Below, piece after piece: positions 1-64,000 of a stretch of DNA of 64,000 bases. The notes beneath the pieces were generated by a model. That model did no database searches and was not told the origin of the DNA. It saw only the letters and a list, made by a program, of their open reading frames with translations. The stretch lies in NCBI GenBank assembly GCA_964016885.1, contig OZ024743.1, positions 285,944,001 to 286,008,000 on the forward strand, read 5' to 3'. The position numbers and the translations under genes are program-made. The first letter of the stretch is position 1; each line of letters opens with the position of its first letter. Source of the stretch: Eledone cirrhosa. Lineage: Eukaryota.

Positions 1-1
1 T

Positions 2-379
2 CAAACTACAATTGCATGGCGTTGTGAAGTGGAGGGTTGCAAAGGACGGTTGAGTACCTCATTTGAATACGAAAAGGATAGAAATTGCACTGAGAAAGGA
101 ATACACTCGCATGCTCCCAAATCTGCTAAAGCTGGCATGGAAAAAGTTAAAGAAAAAGTCTGCAAACCTGCTGTAACAACGCATGAACCACCCAGAGGTA
201 TACTCCAAGATGCCATTGCTGGTTTACCAAACAAACTTGCAGCAAAGATAGGATCAGGAGCAAAATTAAAGCGTACCATATCTAGGAGGCGAAGAGCTAT
301 GAGGAACTACCCTCCACCCTCTCAATCAGCTGCATCCATCGTTATTCCTGAATCCCTGCGGTCTATTTTCACGGGCTAG
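2..379 (+). CDS. FLYWCH zinc-finger ORF of Mutator/MULE transposase type, 5'-incomplete; candidate first coding exon of BTB gene copy 1
   Basis: Frame is open from base 2: QTTIAWRCEVEGCKGRLST...GIHSH (W-R-C-x4-C...H-x-H), followed by a MULE-like linker LKRTISRRRR...YPPP...IVIPESL. No catalytic domain follows. CpGs are retained only to about 430. Confidence 0.7.
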   Translation, partial: QTTIAWRCEVEGCKGRLSTSFEYEKDRNCTEKGIHSHAPKSAKAGMEKVKEKVCKPAVTTHEPPRGILQDAIAGLPNKLAAKIGSGAKLKRTISRRRRAMRNYPPPSQSAASIVIPESLRSIFTG

Positions 380-399
380 TATATTTTTATTTTTATCGA

Positions 400-1200
400 C
401 TTCGCTCAAACGACTGGACACGCATTCATAGAGAGAGACCCTTTGTTGTCAACAGAGGCAGTAGCTCCCTCAACTTATCCTATCCTGTTCCTATTCTAGC
501 TACAATGCTCTCAGATCAACATGCACTGCTAATTAGGTCACCTAGGTAACAGAAGCTATTAACTACTTCTATGGAGCCTTCCTGGGATTAGAAAAAGTAC
601 ATTTCACCAATGCTCTTACTACCAACCATCCCTGTACATCTGTTACAAAGTCTACTTTTTTTTGTTGGGTGTGCCTTCTATCCCACTACATTTCTTGTGT
701 GCCCAATAGTTACATTGTGTGCATTATCTAGTTTCTATCCCTATTCCTACTTCCCTGGTGGGATCGTAGTTGTCATTTTTCCTGCATACTAAAACTTTCA
801 TTTACTTGAAACCCTCTTGATTCTAAATTTTATTTCCATAGCTGTAATTTATTCTCGGTCTCTTCCATAAATTCAGCAGTAAGAACCAGGCGGTTGATAT
901 AGCTAAGGAGCTATAGTAAATAGAAGCAGGCTGAAGACAACTCTAATGAACACCTACATACACATTGGATTCTTCATTAAACTTATTACTTACTTTCACT
1001 TTGCTGACAGAACCTCTGTATATGGCTTTCACAGCTCTCTAAACCTAGTTATGGACCACCAGATGACAGATAGTGGTACATTGTTTAGAGCAAAAGCTGC
1101 ATATACTGGCTTACACCTAGCTAAGAACTGTGCAAAGCTAAACTACATCTCAATTAATCAATAAATTATCAAATTTAACTTTTTGTTTCCTGCAATACAG
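400..1200 (-). mobile_element. Highly decayed RTE-clade LINE fragment
   Basis: ctgctaattaggtcacctaggtaacagaagct (about 526-557) matches the RTE copies at about 51187 and 62215; many stops; boundaries approximate. Confidence 0.6.
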
Positions 1201-1834
1201 CAAGAAAGGGGTCAGAGATGTCATTTTGAGTAAAGCCCTAGAGCAAAAACTCACAACCTGGGAGATGGGATATCTTCAGCAAGTTGCTGGTTAACCAGAA
1301 AGTCACTTGATAAGAATACCAAATGACCAACTGGCCTCAAGCTTATAACATCTTGCGTATGGGCTTGGAAACTGGAGGAAGGCCACATTGTGACTTAGTC
1401 ATAGGCACAGTACTACAAACCTCACAACTGCATATTTCATTTTCCAGCTACACCTTCCCAGTAGAAGCATTTGGACTAAAAAAATGTTAACTTTGTAATT
1501 AAAACAAAGCTTTACTGATTTTTATGGGGGAGGGGGGTCGTGGGCTGGGGGGGCAGTAAGGTTTGTTTGTCAGGCACAGTGTCACACAATCATTAGATTA
1601 AATAATACCACAGTTGGATGGCATGTATAACAATCTATACAACCAAATTTTTCATGCTTGCATAGTTTTGATGAAACTTTTTAAGGCTTGGTAACCTTGT
1701 TGGCATTTGTGAAACAGCTACATTACAAGACTGTTTATGGGAGGGGCATAAACTTTTTAGCAATTGTCCATTATAAAGATGTACATAGCAACTGACAAAC
1801 ACATACACTCATATATATATATATAATTATGCTG

Positions 1835-2030
1835 AACTGGTGTCACAACAAAAGCACCCAGTCCACACTAATGTGGTTGGCATTAGGAAGGGCAAACAGC
1901 TGTAGAAACCAAACCAAAATACAGATCTGTATGAGCATGATGTGAATCACTTGATCTGACTTGGCTCACGTGACAACCGGTCTGACCCATGTAGGCATAG
2001 AAAAATAGGCGTTAAATGGTGATGATGATA
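1835..2030 (+). mobile_element. 3' end of RTE LINE or RTE-tailed SINE
   Basis: aaagcacccagt...gtggttggcattaggaagggc...gctgtagaaacc...acccatg...gatgatgat; the same 3' module occurs at about 50000-50187, 54700-54886 and 57180-57416. Confidence 0.7.
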
Positions 2031-3128
2031 TAAACAAATTTCTAAGTATTGATTCATTAATCTGTCAGTATATTTGAATGATTAGGGCTTCCAACTCCCA
2101 AAATTTGCAAACTGGTTTGAGCTACACGAAGGTTTCTAAAAATAATTCTACTGTCAGCAACACTGCATGACAGCTAAAGCCAAGATGTCACTGATATTTG
2201 ACCAATTTGGACTTCCACTTGAGATGCATTTTGTAGCGTGCCGAGGGAAAATGAGAGAAAAAGACAAACTATAAATAATTTCTAATTCCCTGATGTTATA
2301 GAATTCATCACTATGAACTGCATTCTTAAAGGTCATGTTATATCAGCATACAAGGTGGACTTAATGCTTTTTGTTGTGGCAATGGCATTGTGGGAGTTCA
2401 GATGTAGAGTATGTGTGGGTTGGGGAGGTGGGGGCAAGTTCAACATTGACAAGATGGTGAGGGTGGAGTGACGAGAAGATTGGTCCAATCTAGTGTATCC
2501 TTTACTTGTTTGTTTCATTTCATTTTGTGCACATGGGAAGGCAGATTTTTTGCAGTACATCCTGATGCAGAGATATCAATCCTGTGTCATCTCCTTTGTA
2601 AAGTTTAATTGGGCATGATCAGATTTTATCATTTCATCCCTAACTTTCTTAGGTCCATCCTCTTCCATAGTTTCCATTCAACTTTGAGTTGCCTGCCCTT
2701 TTTAAACAGCTGTCATCCTCTATACACATTACATGTCCAAACCACTGCAATCTCCTCTCCTGTATACTGCATCTGACCCCTCTTATGCCTAGTTTCTCTC
2801 AGTCTATTGATGCTTTGTTATTCAATACAATGATGTTAGTTTAACTCTTGGTATTAAAGAAAAATAGTCTTAATGTTTTGAATGTTAGTCCTTCTTCAAA
2901 AGATAGAATGAAAAAGAAAGAAAATTTGACAGGAGAAAACCATTTTGAACTCATTCCAGCATTGAAAGACAGAAATAGGATGATTAGAATGGAATACAAG
3001 TGGAGCATGTGCAATGAATCATTTTTTTATTTCAACCTGTTAACTCCACACCCATATTTACATAAAATAGTAAACACTAATAAAAAGAATGTAATGATGT
3101 ACTTATATCTATTTTATTTTAATTTCAG

Positions 3129-6100
3129 GTTCTAATGAATATGACAAGATTCTTGAAACTCCATCTGAGCTCTATACATCTAATCAGCTTCCGGTAAAAA
3201 TTATTAAAATTTCTCATTTTCGCCCAGCTGGCTATGACAATAAGATCTCATTTAACTGGGAGTGGAAGACAAATAATGAACTGTAGACGATGATGGGAAG
3301 GAAACCAGTGATGAATGTTGTGAAAAGAAATGGAATGAGATGGTTGGGTCATGTCTTCAAGAAGAGTGAAATGAATGTGGAAGGAAATAGAAGGGGAGTA
3401 CCAAGAGAGACATGGCTAAAATGATGGAGGATAAAGAAAACCAGGGATTGGTGAGGTGTGGATGCAGACAATAGGGGGAAATAGAGAAGCTTGTCATGAG
3501 TTCATCAAGGCTAATCTCTGTTTTAGAAAAGATGGTCTTGAAACATTTGTATTTCCCCTAGCTCATATTAATTTTATTGGGATTTACTTTGAATGTCCAT
3601 GCCTTTCCCAATGGCATCAGCACAAAATAAACTAATGTTATTGAATATTAAATCTGATTGCCCTATACAATTGACTAAGGTGATTTTTTTTTTTTTCAAA
3701 AGGAGCTAGCAAAATATTTTAGAATTGCTAGTACACAATAAGTAAAAGTAGGAAATGCTTTCTGTACATAGGCTACATCCATTATAACGAGAGAAAAAGA
3801 ATTGATACTGATAGAGTTTTAATTGATTTTGTAAGATGTGTTGGAGCTTAGGAATTATCACTACCAACCTTGAATATACTTTTCAAATCTAATTTGTATA
3901 TATTATTCTTTGTAGGTAAAATCACAAGTGATTAAATCAGCCCATCAACAAAATCCCTCTTCATATTCTTTAAATAAATCTTCAGATGTGGAACATCGGA
4001 GGAAAAGTCTTTCTTCTTCAACATCTAAAATCATCAATAGCCTTTCAGATACAAACCAGTCCCAATCGTTTCCGACACCTGCAAAAGTTCCTAAAAAACA
4101 CAGTTTCTCTAAACCGTACGTAATTTCATCAGTTTTATAACTAATTCTTTAGTTTAAATCTCCTCTCTCCTTCTCTACATTTCTAGTTTCTATACTATTA
4201 TGCTATTAGAAAGTATTGTAGATGAGTAGAAGTTATTAAGTTGTTTTCTTCATGTCTAAATGAGTGATAATTTGTATCTTCTGTCATTATAGTGAGATGT
4301 GTTTCTGAACAAGACAATTAACACAATGACTCCACTACTTCACTAAATATTTGATAATAACAACAACACTAATACTTACAAATAGCAATTGTTGTAAAGA
4401 TGTTCTCCAGGAAACTGAGTTCATGATCAGTTTCAATTTGATTTTTTTCTATTCTCTTAAACTGATGTTCATGGCAAAGGTATCAGTATTGTACATCTAT
4501 AATCATAGGCTTCTGCCTACCTGAAGTCAACAAGCAATATTCCAGTATACCAAATGATGATATTAGCTGTTTGGATGTTCTCATTTTCAGCATTTTATTG
4601 TATATATAGTATTAAGAGGGATCCTCCATTAGCCTCAGTGTGGAGTATTCCAGTTGCTAATCAACATACTATATATTCATTGAATTATTGTGTGAGTGGT
4701 TGGGTATTCCATAGATAAGTTCTCTTAATGTAATACCCAAACAGAATCATCACAACTCAGTATATGGTATAATGCTGGCTATTTGAATTTCGAGTACAAG
4801 TTATAATATCTGTCTCAAAACTGATCTGTTTTACAATCTAGCACGAGTAAGATGGTTTCTATGAGAGCAATTATCATTATGGCTATGCCTATAATGCTAG
4901 CCACTCATCAGTGAATTCACGTGGACCCTTTAGTCAACCCACCAACTGTAGCAGAGTGAAATTTCTACTTACATACATGCAGAAACACTACACAGATGGT
5001 ATAATTTTTGGACTAGAAATAATTTCTATTTAGAGTTTATCCAAAATTCTCATACGATTCTCTTTGCTTTTTATAAAATATTTTTTGTGATAGGTATTAA
5101 AAATTATAAAAAGTGAAGTAATTTGATTTTGTCTACTTCTATTTGTTTTATTCATTTTTAATTCCATGAATTTTTTTTTTTTTTTTAAATCTTTTTTTTT
5201 TTCAGTTTTATTTCCCTTGGTCAATCTCATGTTTTGGAGAAACCAGCTACAGTTTCATCTTTCACTAATGATACTAGATCCCAGCCTATAGATTGCTCTA
5301 GTAGCTCTTCCAAAAATCACAGTTTTACTTCAAAAAATATTCAGAAACTATCAGCTGCTTCTAAATCAGAGAAACAGATGCGAATCAGTCCACCTATTGA
5401 TGTATCACCCCAAAAAGAGAAACGTATGCTTGTAGTACCAAACCATCAGTCATCTGTCATGTCTAACATGTCGTCCTTGTGGAAAGCCGGTCGGTTGTGT
5501 GATGCTTATATCAGCAATGGTGCAGTTAGTGTTATGGTAAGTTTGCGTTGTGACTGATTTTATAGTTTTAAATTTTTTTGTATGCAATAATCATAGGATG
5601 AAATTACTGAACAATGAAATATTTGTTTATTAGACTTTATTGCTTATTGCAGTGTACGGTATCAGTTTACAACTGGGTTAAATAGGCAACTCGTAAGAAA
5701 CAGTACACCAGTAGCAGCATACAAAACAATCATTTTGTTAGGAGACTAAATTAACTTAATTTGATACAGCTGCCTTAAGAATTCATTTTAAATTCAACTA
5801 GTTTGATATTGTTTTTTTTTGAATTTCCCAATATATTTTCTTAAAGTATGTAAGTGGTTCAGGAAAACATTCCAATAGCAAAAAATTATTTTTGCTCTAC
5901 AAAGTACCGTCAGTGGTGGAAAGTGGCACAAGTTAATCCAATGACCCACTCTTAGGTAAGAATTTTTAACATAAACAGGGTTCTACAATTTAGAAAAAGA
6001 TATAGTTGATTATATCAACCTTTGAAGTTGACTTCAGCTAGATTTTAATTCAAAATATAAAGGAATGTGACCAAATATCACAATACATTTTATGATACTC

Positions 6101-7260
6101 CACCTTCTAATAGCACATGTGATACCTGAAATTAAGACAAAAAGAATTAAATGGGAAATGTGCTTCTTGAAAAGATTTTTTTTTTTTTCTGTAACTAAAT
6201 TAGGGGAAGAAATTAGAATTAGTCAATCTTTACTTTTCAATCTATTAATTTTATTGATTTTCATTTGCAGGTTCATCAAATTGTTTTTGGAGCTGTTTGT
6301 CCCAAAGTGTTGCCTGTATTTTACAATAGTTTTCCTTCCGATTTACCAACAGTAACATTCCCTTCTACAGTCAGTGAAGAAGCTCTATTAGCTTTTTGTG
6401 AATACATGTACGATGGTGTGCTGGAACTAGATAAAAATATCCTGTCTCAATTGAAAATTATTGCCAAGTGTCTTGATATGCAGGGTTTTGATCAACTCTG
6501 TAACAACCAGCTAAAATTTGCAGAAAATTCAGTAACAGTGCCATCAGATATGTTGGAGTCAATACTTGCTGAGCCTTGCTCTTCATCAGGACTTATCTCA
6601 GACAGTAGTACAAATACACAAATTGCATGCCAAGATAATTTCATCCCTGTTTCTCAAATAATTCCACACAAACTTATCAATCAATACAAGCGTAATCTTG
6701 AGGAAAGTTCCAGTGGACTTTCACACAAATTTCCAACAGAGATAAAAAGGAAATCAGTGAAACAGGAATTTTGTGATACCAACATTGAAGATGGTGATGT
6801 TAACAGTAACCATGACGATAACTTAATTAACAAACCACAGATTAAAGTAGAACTGATTGGTCCAGATGATCATCGATATGGATACCAGGATATTTTTTCC
6901 ACACAACAGGGTTCAGACCCTTCTGATGCTGATATAACTCAGTCAAGCTTGCTTTCTCATAATACAGCCCTGGATAGCTTTGAGCAGAGTATGGACATAC
7001 AGCAGGCTGAACAATCTTTACAATCATCTTCATCCCTCTCTCCTCTTTATTCTCTTCACTCAGAATCTCATCCAGTTGGCTACCTAACTCCTACATCAGT
7101 TCGTAGACTAGTAAGTTGTGATAAATTCCAAAATAGGAAAAACTCTGAAAATCCTAAGCCTTATCCTGTTAGTTTCTTCAGTGCAAATGATGAGCCAATA
7201 TCTTTATCTTCATCCAATCTACAGTTAGCATATGTCAAAAAAAAGCATATGGCTAGATGA
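3129..7260 (+). CDS. BTB/POZ-domain protein, tandem copy 1 (exons 3129-3193, 3916-4115, 5206-5536, 6271-7260; 5' exon upstream)
   Basis: All introns are GT-AG with matching phases (1-0-2-0). The spliced product contains NHQSSVMSNMSSLWKAGRLCDAYI...VM|VHQIVFGAVCP...VSEEALLAFCEYMYDGVLEL...LKIIAKCLDMQGFDQLC, a canonical BTB fold. Every exon is conserved in copy 2. Confidence 0.88.
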
Positions 7261-7975
7261 CACCAAGGATTACTTGCAGTGGTTTTCATTTCAACAGAAC
7301 ATCATAAACAGATACAGCTAATTTTCTCCTTTTTTTTGTGTTAGGTATAGTATATTTATCTTGTTGCAACTAAGACACTGTTGCATAAGATAAATGTTGG
7401 TTACACGGATGGATATTTTTGTTTGTCTAAATGTAGAGAATATCCAACACAAATAGCTTGCAGAGTGAGCATTAAGCTATCTGTTTCCTGAATTTCTTGT
7501 ACCTTATCCAAGAGGAAATCGTTAATATTTGTCTCTGTTGATTCTCTTGTTGAGAAAAGATGACGTTATTTTTCCATAATTGTAAATATTTTAGAATGGA
7601 AAATATTATAATCAGGGAGTTAAAAAGCAATTCACATTGAATTTATTAAATCATGTATAAAGCATGAAAAACTAATATTCCTTCAGATGGAAAACTCTTT
7701 TTTTTATTTAAATGACAGAAGTATGTCAAGGCAAACATTAATACATGCATAAAAGACATTTTTGAGAAAATTTTGTTTGTTTGTTTTTTGTAGGTAAGAC
7801 ACATCTTGGTTCTTAAAGGTTGATGTTTTAGTTCTGGTTTCATGACATTAAGTGGGTTAGATAAATCTTCTGGATAGGGCGCCCATCCATTGCAAGTAAT
7901 ATTTACAGAAGATGAGGTACTGCTAATTCTTGACAGATCAGCAAACTAGAGCATGTAATCTTATATTATGAACAT

Positions 7976-8172
7976 TTTTATAACCCTTTTGACTAGTTAT
8001 ATTTACTACAATGCAGTGGGTACTAACAATTTTATCTCAAGCATAACTTCCGACTACAAAACGTGAGACTTTCAAGCAAGACTCCAACCAAACTGCTGAC
8101 AAGACATGTTGCTTATTTATTATAGTCCGCCAAGTCCATTTCTTTAATCCCAAAGGGGTGTTCACCACAACA
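7976..8172 (-). repeat. 3' LTR of the Gypsy element
   Basis: About 197-bp direct repeat of 14092-14295, with termini t(t/g)ttataa...acaaca. Confidence 0.9.
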
Positions 8173-9796
8173 TATCCCTTTTGAGATTTTCTTCCTTTGG
8201 AAAAAAAATCGATCCCAACATCTCCTCTTTTGAGATTTACTTCCGTCAGAAGCTTAATATTTTTTCCGCTTCGGGACTACTTCCAACAATTCCGTCTGCT
8301 TTCTTTTTCTTGTGGAGTTGGCACATCGAATATGTCATAGAGTACTTCCATAGGTACTTCTTTTCTTGTACCCTTTTCTTCAGCCAACCATAGTTTTAGC
8401 TCATTAATGTACCTTTTGTGTTCCCATTTCGAACCTTGCACCATGTATGTCATTTTACAGATCGTTTTTTTTTTTATTACACCGTCTTCCCAACCTTCCT
8501 TTCCATTCCTGTATACTATGAAAAACACCTTATCCCCCAGGTTTGAAATATTTGAACGTAATATTGGTGTTTCTCCAAGTCTTTATTTTATGTCCCGGCA
8601 ATAGTTTATCAAAAACTAACCTAATTTTTCTGGCAATCATCAGTTTAGCAAGCGACATGCCTGAAACGGTATTAGGGTTTGGCATTACTCATTAAGCACT
8701 CAGGAATTATTGTAACGATACCTCCTCTGCTTCCTCATGGTTTAATTTTATTAGCGCCCCTTTGAACGTGTCCTCAAAGCATTCAGCTTGTCCGTTCGAT
8801 CTTGGGTGATACAGTCAATTGTGAACATTTTGCAAAATTTCTTGAATTCACTGTTACCATAGAGGTCGGTCTTCTACATTTACAAATCTCTGGCCATTTT
8901 GTAAAACTGTCCGCAACTACTAGATAATATGATCCATTTAATGTTCCTACAAAATCTATGTGTAACCTGGTCCATAGAATGTCAGTCTTGGGCCAAGGTT
9001 GAAATTTTGTAAGTGGTGATTTTGCTTCAAAAGCACAGCCTTTGCAGGATTTTACTAACTTCTCGATATCTAGGTCCATTTCTGGCCAGTAAACATAACT
9101 CCTCGTGATTGACTTCATCCTAGGAATTCATGGATGCCCAGTGTGGAAATCATTTAACATTCATTTTTGTAGTGAAACGGGCATTACCACTCTCTGTGCA
9201 TACATAAGCACATAATCAAATAAGAGTTCAAATCCGTGTTATATCCAGCAACAGGTTTTTTTTTTTTTTTTCTTCCGATCTCACTATTTTTTTCATTTTA
9301 ATAATAAACTCATCCTTTTCTGCCTTAATTTTTATTTCCTCCAATGTGACGGGCAATTCTCACACAGTGTTGCATAGTATACTTTTTATTTCGTTTTTTG
9401 GCTCTTAAAGCTGCGATCACCGTGTCTTCTAGTGGATGGTTTGTCAAGATTAATATTTTGGTATTAATCTTGACAAACCATCCACATGTCCCAATTTTTT
9501 AAATGGCAAAATACTCCATCTTGAAGTCATAATCTTGCTATGATCTGTTGGTTGTATGAATGGAAATACCCCTTTTTTTAACCATGGATCAACAATAATG
9601 AGCAGTGGTCTGTTTGTAAGCGGAATTTTCTTCCGCAAATATGATGGTTTAATGCTTCCTTCTCTATCTGATTGTAATTTTTTTCAGCTGGCAATAAGGA
9701 CTGCAAAGCATGAGCTACAGCTTTTAAACTTCCATCTTCATATTTATGTAAAATCACAGCACCTATACCACTTTCGTGAAGGCGCATGGTTTAGTG

Positions 9797-11066
9797 CAGA
9801 GGTTGGCAACCCCCGGCCCGCCTAAGACTTAGACTAAATGATCCATGAAAAAGTACTTTGAATTATTTTGGATTAGAATACCAACTAGAGAACACGTATA
9901 GCCACATAACTAACTTAGCTGAACGTAATTTTTTGCATGACATTAACAAACAATCAAACTCAGAGAGTATCTCATTACATAATTGACCATTTCTGTCTGT
10001 TTTATTTGTAGAAAGAAATATCATTAAAGTAATCTATCTATATATTACTAAAAGTCTGTGATTGCTTGCTTGCTTGTCTGTAATGTAATACAGCCAAAAC
10101 GGCACATAATTGGAAAATAATTTGAAAGAAAGTTGCCCCTGAAATGGGAATACCAATGGAATAAAACAAGTTTTGCGTAAATCAGACCACAGGTTCCCGA
10201 GATATGGGGTTTTCTGGGTACCTTCATAAACAGAGAGAGAAAACTAGTGGTTGTGAGAGAGTAGATTGAAGGAGAATGGAAGAGAGCTGGTGGTGGTGTT
10301 GTGTATATAGATCACACACACACATTTATATATATAGATGGGCCTTCCAGTTTCATTTCACATTATATACATGTCTGTCTATATTTTAATTATTTTAAAA
10401 TTATTTTTAAGTGAACATGATTTTTAAAACATATTTTGAAGTGAATGTGACCCAACGGGTCATTGGTGGTCGAGTATAATACTAAAACTCTGATTGCTTG
10501 CTTGTCTTTAAATTTAATAGCCAAAAGGGCGCATAATGGGAAAATACTTTGAAAGGAAGTTGCCCCTGAAATGGGAATACCAATGGAATAAAACAAGTTT
10601 TGCATAAATCGGACCACGGGTTCCCGAGATATGTGGTTTTTCCTGGTACCGTCATAAACAGAGAGAGCTGGTGGGGTTGTGCGTGTGTCTCTATGACCAG
10701 TGTATATAGATAACAGACAGCCACATATATATATATATATATGGGCCTTCCAGTTTCATTTCATATATACATGTCTATGTATATTTTAATTATTTAAAAA
10801 TTACTTTGAAGCGAACGTGACCCAGCGGGTCACGAGTGGTCAAGTATCACATAAAATTCATTGGTCTTTAATCCCGGGATAAAGGTAGCCTTTTGGACAG
10901 AGCAGTTTGAGGTCAAGCAAATTTATTATATTTTGATATAACCCACTGACGAGATACTGCATACCTTTGAGGCCCGCCAACGAGACACTGTATAGCTATG
11001 TGACCCGCCAACAAGACACTGTATAGCAATGAGGCCCGCACACCCCTAAAAGGTTGCCGACCCCTG
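9797..11066. mobile_element. Non-autonomous hAT DNA transposon
   Basis: TIRs cagaggttggcaacc / ggttgccgacccctg; 8-bp TSD gtttagtg (9789-9796) / gcttagtg (11067-11074); ggcccgc subterminal repeats. Confidence 0.85.
10033..10844 (+). mobile_element. Head-to-tail dimer of a non-autonomous Helitron-like element
   Basis: Two similar units (10033-10474 and 10475-10844). The first starts tctatctatatattactaaaa; each ends with a hairpin gtgaccc..cgggtca and a CTAG-like terminus (cgag/caag)+t. Confidence 0.7.
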
Positions 11067-12049
11067 GCTTAGTGGTTAGAGCATTGGGCTTGCAATCGGA
11101 AGGTTGTGAGTTTGATTCTCTGACTGAGTAATACATTGTGTCCTGGTGCAAGACACTATTTCACTTTGTTCCAGTTTATTCAGCTGTAGAAATGAGTTGC
11201 AACGTCACTAGTGTCAAGCTGTATTGGCTATTGCCTTTCCCTTGGACATCATCGGTGGCGTGGAGAGGGGAGGCTGGTACGCATGGTAACTGCTGGTCTT
11301 CGACAAACAACTTTGCCCGGACTTGTGCCTCGGAGGGAAACTTTCTAGGTGCAAATCCCGTGGTCATTCATGACCGAAGGAGGTCTTTACCCCACTTTCA
11401 CTTGCATCTGATGCCACAACACTTTCTAATTTGGGTCAAAATGTGATAATGACAAATCTGACGTTAGGATCCTTTTAATTTCCTCAAAAGCTTTTTGGCA
11501 CTTCTCCGACCAGTTCCATTTAACATCTTTTTTTAACAAGTTATTAGAGGTCCTCTCAAATCATGCATATTTAGTATGTATACCTGGTAGTAATTTGCGA
11601 GCCCTAAAAATGCTTGTAACGTTTTAATGTTTTTGGGGGCAGGCATATTTTTTATTGCACTCAACCTTAATGGGTCTTGTCTACGTCCGTTTTCGTTGAT
11701 AATTTGCCCCAGATATTTTATTCTTCACATAAAAAATTCACATTTTCATCACTGAGCGTACTTTAATTTTTTCAGCATGCTGACCTCAAGATGCACTTTT
11801 TATGAGTATATCATCGAAGTAAGCCATTGAGAAATCCGAACCTGTAACCATAGTGTCCATAATTTGTTGAAAAATAGCTGGTGCAACTTTTATACCAAAA
11901 GGGAGGCAATTAAATTTATACAATCCTTTATGAGTGTCGATCCTAATAATTTTGAACATTCCTCAACTTGTACCTGAAGATATTCCTTGGATAGGTCCAA
12001 CTTTGAAAAATAATTTTCCTCCATTTAATTTTGTGAAAATTTCTTCGAC

Positions 12050-12835
12050 ATGGTACGTGGCACATTGAAAAAAAAAATGCTGGTCCGCCACAGATAGTTT
12101 GAGAAGCACTGCACTACAGGACAGATCTTAACACTCACACACACATGTACCAGACTTCTGTACAGTCACTGCCAACCAAACCATTTAAGGCCCTAGTAAA
12201 AGGGATTTGGAAAAAGAGTCACCCCAAAATCACATAGTAATGAAGTGAACTCCTTAATGCAGTCAGGTCTGTGGCTACAGGTACACATAAACAGATTTAT
12301 ATACTCACACAAAAATGTATATGGAAATATACACATACACAATCAAATGCATATATGCATATATGTACATATACATATATAGCTATGTATATATTTGACT
12401 GGTGTTGATGTAAAACTTGAAATATATGTGTGTATGTGTGTGTAGGTATATATATGTAGATACACATGATATATACACACATATATACATATATAGAGGC
12501 ACATGGCTTAGTAGTTAGAGCATTGGCCTTCAATCGAAGGGTTGTGTTGTTTCCTTGAGCAAGACACTTTATTTCACATTGCTCCAGTTTACTCAGCTGT
12601 AGAAATGAGATGATAGGGACTGGGGTCCCTATCATTCCACTGCAAAGTGGTCGTGTAGGTGCCACGGCAAAAAAGCACCCAGCACTCACTGTAAATGAGG
12701 TTGGTATTAGGAAGGGCATCCAGCTGTAGAAATCAAGCCAGAATCAGTTCCCGTCCCACCCTTGCAAGCAGGGAAAAGCGGACGTAAAATGATGATGCAC
12801 ATATATAGATTTATAAACATATACATACACACATA
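12050..12835. mobile_element. Composite insertion in the Gypsy RT: hAT-like end, TA/CA microsatellite, SINE head with RTE-type 3' tail
   Basis: tttgagaagcactg end at about 12111; ggcacatggcttagtagttagagc SINE head at about 12498; RTE 3' module at about 12640-12797; Gypsy RT frame resumes at about 12836. Confidence 0.6.
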
Positions 12836-14091
12836 TATCAAGCATTCATTTAAACCTGTTGAAAAATCGGCACATACAGAGGAATTTTTTTTTTTTTTGA
12901 CATAAACTGTTGGGGATGCCCATTCACTGTAATCAATTTTTTTCAATAACCCCTAGCTTTTCAAGTCTATCCAATTCATTAACTTATTCCAACACTGTGA
13001 AAGGTACACTCCTTTTTTGGTTTGAATACTGGTATAGCATATTCCTTTACAGAAAAAAACTTTTGGAAAACCCTTTTTTAATTCTTTTTTTATTTTTTCC
13101 GATGCTGGATGAAAAATATTCACTTTTTTACAAAAAAGTTTATGGGGAGGTTCCATAAATCAAATAATCCCATCCAGTCTGTTCGTATTACTGAGCACAA
13201 AAACTTTTGCTTTTAAGTTTTACCACAAAACAAAACATCACTTGTCATTTCTCCCTTAAAATGCAACTTTTTTCCACGTGTGATTTTTTAAGTTACTTTT
13301 AAGCTGGTCTTCCTGATTTTTCTCCATGTCTCCTCGTTAATTATTGTGATGTCACTGCCCGTATCCAATTGTAACTTGACATTTATTTTCACAAACACAA
13401 ATTTTCTTTTCTCGCTTAGATTTTTTTTTTACACAACCTCGTTGACAGAATTTTTACTGTTCAACCTTTTTTTCTTTTGGTTCCCTCTATAATGCAAGGT
13501 TTTATGTCCAACTTTTCCACATTCATAACATTTTAAATTTTTGTAAGGACAGTCACTTTTAAAATGTAAGCCTCCGCACCCGTAACAACATGGATTGGGT
13601 CTTCACAATTGTTGTTTTTCTTTTTTCTCATCCATTCTAGGTCGAACCAAATGCATTTGTGAACAATCTCTTTCGTCAATGTTTTCTGTATCATGCCTTA
13701 AGTTTACAATCCTCTGGCATTCTTCTGCCACTGTCTGAAGTGTCAATTTTTGGTCTTGTTCTAACTTTAATATCCAGGAACGTATTTCTGCATCTTTGTT
13801 AGAGTCAGCCCTTGTACAAAAATTAGACATTTGAACATGTTTGGGGTTAATTCAGTTAATTTGAACTTTTCACATTCTCTATTTACAACCCCAGCATAAG
13901 TGACAAAATCTTTTTCACCAAATTTAAACACTGCCAGCGAGTATTGAACATTGAACTTCTTTCACTGAAAAGTTTTGATAAAATTTTGTTTCATCAAAAC
14001 AAATTTCACCTGGCTTCTTTAGCAGAATAAAATTACTTTCGTGCAAAAATAATCCACAGGCCAGCGCAAGCTTCGAATACCTCGTTGCCAC

Positions 14092-14295
14092 CTTTATAAC
14101 CTTTTGGACTGGTTATATTTTCTACGATGCAGCGGTACTAACAAACAATTTTATGTCAGGTATCCCGTCCAACTACAAAATAATGAGACTTTCAAGAGAG
14201 ACTCCAATCAAACTACTGACAAAAAGACATGTTGCTTATTTATAATAATCCACTGAGTCCATTTCTTTAATCCCAAAGGGGTGTTCACCATAACA
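14092..14295 (-). repeat. 5' LTR of the Gypsy element
   Basis: Direct repeat of 7976-8172, adjacent to the PBS. Confidence 0.9.
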
Positions 14296-14379
14296 AATAT
14301 ATAAGCAAATTCATTTCAGCAGATTCCTACTCTCAGTCTGCAAGTTCTTCAGCTAGCCATTTAGATATCTGCCATCTTT

Positions 14380-15150
14380 GCTACTACTTCTCACCCATGA
14401 TGGTTCCACGTGCAATACACTTGGAAAGAAAGTTTCCACATTTGCTGTCTCACACTCAAAAAAAATCCTCAAATTGTTTCTTCTCTCTTCCACCAGTTTG
14501 TAATATGAAAACCTTTCCTGTTACATCAAACCAAGAAAACTAACCTTTGAGAAATCACAAGCTCTAACAACTTGAATCATTCTATCTCTCATCAGTGACT
14601 ACTAGTACAATTTAAAGCAAGATTACTGGGAAGCTGCTCCTCTGTCATAGACAGGAGATTCTCATATCAGACACTATCTGCCCAGGGTCTTAATCCATCT
14701 TTAGTCTCCTAGATCTGATGCTTCTTGTCAGATTGCAGTATATACTGATCAAGCTCTCGCTCTAACCTATACTCATTAACTCTCATGTGCCTCAAGTTTC
14801 TGTTATGTATATTAACGGCTTGCTGTCGCATGTAACAATGTCCACTCCCTTTCAGATAAAATTTGTTTCCACTAATCTTTACCATTCTCTCTTATTGATC
14901 TCGCATTCATAGCACCAAAAACTACATGCCAAAGACTATCCCTCCTCTTTAGGGCAAGAAAATACACAAGCTCTAAAGAGTTGCTAGCTCACTACAAAGA
15001 CTAAATTGAATACTACTCAACCGTCGGAAACATGAACTTCTTTGCTTCGTCCAAAAGAAAGCTGAGCTATTGTGTCTTGTTCATAGATACAGTGTAATAC
15101 AGATTCTTCATTTGGTAATATGACACCCTTGTAAACAGATGTTACTGCAG
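14380..15150 (+). mobile_element. Very decayed LINE reverse-transcriptase remnant (CR1/Jockey-like)
   Basis: Vestigial RT-like strings (LESFYLSSVT region, cccagggtct GVPQGS-like motif, gaatactac EY motif); absent from the paralogous flank near 29860. Confidence 0.35.
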
Positions 15151-15959
15151 GTTTAATACAATGGATGCCAATACAGAACTTTTCTGTAAACATTTTCTTC
15201 CTGTGATTGCATTTCTAGCTAATTATATTAATTGGCTTTTTAACGTTCATTGCATTAAATATGTTGATACTAACTTGAATATTGTTTTTCATGCTGATGA
15301 CACTCGATGAATAATTTTTCTTAGTAATTTATTTTCACAAATAGAATAAAACATTGTTGGGAAAAGTTTTCTTGAATCTCTAAATTTAATTTTCTGAACT
15401 CCATATAGTATTTTAGATATAACTTTATTCTTTCATGCTAGGAAAACCTCTCACTAGGCCTAACAAATTGCAAATCACACCTTAAAACATTAGATAATGT
15501 GGTTTTAAATATATTGCCTTGAAAAGAGACAGAATAATCATGGCTGGAACACTTTTTATTCATAAGTCTGCTTGATTAAGGTAGTGAGGTGAACATGTGG
15601 AACATGTTCAAATATTGGTTGAAATGAAGTTAATCATTACAAAATGTTCCTCTTATAGATAATTAGATATCCAATGAGCTCATATTTTCTATATTTGAAG
15701 CTTATTTTCAATTTTTAGATTTGAAATTCTGGTTATTCTATTATATTATATATTCTTAGAAAGACAGTTGTGTTTGAGAAATGTTTAGTGCCAGATTAAA
15801 ACTTTACACTGAGTTCAAATACTACCTTTTATCCCGACATGGTCAATAATGTAAGTATTATATTGATAATTTCAATCAACACAATCTATCCTCCAGGATT
15901 TTGTAGAATTATATTATAAATTTCAGAGCAGTAGAAGTGTGTGTGATAGCACTAGTTTA

Positions 15960-16460
15960 AATTTGTAGAGGATGGTCAGTATTTTGTGAGTAATATTTTT
16001 CAGTCATTCTGGAAAATTTCAATTGTTCTCTCAATAGGGGGTTGAAAATCCCTTATTGTTTGTTATCATGGAGTCTAATTGTGCTGAAGTACTGACTGCT
16101 CCATGAGGAAACTAACACTGGAATTTGCTGGGAAATGTAATAACAAGCACAACACACTTTCTTTTTTACAGTACTGAAATCTCAATATCTTGTCATATCT
16201 GTAATTGGTACACACTCTAATTACCCTTCACCTCTTAATTTAATTACAAAACTATCCTATCCAATTACTACTGAATAAAGATACTATGCAATATCCCTAA
16301 TCACTAATTCATAATCCTTCAAGTCATCTTCATGCTCGGTATCCAAGATTAATTCACAGTATAGGTGAAAAAATGGCCTACAACACCTAAAGAAAAAAAT
16401 CGAATTTCTGCACCCCACAGAGTGCAACAAGTTCTTCCAAGTTACAGACCCTTCTGGTAA
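15960..16460 (-). pseudogene. Decayed casein kinase II beta-like relic, copy 1
   Basis: PFFHLYCELILDTEHEDDLKDYELVIRDIA*YLYSVV aligns by eye to CK2beta [21 protein letters not shown]...LIEQAAEMLYGLI; downstream TIRLHDNKQ*GIFNP resembles MVKLYCPKCMDVYTP. Stops present, no introns. Confidence 0.45.
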
Positions 16461-17019
16461 AAAAAAAGCTACAGTAAATGTAGTGGCATTACAGTGTCTC
16501 GCTTCCAAGAGCAACTTTTGCCGATTATGAATCTGTCATTATTTCTTCCAACATCTCAGAGTTCGTAGAAAACATTAACAATCACCTAATCTTACACTTA
16601 GGTTAAAAACAATTCGTTTGGAGCCGGTACATCTGAAACTATTAAGTGTTTCCCCCCTCTTTCGAAGACTGTGATTTGACTGCTATTTCTAGCAGCTCGG
16701 TTGACTATCTAGTAGAGTTGGCTCTTATTTTTAGTCAAGAGTGATTTTATTTACAGGCCGAAAGTATTCGATAATGGATATAACCTCGTAATGGATATAA
16801 TCTACTGTATAAAAAGTAAAAAAAAAAATAAAAATCCGATATATTGAGTTACGTCCCTTCACCCATTCGTTCTTATTGATTCGTCGTCGACCTACTATTG
16901 AAATTTGAATATTTTTGCACACACCGAACAAATTGTAGTTTTGTTTTGGTTTTGCGAAATTTCTATTTTGTACCCAAAAGTAAAGGTTACCCATTTGTTA
17001 CTGTGATTTTATGTAAATT

Positions 17020-17542
17020 ATGGAAAACAAAGCGAAAAAAAGGCGACAGTTTTTGTTACAGGAAAAGTTGGAAATTCTGAAAGCCGTTGATTCTGGAAAA
17101 AAAAAGAAAGACATTGCGTTACTGTTTAACATTACTCCGTCGACATTGTCCACGATTGTTAAGAATCAGTCTAAAGTTAAAGAGAAATCTAAAGAGGCAA
17201 ATTTTGGTCCACAACGAAAACGCCTAAGGGCTGCGATGTTCGAAGATATTGACGAGGCAGTTTTTGTGTGGTTTACAAACCAAAGAGAACAAAATATGCC
17301 AATTAGTGGTCCGCTTATTCAAGAGAAAGCTTTGGATACGGCCAAACTTTTGGGTCACTCGGATTTTCAGGCCAGTGTCGGATGGCTGAATCGATTTCGT
17401 CATCGATTCGGGATAACATCCCGAGGGATCTGTGCTGAAGAAGCTGATGTTCCAATAGAAAAGCTGATTCGGTGGAAAGAAGCAGAAATAAAAAATATTA
17501 TTTCTTACAGCAAAGAAGGCATATTTAATGCAGATGAGACGG
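17020..17542 (+). CDS. Tigger/TIGD-type transposase N-terminus (HTH-psq/CENP-B_N + HTH_Tnp_Tc5); candidate alternative first exon A of BTB copy 2 (unspliced ORF runs to 17655)
   Basis: KRRQFLLQEKLEILKAVDSG...PSTLSTIVKN...DIDEAVFVWF...PISGPLIQEKA...FQASVGWLNRFRHRFGI...IFNADETG. Homology ends at the first catalytic Asp motif, where a phase-1 donor ACGG|GTATTT lies. Confidence 0.85.
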
Positions 17543-17859
17543 GTATTTTTATTCATTTAAATTTAATCATTAATCATTTAAATTCAATATTCCAAATTTC
17601 AAATGAAAGAAAATTATTCAAAAGAACATATCTGAAACACACACACTCACATTAATAGATACATATATATAATTATTATAACATAAAATACATTACTAAA
17701 AAATAATTGTAAGTTGTTTTTTTTTTGTGGAGGGTTTACGCAAGTTTATAATATGACAGAAAACAAACAAAGGAAACATATTTGAAATATTTATATTTTA
17801 TTGCATGATAGTCATACTGCAGGTATGTTTTCATTCATTTAAACAAACGCTCAATTTGT

Positions 17860-17945
17860 TTCGGTCGATCTCGTTATAAAGAATTTTTCGTTACAACGAA
17901 TTATTTTTTATACCCCGTGAATTTCGTTATAACGGAATTTCACTG
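17860..17945. repeat. Right terminal inverted repeat remnant of the Tigger-like element
   Basis: Three tcgtta(t/c)aa motifs ending ...tttcgttataacggaatttcactg; the reverse complement starts CAGTG as in pogo/Tigger TIRs. Confidence 0.6.
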
Positions 17946-18894
17946 TGTCGTAAAATCACTTAACCTTTAACTCTATAAAATACATCAACAATGCTGGTAT
18001 AGGCACTGCCTCCGTCCCTCACTATTTTAAGAAAATGGGGTCCACTTGCTGGCCACCCGGCGGACAGAATAGAGAAGGCGTTTCCCCGGGGAATGGTGAG
18101 GGTGACGCTTTGAAAAAGTAAAATTTATATAGTTCATGACTTTCGAATGAGCAACGTTAGAGATGTCTAGTGGCTTAGAGGTGTGATAACTTCGTAACTT
18201 CTATATACACGATCTCTTTCACCATATATTCATGAGTCGCATACTTTTAATAGGTAGTACTAAGCAACTGAATCAATAGAAAGCCCGAGCGCAAGTAGGT
18301 AGCAACGAGACGGTCAGCCAACCTGCTAGAAACAACAGCTAAATCTTTTAGATCATACCATATAATATACCTGAAAAGATACATGGTTTTTGACAGGAAC
18401 ACTTTTGGTAATAGGCCAGCAGAGCTATCCTGAGGTTAAAATACACCACTGTACCTTAAGTGGGTGTCCTACTAGTTGTAGAGGTGATCACTACATAATT
18501 TTGTCAAATAAATTGTGTTTTTAAATAGTTATTTGTCTCTTAATTCACCGGTGTGTTGCTGTTTTGAAAGATATTGAATCATTTCGGTAGCTGAACAAGA
18601 TTAAGTATTAACTATCGAAGTGGGAAGAATATAATAATTATCGTATAAGACGATATCTATAGCTGGGGCGAAATGCGCATACAGGGAGTTATTTTACACA
18701 CTAGGCATAAAATGTATATTTTTTTAAAACTTGGAAAAAATTATACAAATGATGGTCGAGCTTTCGAAGTTAATGTTTGTGGATCAAAGAAAACTCATGG
18801 CGCTTGCGCGAGATTATCGGTTCGTTATCTTGGTGTCACATGCGTTGTGACTGTTGTTGTTTTCTATAATTTTACTATTTTATAAAGGTACATC

Positions 18895-19375
18895 ATGGCG
18901 CCAACACTTACACGAAGGAAATATGAAGCTGGGTTTAAGTTGAATGTTATAGCATATGCAAAGAAGCATAATAACCGTGCTGCTGCGCGTGAGTATGGTG
19001 TAACGGAGAAAGTAGTAAGAGACTGGAGATTAAAAGAAGAAATATTAAAGAATATCCCCAAGAGCAAATGTGCAATGAGAAGGGGTAGTGCACACTGGCC
19101 GAATTTAGAGAATTATTTAGCAGATATAGTTTGTGAGTATCGACAAAATGGATATGGTTTATCAAGAAGTAAAATCCGCATTATGGCACTCCAGTGGGCA
19201 AAAGAAAATCAAGAGTATTGTAAAGACTTCAAGGCCACCGCTTCATGGTGTCGTCGATTCATGGAGAGACATAATTTAGTATTGAGGCCGAAAACCAAAG
19301 TAGAGAAGAAATTACCGACAGAGCTTGACATCAGTATTTCTAATTCCCATCGTTGTATAATACTGCAACATAAAA
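18895..19375 (+). CDS. pogo/POGK-type transposase N-terminus (Brinker DBD + CENP-B-type HTH); candidate alternative first exon B of BTB copy 2 (unspliced ORF runs to 19422)
   Basis: RRKYEAGFKLNVIAYAKKHNNRAAAREYGVTEKVVRDWR...WPNLE...FKATASWCRRFMERHNLVLR...KLP; no DDE domain; good start context atcATGG; phase-1 donor AAAA|GTAATG. Confidence 0.85.
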
Positions 19376-20234
19376 GTAATGACCTTCTTTTATATCCCTT
19401 TGTTGTTTTCATTATTTTTTAGTAATTTCCTTCCTTCCTCTATCTTAATATATTTCGTACGAAATCTGGTATCTTATAAGTCAAGCATAGGATAAACATT
19501 CTGAGGGGAAATTTGTAAAGTCGAATTATATGCCTAGTCATAAATGTTTCGGTCGGTATATTATTACAGTCGGGATGTACATTCCTAGACGCCGCTATTT
19601 AAACTGTACAATGGCGATTTTTGTTACACTAAAGTTTAATACTTGTATAAAGGGTTGTTTAAAATCTGAGTGAATGTACTTATTCTGGATGCAAAAGAGC
19701 AATACTTTTTTTTTACTCTATTGATTTAACTAGACGAATCAAACGGGAAGGACTTTGTTAATTTTACTCTTCCAAGGAAGTCTAGCGTTTCTTGCAGGAG
19801 TTTGTTTTCTGTATTTTCACTCATAAAAAATTCCCTGAGAGGAATGAAATTTATGCAGATTTAGATGGCTTACTACGAGGTTTCTTGGTTGTTTTAATGA
19901 TAGGGACCTCACGAAAAAGAACTTAGTTTGGGACGAAATATATTTTCAAAACGACCTTGTTCTTTTTTAAAATATGCTCTGGATTGGAAAAAGTGTTAGA
20001 TAATTTGGTGTCATTTAATCAATTTATATCTATCACCCGGTCATCATTGACTAGAGGAATTTCGTATGAAGAAAATTATATTTCGTCTAATTCACCGTAT
20101 TCATTTGGAAGGCATCACACACACACACATGTGTGTGTATGTGCCGACGACTGAATCCAAACGTGTATATTACTGAATGAACCAGGAAGAGATATTTTCA
20201 TTTTCTTTATTTGAGATCTATTGTGAATCATATC

Positions 20235-20620
20235 CCTTCGTCGCCCAGCGTCGTGGGGGCAGGCTCCTCAAATACTCCTTTCAGCAGGTCCTGTCAGAAG
20301 CAACTGATGCGGCTGGATCCCAAGCGTGATGTTATCCAGCCATCTTGCTCTGGGTCTCTTAGCGGTTGGTTTTGCCTGTAAAATCTTTCCTGAGATATTC
20401 TAACCACATAACCGTAATATAGGAGCTGTGGTCTCTCAATTTGAAGAAGTAGCGGCTCTACTTAGATGATCTCTAGTTAGGCACTTTATCGACTAACTTT
20501 ACTCCAAATACCCTTCGGAGGAATCCCATTTCGGGCGCTTGTTTTCGTGATAGTATTCTTTTGGTTATTACCCAAGATTTATGACCATGGGAGGGTTGGC
20601 ACGAAAACCTAATTGAAGAT
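20235..20620 (-). mobile_element. RTE-like LINE 3' fragment
   Basis: Minus-strand translation GHKSWVITKRILSRKQAPEMGFLRRVFGVKLVDKVPN is typical of the post-RT region of RTE elements. Confidence 0.65.
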
Positions 20621-21257
20621 AGCGAGTTTGCTTTAGGGGAGTGAGGTGGGTGATGAATGTAGAGCAACAGAGAAGGCTCGAAAGAGCGGGGAGGTGAATG
20701 GCGTATCAATCAGAAAGAGGGAGACAAACAATAAATTGTAGAATATGATGGAAATAGTCACGAGTTGAAGAAGGATAAAAGTTACTGACTGAGTGAGCGG
20801 AGTGATGAAAATGAATGTGGAACGAAATAAAGAAAGAGGAAGACCATGGCTAAAGTTGATGAAGAAGGAAATGAAAGTGACATGTCTTTTTCGAAATATC
20901 CACATAACAAGAGTGACTCGTACAAGACATGGACGTGAAGCCTCTTGCAGAAAGTTATTGCCTATCATACTCCAAGTAATCAAATAGTGGTGATTAAGAC
21001 ACCCTTTGTCATGCAATTTTCGAAAGCATCTTATGTGAGTTCCAAGGAACAACTCTGTCTTGCACCTTACTCATCACTGTTGAATACAATTGAGGGACCC
21101 TGAAGTGTGATTAAGCCAATTTATTATCTAAATTGTAAGCAAGTGATCTAGGAAATATATTATTGAAATCTAAATGGAGAGATTAATAGATGAAAGTGTA
21201 ACAGCCATAGCACCTATTGAATCATTTTGACTGGAAGTGTTATTTCCATCACAGATT

Positions 21258-21680
21258 ATCATCATTATTTTATGTCCATTTTTTCATGCTTACATGGGTT
21301 AGGTGAGTCTTTTTTAACACAGCCTTCCTCCATACATTCCATTCCTTTATCTCCTCAGTGAGGTTCAGCATTTTGAGATCTGCTTTCGTCACTTCTGTTC
21401 AGGTCTTTGGTCTTCGTCTACTGCTTTCTTCCACAGATCTTTTGGCACTTTTTTAACCTACAATCATCATCCATAAGCATCACATGGCTATACTAATTTG
21501 ATTCCTCTTATATCCAGTTTTTCTCTCACCTCAGCCATGCTTTGCCATCCATGTGCATTAACACCACACATCCATAAAAGTATGCTCACTTCATTTCTCT
21601 CCAGCTTTCACATATCTTCTGCATTTACAGCCTATGTTTCATTTCCCTGTAACATTGCACTTCACATACAGGGATAATTC
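21258..21680 (-). mobile_element. Decayed RTE LINE 3' fragment
   Basis: (atc)n tail, catgcttacatgggtt 3' module, and similarity to 58533-59000. Confidence 0.65.
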
Positions 21681-23190
21681 CCATAATCTTTTGAAAGATA
21701 TTTTGACACTTGTTCAAGAACTGCTGCTCAGATTTAGACTTCAGTTTATAACTCGTTAGGTCAGACATTGGAAATAAGGTTTGATGACATTTTATTGTAG
21801 CAATTGATGATTAGATCCACCTACCTGTACAAGCACTGTTGACGATCAAATGGAGATATTGTAGGGTTTGAGAGGACCCTTCAGTCTTTATTAGCATATT
21901 ACAACTTCTCTAATGCTGGTACCATTATAAAATGCACCCAGTACATCATCCTGTAAAGTATTAGTGGTAGTGCAATGAAAAAGCACACATAGTACACCCT
22001 GTAATGTGGTTGGTGTTAGGAAAGATACCCAACAATAGAAACTATGCTAAATATGGAACATAATAAGCAAGATGGGTCACTCCAACCCATGCCAGCATTG
22101 GACATAAGTGATGAAAAAAGTTTTAAATATCTTATCTAGTTTTTCTTTTGATTCTATAGTAACCATTATTTAGGACTGACTTTTTTGAACTCTTATGATT
22201 CATAAAGACATTAACATTTACTTCTGTCTTTGGCTTTTCATCTAAAGTAACAAATGTCAAAGTCTTGAAACTATTACTTCAAACTGTTGGGTATATTTTA
22301 AAATTAAAACAGTTATGTGCTGTTATTATCTAATGTCAGTGAGCCTCCCTCACATAAAGCTCTTTATAATGAACTGTTAGTAATTAACATATGGTAATCA
22401 TAAGGAAGTTGAAGATCCATTGGGATTATGAAATTTTGAGAACAAAATGTTCCCTGTACACTCTAAGTGGTTGGTGTTAGGAAGGGCATCCAACCATAGA
22501 AACCATGCCAAAATGGAACATGAGAGCAAAACATTATCCTCTGATTTGTCTAGTCACAGATTGTGACATTCTGTCCAACCCATGCTAGCATGAAAAATAG
22601 ATGTGAAATGATGACTGATAATCATCATCATCATTGTTTAATGTCTATCTTCCACGCTAGCATGGGTTTAGACGGTTACCCATTCATATTTTTATTGCTG
22701 GTGCATTAAAATGCTCTCATTACATTCTGGAAAGTTGTTTGTGTGAAGAAGAGCATCCAACTATAGAAACCATGACAAAACTGGGACATGTGAAATGAGG
22801 CACCCAGCCTGTCTAAGAGAGCAGTAGCTCCAACCCATGTCAACATGAATACATGGAGGTAAAATGTGAATGATTGTTTCCTTAATTACAAAAGTAGAAG
22901 TTGGCCAACAACTTCATAATTGATACAAAGCATTACTCATTTTGACACTTCTGTTGCTGCTGCACTTCTAAATTATTCTCAAGGTTGATGAGATTGAGGA
23001 CAGTAAGATCAGTTTGCCAGACATGCCATATCACAAGTTCATAAGATTGCTCCACACTTTGTAGATAAACAAATTTTCCAAAACATCTATAGTATATATT
23101 CATATCCAAAAGGCTTACAGAACAAGTGTAGAATAGTAAATAATTATATGAAAACTGTAACAATGTAATGTCTATTTTTTTTCGTTTCAG

Positions 23191-26100
23191 GTTCTAATAT
23201 TTATGACAAGATTCTTGAAACCACATCTGAGCTCAATACATCTAATTCGTTATCGGTAAAAATTATTAAAATTTATCTTATTTTTACACACTATTGAGAA
23301 TTGCATTTGGCTATAAGAATAAGATCTCACCTAACTGACAAATTATTTAATCTTTATCTATAAAAACGAAAATGTCTGTCTGTATGCAGGCAATGCATTT
23401 TCAGTTTCCATCCAATTTTGTTCAAATTTGATATATAATTTAACTCCTGGAGCATGTCAACAAATAGTTTAAATCTTGCTCTCCCCTAAAATTGTAGAGT
23501 TCTGGGGCTCTTTAAGGGTAGCCATATTGAGGAGAGAGGAGTAGGGTGGGGTCTTTATTGACAGTGGAGGAAGACAGATGAGCTAGCAATGTTAGAAAAA
23601 TACAGACAGGGTGAGGCAGGTCTTTATTGACTGGTGAATGTAGAGGATGAGAGAAAACAAGACAGACAGAATATCAGTTCAAGTAGTAACTACAGCTATA
23701 GAGTAGCTATATAAAAGTGGCAGTGTTGGTGGAAGAAAGCCATGGTAGCAGTAAGAGTACAGACAACAGTGACAAGAGTAAGGCGTGTGACGTCATAAGA
23801 CATCTGCTGCAGTAATGTAATGGTAGAAAAATGTACAAGTTTCTAATTTGAGTTAAGTTTGATTTATTTCTGTCATTTAATGGCAGATTTATGACAATAA
23901 TTAAATATAAATTAACATGGAATCTCTACATTTTATTTTGTCTCTCTCGGAAAACTATTTCCATGTGAAAAGAAAGGTTTAATGTGTCGTCTGCTTTACA
24001 ACAATCAATACATTTATTGTGTAATGTTGAATACTTACAGCTTTTCTTCTACCTTAATTCGGTTATTCACTTTATTTTAATAAGGTGTACCCGGCAACAA
24101 CGGCGTTTTTTGCTAGTTATATATATATTTATGTATATATATATATTATTCATTGTAGGTCAAATCACAAGCCAATAAATCAGCCCATCAACAAACTCCT
24201 TCAGATGTGGAACATCGGCGGAAAAGTCTTTCTTCTTCAACATCTAAAATCATCAATAGCCTTTCAGATACAAACCAGTCCCAATCATTTCCAACACCTG
24301 CAAAAGTTCCTAAAAAACACAGTTTCTCTAAACCGTACGTAATTTCATCAGTTTTATAACTAATTCTTTAGTTTAAATCTCCTCTCTCCTTCTCTACATT
24401 TCTAGTTTCTATACTATTATGCTATTAGAAAGTATTGTAGATGAGTAGAAGTTATTAAGTTGTTTTCTTCATGTCTAAATGAGTGATAATTTGTATCTTC
24501 TGTCATTATAGTGAGATGTGTTTCTGAACAAGACAATTAACACAATGACTCCACTACTTCACTAAATATTTGATAATAATAACAACACTAATACTTACAA
24601 ATAGCAATTGTTGTAAAGATGTTCTCCAGGAAACTGAGTTCATGATCAGTTTCAATTTGATTTTTTCTATTCTCTTAAACTGATGATGTTCATGGCAAAG
24701 GTATCAGTATTGCACCTCTATAATCATAGGCTTCTGTCAACAAGCAATATTCCAGTATACCAAATGATGATGTTCCATCATATAGCAGGCTATGTTTAGG
24801 ACTGACTATACGAAGAGAGATGTGTTTTTGAACAAGCAGGTTTACTGTTTCCTTATTTGCTTTACTGATTAACTGTTGAGAATTTTCTTTTTTCAGGATT
24901 TTATTATAAATTAGTAAAATATGAAAAGGAGTGCTCTGTTTTAACATGGAGTATTCTAGTTGTTTAATCAACAAGCTATCTATTCATTGAATTATAATGT
25001 AAGTACCTGAGTGTACTACAAACACTTGTACTCTTAATGTAATCCTCCAGCAGAATCAACACAGTAATGCTGGCCCTTTGAATTACAATACAGTCCATTC
25101 CATATTTTCCATCCACCCAATTTCACTCAAGATTTGAGTTAACCCAAAACTAGTGTTACAGACACTTGGCTAAGATACTTAGAAAGCAATTTATTAATCA
25201 GCTCTGGATTTAACATATACACACTTAGACCAACAAGCAATGTCTCAAAGTATTCGTTCGTATAAATGCAATCCAATATTTATTTAGAACTATTTACTGA
25301 ATCAGTGAGACTTACTATATGAAGATCAGACTGTAGTGATACAGGTAATGACTTCTTGGCACTAATGAGATTAATCTAAAAGCAAGTATGATTAATTTAG
25401 AATATTGTTAGCATAATTATTACCGTTTGTTTTTATAACTTTTCAGTTATGAATTATATCTCATTTTGTGGTATAAATTTTTCAATACAAAATTATATCT
25501 ACCTTGAAGTGCTAACATCTCAAAATTATGTTTTTTTATTTCTACTTTCTTCAATAACTGCAATATATCAAATATATGCAATATACTGCAATATATCAAA
25601 TATATCTCGTTGATCTGCTGTCTTATTTATTATTACATATCTTGATACAACAAAATCTTTTTAAATGAGTTATAATTTCTATTTAGAGTTTATCAAATTT
25701 TCTCATCAGATTCTCTTTGCTATGTATTATTAAAATGTTTTTTGGATCGATGCAAAACATTAAAAGTAAAGTTGTTTGATTTTGTCCCACTTTGTTTTCG
25801 TTTTTAATTCAATAACATTTTTTTTTTTTAGTTTTATTTCCCTTGGTCAATCTCATGTTTTGGACAAACCAGCTACTGTTTCATCTTTGACTAATGATAC
25901 TAGATCCCAGTCTATAGAAGGCTCTAGTAGTTCTTCCAAAAATACTCAGAAACCACCAGCTGCTTCTAAATCTGAGAAACATATGCGAATCAGTCCAGCT
26001 ATTGATGCATCACCCCAAGAAGAAAAACGTATGCTTGTAGTACCAAACCATCAGTCATCTGTCATGTCTAACATGTCATTTCTAAGGAAAGCTGGTCGAT

Positions 26101-28867
26101 TATGTGATGCTTATATCACCAATGGTACAGTTAGTGTTATGGTAAGTTAGCATTCTGACTGTATATGTAGATTTTTATTATCTTATATGCAAGAATGACA
26201 GTATTTCTAACTCCGTAGTACTAGTTGGGTAAATTTAAAACTGATTGGTTTTACTTTTGTAGAAGTTATAAGATAATTGAAGCAAAGATGGGAATAACAA
26301 TGAGTGGAAGGATTCATGAAATGTGAAGACAATGTACTCTAAACATTGCAGTAATGTAATTGTTTCATGGTGTTGGTTGACCTTGGATCATTATTAAGTG
26401 GTTAATAATTGTTTCTACTTTTGGCACAAGGCCAGAAATTACCCAGTGCATTACCGGTACTTTATTTTATCGACCCCATAAGGATGAAAGGCAAAGTTAA
26501 CCTCGACGGGATTTGAACTCAGACCGTAAAGGGACGTAACTATGCTGGAAAGCATGGCGTCCAATACTACCAATTCACCACCCTCAGTGGTTAATAATTG
26601 TTTCTACTTTTGGCACAAGGCCAGAAATTACCCAGTACATTACTGGTACTTTATTTTATCGACCCCGTAAGGATGAAAGGCAAAGTTGACTTCGGCGGGA
26701 TTTGAACTCAGGATGGAAAGGGCCGTAACTCTATGCGTCAAAGCATGACGTCCGACCCTCTACCGATACTGCCATAATAATTGTTTCTACTTTAGGCACA
26801 AGGCCAGCAATGACCCAGTACATTACTGGTACTTTATTTTATCGACCCCGTAAGGATGAAAGGCAAAGTTAACCTCGGCGGGATTTGAACTCAGACTGTA
26901 AAGGGACGTAACTATGCTAGAAAGCATGGCGTCCGACCCTCTACCCATACTGCCATAATAATGGCAACTTGTTAGACCAGCCTGCTTCTTTCTAATGTAT
27001 TTCTACTGGTGGATGATATTCCTCCTGTTAAAAGATGGAACTGTTATGGAGACATAAACTTGCTATATACACTTGCAATAAAATCCTCATCAAACATCAA
27101 CTACATCATAAGTATTTTCAAGTGTATAAACATTCTATTCCAATACTGACAACAAATGATGGAGAACAGTGGGATCTTTCAGTAGTCAATAATTATGGGT
27201 TAAACATACTGAAGAACAAAAATATTTGCATATTAGGCTTTGCCATGTACTGTATCAGTTTACAGCAGGGTTAAATGGACAACTACAAAAAACAGCATAC
27301 AAAACTATCATAGGTGGAAAGATGAAGGTGATGGTGAGATGGAAAAAACAGGAAGAGTGTTGGCATGAAGGGATTATTAAATAGTGTGGTAGCTACATTT
27401 AAACTGTAAATTGTATATGGAGGGAGTTAGGGAATGGTATTAAGAGGGAAGGTGTGAAAATGATTTGTTACCTTGGAGAAGGTAGATTGAAATTGTTAAC
27501 AGAATCTAGAGTGGGTTGTATATGGAAGAAATTCTAGGATCTGATTGATATACTAATGAGAGAAATGTTGCTGAAACTGAAAGAAAAGGTGTATGCTATA
27601 TGTGTGAGAAGTGCTGTGATTTATGGTGGTTAGAAAGAACAGAAATGAGAATGGTCTGGTGGATAAGTGAAGTATTGCTGAGAGAGAAGACAAACAGTGA
27701 ATTACAGAGGGATAATGGGAATATAACCCGTGATGGATGTCATGAAGAGGAATGAGATGGTTGGGTCATATGTTGAAGGATGAAAATGAATGTGGAAGGA
27801 AGTAGAAGAGGAAAACCAAGAAAGACGGCTTTAAAATGCTTGTTTGTTGTAACTAAGTTAAGGGAAAAAATTGGAATTAATTAATCTTCGATTTTCATTT
27901 GCAGGTTCATCAAATTGTTTTTGGAGCTGTTTGTCCCAAAGTGTTGCCTATATTTTACAACTCTTTTCAATCTGCTTTACCTGCTGTAACATTCCCTTCC
28001 ACAGTCAGTGAAGAAGCACTATTAGCTTTTTGTGAATACATGTACGATGGTGTACTGGAACTAGATAAAAATATCCTGTCTCAATTGAAAATTATTGCCC
28101 AGTGTCTTGATATGCAGGGTTTTGATCAACTCTGTAACAACCAGCTAAAATTAACAGAAAATTCAGTATCAGTGCCATCAGATATGTCAATAGTTGAGCC
28201 TTGTTCTTCGTCAAGACTAATCTCAGACAGTAGTACAAACACACAAATTGCAAGCCAAGATAATTTCACCCCTGTTTCTCAAGTAATTCCTAACAAGCGT
28301 AATCTTGAGGAAAGTTCCAGTGAACTTTCACACAAATTTCCAACAGAGATAAAAAGGAAACTTATGGAACAAGAAATCTGTGATACCAACAATGAAGATG
28401 ATGATGCTAACAGTAACCATGAAGATAACTTAATTAACAAACCACAGATTAAAGTAGAATTGATTGGTCCAGATGATCATCGATATGGATACCAGGATAT
28501 TTTTTCCACACAACAGGGTTCAGACCCTTCTGATGCTGATATAACTCAGTCAAGCTTGCTTTCTCATAATACAGCTCTGGATAGCTTTGAGCAGAGTATG
28601 GTCATACAGCAGGCTGAACAAGCTTTACAATCATCTTCATCCCTCTCTCCTCATTATTCTCTTCACTCAGAATCTCATCCAGTTGGCTACCTAACTTCTA
28701 CATCAGTTCGTAGAATAGTAAGTTGTGATAAATTCCAAAATATGAAAATCTCAGAAAATCCAAAGCCTTATCCTGTTAATTTGTTCAGTGCAATCGGTGA
28801 GTCATTATCTTTATCTTCATCCAATGTACAGTTGGATGAAGATACAGATAGTGGCACTGTAACCTAG
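23191..28867 (+). CDS. BTB/POZ-domain protein, tandem copy 2 (exons 23191-23255, 24159-24334, 25832-26141, 27905-28867; first exon probably 17020-17542 and/or 18895-19375)
   Basis: Same exon phases as copy 1, GT-AG introns, intact BTB domain. Exon length differences versus copy 1 are multiples of 3 (24 and 21 nt in the middle exons). Confidence 0.88.
23351..24116 (+). mobile_element. Non-autonomous Helitron in an intron of BTB copy 2
   Basis: 5' a|TCtttatctataaaaacgaaaatgtctgtctgt; 3' cccggcaacaacggcg...tgCTAG|t; absent from the equivalent intron of copy 1. Confidence 0.7.
26403..26955 (-). mobile_element. Three head-to-tail tRNA-derived SINEs of about 180 bp each
   Basis: Units about 26403-26585, 26592-26773 and 26775-26955. 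On -, A-box-like tggcagtatcggtag, B box gagttcaaatccc, core ctttgcctttcatccttacggggtcgataaaataaagtacc, and (tta)n tail. Confidence 0.85.
27310..27835 (+). mobile_element. Old RTE LINE fragment in an intron
   Basis: Vestiges of LKGKVY..CVRSAVIYG, ERTEMRMV.W, RWLGH and RRGKPRKT; a similar piece lies at about 3270-3500. Confidence 0.6.
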
Positions 28868-30806
28868 CGTGTGTAATATGGTTTTCCAGATTCATTTCAC
28901 TTATGCCACTAAAGTTCTTATCAGATCCAGTACCTAATCAAAAGGAAATCATTAGTATTGCTATCTGGCAATTCTCTTGTTGAGAGAAGATTATTTGTTT
29001 TTCTATGATTGTGAACATTTTAGAATAGAAAATGTTATAATTCTTTCTAACAGTGACACATGGCAAGTAATTTGAGGGAAGGGAAACTCTATTATATCAA
29101 CTCCAATACTTAACTGGAAGGATGAAAAGCAAAGTTGACTTCAGCAAGAGGAAATAAGTAATTCACATTGAATTAATCAAATTATAAAATGTTTGAATCC
29201 TGTATAAAACATGAAAAACTGCAATTTTCTGTCAAATGGATGACTTTTTTTTTAAATTAAAATTATAAGAGAATGTCAAGGCAAACATTAATACATGTAT
29301 AAAAGACATTTTTGAGTAATTTTTGTTTGTTTTTTGTGGGTAAGACACATCTTAGAGCCACAAGTGGTTCTTAAAGGTTGATGCTCTTAGTTCTCGTTTC
29401 ATCATTAAGCGTATTGGATAAATCTTCTGGCAAGGGCACCCATCCATTGCACAGAAAGGTGGGATACTGCTAATTCTCGACTGCTTAGCAAACTAGACCA
29501 TATAATCCTATCATGAAAATATGAAACAAAATCCTTCCAATGGATTTCTACTCCCAACTTGACAATTTCATTGTTACTTGTCTTTGCTGTTTTTTTTATA
29601 GTATACTTACCATATTTCCAAGTGTTGCTTTACATTAGAAATATAGCATGATTTCTAATATCTGTTATTATTAGATCCTGCACACTATCTATATCATCTC
29701 ATACACTTAAGACCCATTGGTACATCTATTTGACCCTTCTTTTTGTGTAAATTGTGGTTTATGTGTAGCTGCACAGCTACAATACAAGCCAATAAATTCA
29801 GCTCTACCAACTAGATGGCTGTTACCCACTGCCTCAACACCTGCAAATTCTGCAGCTAGTCAATGTTTCTCTCAGGCTAGATAATTATATTTGGTTTTTA
29901 ATGCCCAATGCATTAAATATGTTGATGCTATCTTGAATATTGTTTTTCATGCTGATGACACTCGATGAATAATTTTTTTTAGTAATTTTCACAAATAAAG
30001 TAAAACATTGTTGAGAAAAGGAGTTTTCTTGAATCTCTCAACTCCATATAGTATTTTAGATATAACTTTATTCTTTCATGATAGGTAAACCTCTGTGATC
30101 ACAAAGCCTGACAAATTTCAAATCACACCAAAAAAACATTAGATAATGTGGTTTTAAATATATTGCCTTGAAAAAAGACAGAATAATCATGGCTGGAACA
30201 CCTTTTATTCATAAGTCTGCTTGATTAAGGTAGTGAGGAAAACATGTGGAACATAATACATTTGGTTGAAATGAGGGTGGTGAGGTAGACATGTGGAACA
30301 TAATACATCTGGTTGAAATGAAGAAAATTGTTATATCCAATGAGCTTATTTTCAACTTTTAGATTTGAAATTCTGGTTATTTTATTATATATATTCTTGG
30401 AAGGACAGTTGTGTTTCAGAAATGTTAAGATGCCAGGTAGAAAACTTTACATTATTCAAGATTCATCCATTTACATTCTGAGTTCAAATACTGACTTGGT
30501 CAATAAGTATTGTACTCTGTGATAATTTCAATCAACCCAACCCATCCTCTAGAACTGTGGTCAGGATCAAGTTGGCCATATGTAGACCTTTATGGTGTTG
30601 TCTGTTGGCCTCAATTTAATTTATATAATAAATATACATGGACAAAAAAAAAAGGAAAAAAAGTTGCTAGCTGCTGCTCTAGAATTCTGTGGCATTTTAA
30701 GAAATCATCTGACACAAAGCAGTACTTTAATTACAGTACAAATATTTATGGGTCTAGGTTCAAATACAATCAACTCTATATTTATCCCTCAAAAATTGTC
30801 AATCAG

Positions 30807-32217
30807 AACAGTGGAAAACTGCCAGTGTCATTCCTCTGTTCAAAAAGGGTGACCGCACATCACCTGTGAACTATCGTCCAGTCAGTCTTACTAGTTGCAT
30901 CGCCAAACTGATGGAATCCTGTGTCAGAGAAACACTTTGGAACTTTTGGAGCTCTCACAGTCTTATCCGGCCCTCGCAATTTGGATTTATCCCCAACTCC
31001 AGCTGCTGTGATCAACTTATAGAGTTTCTTGAGGACATCACCCGGATCACTGATGGCGGCTCATGGGTGGATGTTGTTTACCTTGACTTTGCGAAGGCCT
31101 TCAATTCTGTGCCACACAAAAGGCTTATGGCAAAACTCTCTGCAATGGGTGTGAAGGATGATCTTTTTAACTGGTTGAAGTCCTTCATTCTCAGTCGAAG
31201 AGAGGTAGTCACGGTTCTGGGACAGCATTCCTCACCATATGAGATGTCATCTGGTGTACCTCAGGGATCTGTTCTTGGCCCCATTTTGTTTGTGGCATAT
31301 ATTAATGACATAGATGCCAACTTAAGGAATGCCACAGTACTAAAGTACGCAGACGACATCAAGCTGTACCTTGAGATAAAAAGGACAGATCCTGAACACT
31401 AGATCTTGCTTGCAGTCTGACCTGGACACAATGCAACAGTGGATCTCAGACTGGCAACTCAAGCTAGCTGTGGACAAGTGCACCACCATGCATTTTTGGA
31501 GTAAAAACCCAGCGTCCACATACTCCCTCCACAGCACTAATATCAAGAAGTCTTCCTGGGCATTACGGTCAGCAGCGATTTGCGTTGGACGAGGCACGTC
31601 TCTAAAATTGTCAAGAGGGCCAAGGGTGTCTTAGCATCACTCAACAAGACCTTTGTCAGCCGCTCTCCAGATATCTATTTAAGGCTGTATACAGCTATGG
31701 TGCGACCACACTTAGAATTTGCATCACCAGTCTGGAACCCCTATCTTGCTCAGGACATTGACCGCCTGGAAACTGTTCAGAGACGTGCAACCAAGCGAAT
31801 ACCCTCCATCAGGCATCTACCATACTCTGGGCATGGATTCATTGAAGCTCCGACGCCTGGCAACTGACTTGGTAAACACCCACAAAATTGTTAACCATGT
31901 TGCCAACAACCCTGAGTACCTTTTCGATTTCCATGTGTCTAACACACGTGGACATGCCCACAAAGTAAGAAAACAGCACAGTTCCCATGACTTTCGGAAA
32001 CATTTTTTCATGCTCAGAGTTGCTGAAGCATGGAACAAACTACCTGCATCAGTTGTTAGCTGTCGAGACACTGCATCCTTTAAGGCCTCCATGCTTCCCG
32101 AGATCCGCCAACAGAACAGCTAACACATACTTCCCTGACATTTGTGTATTATTCTATGTACTATATTGATGAGTTGTAGTGCACCTGAGCACTTTACACA
32201 ATAATTTCATTATTATT
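30807..32217 (+). mobile_element. 5'-truncated CR1-clade LINE (RT pseudogene)
   Basis: NYRPVSLTS, VYLDFAKAFNSVPH, SGVPQGSVLGP, YADDIK, VRPHLEFA; 3' UTR gatgagttgtagtgcacctgagcac followed by (att)n; stops and deletions. Confidence 0.92.
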
Positions 32218-32229
32218 AAATATTTCTCA

Positions 32230-32790
32230 AAGTTGCAAATTACACAGAACAGTTTCAGTCTGAAGAGTGAGTAATGGCTATCAATTATACTGGATGAAGT
32301 TAGTCTTTCTCTATTCAAAGTCTGAATACCCTACTTGTTTGTTTCCCTTGGAGCCTAAATGTGCTGAAGTACTACATCTCCTGTCTTGGGAAACAAACTG
32401 CATGAAACTCGCTAGAAAATAAAGCAACATTCTATACAATACCCATACCTTCCAAAATCTGACACTTCAAATATTGTAAGCAGTGGATGTATTTTGCTTG
32501 TTGCTGCACAAGTATCATCTGGAAAAAACATGCTTTTATGCATCACAGGCTGCAAGCTCTTCCAGCTTCCAAATTACTGCCGATCCTTCTGGCCTAGATT
32601 ATCTCTACCAAATTTGCAGAATCATGTCACAAAGAATCACATTTCCAAGAACAACCTAACATTGTTACTTCCAATATCTCAAAGTTCATGAAAACAGTAG
32701 TTCTGAATTTGACTGTTTCATGTAATTTTAGGTAAGTACCATCTGCTATAGCTTTGCATTGACCAATGAATGAAATTTGGTAGATGAAAA
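32230..32790 (-). pseudogene. Decayed casein kinase II beta-like relic, copy 2
   Basis: Colinear motifs QISFI, LCDMIL (DMIL at 32628-32617), LEELAA, SR*YLCSNK and DFG.YGYC versus CK2beta EVSWI, ALDMIL, IEQAA, ARYILTNR and DFGYC; shares gtgctgaagtact with 16081-16093. Confidence 0.45.
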
Positions 32791-34559
32791 CTGCAGAGGT
32801 CCAGTGTGTGTGGATATATATATACATGTTGCCTCTTAGCTCAGTATCACTGGAGCTAAGCTTCCACTGCCCTAATGAGTTGCTCCATATGGCATATGCA
32901 ACCTGCGAAACCCTACCTTCCATGCATCATTGCAACACTGGCACTACAACACTATAATTGTTTAAATTGCTTGCCTAAAAATTCCAGCATGTGTATGCTC
33001 TGGCAGCTACAGCAAGCCTCTATCTACTATGTAATGCAAGACATGTCTCCCACTATTCAGCAATTTCGTTAGTTCTCCCTCTGTGATTGTCAACATTGAG
33101 TGGCAAGGAGTGCTGCTATGAATTGCATTATTTTAAAGTGTGTATACTTGCAGCTGGAGACTGCCAGTGAAAGCACAAATCAGAATACAAATAATGGTTT
33201 GATATAGGCACAAGGCCAACAATTTTAGGGGAGGGGTAAGTCAATTAAATCGACCCTGTAAGGATGAAAAGCAAAGTTAACCTCAGTGGGATTTGAACTC
33301 AAGATAATGTTTCATAGTCCATGAAGCCATCATGCTTGTTCTTCCAGTGGAGCAAGTGATAAATATGCAAGCTGGACTATCAGCCCACAGGGAAAGCTAT
33401 TTTTCCACCTGTTGGAATCTGAATGCTGAAGGCTGTATTACACAAATATTAACTAAGCTTGTGTTGGGTGACACTTCTCAGAAAAGAAACTTAGTATTCA
33501 CAATGAAATCAATCTGGCTGGTTTGCTCATTTGATTGGTAAGAAACTAAGTGACTGACCAGTTTTCTAAGTTTGTGTTGCAGATGGTTAGGTCATTTGTA
33601 TAATAAAACTTTAGAAGTCCTGATACCCCCTTTGTTTCTCAAGCCATACCATGGACACCAGAGTAGCTCTCCTGATGTTGCCCAACATGCCCATGAACAT
33701 TGCCAGCCATGATTCTGGCTAAGCTATGAAAAAAGCTTTGCAAACCATCAATGAATGGGTCACAAAACAATTTGGCAGACTTTGACTTCTTTGGTGTATA
33801 GAGGTGGGTAAAATATAATTTTTTTTCTTGATGCAGTCCAAACAGAAGAATATATAAATTTAAGATATGCTACATGTACAAATCTGACATTTAAAAAAAT
33901 ATTTGTAGTCATTTTTCAAATATATTCATCACTCTTTGCATTGTTTATAAATATTGTATACTATAAAGCCAATGAGGAAGCTTCTATGATGTCACTTTAC
34001 TTGCTAGAAATAACAGCTAAAAATCTCTTAAAAAGGAAGGACGTATTGTAATCCTTGATATACAAACAGACACAATGATTATAGGTCTGCAGGTTAGACA
34101 ATAATATAGTGTACTGTTGTGTAAATATGACATTTATATGTATACAATAACATGATTGTCAAACACACTCACTGGTGTGCCACAGATTTCTCATTTGCCA
34201 CAATGGAACCTATGAGTTTTCACTCTTTTTATATCTAGAGTACTCTTTAATCCTGACAGATAACATCTCTAATGCTGATTGTATGATAAAATGCACTCAG
34301 AACATACTATAAAGTGGGTGATGGTAAGAAGGGCATTCAGATATTTAAAAAAAAAACATGGCAGACAATGACAGAGATTGATAGTTTTCTCTTTTGTGTG
34401 AATGAGATAAAGGACCACAACAAATATTGAGACTGCTGTCCAACTTATGCAGGCATGGAAAAACAAACAAAATGATGATACCGTACAATATCCATCCCTA
34501 TGACAATTAACTGTTGTTGAACCAGTTTCTTCATCTGTATATGGGTACCATGTGGAAGT

Positions 34560-35340
34560 ACATTATTCTCAAGCACTGTGTAACTAAGAAATGTTTTGTT
34601 GACTTGGAAAGCAAGCTCAAATTCCATTATGATCCTTTTCGGGTTTGGAACGAAGAAGTGTATGTTCTTTGACACAAACACACCCACACATCAGCCAAGA
34701 CTGGTGAGATTGATACATTTAATGTTTCTGAGTAAGTGCAAGCTGACAGCTAGGGAATTCCTGAAGGTCATTATTTTGGGGAGGAAGGCCTGGATGAAGT
34801 GGTTGTTGGGTCAGTGAAGGAGGAAGACCAATATTGTCTTGGTGATGAGAAGAGGAAACACGAGTGAGACTGGCATGCTTGAATGCAGGAAACTCAAGAC
34901 CTGCCAGTTCCAAGGAGCAAAGGCCACTATAGTTGCAGTAGAAAGGGGAGGCATGAGTGTGATGCTGAGAAACTAACCTCAGTATATCTGGTTTGATTTT
35001 TTCAAGGACAAGCAAAGATCTCTTTTTTCAATGATTTTCAGGTGGCAAAAAAGATCATTCTGATTGAACTGCTGATTCTGTGGAAAGATGGATGTGAGGA
35101 AACTTTGGTGAAGAAGGCCACTAATTACTAGGACCTGCTTCAACAATGTAGGAATAAATGGTTGTAGCAAGCCTGGTTATTTCTAGTTAAAGTTGGTTGC
35201 AGATATTTTCTGGCAGTCTGCATGGAAGACAGAGAACAGCAGGAAGAGAAAGTCAGTTGCTCACTGTCTGGAGGAGGAAATGAAAAATGCTACCTGTTGG
35301 CTCTGGAACGGGTGAGAGCTGAGCTGATCTGGAAACCAAG
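34560..35340 (+). mobile_element. HERO/NeSL-like non-LTR retrotransposon remnant with restriction-like endonuclease; further debris possibly back to about 33000
   Basis: VAKKIILIELLILWKDGCEETLVKKATNY*DLLQQCRNK, then KVGCR and ATCWLWN, matching the C-terminus of REL-encoding elements. Confidence 0.65.
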
Positions 35341-35539
35341 AGAATATTAGCGATGACCAACCATCACTGCTGACCCACTCTCTGGAAAATGCTGTGGTTA
35401 ATGTTGAAACACTTGAGGAAAGTTGGATGCCACCTGATGATGACTTCACCTGGCTGAATGTTTTATCATCTTCAGAACTATAACTAAATACTTTGTAGCA
35501 TTTATATGACATTCTAATGATTCTGCCAAATCACTGTCC

Positions 35540-37295
35540 CAATAATAATAATTCATCTTAATACCAAACACCAAGCCCCAAAAGTACAGGCTCATATGGC
35601 TGTAAAGGTTAATTTATCATCAACAAAACCAAAGACTGTAAAAAGAAAGAATTGTCTTAGCATGACATGCATTGACTACCAGAAAGTGAATTTTAAAAAC
35701 ATTAGCCATGAGTAAGGTAGCACTAGTAATAAGAAGATACATAAAACATGTTATGAGTAAACGGTGAACAGTGTTGCAGGTACAGACAAAAGGGGGGACT
35801 ATAAAAATTAAACCCATCTCAATTAGAAGAGGAATATTGTAAGAGGACTCCCTCTCTTTTCTCCTCTTCAGTCTGATACTGACAAGTTAAACAAAACTGT
35901 ACTTGGGTACAAATGCTATGAGATAATCAACCATCCTTTGTATATGGATGATCTCTATTTGGACATTGTAGATCAGCAACTACAAACATTACTAAGACAG
36001 TACATGGATTTACCAGAGAAGTTGATATGAGATTTTGTTTAGAAAAGTATGACAAAGAGAGGAGGATTAACTAAAAACTCTAATGTCATGCTAGATAAAG
36101 AAACTGAGATAAGAGAATTAGATCAAACATAGACATACAAATATTTAGAAATCTGTGAACTACAGTGAATAACACACACAAATCATAGAAAAGTCCAAGA
36201 AGGAATATTCTAAGTTTCCCAGTAATAAGTTACAGTTATAATATTCTTAATTTGACAGTAAACAAACTAGCAAGACTAAACAGAAAATCATGAAAAATAT
36301 TGACTGCATTTAGAATATACCATCTAAAATCTGATACAGAAAGATTATATTTACTGTGAATTATGTGCAACTAGAAAAAATTATAAAATATCCACAGGAG
36401 CTCTACACAAATACCTAGTAAAGAATAATAGAGAATTAATACAAATGGCTATAAAACATTAACAAAACAAACATTTTTTTCTGTCTTACATAGCCAGCAT
36501 ATATAAATCAGAAGCTGAAATGACAAATAGTTATATATATTTTTTAAAAAAAGAAGAAACAACAGCAGAAATTGTGAAAATGCAAAAATCTAAACTTAAA
36601 ATAAGTCAACAGAATGCCATGATAAAACAATGGCAAAAAAAATCCCAACATATCTAATACCCCCTCCCTTATTTGCAGCAGAAACCACCACAAACACATA
36701 ATGAAGCAGTCTATATTCAATAACTGCAGAATATGTGCAGTTAGGGAAGAAACAATTATTCACATTGTCTGTGACTGCTTAGTCTTAGTCAAGAATGAAT
36801 ATATCTACAGATATGAAAGAGTTGGAATTTATATGCACAAGACAAAATCAAAGAGAATGACAAAACAACTATATTCATGAATTTGCCAATACAGACTGAC
36901 AAAACTAATCAACCAAATATTGTAGTAAAAAAACTACCAGGAAAAGAAATGCCTCCTAATCAATGTATCACTCAAAGAAATGGAAAAATTCCCAAATATC
37001 GACATTGAAACAGAAACAGTTCCTATAATAGGTGCCTTGGGAATGGACCCCCACCCCTCACCCTTCCTAAAAAATATATAATCAAAACCCAAAGACTTAC
37101 AAATATGCACTACAGAAAATAGCATTATGAGATACTGCACATGTATTACATAAAGTGGTTTCTTTACAATAGAAACAACACCACCAAAACATTTCCACAT
37201 AACAAAGGCACATAGAACTGCACTTGTTGATGCAGTGATAGCGTGCACACAAATAAAAACACTACTGAATACTAGTAACCATAAAAATAATAATG
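35540..37295 (+). mobile_element. R4/Dong-like non-LTR retrotransposon, decayed
   Basis: IRRGIL*EDSLSFLLF, NHPLYMDDL, TYKYL, QPNIVV...KCLLINVS, TVPIIGALG, LQKIAL*DTAHVL, and (taa)n tail. Confidence 0.8.
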
Positions 37296-38479
37296 ATTTG
37301 TAACATAGGTACAAGTTCATAAATTGTGGACTTTAATGGATTATATCAACTGCAGTATTTGAGTGGTGCTTATTTTATCATCCATAAGAGAAGAAAGGCA
37401 ATGTCAACGCTGATGGAAATTGAACTCAAAAACTGAAGGGATGCAAGAAACATTGCAGAGCAGTTTATCTAGTAATTTGTGATGTAAAGATCCTCAGCTA
37501 CTGAATTAATGGTCATAACAAACGTTACTAAATTGATTGCCATGAATCTATCTCTGAGCTAACATCTTCCACTTGTTTCATAACTAAGTGGTTAGTAGCA
37601 GGAAGAGCACCCAGCTATAAAAACAAAATCTATTCACCACTATACAAAATGTCCAAATTTTTATACCCATGCTCGTATAGAAAAGTGAATGTAAAACTGA
37701 AAGAAAAAAATGCTTTTCTACTCTCAAGTATCAGATACATCAGCAGGTAGAACAAGCTGTAGAATTTGTGTTTAAGTTGTAATAACAACTTACTGTTCCA
37801 AATATGTCAAATATCAAGGATAAAAACACAATTTGAAGAGAGTAAATTCACAATGGCAACAATTCCTCTCAGCATTAATCAATTTCTGATAAAAGAATAG
37901 TTATCATCAATTAACAAAAAATGTTTTTTAGTAATTATCAATTAATTATTAGTCATCCCAGATAATTAGCTTGTAGCCAAGCAATTAGCCAGTATCCATT
38001 CCTATCCTAGGTTAGGGTTGAATTTCAATCAATGAAGGATGCAGATCACAAATTAAATTACCAACAAGAGAAGTGAGTGTAAATATATTAAAAATAAAAT
38101 ACAAATGGGTACAGCAGATATGTCATACCTTATGAGTTAAACAAATGAGATCTTCATACAGATTCGGTATAAGACTGACTGGAGGACACATACCTCTTTT
38201 CTGTTATGAACTGGCCTTGGGAGCCCCTGGATAAACATTTACATTTTGCATACATTAATATCAGTAAAAAGTACTTTAGGTTTGAATTAAGTGGACATAG
38301 ACCACCATAAAATTATAGATAATAAATGATTTCCAATTCATTATTAAAATGCTAATTTACTGTGAAATTCAATGAATAACTGTAAATGACAATCATTTTG
38401 ATCTTAGACAGGTACAATGTTTCCCTTTCAACTGCGTGTATGTTTGTGTATAAGTATGTGGATGTATATATGTATGGGT

Positions 38480-39220
38480 GCATATGTGCACTCATCAGTA
38501 GCCCCAATGATATGAGCCAAGACAATGTGGGAGAACCTTAGGTGCAAGCCACCTCATGGTCCCAGAAGACTGAATGGAGAAAGCGTAGCCCTGGATATAC
38601 CGAGGGTGATGTGTTGAAATAGCCCATACTCACTCCTGAAGGTGACAAACTCTGCTCTGATAGCATTGACTAAGGAGGTGGTACGAGGACCAAGAATGCT
38701 AGAAGTCTCCACCATTACAGGCTCAACCTGCAGCTGGGATTTGTGGATCTGGAGAAGGCTTTTGATGGGGTTCTCTGCTCTATTATCTGATGGGCACTAA
38801 GGAAGCAAAGTGTGGATGAGTGGCTCTAGAGGGCTGTACAGGCCATGTGTGGAGGTGAAACCAGCAGGTTGAGGGTTGACAGTAGGCACAGTAATGAAAT
38901 TGAATGCTGATGATCTTGTCCTCATATTTTGAATCTGAAAGGGTGTTGGAGGCAAAATTCCAGACATGGAGTAGGAATCTGGAATCAAAAGCCTGGCACA
39001 AACTAAGGTCTTGGTAGGTGGGAAGAACAGAAACATGATACTATGGGGAAAGTAGCCTTATCTGATATGTGGTTGAGGGATGGACATAAGTTCTTATGTT
39101 GATGTGTGTAGTGATTATTTTACATATAGGTTGGTGTTAGGAAGGGCATCCAGCTGTAGAAATCAAGCCAGAATCAGTTCCCGTCCCACCCTTGTAAGCA
39201 GGGAAAAAGCGGAGTAAAAT
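38480..39220 (+). mobile_element. Internally deleted RTE LINE remnant plus a 3' module
   Basis: FVDLEKAFDGV...WALRK..VDEWL at about 38740-38830; 3' module at 39128-39220 nearly identical to 12699-12790. Confidence 0.65.
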
Positions 39221-39269
39221 GAAAAAATAAAATGAATATAGCCAATTTTTTTATAATTGAATATCCATC

Positions 39270-42195
39270 TTAACACAGGCTGTGTTTTTTGGACCCCACT
39301 GAGACAATTTCATATCATCTGGCCTCTGTTAAAGCTGGGCGTGAAAATCGGATTACCTTCCGAACACGCCAGGCCTACCACCTGATGTACGTCCAAAGCT
39401 ACGTGCTGCAGCTTCCTTGGAAAGTTTTAGTCTGCGAGATGATGGGCAGATCTGGAGGTTTGTTAAGGTTGGTGAAACGTGGAAGAGAGATACCAGCTGG
39501 TCTGAGTGCGCTCTACCCACAATAACTGGCAATGAAAAAACTGCAACAACTCTGGGAAACTAAACCAGAACAACCTGCCATCCTCTACACACCATCATAA
39601 ACTGCAAGCAGGGTACAAATTGTTGTCCTTAAATGCTCGCAGTTTATGCAACAAGATACACATCTGTTTAACTCCTACGTCAGAAGTATCAACCCTGACT
39701 TCATCACAGTCACGGAAACATGGGCACATTCCTTACTCTGTGATGGGGTTTTCAGCATTACTGGGTACAACCTGTTCCGCAAGGACCGCATTAATTGCTG
39801 TGGTGGTGGTGTGATGGTCTACGTTCATTCAAATTTTTCGGTAATTACTTGCGTTGATTTGAACGAATCACAAGAAGAAGTTTTTTTCTGTGACATACGT
39901 ATGACCATGTCAACACTTCTGCTTGGTGTTGTTTATCGCCAGAGCCAAAAACCAGAGCCATCTCCAATCTGCTTGCTTTGATTGGAAGAAAGCAGATTGG
40001 AACTTGTACTGCACTGAGCTACAGCACCCAAACTGGCATGAGTTCTATAACTCTGGAGATGTGAACACTATACTCCAGAGCATCCTGGACTCAATATGGA
40101 TAGCGTGTGCAGCATCAGTGCCACGTAAGCAAAAAGAAAAACCACCCCAAAAGTGTAATTTGGGAAACTTCAGCGGTCCAACGTGGGAATGCTGAACGGG
40201 AATATAAACTGCATAAATCAGATGCCAACAGAAAAAAGCGGAATAAATCTTCCAACCATCTCAAGCAAAAGACAAAAAAGGCAGTGCTTGAATTTGAACA
40301 GTGCATAGCAACCAATCCTGACAGTAAGGTGTTCTAGAAATATGTACATTCAAAGTAGAGACCTCACTCTCCAGTTGGTCCGCTTCGCAATCCCCACACA
40401 AGCCAGATCACTGACGATCCCAAAGAATGCACAGAACTCATGGCTGAGTGCTATGCAAGCATTTTTACTGAAAACCAGAATGTACCATCTCCACCATCTC
40501 TAACATCAAATTCCATAACAACTATGGAATTTACACCTGCAATGCTGCGACCTCACCTTAAGAATAAGCGCAACTATGCCTCCCCTAGTCTTGATGGTGT
40601 TACATACCTGCTTCTCATACGTGGTGGGTACTTCCTTTTGCACCAGCTTTCTTCTTTCAATACTGTCTCAACAATTGTGCTACTCCGGAGCAGTGGAAAA
40701 CTGCCAGTGTTCATTCCCCTGTTCAAAAAGGGCGACCGTACGTCACCTGTCAACTATCGTCCAGTCAGTCTTACTAGCTGCATTGCCAAACTGATGGAAT
40801 CCTGTGTCAAGAGAAACACTTTGGAACTTCTGGAGCTCTCACAGCCTCATCTGGCCCTCGCAATTTGGATTTATCCCTAACTCCAGCTGCTGTGATCAGC
40901 TTATCGACTTCCTTGAAGACATTACCCGGATAACTGACAGCGGCTCATGAGTGGATGTTGTTTACCTTGACTTCGCTAAGGCTTTTAATTCTGTGCCACA
41001 CAAAAGACTTATGGCGAAACTCTCTGCAATGGGTGTGAGGGATGATCTTTTTAACTGGTTGAAATTCTTCATTCTCAGCCGAAAAGAGGTAGTCACGGTT
41101 CTAGGACAGCATTCTTCACCATATGAGATGTCATCTGGTGTACCACAGGGATCTGTTCTTGGTCCCCTTTTGTTTGTTGCATACATTAATGACATAGATG
41201 CCAACTTAAAGAATGCCACAGTACTGAAATATGCAGATGACATCAAGCTGTACCTTGAAATCAAAAGGACTGATCCTGAAATCTATAACTCTTTCCTACA
41301 ATCAGACCTGGACACAATGTAGCAATGGATCACAGACTGGTAACGGAAGCTGGCTGTGGACAAGTGTACCACCATGTATTTTGGGAGGAAAAATCCAGCG
41401 TCCACATACTCCCTCCACAACACTGATATCAAGAAGTCCTCTTGTGAACGTGACCTGGGCATTACTGTCAGCAGCGATTTGCGTTGGACAAAGCACATCT
41501 CTAAAATTGTCAAGAAGGCCGAGGGTGTCTTGGCATCACTCAGCAAGACCTTTGTTAGCCGCTCTCCAGCCATCTATTTAAAGCTGTATACAGCTATGGT
41601 ACGACCACACTTGGAATTCGCATCATCAGTCTGGAACCTCTATCTTGCTCAGAACATTGACCTCCTGGAAACTGTTCAGAGACGTGCAACCAAGCGCATA
41701 CCCTCCATCAGACACCTACCATACTCTGAACGCCTTGCTTCCCTGGGCATTGATACATTGAAGCTCCAATGTCTGGCAATGGACTTGGTAAACACCCACA
41801 AAATTATTAACCATCTCACCAACAACAACCCTGAGCACCTTTTTGATCTCCATGTGTCTAACACACGTGGACATGCCTACAAAGTCAGAAAACAGCACAG
41901 CTCCCATGACTTTCGGAAACATTTTTTCACGCTTAGAGTTGCTGAAGCATGGAACAAACTGTCTGTGTCAGTTGTTAGCTGCCGAGACACTGCATCCTTT
42001 AAAACCCTCATGCTTCCCGAAATTCACCAAAACTACACCTGATGTCCCCCTTCCATACACATGCACACATGTGTATATCATGACTCATGCACTGTTCATT
42101 TTCCTGACGTTTGTACATTACCCTATGTACTATACATACACTTTTGATGAGTTGTAGTGCACCTGAGCACTGTACACAATATTTTCATTATTATT
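39270..42195 (+). mobile_element. CR1-clade LINE with APE endonuclease and RT, disrupted
   Basis: LSLNARSL...DFITVTETW...RKDR...GGGV (APE), RT motifs including YADDIK, same 3' UTR and (att)n tail as 30807-32217; several frameshifts and stops. Confidence 0.93.
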
Positions 42196-43842
42196 TTAAT
42201 TAATCTACTTGACTTACTAGACTGATGCAAAACAGTTAATACACACATCAATAAATGGATACAATATTAAGCAAAAATTAGATTATTTAATGTTATATAA
42301 TACAGAAAAATTGATAATGATAATTATTTCAATGAAGAGCTTTGTAGGTTTCTTGTCATTGCAAGTTCTACAAATCAATCTAAAACTAGGTTTACAAGAC
42401 ATTTTTTATTGTTCCATTCATTTTACTTTTGTGAGAAAAAGAATTTATTTCTTATTTACTATATATTTCCAGTTGTAGAATCATGTTTAATTTATTTTGT
42501 GAACATTTGAATTCAAGCAGCTTTACCAAAGTGTCTTTTAAATTGGCTTTCATCATGCAGGCATTTCAATTGCCCAACACAAATGGAATGCCCTCCAGTG
42601 TAACAAAGCCCCAAACAACCTTGTGTGCCTACTTGACCAGCACTAACCGATATGTTTTAGCTTTTCCTTCTAAGATTGCAAACTGACAAAATACCAGCAG
42701 TTCCCTGTTACAATTTAAATTAAAATCTTCCAACATAACTTTATATAAGAACCATATATTAAGTTACTAATCTTAGTTAACAAAATAATAATTTTAGTAA
42801 ATCCTTCTTGAATTAATGAAAATAGGGTGTATTTCAATAGAACTATGGTAATGAAAAGGTTAAATTCACGAAATTATACAAGCTCCCTGTAATTTAATAT
42901 TAATTTTTTAACTGAAATATGAACCATCCAAACGCTCAAATTCCACAGCACATTAGAGAAGACAAGAGATGTAGTTAAATGACTATGATTTAAATACTAA
43001 TTGATTTTTCTTTTTCCATTCTTGCATAGTTTGGATAGGTTTTCTTTTCTCTGCTTCTGCTATATACTTCAGTTCTGATTATGAACTTAAATCATAAGAT
43101 TCTAAATTATTTTTTGAACCTCAAGCAAGCTTACACCATTATCTCATAGCACTTTTCATTCACATTTGTATTACATATCCTTATCACTTCTGCATCCAAG
43201 ACATTTATTTCCAGTCAGTTATTCAAACAGATTTTAATTCATGGTTTTCCTATTTGTAGTGTCCTATATTTCCAAGCATGCTGAAACAAGTGATTTTTCT
43301 TATGTTGTTTTTTTCTTTTTCTTTGTAGACTTTGGCACTAAATAATACCCTGTCTTGGCCATAATAGCCATTTATTCAGCTCCCCACTCGATGTAAACTT
43401 TTGATTGTGATCCTATTTTACCATCTGCCTTCAAAACACTCAGAATTCATTCATTCACACTAAATGTTTTTCTAATGATCTGCAAAATTACATGTAAAAT
43501 GTGTTAGAACTGTTTATTCTCGTCCACATACTTTTCTATATTCCATGTATAAATCCAAATCTGTATACTATTTAATCCAAAACCTTTCTACACAAGCTTT
43601 TTTTCTTTCTACTTTTCTCAAAACTTGATTCATTTGTTTATAACTTAATATTGTCTCAATTTAATGGTTAGTAACCATTATTTTTTATATGTGAACCACA
43701 GAAATGATTAACAAATTCAAAAAGTTATACAATATATTAATATTAATTATTAAGTGATACATGGACCATGTATATAATTAGCAAATTGTTTCTTTAATTC
43801 CACAGATCATTTATTATAAATGAAAATACCCTAACAAATAAC

Positions 43843-44120
43843 ATTGGCGGCTTGCCTAGTAGAGGTATCTCGCAAGGGTGCTTGGTTGTTCCAGCGCATT
43901 AGCCTCGCCACCACCCAAGGCAATGCTGCGAGCGTGCTGGCTTGCTTCAAAAATCATTAGAGAGGTTGCCCAGTACTCGCGACGTTGCTGTCTTTTGATC
44001 TGGTGTTGGCTCCGTTGTTCACCCCTTCCTTTATATTTTCTTTAATATTGTAACATTAAAAGAATATATCTTTCTGAAAGAATCGCGAGCAATTTATAAT
44101 GTAATCTAAGCATTTGTAAT
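43843..44120 (+). mobile_element. 3' fragment of a CRE-like non-LTR retrotransposon
   Basis: WLFQRISLATTQGNAASVL resembles the conserved LFQRLSxAxQRGNAxxIL C-terminus of CRE elements. Confidence 0.6.
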
Positions 44121-44130
44121 GTTATTTAGG

Positions 44131-44236
44131 TATCCCGCCGAGGTTGACTTTGCCTTTCATCCTTACGGGGTCGATAAAATAAAGTACCAGTAATGCACTG
44201 GTTGATTGCTGGCCTTGTGCCTAAAGTAGAAACAGT
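44131..44236 (+). mobile_element. 5'-truncated SINE of the same family as 26403-26955
   Basis: tcccgccgaggttgactttgcctttcatccttacggggtcgataaaataaagtacc; flanked by a ttatttaggtat direct repeat. Confidence 0.8.
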
Positions 44237-44959
44237 TATTTAGGTATATATTTAAAACATATTTGTTATGTTATTCTACTGTAAATTTATTTATATGCTC
44301 TGTATAATAAAAACACATTAATTCACTGTTATAGAGTAATATCACTTCTACTGTTACGATGTCATAGAAAAATATCCCTAACGAATTAGATGCAAAATTT
44401 CTGCACACATCAAACCATAATATCTCTACATTAGCAAGACTAACATAATCAGCTCGTTTTATGTCAGAAATATGCTCGATTGGAATGTTTGATGCATACT
44501 GAAATGGTCACTTTATTTTTATTTATTATTATTTTTTTTTGTGGTTTTAATTTCTACTAATCATACTTTCAACTATCTTACACATCACTTATATAAACTT
44601 TATGCATTTCTCTTATAGTAAACTTACACGTACTTCAGCCTAGTAACATTGTAAACATCAAACAGGCTAAACAAAACGTTTGAAATTCAACTTTAAAATA
44701 ATTTCTCCTTTGCTTTATTAAAAATCCATTTTCAGAAAAATATTGATATATATGTATGCAAACATATAATTGCAACTTTTAAAAAATGCTGATATAATAA
44801 ATTTATAGGAATTTAGTTCCCATATCTTTATCTAAATTGGTAAATGTCTTTTACATTATTACAATAATTAAATTGCTTTTTTTGTGGTGATGGCCTTCTG
44901 ATGTTGATTTTATATAGCAAACCCACAATTGTTTTAAAACAAAAATGAAAAGACAAATT

Positions 44960-45295
44960 TACCATACATGTCATGGGGATGAAACTTTCACTCGACCCTA
45001 CCCCGAACTTGAAGAAACCAAAGGCACGTGTGAATTGCGAGAAAAATCCATAAACAGTCTTAGTAAACAAATATAGTGCAATATATATATAATTGGTGTG
45101 GGATGCTTAAAGCGTCCGTATGCGGTAGGCCGTTTGGAAACTCTGCTTCGAAAGATCGAGACGTATCTGAGGATCTTGCGATTTCAGAGTCAGGTTCGAT
45201 CATCGCATCGATCGTGCCTCGAGCTGGTCGCCAGAGAAACAATTGTAATATGTCTAATAAATTTTAATTCGTCGCACCACTGATTCTCCGTTTCT
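44960..45295. promoter_or_regulatory. CpG-rich promoter-like island; possible first exon of a minus-strand transcript
   Basis: Dense CpG in an otherwise CpG-poor background; minus-strand donor ATG|GTAAAT at 44963/44962. Confidence 0.35.
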
Positions 45296-45298
45296 TAT

Positions 45299-45301
<3 letters not shown>

Positions 45302-45355
<54 letters not shown>
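45302..45355. repeat. (TA)n microsatellite
   Basis: Uninterrupted AT dinucleotide run. Confidence 0.95.
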
Positions 45356-45357
<2 letters not shown>

Positions 45358-45892
45358 CACACACAAACAAACAAACAAACTGCAATGAATTTTTTTTTTT
45401 CCTTTTTGCTAATAGAAGTCCATTATTAAAAAGTAAAAATTACTTCTTACTGTTCCACGTCCTGCCACAGTTACATTTCCCAAGATCGTTTCTGACCCAC
45501 GCATCCATTAAATCACAGATTAAGAATTTTTTTATTTGCACAGATGCTATTCCAGTAATAGAAGCAACATTTCCTCCTTTATCACACAACAAATAAGTTT
45601 CGTTCTTCGTCATTTGTAGTTATTTTTGTTATCTTAGTATGCAAATACATGCGTGTGTGTTAGTATGTTTGAATGTGTGCGTGTAAACTTTTGTGCTTTG
45701 TGTACATGGGTCTGTATGTGTCAGCTTATACGTGTGTGTACTTGTTGGTGTATATGTATGTGCATGTTGGAAATTTCTTAATTTTTATAACTTAATAATA
45801 TTACCAACATGGGTCAACATTTGAAAATCTTACATCACAAACTCAGCAGTTAACGAAAAAGTTTGGAGTTTTATCTTTTGGTTTAATCTTTG

Positions 45893-46285
45893 TCATTGCA
45901 ACTCGTCCTTCTCAGAGATGCACTCTTGTTGTTCCTGTACTTTCCGCAGTTTGGAAAGAAGGACATCACCGAAAGTATTTTGGTATTCTGGACTAACATT
46001 GTCCAACAGGCTGTAGATGGTCTCAAAATGTTTGCCATTATTCTCATTATCAAGGCTATCGAAATCATGACCGACGATTTGAAAGCCTTCTGTAGAAAGT
46101 TCCACGCAATACTTTTGGTTTTCTTTCGTGCGTAGATTCAGATAGATTAAATTATCAGACGAGGGGAGGACATTTGACAGGTGTACACATTCTACAGCAT
46201 AAGCGATTTCATTTACAACAGACTCTGCCTCAATTTTTAGTGTATATTCATCGTCCTCGCACAAAGTGGAATCGGTGTCTGCCAT
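45893..46285 (-). CDS. GSKIP: GSK3-beta interaction protein (DUF727), 130 aa, intronless CDS
   Basis: EAESVVNEIAYAV...IYLNLRTKENQKYCVELSTEGFQIVG...FETIYSLLDNVSPEYQNTFGDVLLSKL matches GSKIP; ATG at 46285 in acaATGG context. Confidence 0.93.
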   Translation of the reverse strand: MADTDSTLCEDDEYTLKIEAESVVNEIAYAVECVHLSNVLPSSDNLIYLNLRTKENQKYCVELSTEGFQIVGHDFDSLDNENNGKHFETIYSLLDNVSPEYQNTFGDVLLSKLRKVQEQQECISEKDELQ

Positions 46286-46635
46286 TGTAACAGACAAGAT
46301 TGTTTTGGCGTTTTTAGAAATTGATAATTGAAGATACTTTTTAGTAAGATTTGGGCAAGTTTAGTAAAATCACAGGCTAGTAAAAGTTTGAAAAAGTCCT
46401 TGTCGAGTCAATAAAATTTCCAAGATTACAGAATTTGAAACTTTCCAAAGAATTATGACATAAAAAAATGAGACGTAAGAAAGTTAATAAAAGTATGAGA
46501 CAGCCTCAACACAAACAGATTTTTTTTCTGTCTGACTCAATGAATGTGTGACGTCATGTTTACATTTCTTACCCTCTTCCTGGCGGCATTAGCTATAACC
46601 ACCACCATTCTGGAGGACAGTGGAAAATTCTCACG
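46286..46635. promoter_or_regulatory. Probable bidirectional promoter between GSKIP and the THAP exon
   Basis: Divergent start codons 350 bp apart; TGACTCA at 46533-46539 and palindromic CRE TGACGTCA at 46549-46556; CpGs retained. Confidence 0.55.
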
Positions 46636-46855
46636 ATGGTTAATTTTTGTGCTGTTAATGGCTGTTCCAGTCGTGCAGATCGCGATAGAGCTAACTCATT
46701 TTACCGTTTGCCAGCCATCATTACTAATCAAGGAGAAGAAACTCGAGAAAGATCGCGAAAACGTCGCGAACAATGGATAGCTAATATTAATCGGCCAGAT
46801 TTGAAAGAGACCAGTTATGCATATGTCCGAGTGTGCTCAGATCATTTCATATCCG
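46636..46855 (+). CDS. THAP-domain first coding exon; remainder of gene not identified in the window
   Basis: MVNFCAVNGC...SFYRLP...RREQWIANINR...VRVCSDHFISG is a complete C2CH THAP signature; strong phase-1 donor CCG|GTAAGA. Confidence 0.88.
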
Positions 46856-48472
46856 GTAAGATAGAGTCATAATTATACATTAATGAATATCTTGTTGTTA
46901 CTATTTAGATCGTGAGCTTCCAAAACGAATTCCTTTTTTTATATCAGTAATCGTGGAGGGGAAATCAACGAGAGTCAGACATGTTGGATTTCCATTTCCA
47001 TATTATTGTGGTAGTTCTGAATTCTAACATTAATTAAAGAATTTAAATTCACTGTGACGCTCTGATAGGAATAAGAATTATAGCTGTTTATAAAAATTAG
47101 TTTATAAATGGTTACTAAATAAAAGTTGTCAACTCACAAAAAGAACCGGCTCTATCAGTTATGCCTCCATTCCTCCACCGTTCTATGACAATGTCTCACT
47201 GACAACTTGGTGAGCATGTGCGTGTCGACCTATTTCATGGAATGTAGTCTCACCCTCAAAAGAGAATGTATTCCATACTGCTTCAAAATATTCGTTTTTT
47301 TTTTTTTATTACTAGTAACAAGAACAGTTGTTATTATTGTAATAGTTATATTAAAATACGTAAAACTGGGCCAATATTAACTGCAGTTTTAGCAAATTGT
47401 GCAGAACTAAAAAAAATATGTAAATGGTGTTGCCTTAATAATGATTGGTGTGAATTTTGTATATATTCGTTAAATATTCAATTTAATCATTATCTTCTGC
47501 TCATATTGTTTTAAATAATTCCACGATGTTTGTCAATTCACAGCATGGTAGGGTTACAACAAAACATTTGACACGTATTTATTTATAGCTAGAAATGTGA
47601 CCCGTCATATGATGGTAATTTTCAAAGTATACCTTTTGTCACTGGGTAACATCAGCTTGTATTACATAGGTAAAATAATTATAATTTTATGGTACTTATA
47701 CTGAAATAAATTCTAATTTTGAAAATAAAAATAACTAGTAATTTCTAATAAGATTAAAAATCAGTGGATTATATGTATATATTAATTCGTTGTTTAATTC
47801 AATGACAATATTTTGTTGTTCCAAAAAGAACCAGACAAAGAGAGATTACACACTGTAAATTATATTAATATATAGTGTTTTTTTTTTCTGACTGTTTTTC
47901 CATTCCTCATTATTGATGTAAATATTCTGTAGAACTAGGAGTGCGAAGATATTAGAAATGGTTGATAACTTTATTCTATATTCGAATATTTTGTCTAGTT
48001 ATTTGTCTCCCTCTATGATGCTATGGTAAACATAGTGGGAGTTGCAAAACACGCTGTTTCTTGTCTTCTCAATATTCTTGTAATGTGATATAATGTAATT
48101 CATTTGGAAATATTGGGTGTAATTATATAAATAAATATTTAATACATATCAATTATATAAATAGATAGATAAGGACTTCTTTATTTAAAACATATAGCAG
48201 TACACAAAAGACAAGGTGTTATTATTTCATAGAATACAATAAATGTAAACACGAAGATATGAATAAATAATAACACGAGCTTTGTTGCATAGTGATACAA
48301 ACATTTATTTGTTTACAAATATAAGCGTTCATAATTCAAGGTATATATAGTCATTTAACTCCAGCCTTTATAAAGATCTATGGTCAAAAGCATTCTGATT
48401 GTGATTATCCCAAATATTTTTAACAGGTTATATAGCTCATTGTCAAATGTATTCTTGTTTTATTTAAGACTG

Positions 48473-48635
48473 AAATGTGTGATTTGAGGGAATTTGGCTG
48501 CTATGTTTAGCAGACCATACGACCATCTAAAGGTTCCTTCTTTCGCTCGATAATATATCGAGCGAAAGAAGGAACCTTTAGATGGTCGTATGGTCTGCTA
48601 AACATAGCAGCCAAATTCCCTCAAATCACACATTT
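48473..48635. repeat. Perfect inverted repeat, 80-bp arms with 3-nt spacer
   Basis: 48473-48552 is the exact reverse complement of 48556-48635. Confidence 0.95.
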
Positions 48636-49474
48636 AGTTTACTCCTGATCGAACAGAGGAGGCATTTTATCCGTGGCCCTCAAAGGACGTGTATGTGTAT
48701 ATATACATTTTTTACGTTTTATTTTTTTAAAATTTACTTTCAATTTATTTTCGTTTCATATGCATACAATCAACAAAGCAAGTGATTAATATAAATGAAT
48801 TAGATCTTTTAATGGTCTGCGGTCATATTTAGTGCCGTTTACAAGAGTTTCGTCGATCATATCGATCGCTATTCGCTACGTTACAGGACAAAAGCAAGAA
48901 CGTAGAAACACTCGTTTGCGAACACACGCTGACGGTGTATTTCCCGGGCAACGGCGAATATATATCATAAACACCCTGTATACAACACGTACATATATAT
49001 GTACAGCGCTATGTTTGAACACCAGTACTAATTTTTTTAAATTGAATTCTGGCCGGCTACCGCTCCGTATGCAAATATGCTTTATCAGCTCATATACATA
49101 GGTGAAGAAATCTATGTGTACACACACATTCACACACACACTTCTACCAACAACACACTTGACCCCCAAATACGCACACACGCCCCACCTACACACAACC
49201 ACCAACTACAAGTTTACACCCCTCACCTTGACTCCCACACCCGCACGCTAGACACCCCCAGAAACATGTCAATTGTTCCCCAATGCCAGTGTTGAACAAA
49301 CGGATGACAATTTGTCATCGGCTCGGCACAGCTTTAATCAGGCCGTTTGTTTACAAACGAATCAAATATTATTACTAATATTCGATATAACCCATACGAA
49401 GATATGTATATATGTGTGTATATGTATATATATATATGTGTATATATATTTTGTTATCCCTTATATATATATAT

Positions 49475-50187
49475 ATGCTCCGTTGGATGTGTAATAGTAA
49501 TATACGTGAACGGCAAAGCATAAACGAACTAAGGGAAAAATTAGGAATAAGAGGGATCAGATGTTGTTTACTCGAGAGAAGACTACATTGGTATGGTTAC
49601 GTGATGCGCATGAAAGACGACAGCTGTATAAAAAAGTGCAGGGCGATAAAAATTGACGTTAGCCACGGAGTAGGCAGACCCAGAAAAACCTGGGACAACT
49701 TGATAAATTCCGACCTCACACACTTACACCTCTCCAAGACAATGTCACTGGACCGAGATCTTTGGCGCTACACAGTAACACAGAAGACCCGCCTTGCCTA
49801 AGTACAAAGCGAAACCTACAGTCAGTAGGCACCTCTAACAAAAATACACCCCATCCCACTACGCCCCCCCCCCCCCCACCTCATCCACACCACCCCTTTC
49901 AATGTAAAGTTATGTTGGTACCACAACATCCAGTCCGAAATAAATGAGGTCGTGTAGGTGTCACGACAAAAAAACACACAGTCCACGCTGTAATGTGGCC
50001 ATGTAGGTAACACGGTAAAAACCTCCCAGTCCACACTGTAAATGTGGTTGGTGTTAGGAAGGGCATCAAGCCGTAGAAAACCCGCCAGACAGTCCTATAC
50101 GAGCAAGACAACCAATCTTGCCTCAAGTGAGAAAATTCCCGTCCAAACCCATGGAAGATGGACGTTAAACGATGATGATGATGATGA
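49475..50187 (+). mobile_element. 5'-truncated RTE LINE
   Basis: MLRWMCN...RRLHWYGYVMRM...GRPRKTW, 3' UTR and (gat)n tail. Confidence 0.9.
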
Positions 50188-50485
50188 TATGTGTGTGTAT
50201 ATTGTATGTGTGTACGTATGCACACTTACAATTATGTATCAGCCGTGCTAGGGCGAGAAATAAAATTCTAATTTTATTTTTATATAATATATATATATAT
50301 ATATATAATAGTCACTAATATACGGAACATCTCAATGAATAATAATGTTTCTTATTAAGAGAAAATGAAGTTAGGGACAAGATACAAGTAAAACAGTATT
50401 GTATTAGTTTGTCCCAACTTATATTCTCTTTGATGAGACTTTGGCATAAGTTTAACTATGATTTGATATTATATATATATATATA

Positions 50486-51390
50486 TCATCATCATCATCA
50501 CCATTTTACGTCCGTTGTTCCACGCTAGCATGGGTTAGACAGGTTCTTCTATTGTGGGTGCTTTTTTGCCGTGGCAGCTCCACGACCACTTTGCAGTGGG
50601 AGGGGGTGGTGCATATTGTCTATATGCTTCAGCTTCGGCTTGTACCCATGGCAAGTCGGGTCGTCTGTATTACTGCGTGACGCCAGAGGTCACGGTCGTG
50701 TGTCATCGCCTTTGAGAGGTGCAATTGGGTAAGGTCGGCTTTTATCACCTCATCCCAGGTCTTCTTGGGTCTCCCCACTCCGCGGCTTCCATCGACTTCT
50801 AGTACTCTGCGCCTTTTTATGCAGCTGTCATCCTTCATACGCATCACATGTCCATACCAACGCAACCTCCTCTCCTGCACACAGCATTTGATTCCTCTTA
50901 TGCTCAGTCTCTCCCTCAATTCGTTTATGCTTTGCCGTTCGAGTATATTACTATTACATATCCATCGGAGCATGCAGGCTTCGTTTCTTTCTAATCTACG
51001 CAAGTCTTCTACAGACAGTGCCCAGATCTCACTACCATGTATCATTGCTGTTCGTATACACGCATCATACAGTCTGCCTTTCATTTTGAGGGAAAAGCCT
51101 TTTGCAGCTAGCAGTGGCAGTAGCTCTCTGAACTTCTTCCATCCCGTTCTTACCCTAGTTATTGTACTTTCCGAACACCCACTCCGCTGCTAATTCGGTC
51201 ACCTAGGTAACAGAAGCTGTCTACTGTTTCTACAGAGCCCTCCCAGTTTGGTGGTGCTTGTTTCCTGTGGCCGTTTGCTGCTTGCTGTCCCAGCGCAGCT
51301 GCTACATGTGAAGCCTACATTCTTAGTTAAGCTTCCTGAGATCCCACTACATCTCTTGTGTACCCATTGTTTGCATTTGGAGCATAATTT
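50486..51390 (-). mobile_element. 5'-truncated RTE LINE
   Basis: KGRLYDACIRTAMIHGSE...RRLRWYGHVMRM...GRPKKTW; (cat)n tail on +. Confidence 0.9.
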
Positions 51391-51749
51391 TAGTTGAGCT
51401 ATATGCAAAAAACGACAAACTGTGACTAGTTGGATTGTTATTTATTGGATGACAAACATTGACAAACATAAGAAAGATCAATCTACCCCTGCTGAAGTTC
51501 AAGTCATGTTGCCCATCTCACATGAAATTTGCTTTCTCCTGACCAGTTCAATAACAAGTCCACAGTAAAGGGATGACATCAACAGTTCATCTTTTACAAG
51601 CTCATGGGCAATGCTCTACATAGCTCCCCCTCAGAACTGTTGATTGTTATCGGAACTGATAAGGTGTTTTTACCACCCAGCCCATGTGTGTAGTTAATTG
51701 GTTCTTTGGCAACTGTTCATCATCAGGAGTTGGTGTGACTTGCCTAGGA

Positions 51750-52330
51750 CGAAATCTGTTTGGTGGTTCAGCTACTTGATGGGGTTGCCTATGTCAAGAT
51801 GGGCTGATTTCAATCTGTTGATGGAAACCGCGTCCTGTAGTCCTCCAACCAGGAGTTGAAATAACGTATCTCCTGGATGAATCACCTCTTATGGCCCATC
51901 ATAGGGTTACTGTAGGGGTTTTTGCCATGCATCGCGATGAATGTAAACAATCTTCGCTTTGTGAAGGTCATTTGGTACAGAGGACCTAGGTGTACTGTGT
52001 ATTGACATGGGAATAGAGCATAACTGGCCCACGTCTCTCAGCTGTTCAAGATACTTTTTGGTATCTGGGTCTGACTTCATGTTTGGAATGATTTACTGGT
52101 ACAGAAAGCGGAGTACTGTACACCATTTCTGTGTATGAAGTACTAAGGTCTTCTTTTATGGCAGTGCAGATTCCCAGCATCACCCAGGAAGTTGGTTGAT
52201 CCAGTTGGGCTCATTAAGTTGAGTAATGAGGGATTCCTTTGAAGTAGCAGAAAAATCTGTCCACTAAGCCATTGGCCTGAGGGTGATATGCTGTTGTGTG
52301 TTTCACGTTGATGCCAAAAAGCTCACACGT
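51750..52330 (-). mobile_element. Gypsy integrase fragment
   Basis: HTTAYHPQANGLVDRF, WINQLPGVMLGI-like segment, and GPY/F module KPLQ*PYDGP...VSINRLKSAH. Confidence 0.8.
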
Positions 52331-52344
52331 CGTTCTGCAGCTGC

Positions 52345-52760
52345 AAGGTGAATTAAGGTCTGCGATCAGATCAGATGCCATCTGGGACACTGAAAATTAA
52401 GCAGCCATGTTTCGTTGGATGTGCAATGTAAATGTGAGCTTGGACAAACTGAGAGAGAAGCTGGGTTTAAGGGGAATCCAAGTTGGTGTGCAGGAGAAAA
52501 GATTGCGTTAGTATGGACATGTGATGCGCATGGACAATGACCAATGGGTGGAGAAATGCCAGGAGATCCCAGTGGAAGGAAACTGCAATACAGGATGACC
52601 AAGAAAGACCTGGGCAGAGGTTGTTAGAGGAGACCTCAAATCACTAAGACTGGCAGAGGAGATGATGAAAGAACATAGTAAGTGAAGAGATGTCATGCTG
52701 AGAAGAACCTGCCCAACCCATGCAAGCATGGAAAAGCAGACATAAAAACGATGATGATGT
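52345..52760 (+). mobile_element. RTE LINE 3' fragment
   Basis: MFRWMC...YGHVMRMDNDQWVEKCQEIPVEG; same subfamily as 58533-61315. Confidence 0.8.
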
Positions 52761-53394
52761 GATATATTAATTTGATTAAAACAACAGGAGGCCAAATGAG
52801 TGATATCCCTTTAAAGCTCCATTATTGCAAAAAAAACACCATATATTATATATATTAGATATAATAATAATCATAATATAATAAAGGGAGGAGTGTGGAA
52901 TTGTGTCCTGAATATATTTTTTATCCCGTTAGTAAAATAAGTTGGATTACTTTGAATAAATAATAAATGAATATTATATAATTTATGTACTAAATTTCGT
53001 AGCTGTTGATTAAACATAAATATTCTTATATATAATGATTACTGATTTTAAGATTACTTCTTTTAAAATTTTCAAATGTCAATACTTCCGGTTATGATAT
53101 AATGTACGCTATATCATATCGCTTATATAAACATTCATATATTTGCATCCTTATATCATAATGTTTATATTTCTGTCGCTAATTTTCTCCTTTTTTGTTT
53201 TCATTACATTTCACCATAATGCAGTTTAAATATAATATTGTCTTTTTTAAATGTATCATGGATTACTTTACTGATTACAGAAGACAGTGTAACACAGTGT
53301 CTCTTCAATTTCTGTGCATATTGTCAATTACGATTTTATTTGACGTATCATATCTACATATATGTGTATAATATCAATATGCACACTACACATG

Positions 53395-53432
53395 CTAGCA
53401 GAAAACCACCCGAAGGGTGGTTTTTCTGCTAG
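53395..53432 (+). repeat. Hairpin ending in CTAG|T, probable Helitron 3' terminus
   Basis: ctagcagaaaaccaccc-gaa-gggtggtttttctgctag. Confidence 0.55.
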
Positions 53433-56400
53433 TAATAATAATGAAATTATTGTGTACAGTGCTCAGGTGCACTACAACTCATCAAAGGTGCATGTATAGT
53501 ACATAGAATAATGTACAAATGTCAGGAATGTAAACGGTGTATGAGTCATGATATACATGTGTGCATGTGTATGGAGGGGGGATATCAGGTGTAGTGTTGG
53601 GTGAAACTAGATGAGATGCAATTTGGGTTTGTACCAGGAAGAGGCACCACTGATGCCCTCTTCCTTGTGAGGCAGTTACAGGAAAAGTACCTAGCTAAAA
53701 GTAAGCCACTCTACCTGGCATTCGTCGATCTCGAGAAAGCCTTTGACAGAGTTCCACGTGCTATAATCTGGTGGGCTCTTAGAAAACTAGGAGTAGGTGA
53801 ATGGCTTGTGAAAGCTGTACAAGCCATGTATAGGGGAGCAGTCAGCAAAGTTAGGATTAGCAATGAGTATAGCGAGGAATTTAGCATACAGGTTGCTGTC
53901 CACCAGGTCTCTCTTCTTAGCCCTCTCCTGTTCATCATAGTCCTGCAAGCAATAACGGAGGAGTTTAAGACCGGATGCCGATGGGAACTCCTGTATGCAG
54001 ATGACCTCGCACTTATAGCTGAATCTAAGGTAGAACTAGAAAAGAAATTCCAAACTTGGAAGCAGGGACTAGAAAGAAAGGGTCTCAAAGTCAACATGAC
54101 AAAGACTAAGGTCCTTGTAAGTAGATGAGAAAACAGAACCCAGATCCCCTCAGGGAAATGGCCTTGCTCAGTATGTAAGAAAGGTGTAGGTAGGAACTTC
54201 ATTCTCTGCCCCAAATGCAAACAATGGGTACACAGGAGATGTAGCGGGATCTCAGGTAGCTTAATTAAGAATGTAGGCTTCACATGTAGCAGCTATGCTG
54301 GGACAGCAAGCAGCAAACAGCCACAGGAAACAAGTACCACCAATCTCTGGGAGGGCTCTGTAGAAACAGTAGACAGCTTCTGCTACCTAGGTGACTGAAT
54401 TAGCAGCGGAGGTGGGTGTTCAGAAAGTACAATAACTAGGGTAAGAACGGGATGGAAGAAGTTCAGAGAGCTACTGCCACTGCTAGCTGCAAAAGGCTTT
54501 TCCCTCAAAATGAAAGGCAGACTGTATGATGCGTGTATACGAACAGCAATGATACATGGTAGTGAGACCTGGGCACTGTCTGTAGAAGACTTGCGTAGAT
54601 TAGAAAGAAACGAAGCCTGCAAAGTGGTCGTGGAGGTGCCACAGCAAAAAAGCACCCAGCCTACACTGTAAAGTGGACGTGTAGGCGCCACGGAAAAAAG
54701 CACCCAGCACTCACTGTAAATGAGGTTGGTGTTAGGAAGGGCATCCAGCTGTAGAAATCAAGCCAAAATCAGTTCCTGTATGAGCAAGGCATAGTCAGCC
54801 GACCAGACACTGCCCACAATAGGACAACCCGTCTAACCCATGCTAGCATGGAAGAACGGATATAAAACGGTGATGATGATGATGATGGCAAATTTCAGGA
54901 AGCATGGAGGTTTTAAAATATGCAATGCCTCGGCAGCTAACAACTGATGCAGGTAGTTTGTTCCATGCTTCAGCAATTTTGAACATGAAAAAATGTTTTC
55001 GAAAGTCATGGGAGCTGTGCTGTTTTCTGACTTTGTAGGCATGCCCATGGGTGTTAGACACATGAAATTCAAAAAGGTGCTCAGGGTTGTTGTTGGCAAG
55101 ATGGTTAATGATTTTGTGGGTGTTTATCAAGTCAGTTGCCAGACAGAGTTCCAATGTATCCATGCCCAGGAGGTCAATGTTCTGAGCAAGATAGGTGTTC
55201 CAGACTGGTGATGTAAATCTAAATGTGGTCACACCATAGCTATATACAGCTTTAAATAGATAGCTGGAGAGCGGCTGACAAAGGTCTTGCTGAGTGATGC
55301 CAAGACACCCTTGGCCACGTTCACAAGAAGACTTCTGGATATTAGTGTTGTGGAGGGAGTATGTGGACGCTGGGTTTTTCCTCCCAAAATGCATGGTGGT
55401 ACACTTGTCCACAGCCAGTTAGAGTTGCCAGCCCATGATCCATTGCTGCATTGTGTCCAGGTCTGATTGCAGGAAAGATCTATAGTATTCAGGATCTGTC
55501 CTTTTTATCTCAAGGTACAGCTTGATGTCATCTGCATATTTCAGTACTGTGGCATTCTTTAAGTTGGCATCTATGTCATTAATATATGCAACAAACAAAA
55601 GGGGGACCAAGAACAGATCCCTGCAGTCCACCAGATGACATCTCATATGGTGAAGAATGCTGTCCTAGAACCGTGACTACCTCTTTTCGGCTGAGAATGA
55701 AGGATTTCAACCAGTTAAAAAGATCATCCCTCACACCCATTGCAGAGAGTTTCGCCATAAGTCTTTTGTGTGGCACAGAATTAAAAGCCTTAGCGAAGTC
55801 AAGGTAAACAACATCCACTCATGAGCCGCTGTCAGTTATCCGGGTAATGTCTTCAAGGAAGTCGATAAGCTGATCACAGCAGCTGGAGTTAGGGATAAAT
55901 CCAAATTGCGAGGGCCAGATGAGGCTGTGAGAGCTCCAGAAGTTCCAAAGTGTTTCTCTTGATACAGGATTCCATCAGTTTGGCAATGCAGCTAGTAAGA
56001 CTGACTGGATGATAGTTGACAGGCGATGTGCGGTCACCCTTTTTGAATAGAGGAATGGCACTGGCAGTTTTCCACTGCTCCGGAGTAGCACCGTTGTTAA
56101 GACAGAATTGAAAGAAGAGTAAAAGTTGGTGCAGAAGAAAGTACCCACCACGTTTGAGAAGCAGGTACGTAACACCATCAAGACCAGGAGAGACATAGTT
56201 GCGCTTATTCTTAAGATGAGGTCACAGCATTGCAGGTGTAAATTCCATAGTTGTAATAGAATTTGATGTCAGAGGTGGTGGAGATGGTACGTTTTGGTTT
56301 CAACAGTAAAAATGCCTGCATAGCATTCAGCAATGAATTCTGCGCATTCTTTGGGATCGTCAGTGATCTGGCTTTTGTGGGGATTGTGAAGAGGACCAAC

Positions 56401-56505
56401 TGGAGAGTGAGGTCTCCGTTTTGAATGTACATATTTCCAGCACACCTTACTGTCAGGGTTGGTTGCTATGCGCTGTTCAGATTCAAGCACTGCCCTTTTC
56501 GTCAC
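53433..56505 (-). mobile_element. CR1-clade LINE, 5'-truncated, interrupted by an RTE at 53601-54886
   Basis: 3' UTR at 53433-53600 joins the body at 54887-56505; RT motifs VYLDFAKAFNSVPH and YADDIK. Confidence 0.9.
53601..54886 (+). mobile_element. 5'-truncated RTE LINE nested in the CR1
   Basis: QFGFVPGRGTTDA...AFVDLEKAFDRVPR...LLYADDL; internal deletion near 54620; (gat)n tail. Confidence 0.92.
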
Positions 56506-56777
56506 CTATACGTATTATATACACTTTTCCACCTTTAAGTATGTACTTTTTCCTAAATATTATGTACTTTAGATATATGTACAAAATATGATTCTCAAAC
56601 GATATGTGGCTCTTTCTCTCTCTCTATATATATACATATATCTTTTAATTTGAGCTATTTGAGGTCGGCTCTCACCACTTCTGCCCAGGTCTTTCTTGGT
56701 CTACCTCTACTGTGGCTTCCTTCCACTGGGATTTCCTGGCACCTTTTCACCCAACCATCATCCATGTGCATTATATA

Positions 56778-57414
56778 TATAGTAATGTGCGCGAACGGCG
56801 AAGCATAAACAAATTGAGAGAGAGACTAAGCATAAGAGGTATCAAATGTTGTGTTCTGGAGAGGAGATTGCGTTGGTATGGCCATATGATGCGTATGAAG
56901 GACAATAGCTGTATAAAAAAGTGCAGAGCAATGAAAATTAATGGAAGCTACGGAGTGGGTAGACCAAGAAAAACCTAGGACGAGGTGATAAAAACTGACC
57001 TTGCTCACTTAGACCTCTGTAAGACAATGTCACTGGATCGAGATCTTTGGCGCCATGCAGTTGTACAGAAGACCCGCCTTCCCTTGCATACAAACTTACA
57101 GTCAGTAGGCACCTCTTAACCCAATATACACCCCACGTCACACACCCTATCCCATCCACTGTGTCGGTGACACAACAAAAAGCACCCAGTCTACACTGTA
57201 AAGTGGTCGTGTAGGAGACACGGTAAAAAGGCTCCCAGTCCACACTGTAAATGTGGTTGGTGTTAGGAAGGGCATCCAGCTGTAGAAAACCTGCCAGAGA
57301 CACTTCCGTACGAGCGAGACATGGACTCCTGACCAATCCCACATCAAATGGAACAAAACCGTCTAACCCATGCTAACGTGGAAGATGGGCATTAAACCAT
57401 CATGATGATGATGA

Positions 57415-57416
<2 letters not shown>
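56778..57416 (+). mobile_element. 5'-truncated RTE LINE
   Basis: ERRLRWYGHMMRM...GRPRKT; 3' UTR like 49475-50187; followed by (TA)n at 57417-57467. Confidence 0.88.
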
Positions 57417-57468
<52 letters not shown>

Positions 57469-58532
57469 GAATGAATAACTTCACATGTGTTTGCGTATGT
57501 TAATATGCTTGATTTTGCTAGTGTACTTCACTATTTTGTAGTTGTGTAGCTCTTATGGAAAATATAAAAATATTACTACTACTGCTACTACTACTACTAC
57601 TACTACTAGAAAAGACAAGTATTACATGTACTGCCGTGGGGTGGGGTTTACTGTGGGGCATTTTAGGGAGATTATAATTTCTCTAGTGAACCTTCAGAAG
57701 TCCTTGATTCTTTTTTTCTGATACTGAGGGTCGATTGGGATCTCATTTCATATACCATAAAGATATGCTTTACCAATTCAATGAATCACTGTAGTTATTT
57801 GTCGGCGAACCTTTACAGATCTATCCTTTACTGCAATGCAGTATTATGTGACACTTCTGATACATCCAACACTTTGTGGGAGAGAAAGAAATTTGAGAGA
57901 GAGAGAGCCTTTCAAGTCACATAACTTCACTTCTCACTGCCAGCATTGTCTAGCTAACTAGGTTACTTAAATAAACTCAATACTACTTCCATTAATGTTT
58001 TATTTTATTTTATTTTTTTTTATTTATTTATTTTTTTTTTTTTTTCCAGCATATTAAATATTTTGTTATATGAAATTGTGATTTATTGATTATATCAGTT
58101 AAACTTTGGTTTAGCAACCATAAGATAACTACATGCATTGAGTTATAACAGAAATTCTTTCATATTAGAACTTAGCTTTTGTTAAATATGTTTATATAAA
58201 CTGAATGTAATTTCATTTAGCACATACAAAAGGAAGACTGTAAGATGCATAGAATGGATGATGCTAAGTGTAGTATATGTATTAAATACAGAGGGATTTG
58301 CTGCAAATGAAAAAGAATATGTTTACTATAGTATATTTAGATAAGCATAATTAATTTGGAGAGAGGTTGAGTGCAACTAAGTTTAGAAAAGAGCTAGGAA
58401 TCAATGGTATTGTTTAATATATGAAGGAGAAATAATCCTATTGGTTAAGATACTTTCAGCTCTAAGACTTATTTCACACAATTATTTTTCACTAAATATT
58501 GTCGCCAGATCTTAATATATGTATGTGTGTGT

Positions 58533-61315
58533 ATCATCATCATCATCATCATCATCATCATTTTACGTCCGCTTTTCCCTGCTTGCAAGGGTGGGACGGG
58601 TCTTATTCAGCACAGCATCTCTCCACTCGTCACGGTCCCTCGTCATCTCCACCGTGAGCTTCAATGATCTGAGGTCTGTTCTCACCACCTCCGCCCATGT
58701 TTTTCGTGGTCTACCTCTACCACGTCTTCCTTCAACTGGCATTTCCTGGCACTTCTTCACCCATCGGTCATCCTCCATGCGCATCACATGTCTATACCAC
58801 CTCAGTCTCCTCTCCCGTACACTACATTCTATCCCTCTCAGACACAGTTTCTCTCTCAACACATTTATGCTGGGTCGTTCACGCACATTTACACTGCACA
58901 TCCAACGGAGCATGCTTGCCTCATTTCTCTCCAGCCGTCGCATATCCTCTGCGGTTGCTGCCCATGTCTCACTACCATGCAGCATCGCGCTCCTCACACA
59001 GGCATCATACAACCGGCCTTTCGTACACAGGGAGAAACCCTTCTTCGTCAACAGAGGAAGCAGCTCCCTAAACTTCTTCCAACCCGTCCTTATTCTAGAT
59101 ACTATGGCCTCGGAACACCCTCCTCCCATGCTAATCTGATCTCCTAGGTACCGGAAGCTATCCACCACTTCTATAGCGCCCTCTCGCATTTGAAAAATGT
59201 GTCTATCAGTGCGACTTCTACTGTCTAATTTCCCTGTACATCTACTGCATACATATTTCTCCCTACCTGTTAGTTTGGCTGCTATCCCGCTACATCTCTT
59301 GTGTACCCAGGACCTGCATTGTGTGCATTTTATAGAATTTATGCCAGTTCCTTTTCTGCATATCGAACATGGCCATTTCCCTGACGGAATCAGGGTTTTG
59401 TCCTCTTTTCTACTCATCAACACTTTTGTCTTAGCTAGATTTACTCTCAGTCCTCTTGCTTCCAACTGCTGTTTCCATAGCCGGAATTTATTCTCTAGCT
59501 CCTCTACTGATTCTGCTATAAGAGCCAGATTGTCAGCATAGAGAAGTTCCCATGGTCAGCCAGTCTTAAACTCCTCTGTTATGGCTTGGCGGACTATAAT
59601 GAACAAGAGCGGGCTGAGGACCGAACCCTGATGTACTCCTACTTGTATCTGGAATTCCTCACTAAACTCCATTCCTACCCTGACTTTACTGAGAGTACCG
59701 CTGTACAAAGTTTGCACTGTCCTCACAAGCCATTCCTCAACACCTAGCTTCCTTAGGGACCACCAGATGACAGATCGGGGTACCCTATCAAAGGCCTTCT
59801 CTAGGTCAACAAAGGCTAAGTATAGTGGCTTATTCTTCTCTAAGAACCTCTCTTGCATTTGTCTCACCAAGAAGAGGGCATCTGTTGTACTCTTCCCAGG
59901 CACAAAACCAAACTGCATCTCATCTAGTTTGACCCTTTCTCTAATTAGTTGTGCTAAAATCCTTTCTGCCACTTTCATAACCTGATCTATCAGTTTTATA
60001 CCCCTATAATTGCTCCTCTCCAAAGCATCCCCTTTACCTTTGTAGCAATTTATGAGAATACTGCTGCACCAGTCTTTGGGTATGACACCACCATATATAG
60101 CCTGATTGATGATGCGTGCAACCAGTTTAGTGCCTACGTCCCCTGATGCCTTCAGCATCTCAGCAACTATTCCCGATGGTCCAGCAGTCTTACCATTTTT
60201 CATTTCTTTATTCACCTCTTGGACCCTATATTCGTCAATCTCAATAGCTGGTCCCTCTGTCGGATCTACCAAGGGTAATTTCTCTCTCTCCCATTCGTTC
60301 TCCACATTCATCAGTCTCTCATAATGACATTTCCAGGCCTCCTTTTTCTGGTCATTCGTGACACTAAGTACACCGGCATCATCCCGGACACATTTATCTC
60401 CAACAACATCCTGATTTGCATTGACACACTGCCTTGCAATGTGGAACACTGCACGCCTCTGATCTTCCCGTCGCAGAACATTGGCAAACCTCCTACTCTC
60501 TGCCTCCCTGCGTGCTAAGTACACCTGATGTCTAGCTTCTCTCTTAGTGGCTGTATATTCTTCCCTACTCCCACCCTTTTTTCCAAGCCTTCCATGCTAG
60601 TCTTTTGTCTCTAATAGCCTTATCTACTGTGCTGTTCCACCACCAGGTCACTCTCTGTCTGGTTGGAGCTCTGCTCCAGCCACAGGTTTCATCAGTAGCC
60701 TGCAGCAAGTTGTCACGTAAGAACTTCCAGTTATTATCTATGTCATACATCTCTAAATCGTCTTCTTTTTCGTCATATACATCTTGAAGGGCTTTCCTAA
60801 ATTTGTATTTTAGTGAAAGATCTTTTAGCTTCCAGACCTTTCTTCTCCACACCTTCCTATATGTCTCATTCCATCTCTTGCTTACTGAGATATCACTAAC
60901 AACTAACCTATGCTGTGGGGTACATTCTTCCCCAGGGTATGCCTTGGTATTAGACACTATCTGCCTGTCCCGCTGCCTAACTAGCAGGAAGTCAATCTGG
61001 CTTATGTGCTCACCAGATTTGTAGGTTATTAGGTGATTGGCAGGTTTCTGGAAGTTTGTGTTGCAAATAGTCAATGTACTCGCATCACAAAATTCAAGAA
61101 GTCTCACTCCTTCTTCATTTCTTGAACCGTAACCGTGCCCACCATGTACCCCAGTGTAACCATCCTGGAGCTGTCCAACATGACCATTGAAGTCTCCTGC
61201 TAGCATAACGATGTCTCCGTCCTCTGTCATTGTGGTTGTTTGCAAAAGTTGCTCATAAAAGCAGTCTTTCTCATCTTTGCCTAGGCCTGCTTGGGGAGCA
61301 TAGACCGAGATGATT
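58533..61315 (-). mobile_element. Long RTE LINE (APE + RT), recently inactivated
   Basis: TIISVYAPQ...AGDFNGHVG...SQIDFLL...QHRLVV (APE), NYRGIKL, FVDLEKAFDRVPR, GVHQGSVLSP; frameshift near 60565, stop at 59556, YADD changed to YADN; (cat)n tail on +. Confidence 0.95.
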
Positions 61316-61330
61316 GTATATATATATATA

Positions 61331-62822
61331 TCATCAACATCATCATCATCATCACACGTCCATTCTTCCACACTATCATGGTTTAGATTGGTTGTCATGT
61401 TGTGGCCAGGTCAAATGACCATGTCTTGCTGATACAGAACTGATTCTGGCTTGATTTCTACAGCTGGATGCCCTTCCTAACACCAACCTCATTTACAGTG
61501 AGTACAGGGTGCTTTTTTACCGTGGCACCTACACAACCAGTCTACAATGTGGACTGGGTGCTTTTTTGTCGTGACACCTACACAACCACTTTGCATTAGG
61601 AGGGGGTGGGGGCATACTGTTTATATGCTTCAGCTTCGGCTTGTACCTGTGGGAAGTCGGGTCTTCTGTATTATTGCATAACACCAGAGGTCTTGGTCCT
61701 GTGTCATTGCTTTTGAGAGGTGCAATAGGGCAAGGTCAGCTTTTATCAGCTCATCCCAGGTCTTGGGTCTCCCCACTACAAGGCTTCCATCGTCTTTTAG
61801 TGCTGTGCACCTTTTTATGCAACTTTCATCAACTTTGAGCACTCTACAGCTTTTTATACAGCTGTCATCCTTCATATGCATCACATGTCCATACCAACAC
61901 AATCTCTCTCATCCACACTACATCTGATTCCTCTTATAGTTTCTCTCTCAGTTCGTTTATGCTTTGCTGTTCACATATATTACTATTACACATCCATTGG
62001 AGCTTCATTTCTTTACAATTTTCACAAGTCTTCTGCACACAGCTCCCAGGTCTCACTATCATGCAATATTGCTGTTCGTATGCACGCATCACACATTCTG
62101 CCTTTCATTTTGAGGGAAAAAAGCCTTTTGTAGCTAGCAGTGGTAGTAGTTCCCTGAACTTCTTCCATCCCATTCTCACCCTGGCTACTTTACTTTCGGA
62201 ACACCCACCCCCACTGTTAATTTGGTCACCCAGGTTGCAGAAGCTGTCTACTGCTTCTACTGAACCTACCCAGAATTTGATGGTGCTTGTTTCCTGTGGC
62301 CATTTACTGCCTACTGCTCCAGTGCAACAGCTACATGTAAAGCCTACGTTTTTAGCTAAACTACCTGAGATCCCACTACATCCCTTGTGTACCCATAGTT
62401 TGCGTTTGAGACAGAGGGTGGAATTTCTACCTACACCTTTCCTATACACTGAACGAGGCCATTTCCTTGAGGGGATCAGGATTCTGTTTTCCCTTCTACT
62501 TACTAGGATGTTAGTCTTTGTCAGGTTGACTTTACGACCCTTTGTTTCTAGCCCATGTTTCCAGATTTGGAATTTCTTTTCTAATTCTGCCACAGACTCT
62601 GCTATGAGTTATAGCTTGCAGTATGATAATAAATAGGAGAAGTCTAAGAACAGATCCCTTGTTGATGCCAACTTGCACGCTAAATTCCTCGCTATAGTCG
62701 TCGTTAATCCTAACTTTGCTGACTTCTCCCCTATACATGGCTTGTACAGCCTTCACAAGCCACTCATCTACTCCTAGTTTTCTAAGAACCCACCAGATTA
62801 TGGCAGAGGAACTCTGTCAAAA
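61331..62822 (-). mobile_element. 5'-truncated RTE LINE, decayed
   Basis: RT and post-RT motifs in the broken ORFs 62532-62756, 62105-62593 and 61630-61902; 3' UTR and (cat)n tail. Confidence 0.88.
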
Positions 62823-63011
62823 GTTTATATATATATATATGGAGTATCTACTGTGCTAAGCCTGTAATTTTGTAATGCTCAATGCATAATGGGATGCAGA
62901 CTTAGTATATTTAGGAAGAAAATATCTGACTGAACGCTTATGATTTCTCTTTTTATATATATATATATATGAATGAGATTGGTGCCCTATCTTTCCTACT
63001 TTTGCTAAGTT

Positions 63012-64000
63012 TACGCCAAGAGCTCTTTTGATCCTAAGTTCTGTTTCCACAGCCAGAATATATTCTCTAGTTTTTCCACAGATTCAGCAATGAAAAGGAA
63101 ATCATTGACATACAAAAATTTCCATGGGCAACCAGTCTTAAACTCCTCTGTTATGGCTTGGGGGACTATGATGGACAGAAGAACTGAACCCTGATGCACT
63201 TCTACTTCTACCTTTAATTCCTCTCTAAACTCACTTCCTATTCTGACTTTTCTGTACATGGCTTGCACTGCTCTTACAAGCCACTCTTCTACACCTAGTT
63301 TCCTTAAGGACCACCAGATGACCTATCAAAGTACTTTGTCAAAGGCTTTCTCTAGATCAACAAAAGCTAGAAACAAAATTGTTTCTCATCTAATTTGACT
63401 CTTTCCCTAATTAGTTGTGCTAGAACACTTTCTGTCACATTCATAACAATGTTCTTCTGTAGTTTCTCCCTAATGAATGATTAGGCTACTGGTAATTTAG
63501 TATAGCCCTATTCTGTGTTATCTGATCGACTATATGGGTGACTGGTTCAACTCCTGCTTCCCCAGATGCTTTCAGCATCTCAGAGGCTATCTCAGGCAGT
63601 CCTGTGGCTTTATCATTTTTCATCTCCTTGATTGCTTCTTTGACTCTATAAATATCAATTTTGATAGCTGGTCCCTCTGTTGGGTCAGATGTAGTAGTCT
63701 ACCTTCCTTCTATTCATTCTCCACATTCATTAACCTCTAATAGTAGCATTTCCAGGCTTTCTTTTGTGCATCAGTGATGTTAAGTGCACCAGTGTCATTT
63801 CAAATACACTTTTCCCCAACAATATCTTGATTCACACTGACACACTGCCTTGCAATTCAGAACACCACACGTCTCTAATCTCCACGTCACAAGACATAGG
63901 CAAATCTCCTTCAAATCTCCTTCCTTCGGCATATTTTCATACTATGTATACCTGTTCCTAGCCTCTCTTTTAGCTACAGTGGAACCTTGGTTCATGAACT
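63012..64000 (-). mobile_element. RTE LINE fragment running off the window
   Basis: VEVHQGSVLL...QAITEEFKTGCPW and AFVDLEKAFD; colinear with 59450-60560. Confidence 0.85.

What the first reader, a model, noticed from the sequence alone, without database searches (positions are those of the whole stretch)
2..7260. The paralogous BTB copy appears to use a third captured DNA-binding domain, a Mutator-type FLYWCH finger
Seen: copy 1 also begins at a phase-1 acceptor (3129). The only intact protein-like ORF upstream in the window is a FLYWCH/MULE N-terminal ORF open from base 2 to 376, with CpGs retained as in the other candidate first exons. Possible phase-1 donors are AGAG|GTATAC after 197 and a GC-type ACGG|GCTAGT after 374; neither is certain. 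Inference: after duplication the two BTB genes took DBD exons from different transposon superfamilies. FLYWCH+BTB would parallel mod(mdg4) in reverse order, and more alternative exons may lie left of the window.
Basis: partly seen in the sequence, partly recalled or inferred. Interest (0 to 1): 0.75.

Follow-up and report, generated by a model that had tools for sequence, protein, structure and literature searches.

The report
Transposon fragment upstream of octopod BTB
This octopus-relative gene belongs to a family that joins many interchangeable transposon-derived DNA-binding front ends to one shared protein core, but the particular Mutator transposon piece flagged here looks more like a young broken insertion than a proven new front end.

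Summary
The sequence facts hold: an open frame at 2-376, a phase-1 acceptor at 3129, and a four-exon BTB gene duplicated in tandem. The frame is residues 27-151 of a Mutator (FLYWCH+MULE) transposase, 81% identical to a full-length one, cut before the catalytic domain. Splicing to 3129 is not shown. Both donors are chance-level, CpG is half that of the likely first exons (pogo, Tigger, THAP), and 0 of 10 orthologous isoforms from four octopods carry FLYWCH.

The post-duplication story fails. The Octopus orthologue is one gene with CG-1, THAP, pogo and Tc1/mariner front ends on this same acceptor, and copy 2's pogo exon is inherited.

The larger idea is right. Paralogues in octopods and a cuttlefish cluster carry alternative transposon-type N-termini, FLYWCH among them, on constant BTB cores, a reversed mod(mdg4)-like layout. 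A 2023 paper tabulates Octopus BTB-FLYWCH proteins; I found no description of the alternative-first-exon system. The scan noted an analogous piggyBac-BTB case in an arthropod.

Odds: intronic young Mutator relic 0.6, real lineage-specific capture 0.3.

The parts
2..376 (+). 5' part of a Mutator (FLYWCH+MULE) transposase, residues 27-151; start codon predicted about 78 bases left of the window; cut before the catalytic domain
   Evidence: 81% identity over 125 aa to full-length P0006; relatives hit FLYWCH and MULE
195..203 (+). candidate phase-1 donor GAG|GTATAC; the -1 G lies in a codon that reads Gly where the relatives have Arg (Lys in one)
   Evidence: chance-level
372..380 (+). candidate phase-1 GC donor CGG|GCTAGT at the truncation point
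406..889 (-). old LINE fragment, antisense; no CpG in 427-748
   Evidence: 65-69% DNA match to the LINE near 59000-59500
3129..3193 (+). copy 1 first constant exon; phase-1 acceptor shared by all variable N-termini in the orthologue
3916..4115 (+). copy 1 constant exon 2 (linker)
5206..5536 (+). copy 1 constant exon 3 (linker and N-terminal part of BTB)
6271..7260 (+). copy 1 last coding exon (rest of BTB, tail, stop)
   Evidence: 84% to Octopus LOC115209547; BTB in orthologues
17020..17542 (+). Tigger/CENP-B-type DNA-binding ORF with candidate phase-1 donor; no orthologue among 124 proteins held (best 33%)
18895..19375 (+). pogo (BrkDBD+Tc5) variable first exon of copy 2, donor AAA|GTAATG; inherited, not newly captured
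   Evidence: 83% over 160 aa to O. vulgaris P0012
20909..21215 (+). decayed relic (stops, frameshifts) resembling the Tc1/mariner DDE cassette of the Octopus orthologue
   Evidence: collinear with P0013 residues 244-361, E 6e-10
23191..28867 (+). copy 2 constant exons 23191-23255, 24159-24334, 25832-26141, 27905-28867
46636..46855 (+). THAP exon with phase-1 donor, probably a first exon of the next BTB family member
   Evidence: 82% to the N-terminus of P0029 (THAP+CG-1+BTB)

Best explanation
The gene is a member of a cephalopod BTB family built like a cassette. Several transposon-derived DNA-binding first exons each end in phase 1 and splice to one shared acceptor, followed by constant linker-BTB-tail exons (shown for the orthologue as database gene models; acceptor and phase shown here). 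In this lineage the 3' part of the gene was duplicated in tandem. Copy 2 kept the inherited pogo exon and lost the DDE cassette to decay. Copy 1 most likely still uses the ancestral CG-1, THAP, pogo and DDE exons left of the window (inferred). The FLYWCH ORF is a younger Mutator insertion in sense orientation in the last variable-region intron of copy 1, cut at its 3' end, roughly 5% diverged from its source and part-way through CpG loss. It is raw material of the kind this family captures, but probably not an established exon (inferred). For the family, the likely working mode is that the captured domain gives sequence specificity and BTB dimerises and recruits partners (inferred from KRAB-transposase fusions and ZBTB proteins; untested).
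For: Closest relatives are free transposases at 65-81%; BTB-fused FLYWCH exons match at only 27-40% over 44-91 residues (one 16-residue match at 62%), and the tree puts the ORF among the 7 free copies (support 82/81, unstarred). 0 of 10 orthologous proteins from O. vulgaris, O. sinensis, O. bimaculoides and Argonauta carry FLYWCH. No cephalopod-named protein among 9 hits of the ORF (4 of 260 and 5 of 12 candidates); names seen are two shrimps. The ORF has 12 private changes at conserved columns against 1-10 in seven relatives, mean BLOSUM -0.58, inside the neutral range. The changes are no rarer in the finger (7 before codon 66, 5 from it on). CpG is at relic level and does not extend downstream. 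Donors are chance-level. An open frame is not surprising: probability of no stop about 0.5, or 0.04-0.27 with assumed indel rates.
Against: The ORF is in sense orientation, 2.75 kb before an acceptor that takes transposon exons. It keeps the four zinc ligands, has no stop or frameshift, and ends before the catalytic domain. Exon sizes of 91 or 150 aa bracket the 97-142 aa unique N-termini of the captured FLYWCH isoforms for which a junction could be placed. FLYWCH capture has happened repeatedly in paralogues. Real donors of this gene are also weak (e.g. ACC|GTACGT, AAA|GTAATG, 5/9 like the 197 site), and the private Arg-to-Gly change puts G at -1 of the 197 donor. The BLOSUM test does not discriminate: the true pogo exon scores -0.19. 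CpG is above the intron level (P 0.002) and only borderline below the pogo exon (P 0.056). A lineage-specific capture would be absent from Octopus by definition. 8 of the 9 transposase hits are unnamed and could include cephalopods.
Confidence: 0.6

Rival explanations
1. The ORF is a recent, lineage-specific captured first exon: its own promoter and ATG just left of the window, a phase-1 donor (most likely after 197), spliced to 3129 to give FLYWCH-linker-BTB. It is added to, not replacing, the ancestral CG-1/THAP/pogo/DDE exons.
For: Orientation, position, intact ligands and frame, cut before the catalytic domain; repeated FLYWCH capture in paralogues; weak native donors; the Arg-to-Gly change at the donor; young fusions typically arise as alternative isoforms with transposon-supplied splice sites (10.1101/2020.05.07.082677, passages).
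Against: No FLYWCH in 10 orthologous isoforms; neutral-looking changes inside the finger; lower CpG and no CpG-rich domain behind it; donors at chance level; in the vertebrate cases 8 of 9 captured sites were acceptors, not donors.
Confidence: 0.3
2. Intermediate state: the fragment is spliced to 3129 at low frequency, as a minor or noisy isoform or an internal cassette, without selection on the protein.
For: Any sense insertion with a phase-1 GT upstream of this acceptor gives an in-frame fusion, and such sites are common (88% of shuffles). The orthologue also uses a transposase as an internal cassette (CG-1+DDE, THAP+DDE).
Against: No junction was obtained; nothing distinguishes this from the relic reading without reads.
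Confidence: 0.1

Closest known systems
Octopus LOC115209547 / LOC106872006 (orthologue; GenBank, RefSeq and UniRef models)
   Same: Same four constant exons (84% in the last exon) and the same phase-1 junction; pogo exon shared.
   Different: One constant region there, tandem duplicate here; its annotated N-termini are CG-1, THAP, pogo and Tc1/mariner DDE, none FLYWCH.
Cephalopod BTB paralogues LOC115220336/LOC106879774 and LOC115209904
   Same: FLYWCH N-terminal to BTB as alternative first exons: three different FLYWCH N-termini, one HTH-like (judged by eye, no Pfam hit) and one DUF3504 in the first gene; FLYWCH or CENP-B in the second. Two LOC106879774 entries are tabulated as 'BTB-FLYWCH' in PMC10027918 supplementary Table 1.
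   Different: Their fingers are 27-40% identical to this ORF, so not orthologous; they are far from the free transposases I hold, whereas this ORF is 81% identical to one.
Drosophila mod(mdg4) and lola
   Same: One constant BTB part with many interchangeable DNA-binding exons, FLYWCH in most mod(mdg4) isoforms (PMC4667647, passages).
   Different: There BTB is N-terminal and of the arthropod TTK type, variable exons are 3', arose by duplication of one domain type and are partly trans-spliced. Here variable exons are 5', come from several transposon superfamilies, and the BTB lacks FxLRWN.
Host-transposase fusions (KRABINER, SETMAR, CSB-PGBD3)
   Same: Transposase DNA-binding domain joined by alternative splicing to a host regulatory domain (10.1101/2020.05.07.082677, passages).
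   Different: Those are mostly single captures through an acceptor upstream of the transposase; here several captures feed one host acceptor through donors. 'BTB' does not occur in that preprint's main text.
FLYWCH+MULE Mutator transposons
   Same: Residues 27-151 at 65-81% identity to full-length and partial members.
   Different: Catalytic domain missing; inverted repeats and target duplication could not be examined.

Membership tests
Mutator (FLYWCH+MULE) transposase-derived sequence | Homology to FLYWCH+MULE transposases with W-x-C..C..H-x-H finger | tested here: met
   81% to P0006, which hits PF04500 and PF10551; ligands kept
Autonomous Mutator element | Catalytic MULE domain in the same element | tested here: not met
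   tblastn of the full transposase matches only 2-376 in the window
Mutator element (any) | Terminal inverted repeats and target-site duplication | not testable with these tools
   5' end lies left of the window, no genome held; bases 371-440 match none of 80 distant MULE loci above background
Host-transposase fusion | Spliced transcript joining the transposase exon in frame to host exons | tested here: inconclusive
   No raw RNA reads were available and no junction into 3129 was listed
Host-transposase fusion | Conserved in related species or under purifying selection | tested here: inconclusive
   Absent from 10 of 10 orthologous isoforms of four other octopods; substitution pattern neutral-like but the test does not separate it from the true pogo exon; no DNA of close relatives for dN/dS
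Cephalopod variable-N-terminus BTB family (gene as a whole) | Constant linker-BTB-tail exons with a shared phase-1 acceptor and alternative transposon-type first exons | tested here: met
   Orthologue with four N-termini on 524 identical residues; pogo exon present in the window
mod(mdg4) | N-terminal BTB, variable C-terminal FLYWCH | tested here: not met
   BTB is internal and the variable part is N-terminal
mod(mdg4) | TTK-type BTB with FxLRWN motif | tested here: not met
   No such motif before the BTB in the translation; PMC11426971 found none in Mollusca (passages); best solved BTB match is ZBTB9
mod(mdg4) | Trans-splicing of variable exons | not testable with these tools
   All candidate exons in the window are on the same strand and upstream of an acceptor, so cis-splicing suffices

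The most novel reading that the evidence does not exclude
Coleoid cephalopods have a clustered BTB gene family that works as a standing trap for transposase DNA-binding domains. A shared phase-1 acceptor lets any sense DNA-transposon insertion become a new first exon, giving a combinatorial set of BTB transcription factors (THAP, CG-1, pogo/CENP-B, Tc1/mariner, FLYWCH, FAR1/ZSWIM3-N, STPR, DUF3504) that may target the cognate transposons, an invertebrate counterpart of KRAB-transposase fusions. This Mutator fragment would be its youngest capture, still 81% identical to a full-length transposase. The family architecture is well supported by database models; the probability given is for the whole statement including this ORF being spliced.
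Probability: 0.25. Interest if true: 0.85.

Novelty: new variant of a known kind. Interest (0 to 1): 0.6.

Why it matters
The flagged fragment alone is probably an ordinary transposon relic. The gene family behind it is the valuable part. Single cephalopod BTB genes carry up to five alternative transposon-type DNA-binding front ends, from several superfamilies, and the layout recurs in at least eight constant regions, including one protein cluster with cuttlefish members. That is convergent with mod(mdg4)/lola and with KRAB-transposase capture. It makes two questions testable in cephalopods: how new transcription-factor specificities arise, and whether they police transposons. This locus adds a recent duplication, a decayed cassette and two lineage-restricted candidates (FLYWCH, Tigger), so gain and loss of front ends can be studied directly.

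Tried and rejected
1. Whole genome: none held, so the upstream 20-50 kb and the copy number of the Mutator family could not be read.

2. RNA: no RNA holder listed (4 runs, 1 study, kind not on record). All four were laid as contigs. X4 has listed pieces in the constant exons (5209-5449, 6489-6746, 6817-6968, 7060-7300) and also in introns (e.g. 3433-3594, 5587-5774); it has no cover at 1-244 and no joint into 3129 among those shown (44 joints not shown). Contigs cannot show absence, so this is no evidence. X1-X3 each have a contig over 48-553 with no differences, bridging the truncation at 376; they may be the assembly's own sample.

3. DNA of close transposase relatives for dN/dS and TIRs: nothing in metagenomes with the N-terminal alignment, only distant MULEs at 24-42% with the full-length one (80 of 83 kept), nothing in viral contigs.

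4. Idea that 377-426 is the element's 3' inverted repeat: not supported. The motif occurs once in the window, matches no MULE locus above background, and LINE homology reaches back to about 406.

5. BLOSUM test of decay: not discriminating (3 of 11 rows left out as near-duplicate, frameshifted or short).

6. DNA homology between 1-3128 and copy 2's upstream region: no collinear match beyond 3063-3128; the other short hits are scattered and look like repeats.

7. Solved-structure search with the transposase alignment: no match.

8. No structure or complex prediction was run; it would not decide splicing.
Full report
WHAT IS THERE. The window holds two tandem copies of a four-exon BTB gene on the + strand: copy 1 at 3129-3193, 3916-4115, 5206-5536, 6271-7260 and copy 2 at 23191-23255, 24159-24334, 25832-26141, 27905-28867, all with canonical sites and consistent phases. 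The last exon is 84% identical to Octopus LOC115209547/LOC106872006 and 67% to Argonauta (5 hits among 5682 candidates), so the source is an octopod other than those species (inference). The two copies group together against Octopus and Argonauta (100/99). One intron stretch is 96% alike and two downstream stretches 78-79%, so gene conversion may have helped, and the date of the duplication is soft. Downstream homology runs to about 15896/30552.

THE ORTHOLOGUE CHANGES THE STORY. Ten of the 124 proteins held carry this gene's first constant exon. Their N-termini are CG-1, THAP, pogo BrkDBD+Tc5, a Tc1/mariner DDE_3 transposase, and CG-1+DDE or THAP+DDE (Pfam on 9 of the 10). The four O. vulgaris proteins share 524 identical C-terminal residues, so they are one gene. 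The residue at the junction is always R, G or S, as a phase-1 join into GT predicts. The window's exon at 18895-19375 is 83% identical over 160 of 160 residues to the O. vulgaris pogo N-terminus and ends at the matching donor AAA|GTAATG. A decayed relic resembling the DDE cassette lies at 20909-21215. A multi-superfamily set of first exons therefore existed before the duplication, and 'each copy captured its own domain afterwards' is not supported. These isoforms are database gene models; I did not see their read support.

THE FLYWCH ORF. It is open from 2 to 376. It is residues 27-151 of a 468-aa FLYWCH+MULE transposase at 81%; nine relatives were found, 65-81% identical, named only in two shrimps. 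Convincing homology ends at 376 (one weaker alignment runs on to 430), and an old antisense LINE fragment begins near 406-427.

For exon status: sense orientation; position before a permissive acceptor; zinc ligands kept; catalytic domain gone; plausible exon size; native donors equally weak; and a private Arg-to-Gly change that supplies the -1 G of the 197 site.

Against: 0 of 10 orthologous isoforms have FLYWCH. It sits among free transposases, not among captured fingers (27-40% identity). It has 12 private changes at conserved columns, neutral-like and no rarer in the finger, although this test also scores the true pogo exon as neutral-like. CpG o/e is 0.53, like the retroelement relics (0.43-0.72) and below the pogo, Tigger and THAP exons (0.89-1.34), with no CpG-rich domain behind it. 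A donor this good appears in 88% of shuffles. About 5% divergence leaves a 125-codon frame stop-free about half the time, or 4-27% with assumed indel rates. No junction evidence was obtained either way. I put a young intronic relic at 0.6, a real lineage-specific capture at 0.3 and a minor unselected isoform at 0.1.

THE FAMILY. A search of 1.84 billion representatives with the last exon gave 45 proteins. Pfam on 29 of them (3 more had been scanned) and on 32 cluster members shows THAP, CG-1, CENP-B/Tc5, STPR, FLYWCH, FAR1/ZSWIM3-N and DUF3504 in front of the BTB. Names, where given, are Octopus, Argonauta and Sepia pharaonis; many O. vulgaris accessions are close to the orthologue's and share its contig length, which points to a cluster. 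Different N-termini on a shared constant part are seen in LOC115220336/LOC106879774 (three FLYWCH, one HTH-like by eye, DUF3504), LOC115209904 (FLYWCH or CENP-B), a cluster with cuttlefish members (THAP or FLYWCH), P0029/P0074 (THAP or ZSWIM3-N, 99% alike downstream), P0028/P0124, P0031/P0033 and P0040/P0041 (the last pair across two species). Two unnamed FLYWCH+BTB proteins are whole frames on contigs of 2.6-2.8 kb; since the BTB is split by an intron in this window's gene, these are probably spliced transcripts (inference). The THAP exon at 46636 is 82% identical to P0029's start and probably opens the next member.

HOW IT LIKELY WORKS. Shown: shared phase-1 acceptor, variable N-termini in models, BTB core. 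Inferred: each first exon has its own CpG-rich promoter region (CpG pattern). A sense DNA-transposon insertion with any phase-1 GT yields an in-frame fusion, which explains repeated capture. The captured domain would bind its cognate terminal repeats or derived sites while BTB dimerises and recruits cofactors, by analogy with KRAB-transposase fusions (10.1101/2020.05.07.082677, passages) and with ZBTB proteins (best solved BTB match ZBTB9). None of this function is tested.

WHAT IS KNOWN. PMC10027918 (passages and a search of its 5 supplements) notes that Octopus THAP and CENP-B proteins carry BTB and tabulates two BTB-FLYWCH entries for LOC106879774. Its main text has no 'isoform' or 'alternative', and the bimaculoides orthologue's identifiers were not found in its supplements. 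mod(mdg4) has an N-terminal BTB and variable 3' FLYWCH exons (PMC4667647, passages) of the arthropod TTK type, not found in molluscs (PMC11426971, passages). PMC12062965 (passages) does not mention molluscs; its supplementary fusion table, which I did not open, could list these proteins, and the bioRxiv preprint's supplements were not seen. Four searches aimed at this system and two background searches found no description of the alternative-first-exon arrangement in cephalopods; the library lacks most subscription papers. An earlier scan note (e1-7594875) reports an analogous piggyBac-derived last exon on an arthropod BTB gene; I did not check it.

VERDICT. Observation partly confirmed; the specific interpretation is unproven for FLYWCH and wrong on timing; the surrounding system is real and under-described. 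New variant of a known kind, interest 0.6.

Noticed in passing
window 17020-17542 (+): Tigger/CENP-B ORF in a CpG-rich domain ends at the start of the catalytic region with a phase-1 GG|GTATTT; it has no orthologue among the 124 proteins held, so it is a better candidate for a lineage-specific capture than the FLYWCH ORF.
   Followed up: partly
window 20909-21215 (+): Decayed relic resembling the Tc1/mariner DDE cassette that is an open frame in Octopus isoforms; possible loss of a variable exon after duplication.
   Followed up: partly
window 46636-46855 (+): THAP exon head-to-head with a single-frame GSKIP gene (45893-46290, - strand), probably sharing a promoter; 82% to the start of a THAP+CG-1+BTB protein whose other exons are not in the window.
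   Followed up: partly
window 3960-4564 vs 24200-24774: Second constant exon and the following intron are far more alike between the copies (96% in the intron) than other non-coding stretches (78-79%), suggesting gene conversion.
   Followed up: partly
window 28820-28867: Copy 2 has replaced the basic C-terminal tail kept in copy 1 and Octopus, and its last exon has a longer branch (0.15 against 0.056).
   Followed up: no
proteins P0031 and P0033: Two Octopus proteins share middle exons but differ at both ends (CENP-B or STPR in front, different last exons), hinting at variable first and last exons in one locus.
   Followed up: no
proteins P0006-P0009, P0018, P0025: The Mutator family is 65-81% identical between this octopod and records that include palaemonid shrimps, which suggests horizontal transfer; most records are unnamed.
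   Followed up: no
window 8600-14300 (-) and 30700-64000: Fragments that look like a Gypsy-type LTR element between the copies and many LINE fragments in the right half (identified from translations by eye, not by a library search).
   Followed up: no
window 26390-26960: About three tandem copies of a CpG-rich SINE-like element inside copy 2's last intron (seen by eye).
   Followed up: no

What the first reader, a model, noticed from the sequence alone, without database searches (positions are those of the whole stretch)
17020..28867. BTB scaffold with alternative first exons captured from two different pogo-superfamily transposases
Seen: the BTB copy-2 exon chain starts at a phase-1 acceptor (ttcag|GTTCT, 23191). 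Upstream on the same strand are two stop-free ATG-initiated ORFs encoding only transposase DNA-binding modules: Tigger CENP-B-type (17020) and POGK-type Brinker+HTH (18895). Each has a phase-1 GT donor about where homology ends (17542|GTATTT at NADETG; 19375|GTAATG). Joining either to exons 23191-23255, 24159-24334, 25832-26141 and 27905-28867 gives uninterrupted frames of 2037 nt (678 aa) and 1995 nt (664 aa). Most surrounding transposon relics carry stops or frameshifts; these two ORFs do not. Known: host-transposase fusion by exon capture (KRAB-POGK, SETMAR) and BTB genes with variable 3' DNA-binding exons (mod(mdg4), lola). Inference: the reverse design, with variable transposon-derived 5' DBD exons under separate promoters and a constant BTB multimerisation module. 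It could act as a combinatorial transcription factor/insulator or as a repressor binding the TIRs of the donor transposons. I do not know a description of this in cephalopods, but cannot verify novelty.
Basis: partly seen in the sequence, partly recalled or inferred. Interest (0 to 1): 0.92.

Follow-up and report, generated by a model that had tools for sequence, protein, structure and literature searches.

The report
Cephalopod genes with swappable transposon heads
In this octopus-type genome, a gene for a protein-pairing (BTB) module starts from alternative first exons that are DNA-binding pieces taken from different jumping genes, so one gene can make several different DNA-binding proteins, and one of these pieces appears to have been captured recently.

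Summary
Both frames are open (678 and 664 aa). The POGK junction 19375>23191 appears in a transcript-like run and not in the DNA run laid beside it. The POGK exon is old: 83% identical to, and joined identically in, an Octopus vulgaris model. The Tigger exon is young: an internally deleted member of a multicopy family, dN/dS 0.78 like its dead siblings. The same gene has CG-1 and THAP heads upstream. A paralogous BTB region holds 20 same-strand Pfam-confirmed transposon-type ORFs against 0 of 45 antisense ORFs. Its O. bimaculoides orthologue has isoforms numbered to X36 sharing one C-terminus; 9 junctions fall exactly on donors I predicted. Most likely this is a coleoid family of dimerising ZBTB-type transcription factors with protocadherin-like arrays of transposon-derived first exons. 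DNA binding and function are untested. A 2023 paper lists several of these proteins under separate gene names; eight literature searches found no description of the array, and this scan had not reported it.

The parts
16866..17946 (+). Tigger (pogo-family) DNA transposon remnant. Left TIR lost, DDE region deleted, right TIR kept at 17926-17946; present in copy 2 only.
   Evidence: Sibling alignments; copy-1 host sequence matches up to about 16859 and resumes at 18429; TIR 21-mer has 416 exact copies in G000, control 0
16911..17542 (+). Young alternative first exon. ATG at 17020, CENP-B_N + HTH_Tnp_Tc5, phase-1 donor after 17542.
   Evidence: Pfam; X4 contig of 662 nt matches 16911-17539 without a mismatch, then leaves the genome sequence; 662 = exon to 17542 + 30 nt; junction row itself not displayed
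18662..19375 (+). Old alternative first exon. ATG at 18895, POGK-type Brinker DBD + HTH_Tnp_Tc5, phase-1 donor after 19375.
   Evidence: Joint 19375>23191 GT..AG in X4 (depth 14.6), none in X1; 133 of 160 aa identical to O. vulgaris CAI9720209.1, which has the same fusion point
20909..21215 (+). Broken Tc1/IS630-type DDE relic, 40-44% similar to the intact Tc1 exon that Octopus models splice into this gene; orthology not shown
   Evidence: tblastn with P0013; stops and frameshifts
23191..23255 (+). First constant exon of BTB copy 2 (phase-1 acceptor); has no start codon of its own in the models
24159..24334 (+). Constant exon 2 (low-complexity linker)
   Evidence: joint 24334>25832 in X4, depth 25.3
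25832..26141 (+). Constant exon 3; ends with the beta1/alpha1 N-terminal part of the BTB domain
27905..28867 (+). Constant exon 4: rest of BTB plus acidic/serine-rich tail and stop.
3129..7260 (+). Constant chain of tandem copy 1 (exons 3129-3193, 3916-4115, 5206-5536, 6271-7260), open frame. Its CG-1, THAP and POGK heads lie 21.2, 11.2 and 2.6 kb upstream of the window.
2..376 (+). 3' part of an open FLYWCH/MULE-like ORF (ATG 76 nt upstream of the window); candidate further head for copy 1, weak phase-1 donor at 197; untested
   Evidence: this part alone gave no Pfam hit
46636..46855 (+). THAP first exon of the next BTB gene (gene B), head-to-head with GSKIP; phase-1 donor to a CG-1 exon beyond the window
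   Evidence: 75 of 75 aa identical to O. vulgaris P0008 and 83% to cuttlefish-cluster P0007; Pfam THAP E 2e-12; donor

Best explanation
This is one member of a coleoid family of BTB genes built like a clustered-protocadherin locus, with DNA-binding heads. The constant exons (linker, ZBTB-type BTB, tail) begin at a splice acceptor and have no start of their own. Upstream lies a row of alternative first exons, each the 5' end of a different transposon gene with its own ATG. A DNA transposon that lands upstream in sense orientation and has a GT in the acceptor's phase becomes a new head. Because these transposases carry the DNA-binding module at the N-terminus (established knowledge), capture keeps DNA binding and usually drops the catalytic core. 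SHOWN: the frames; the POGK junction; phase and strand agreement; conservation of old heads; a young, immobilised Tigger copy transcribed and leaving the genomic sequence at its donor. INFERRED: the Tigger junction target (about 0.88); separate promoters (about 0.85); BTB dimers (model-supported); heterodimers between isoforms; function as sequence-specific transcription or chromatin regulators (about 0.7). The window shows two ages side by side: an old conserved head (POGK) and a recent capture not yet shown to be under selection (Tigger).
For: Junction 19375>23191 in X4, not in X1. The Tigger contig has exactly the length of exon-to-17542 + 30 nt, the same pattern as the POGK contig (744 = 714 + 30). 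There is no read-through depth past the donor (3.69 observed, 3.69 expected, 6.44 if unspliced). The acceptor-bin depth of 5.5 fits with a Tigger tail (5.49-5.56) and not without (4.78). O. vulgaris has four consecutive models of this gene with CG-1, THAP, Tc1/DDE and POGK heads. In gene A the THAP, both POGK and the Tigger best donors are phase 1, as is the donor of CG-1 exon 2, matching its acceptor. At C4:234.66-234.78 Mb the acceptor is phase 0 and 16 of 18 best donors are phase 0 (binomial 1.7e-6 under a 1/3 null). Nine of these predicted donors equal O. bimaculoides isoform junctions. In that 190 kb, 20 plus-strand ORFs have transposon-type domains against 0 of 45 minus-strand ORFs; a 200-kb control has 2 of 92. 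18 of 21 distinct head starts among the 24 O. bimaculoides isoforms held map to G000 at 78-100% identity over their first residues. BTB homodimer model: ipSAE 0.83, best control 0.00, runs agree in at least 94% of contacts, pLDDT at least 89. The mark was reached by 21 of 30 solved homodimers and 0 of 23 single chains (microbes), and by 17 of 29 eukaryotic pairs but only 1 of 7 without an older solved relative, so the pass may reflect likeness to solved ZBTB dimers (run on orthologue P0001, BTB 93-95% identical). Best PDB match is ZBTB9.
Against: The Tigger joint row was among 84 rows not shown. The depth arithmetic fails in the next bin (7.84 expected, 11.1 seen). X4's library type is not on record; it is read as RNA because its share of words (0.42) equals the exonic fraction (0.419) and it holds GT..AG joints. 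It is one run of one study. Tigger dN/dS is 0.78 (6.5 syn, 19.5 non-syn), inside the range of dead siblings (0.53-0.89). The two POGK paralogues show dN/dS 1.34 (4 syn, 21 non-syn), so there is no sign of constraint since duplication or conversion. POGK identity to Octopus (83%) is only a little above the disordered linker (74-80%) and below BTB (93-95%). No DNA-binding, expression-pattern or phenotype data. The donor score is my own ad hoc rule, and the 18 ORFs were chosen by eye as head candidates.
Confidence: 0.75

Rival explanations
1. Transposon-trap defence. The locus mainly captures heads from invading DNA transposons so that head-BTB dimers bind the cognate TIRs and block or silence those elements. 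Old heads are leftovers or were later re-used for host genes.
For: The young Tigger head has at least 416 exact copies of its family's TIR 21-mer in the genome. Heads come from many unrelated element types: pogo, P/THAP, Mutator/FLYWCH, Crypton, Tc1 and STPR (element assignments partly recalled). A related Tc1 head (74% identity) sits at two different BTB loci.
Against: The POGK head has no close family left in G000 (2 tandem copies plus one 65% relative) yet stays open in two genera. Several heads are 95-100% identical across genera, which fits fixed host targets better than an arms race. No binding data.
Confidence: 0.25
2. For the Tigger exon only: neutral exonisation. A transposon remnant upstream of a strong acceptor is transcribed and spliced through a GT it already had, and the product has no selected role. 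This is compatible with the best explanation for the old heads.
For: dN/dS 0.78; GT present in all 5 near-full siblings; no counterpart among Octopus models or 25 protein hits (best 56% identity); P(open by chance) 0.05-0.31.
Against: It is the only open copy among the 6 near-full copies compared. Its contig depth (8.2) is of the same order as the POGK head (14.6), though contig depth is a poor measure of expression. The test has low power.
Confidence: 0.45
3. The proteins are Cullin-3 substrate adaptors that use the heads to bring ubiquitin ligase to DNA or to transposases, rather than transcription factors.
For: Two of nine PDB hits are Kelch-family BTBs (IVNS1ABP, KLHL3).
Against: No BACK or Kelch domain in any coleoid family member scanned. 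Six of nine PDB hits are ZBTB-family proteins. The model swaps an N-terminal strand (245-247 with 329-331) as ZBTB dimers do (PMC11426971 passages).
Confidence: 0.08
4. The isoforms arise by trans-splicing, as in mod(mdg4) and lola, or are gene-prediction chimeras.
For: Part of the paralogous array lies on a separate unplaced contig, C581. The O. vulgaris models' evidence base is unknown to me.
Against: All heads are upstream and on the sense strand. C4 has an assembly gap at 234,660,713 and C581 ends with a copy of the next head. The O. bimaculoides heads lie on one scaffold and strand in the same order (PMC10027918 supplement rows). The POGK joint is in run contigs, not a prediction.
Confidence: 0.05

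Closest known systems
KCTD1 isoform b (PMC3212892, passages read)
   Same: A Crypton copy inserted upstream of a BTB gene created a new transcript with an N-terminal DUF3504 and a C-terminal BTB. Three DUF3504-type heads occur in the paralogous array here.
   Different: One captured exon, once, on a gene whose short form stands alone; KCTD-type BTB (recalled). Here there are arrays of heads from many element types, with capture apparently continuing.
Drosophila mod(mdg4) and lola (PMC11426971, passages read)
   Same: One BTB locus, 20-30 isoforms with different DNA-binding domains, including FLYWCH.
   Different: There the BTB is N-terminal, the variable parts are C-terminal, isoforms are made by trans-splicing and the BTB is TTK-type (reported absent from molluscs). 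Here the heads are N-terminal alternative first exons in cis and the BTB is central.
Vertebrate host-transposase fusions: KRAB-POGK, SETMAR, KRABINER (recalled; the paper was not held)
   Same: A transposase DNA-binding domain is spliced to a host regulatory domain.
   Different: Host domain first, transposase exon last, usually one transposase per gene (recalled). Here the transposon supplies the start and many heads share one host module.
Clustered protocadherin alpha/gamma and UGT1A loci (recalled)
   Same: Tandem variable first exons, each spliced in cis to shared constant exons.
   Different: Their variable exons are duplicates of one ancestor and are not DNA-binding. Here many heads are unrelated transposon captures, with some local duplication of THAP heads, and small shared exons are nested inside the array.
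Octopus 'CENPB-BTB' and 'THAP-BTB' factors of Mukherjee and Moroz 2023 (PMC10027918; passages and supplement rows read)
   Same: The same proteins: LOC106877732 appears in 11 rows of the supplement table.
   Different: They are listed under separate gene names (Thap1, Thap6, Thap7, Psq1 and others) and BTB is called transposon-derived. The words alternative, isoform and fusion do not occur in the main text, so the shared-constant-exon array is not described there.

Membership tests
Host-transposase fusion gene | Transposase-derived domain in frame with a host domain | tested here: met
Host-transposase fusion gene | Spliced transcript across the junction | tested here: met
   POGK joint displayed; Tigger joint inferred only
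Host-transposase fusion gene | Orthologous and intact in other species (POGK head) | tested here: met
   O. vulgaris CAI9720209.1, 83% identity, same fusion point
Host-transposase fusion gene | Purifying selection on the captured exon | tested here: inconclusive
   Tigger 0.78, low power; POGK paralogues 1.34; no Octopus DNA available for a cross-species test
Host-transposase fusion gene | Binds cognate transposon sequence and regulates transcription | not testable with these tools
   needs ChIP/EMSA
mod(mdg4)/lola-type locus | N-terminal BTB with variable C-terminal DNA-binding exons | tested here: not met
   order is reversed
mod(mdg4)/lola-type locus | TTK-type BTB with FxLRWN motif | tested here: not met
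   family consensus at this position is KRxLVVxxHQ; motif definition from PMC11426971
mod(mdg4)/lola-type locus | Trans-splicing | tested here: inconclusive
   layout fits cis-splicing (0 of 45 antisense ORFs with a head domain), but trans-splicing cannot be excluded without phased reads
ZBTB-subtype BTB | N-terminal beta1 extension forming an intertwined homodimer | tested here: met
   model score 0.83 vs best control 0.00; possibly by likeness to solved dimers; ZBTB9 best PDB hit, E 8e-5
ZBTB-subtype BTB | C-terminal C2H2 zinc-finger array | tested here: not met
   none in the constant chain of any coleoid member scanned
Protocadherin-like variable-first-exon locus | Tandem same-strand variable exons spliced to shared constant exons in one phase | tested here: met
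Protocadherin-like variable-first-exon locus | Each variable exon has its own promoter | tested here: inconclusive
   both window contigs start with no upstream partner, but contigs cannot show start sites; some Octopus models chain two heads (P0002, P0004, P0008)
Protocadherin-like variable-first-exon locus | Cell-specific or stochastic promoter choice | not testable with these tools
   needs single-cell 5' data

The most novel reading that the evidence does not exclude
Coleoid BTB loci are self-extending traps for transposon DNA-binding domains. Each new element that lands in sense and in phase becomes a testable new transcription factor. Promoter choice among dozens of heads plus BTB heterodimerisation gives a combinatorial, possibly cell-type-specific, DNA-binding code, and young heads also silence their donor family. 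This would be a cephalopod counterpart to vertebrate KRAB zinc-finger expansion, built by a different route.
Probability: 0.3. Interest if true: 0.95.

Novelty: new variant of a known kind. Interest (0 to 1): 0.84.

Why it matters
It shows a route to transcription-factor diversity that joins three things known separately: transposase capture, variable-first-exon arrays and BTB combinatorics. It would also change how octopus transcription factors are counted, since several catalogued THAP, CENP-B and Psq 'genes' are isoforms of one locus. The window holds an old head and a recent capture side by side, so the birth of a head can be studied directly: does a new head bind its donor's TIRs, and is it selected? 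Named RefSeq loci make single-cell and ChIP tests possible now.

Tried and rejected
Single-sequence AlphaFold2 of the O. vulgaris POGK-BTB protein: mean pLDDT 39, uninformative. A protein search with the Tigger ORF found no junction-spanning or orthologous protein: 25 hits, best 56% identity, lengths 95-305 only. No RNA holder is listed on record; X4 was treated as transcript-like on its own evidence. Reads were laid on 16000-26350 only, so copy 1, the upstream CG-1/THAP/FLYWCH heads and junction 26141>27905 were not tested. Whether upstream heads also splice to copy 2 was not seen, but 681 loose-end rows and 84 joint rows were hidden. The region C4:234.45-234.65 Mb did not hold the missing distal heads (one psq match only); most were on C581. 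Heads of X4/X7, X5 and X18 were not located. No cross-species dN/dS was possible. Rejected: that the Tigger donor was newly created (the GT is in all 5 siblings); that the Tigger ORF is single-copy; that openness of the ORF proves function. Papers PMC12111275, PMC7736800 and PMC10230085 (passages read) concern other BTB genes. Literature searches with no description of the array. Most subscription journals and bioRxiv supplements are outside the library, so absence from print is not proven. Look-ups of this scan's earlier notes gave one unrelated locus and nothing for this genome.
Full report
1. OBSERVATION. Pfam gives CENP-B_N + HTH_Tnp_Tc5 for 17020 and BrkDBD + HTH_Tnp_Tc5 for 18895. The window lies at G000:C4:285,944,001-286,008,000. 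The last exon is 79% identical to Octopus proteins, so this is an octopod other than those three species (inference).

2. TRANSCRIPT EVIDENCE. Four runs of one study hold the stretch, none on record as RNA. X4 holds 0.42 of the words, equal to the exonic fraction 0.419. I laid X4 and X1 (2 of the 4) on 16000-26350. X4 shows GT..AG joints 19375>23191 (depth 14.6) and 24334>25832 (25.3); X1 shows neither. The POGK contig is 744 nt: 18662-19375 plus 30 nt. A second contig of 662 nt matches 16911-17539 without a mismatch (the longest siblings are 84-89% identical, so it is from this locus) and then departs. Its length equals 16911-17542 plus 30 nt. The three trimmed bases resemble the CAG before 23191, the only one of the three chain acceptors in the laid stretch that has CAG. 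Depth falls to zero after the donor, and the acceptor bin fits only with this tail added. The joint row itself was among 84 not shown, and the same arithmetic misses in the next bin (7.84 vs 11.1). I therefore rate the Tigger junction as inferred (about 0.88). Both contigs begin at their first base with no upstream partner, as first exons would, but contigs cannot show start sites.

3. TWO AGES. The POGK exon has only its tandem twin (93%) and one 65% relative in G000. O. vulgaris CAI9720209.1 carries the same head (133 of 160 aa) fused at the same point; what evidence that model rests on I do not know. Between the two paralogues dN/dS is 1.34 (4 syn, 21 non-syn; dS 0.043 against 0.158 for the constant chain), which suggests recent conversion or relaxation; BTB itself gives 0.20. 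The Tigger exon is absent from copy 1, whose host sequence matches on both sides. It lost its left TIR and about 1.1-1.4 kb including the DDE region, and kept the right TIR. Of 6 near-full copies compared, only this one lacks stops, yet its dN/dS (0.78) lies within that of the 5 dead ones (0.53-0.89). Its TIR 21-mer occurs 416 times exactly, control 0.

4. THE GENE HAS MORE HEADS. Upstream of copy 1 lie CG-1 (two exons), THAP and POGK exons, 83-93% identical to the heads of Octopus isoforms, plus two open FLYWCH-type ORFs. The THAP, POGK and Tigger donors and that of CG-1 exon 2 are phase 1, like the acceptor. O. vulgaris has four consecutive models of this gene (CG-1, THAP, Tc1/DDE, POGK); other Octopus models chain two heads. 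The next gene (THAP exon at 46636) has THAP+CG-1 and CENP-B heads, the latter two with phase-0 donors matching its phase-0 acceptor. Three further BTB copies are each preceded by an STPR ORF.

5. A LARGE ARRAY ELSEWHERE. G000 has at least 20 BTB-exon matches. In C4:234.66-234.85 Mb, 20 plus-strand ORFs hit CENP-B, THAP, DUF3504/QRICH1, Psq, Brinker, FLYWCH, Tc1-HTH or a zinc-finger family. For this count 27 ORFs were scanned and 27 of 58 filtered plus-strand ORFs; a few LINE-like ORFs were not scanned. All 45 filtered minus-strand ORFs were scanned and none hit such a family; 2 of 92 ORFs did in the adjacent 200 kb. Before seeing orthologues I scored donors for 18 hand-picked ORFs upstream of the first constant exon: 16 best donors were phase 0, the acceptor's phase. 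The O. bimaculoides orthologue LOC106877732 has RefSeq isoforms numbered to X36 (that such isoforms rest on RNA data is recalled). The 24 I hold share a 534-aa C-terminus and have 23 different starts, 21 of them heads. Nine heads end exactly on my predicted donors. One phase-1 exception splices to a small nested exon, so the array is tiered. Eighteen of the 21 heads map to G000 at 78-100% identity; six of them lie on unplaced contig C581, which probably fills a gap in C4. Supplement rows of PMC10027918 place nine of the O. bimaculoides heads on one scaffold and strand over 180 kb, in matching order where both are located. A second Octopus locus has three FLYWCH heads on a shared 577-aa tail. 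Cuttlefish-cluster proteins show THAP versus FLYWCH and THAP versus ZSWIM3_N heads on shared tails. A search of 1.84 billion representatives gave 48 hits. Of the clusters I looked up that carry names, all were Octopus, Argonauta or cuttlefish except one bird SLX4-type protein; most of the 48 were not looked up, so restriction to coleoids is likely, not shown.

6. THE CONSTANT MODULE. The best solved relative is ZBTB9 (E 8e-5), and six of nine hits are ZBTB-family proteins. No BACK, Kelch or C2H2 array appears. A homodimer model of the orthologous BTB scores 0.83 against a best control of 0.00, with at least 94% contact agreement and pLDDT of at least 89. The mark was reached by 21 of 30 solved pairs and 0 of 23 single chains, but by only 1 of 7 eukaryotic pairs without an older solved relative, so the pass may show likeness only.

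7. MECHANISM. A headless constant chain accepts any upstream, sense, in-phase donor. DNA transposons bring a promoter region, an ATG and an N-terminal DNA-binding module; deletion immobilises them; selection then keeps some. Shared BTB domains would let isoforms pair, giving dimers with two specificities. Capture and splicing are shown for POGK and near-shown for Tigger. Retention is shown by conservation. Dimerisation is modelled. DNA targets and regulatory role are inferred. The main open choice is host-gene regulation versus transposon silencing, and both may hold at different ages.

8. KNOWN VERSUS NEW. Single captures onto a BTB gene are known (KCTD1b, PMC3212892, passages). Multi-isoform BTB loci are known (mod(mdg4) and lola, PMC11426971, passages), with the opposite order and trans-splicing. 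Variable-first-exon arrays (protocadherins, UGT1A) and vertebrate host-transposase fusions are recalled, not read. PMC10027918 (passages, supplement rows) noted that Octopus THAP and CENP-B factors carry BTB and listed isoforms of LOC106877732 under separate gene names, without describing alternative exons. Eight searches found no description of the array; the library lacks most subscription journals. It works like a mirror-image mod(mdg4) but is not a member of that family. It meets the sequence criteria of a host-transposase fusion, with selection on the two window heads unresolved. Verdict: real, a new variant of a known kind, interest 0.84.

Noticed in passing
window 45896-46360 (-): Intact GSKIP-domain ORF (Pfam E 2e-33), head-to-head with the THAP first exon at 46636; possibly a shared bidirectional promoter.
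   Followed up: partly
window 24140-24774 vs 3897-4564: The two tandem copies are 92% identical over about 670 nt including intron, while other intron matches are 70-81%; suggests a gene-conversion tract. The POGK exons show similarly low divergence.
   Followed up: partly
window 24196-24219: The DNA run X1 has a contig here with a 24-nt insertion and two substitutions matching copy 1's exon; probably copy-1 sequence laid on copy 2.
   Followed up: no
L101:2711-3199 (C4:234,832,711): Tc1-type HTH ORF 74% identical to the N-terminus of the Tc1/DDE head that Octopus splices into the window's gene; a related element captured at, or moved between, two BTB loci.
   Followed up: partly
L025:1362-1871, L026:2859-3353, L027:8439-9080: STPR-repeat ORFs (Pfam E 2e-22 to 4e-14) before three downstream BTB copies; an O. 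vulgaris STPR-BTB model exists (P0061). A Helitron link for STPR is recalled, not tested.
   Followed up: partly
G000:C581 (L128-L136) and C4:234,660,713: Unplaced 87.7-kb contig holds the distal heads and ends with a frameshifted copy of the CENP-B head found just after a 200-N gap in C4; probably a misplaced piece.
   Followed up: partly
G000:C4:297.95-298.33 Mb, 312.38 Mb; C7, C10, C11, C21, C23: Further BTB-exon matches whose upstream regions were not examined for heads.
   Followed up: no
L114:1928-2434 and L115:7943-8134: Spin-doc zinc-finger ORF and a Psq ORF on the plus strand 90-110 kb upstream of the gap; may be strays or heads of another gene.
   Followed up: no
window 26397-26962: Three head-to-tail copies (period 183-189) of a common SINE-like repeat in the last intron.
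   Followed up: no
window 16753-16808: Short stretch bounded by inverted ends just upstream of the Tigger remnant and the transcript start; could be a small element or promoter feature.
   Followed up: no
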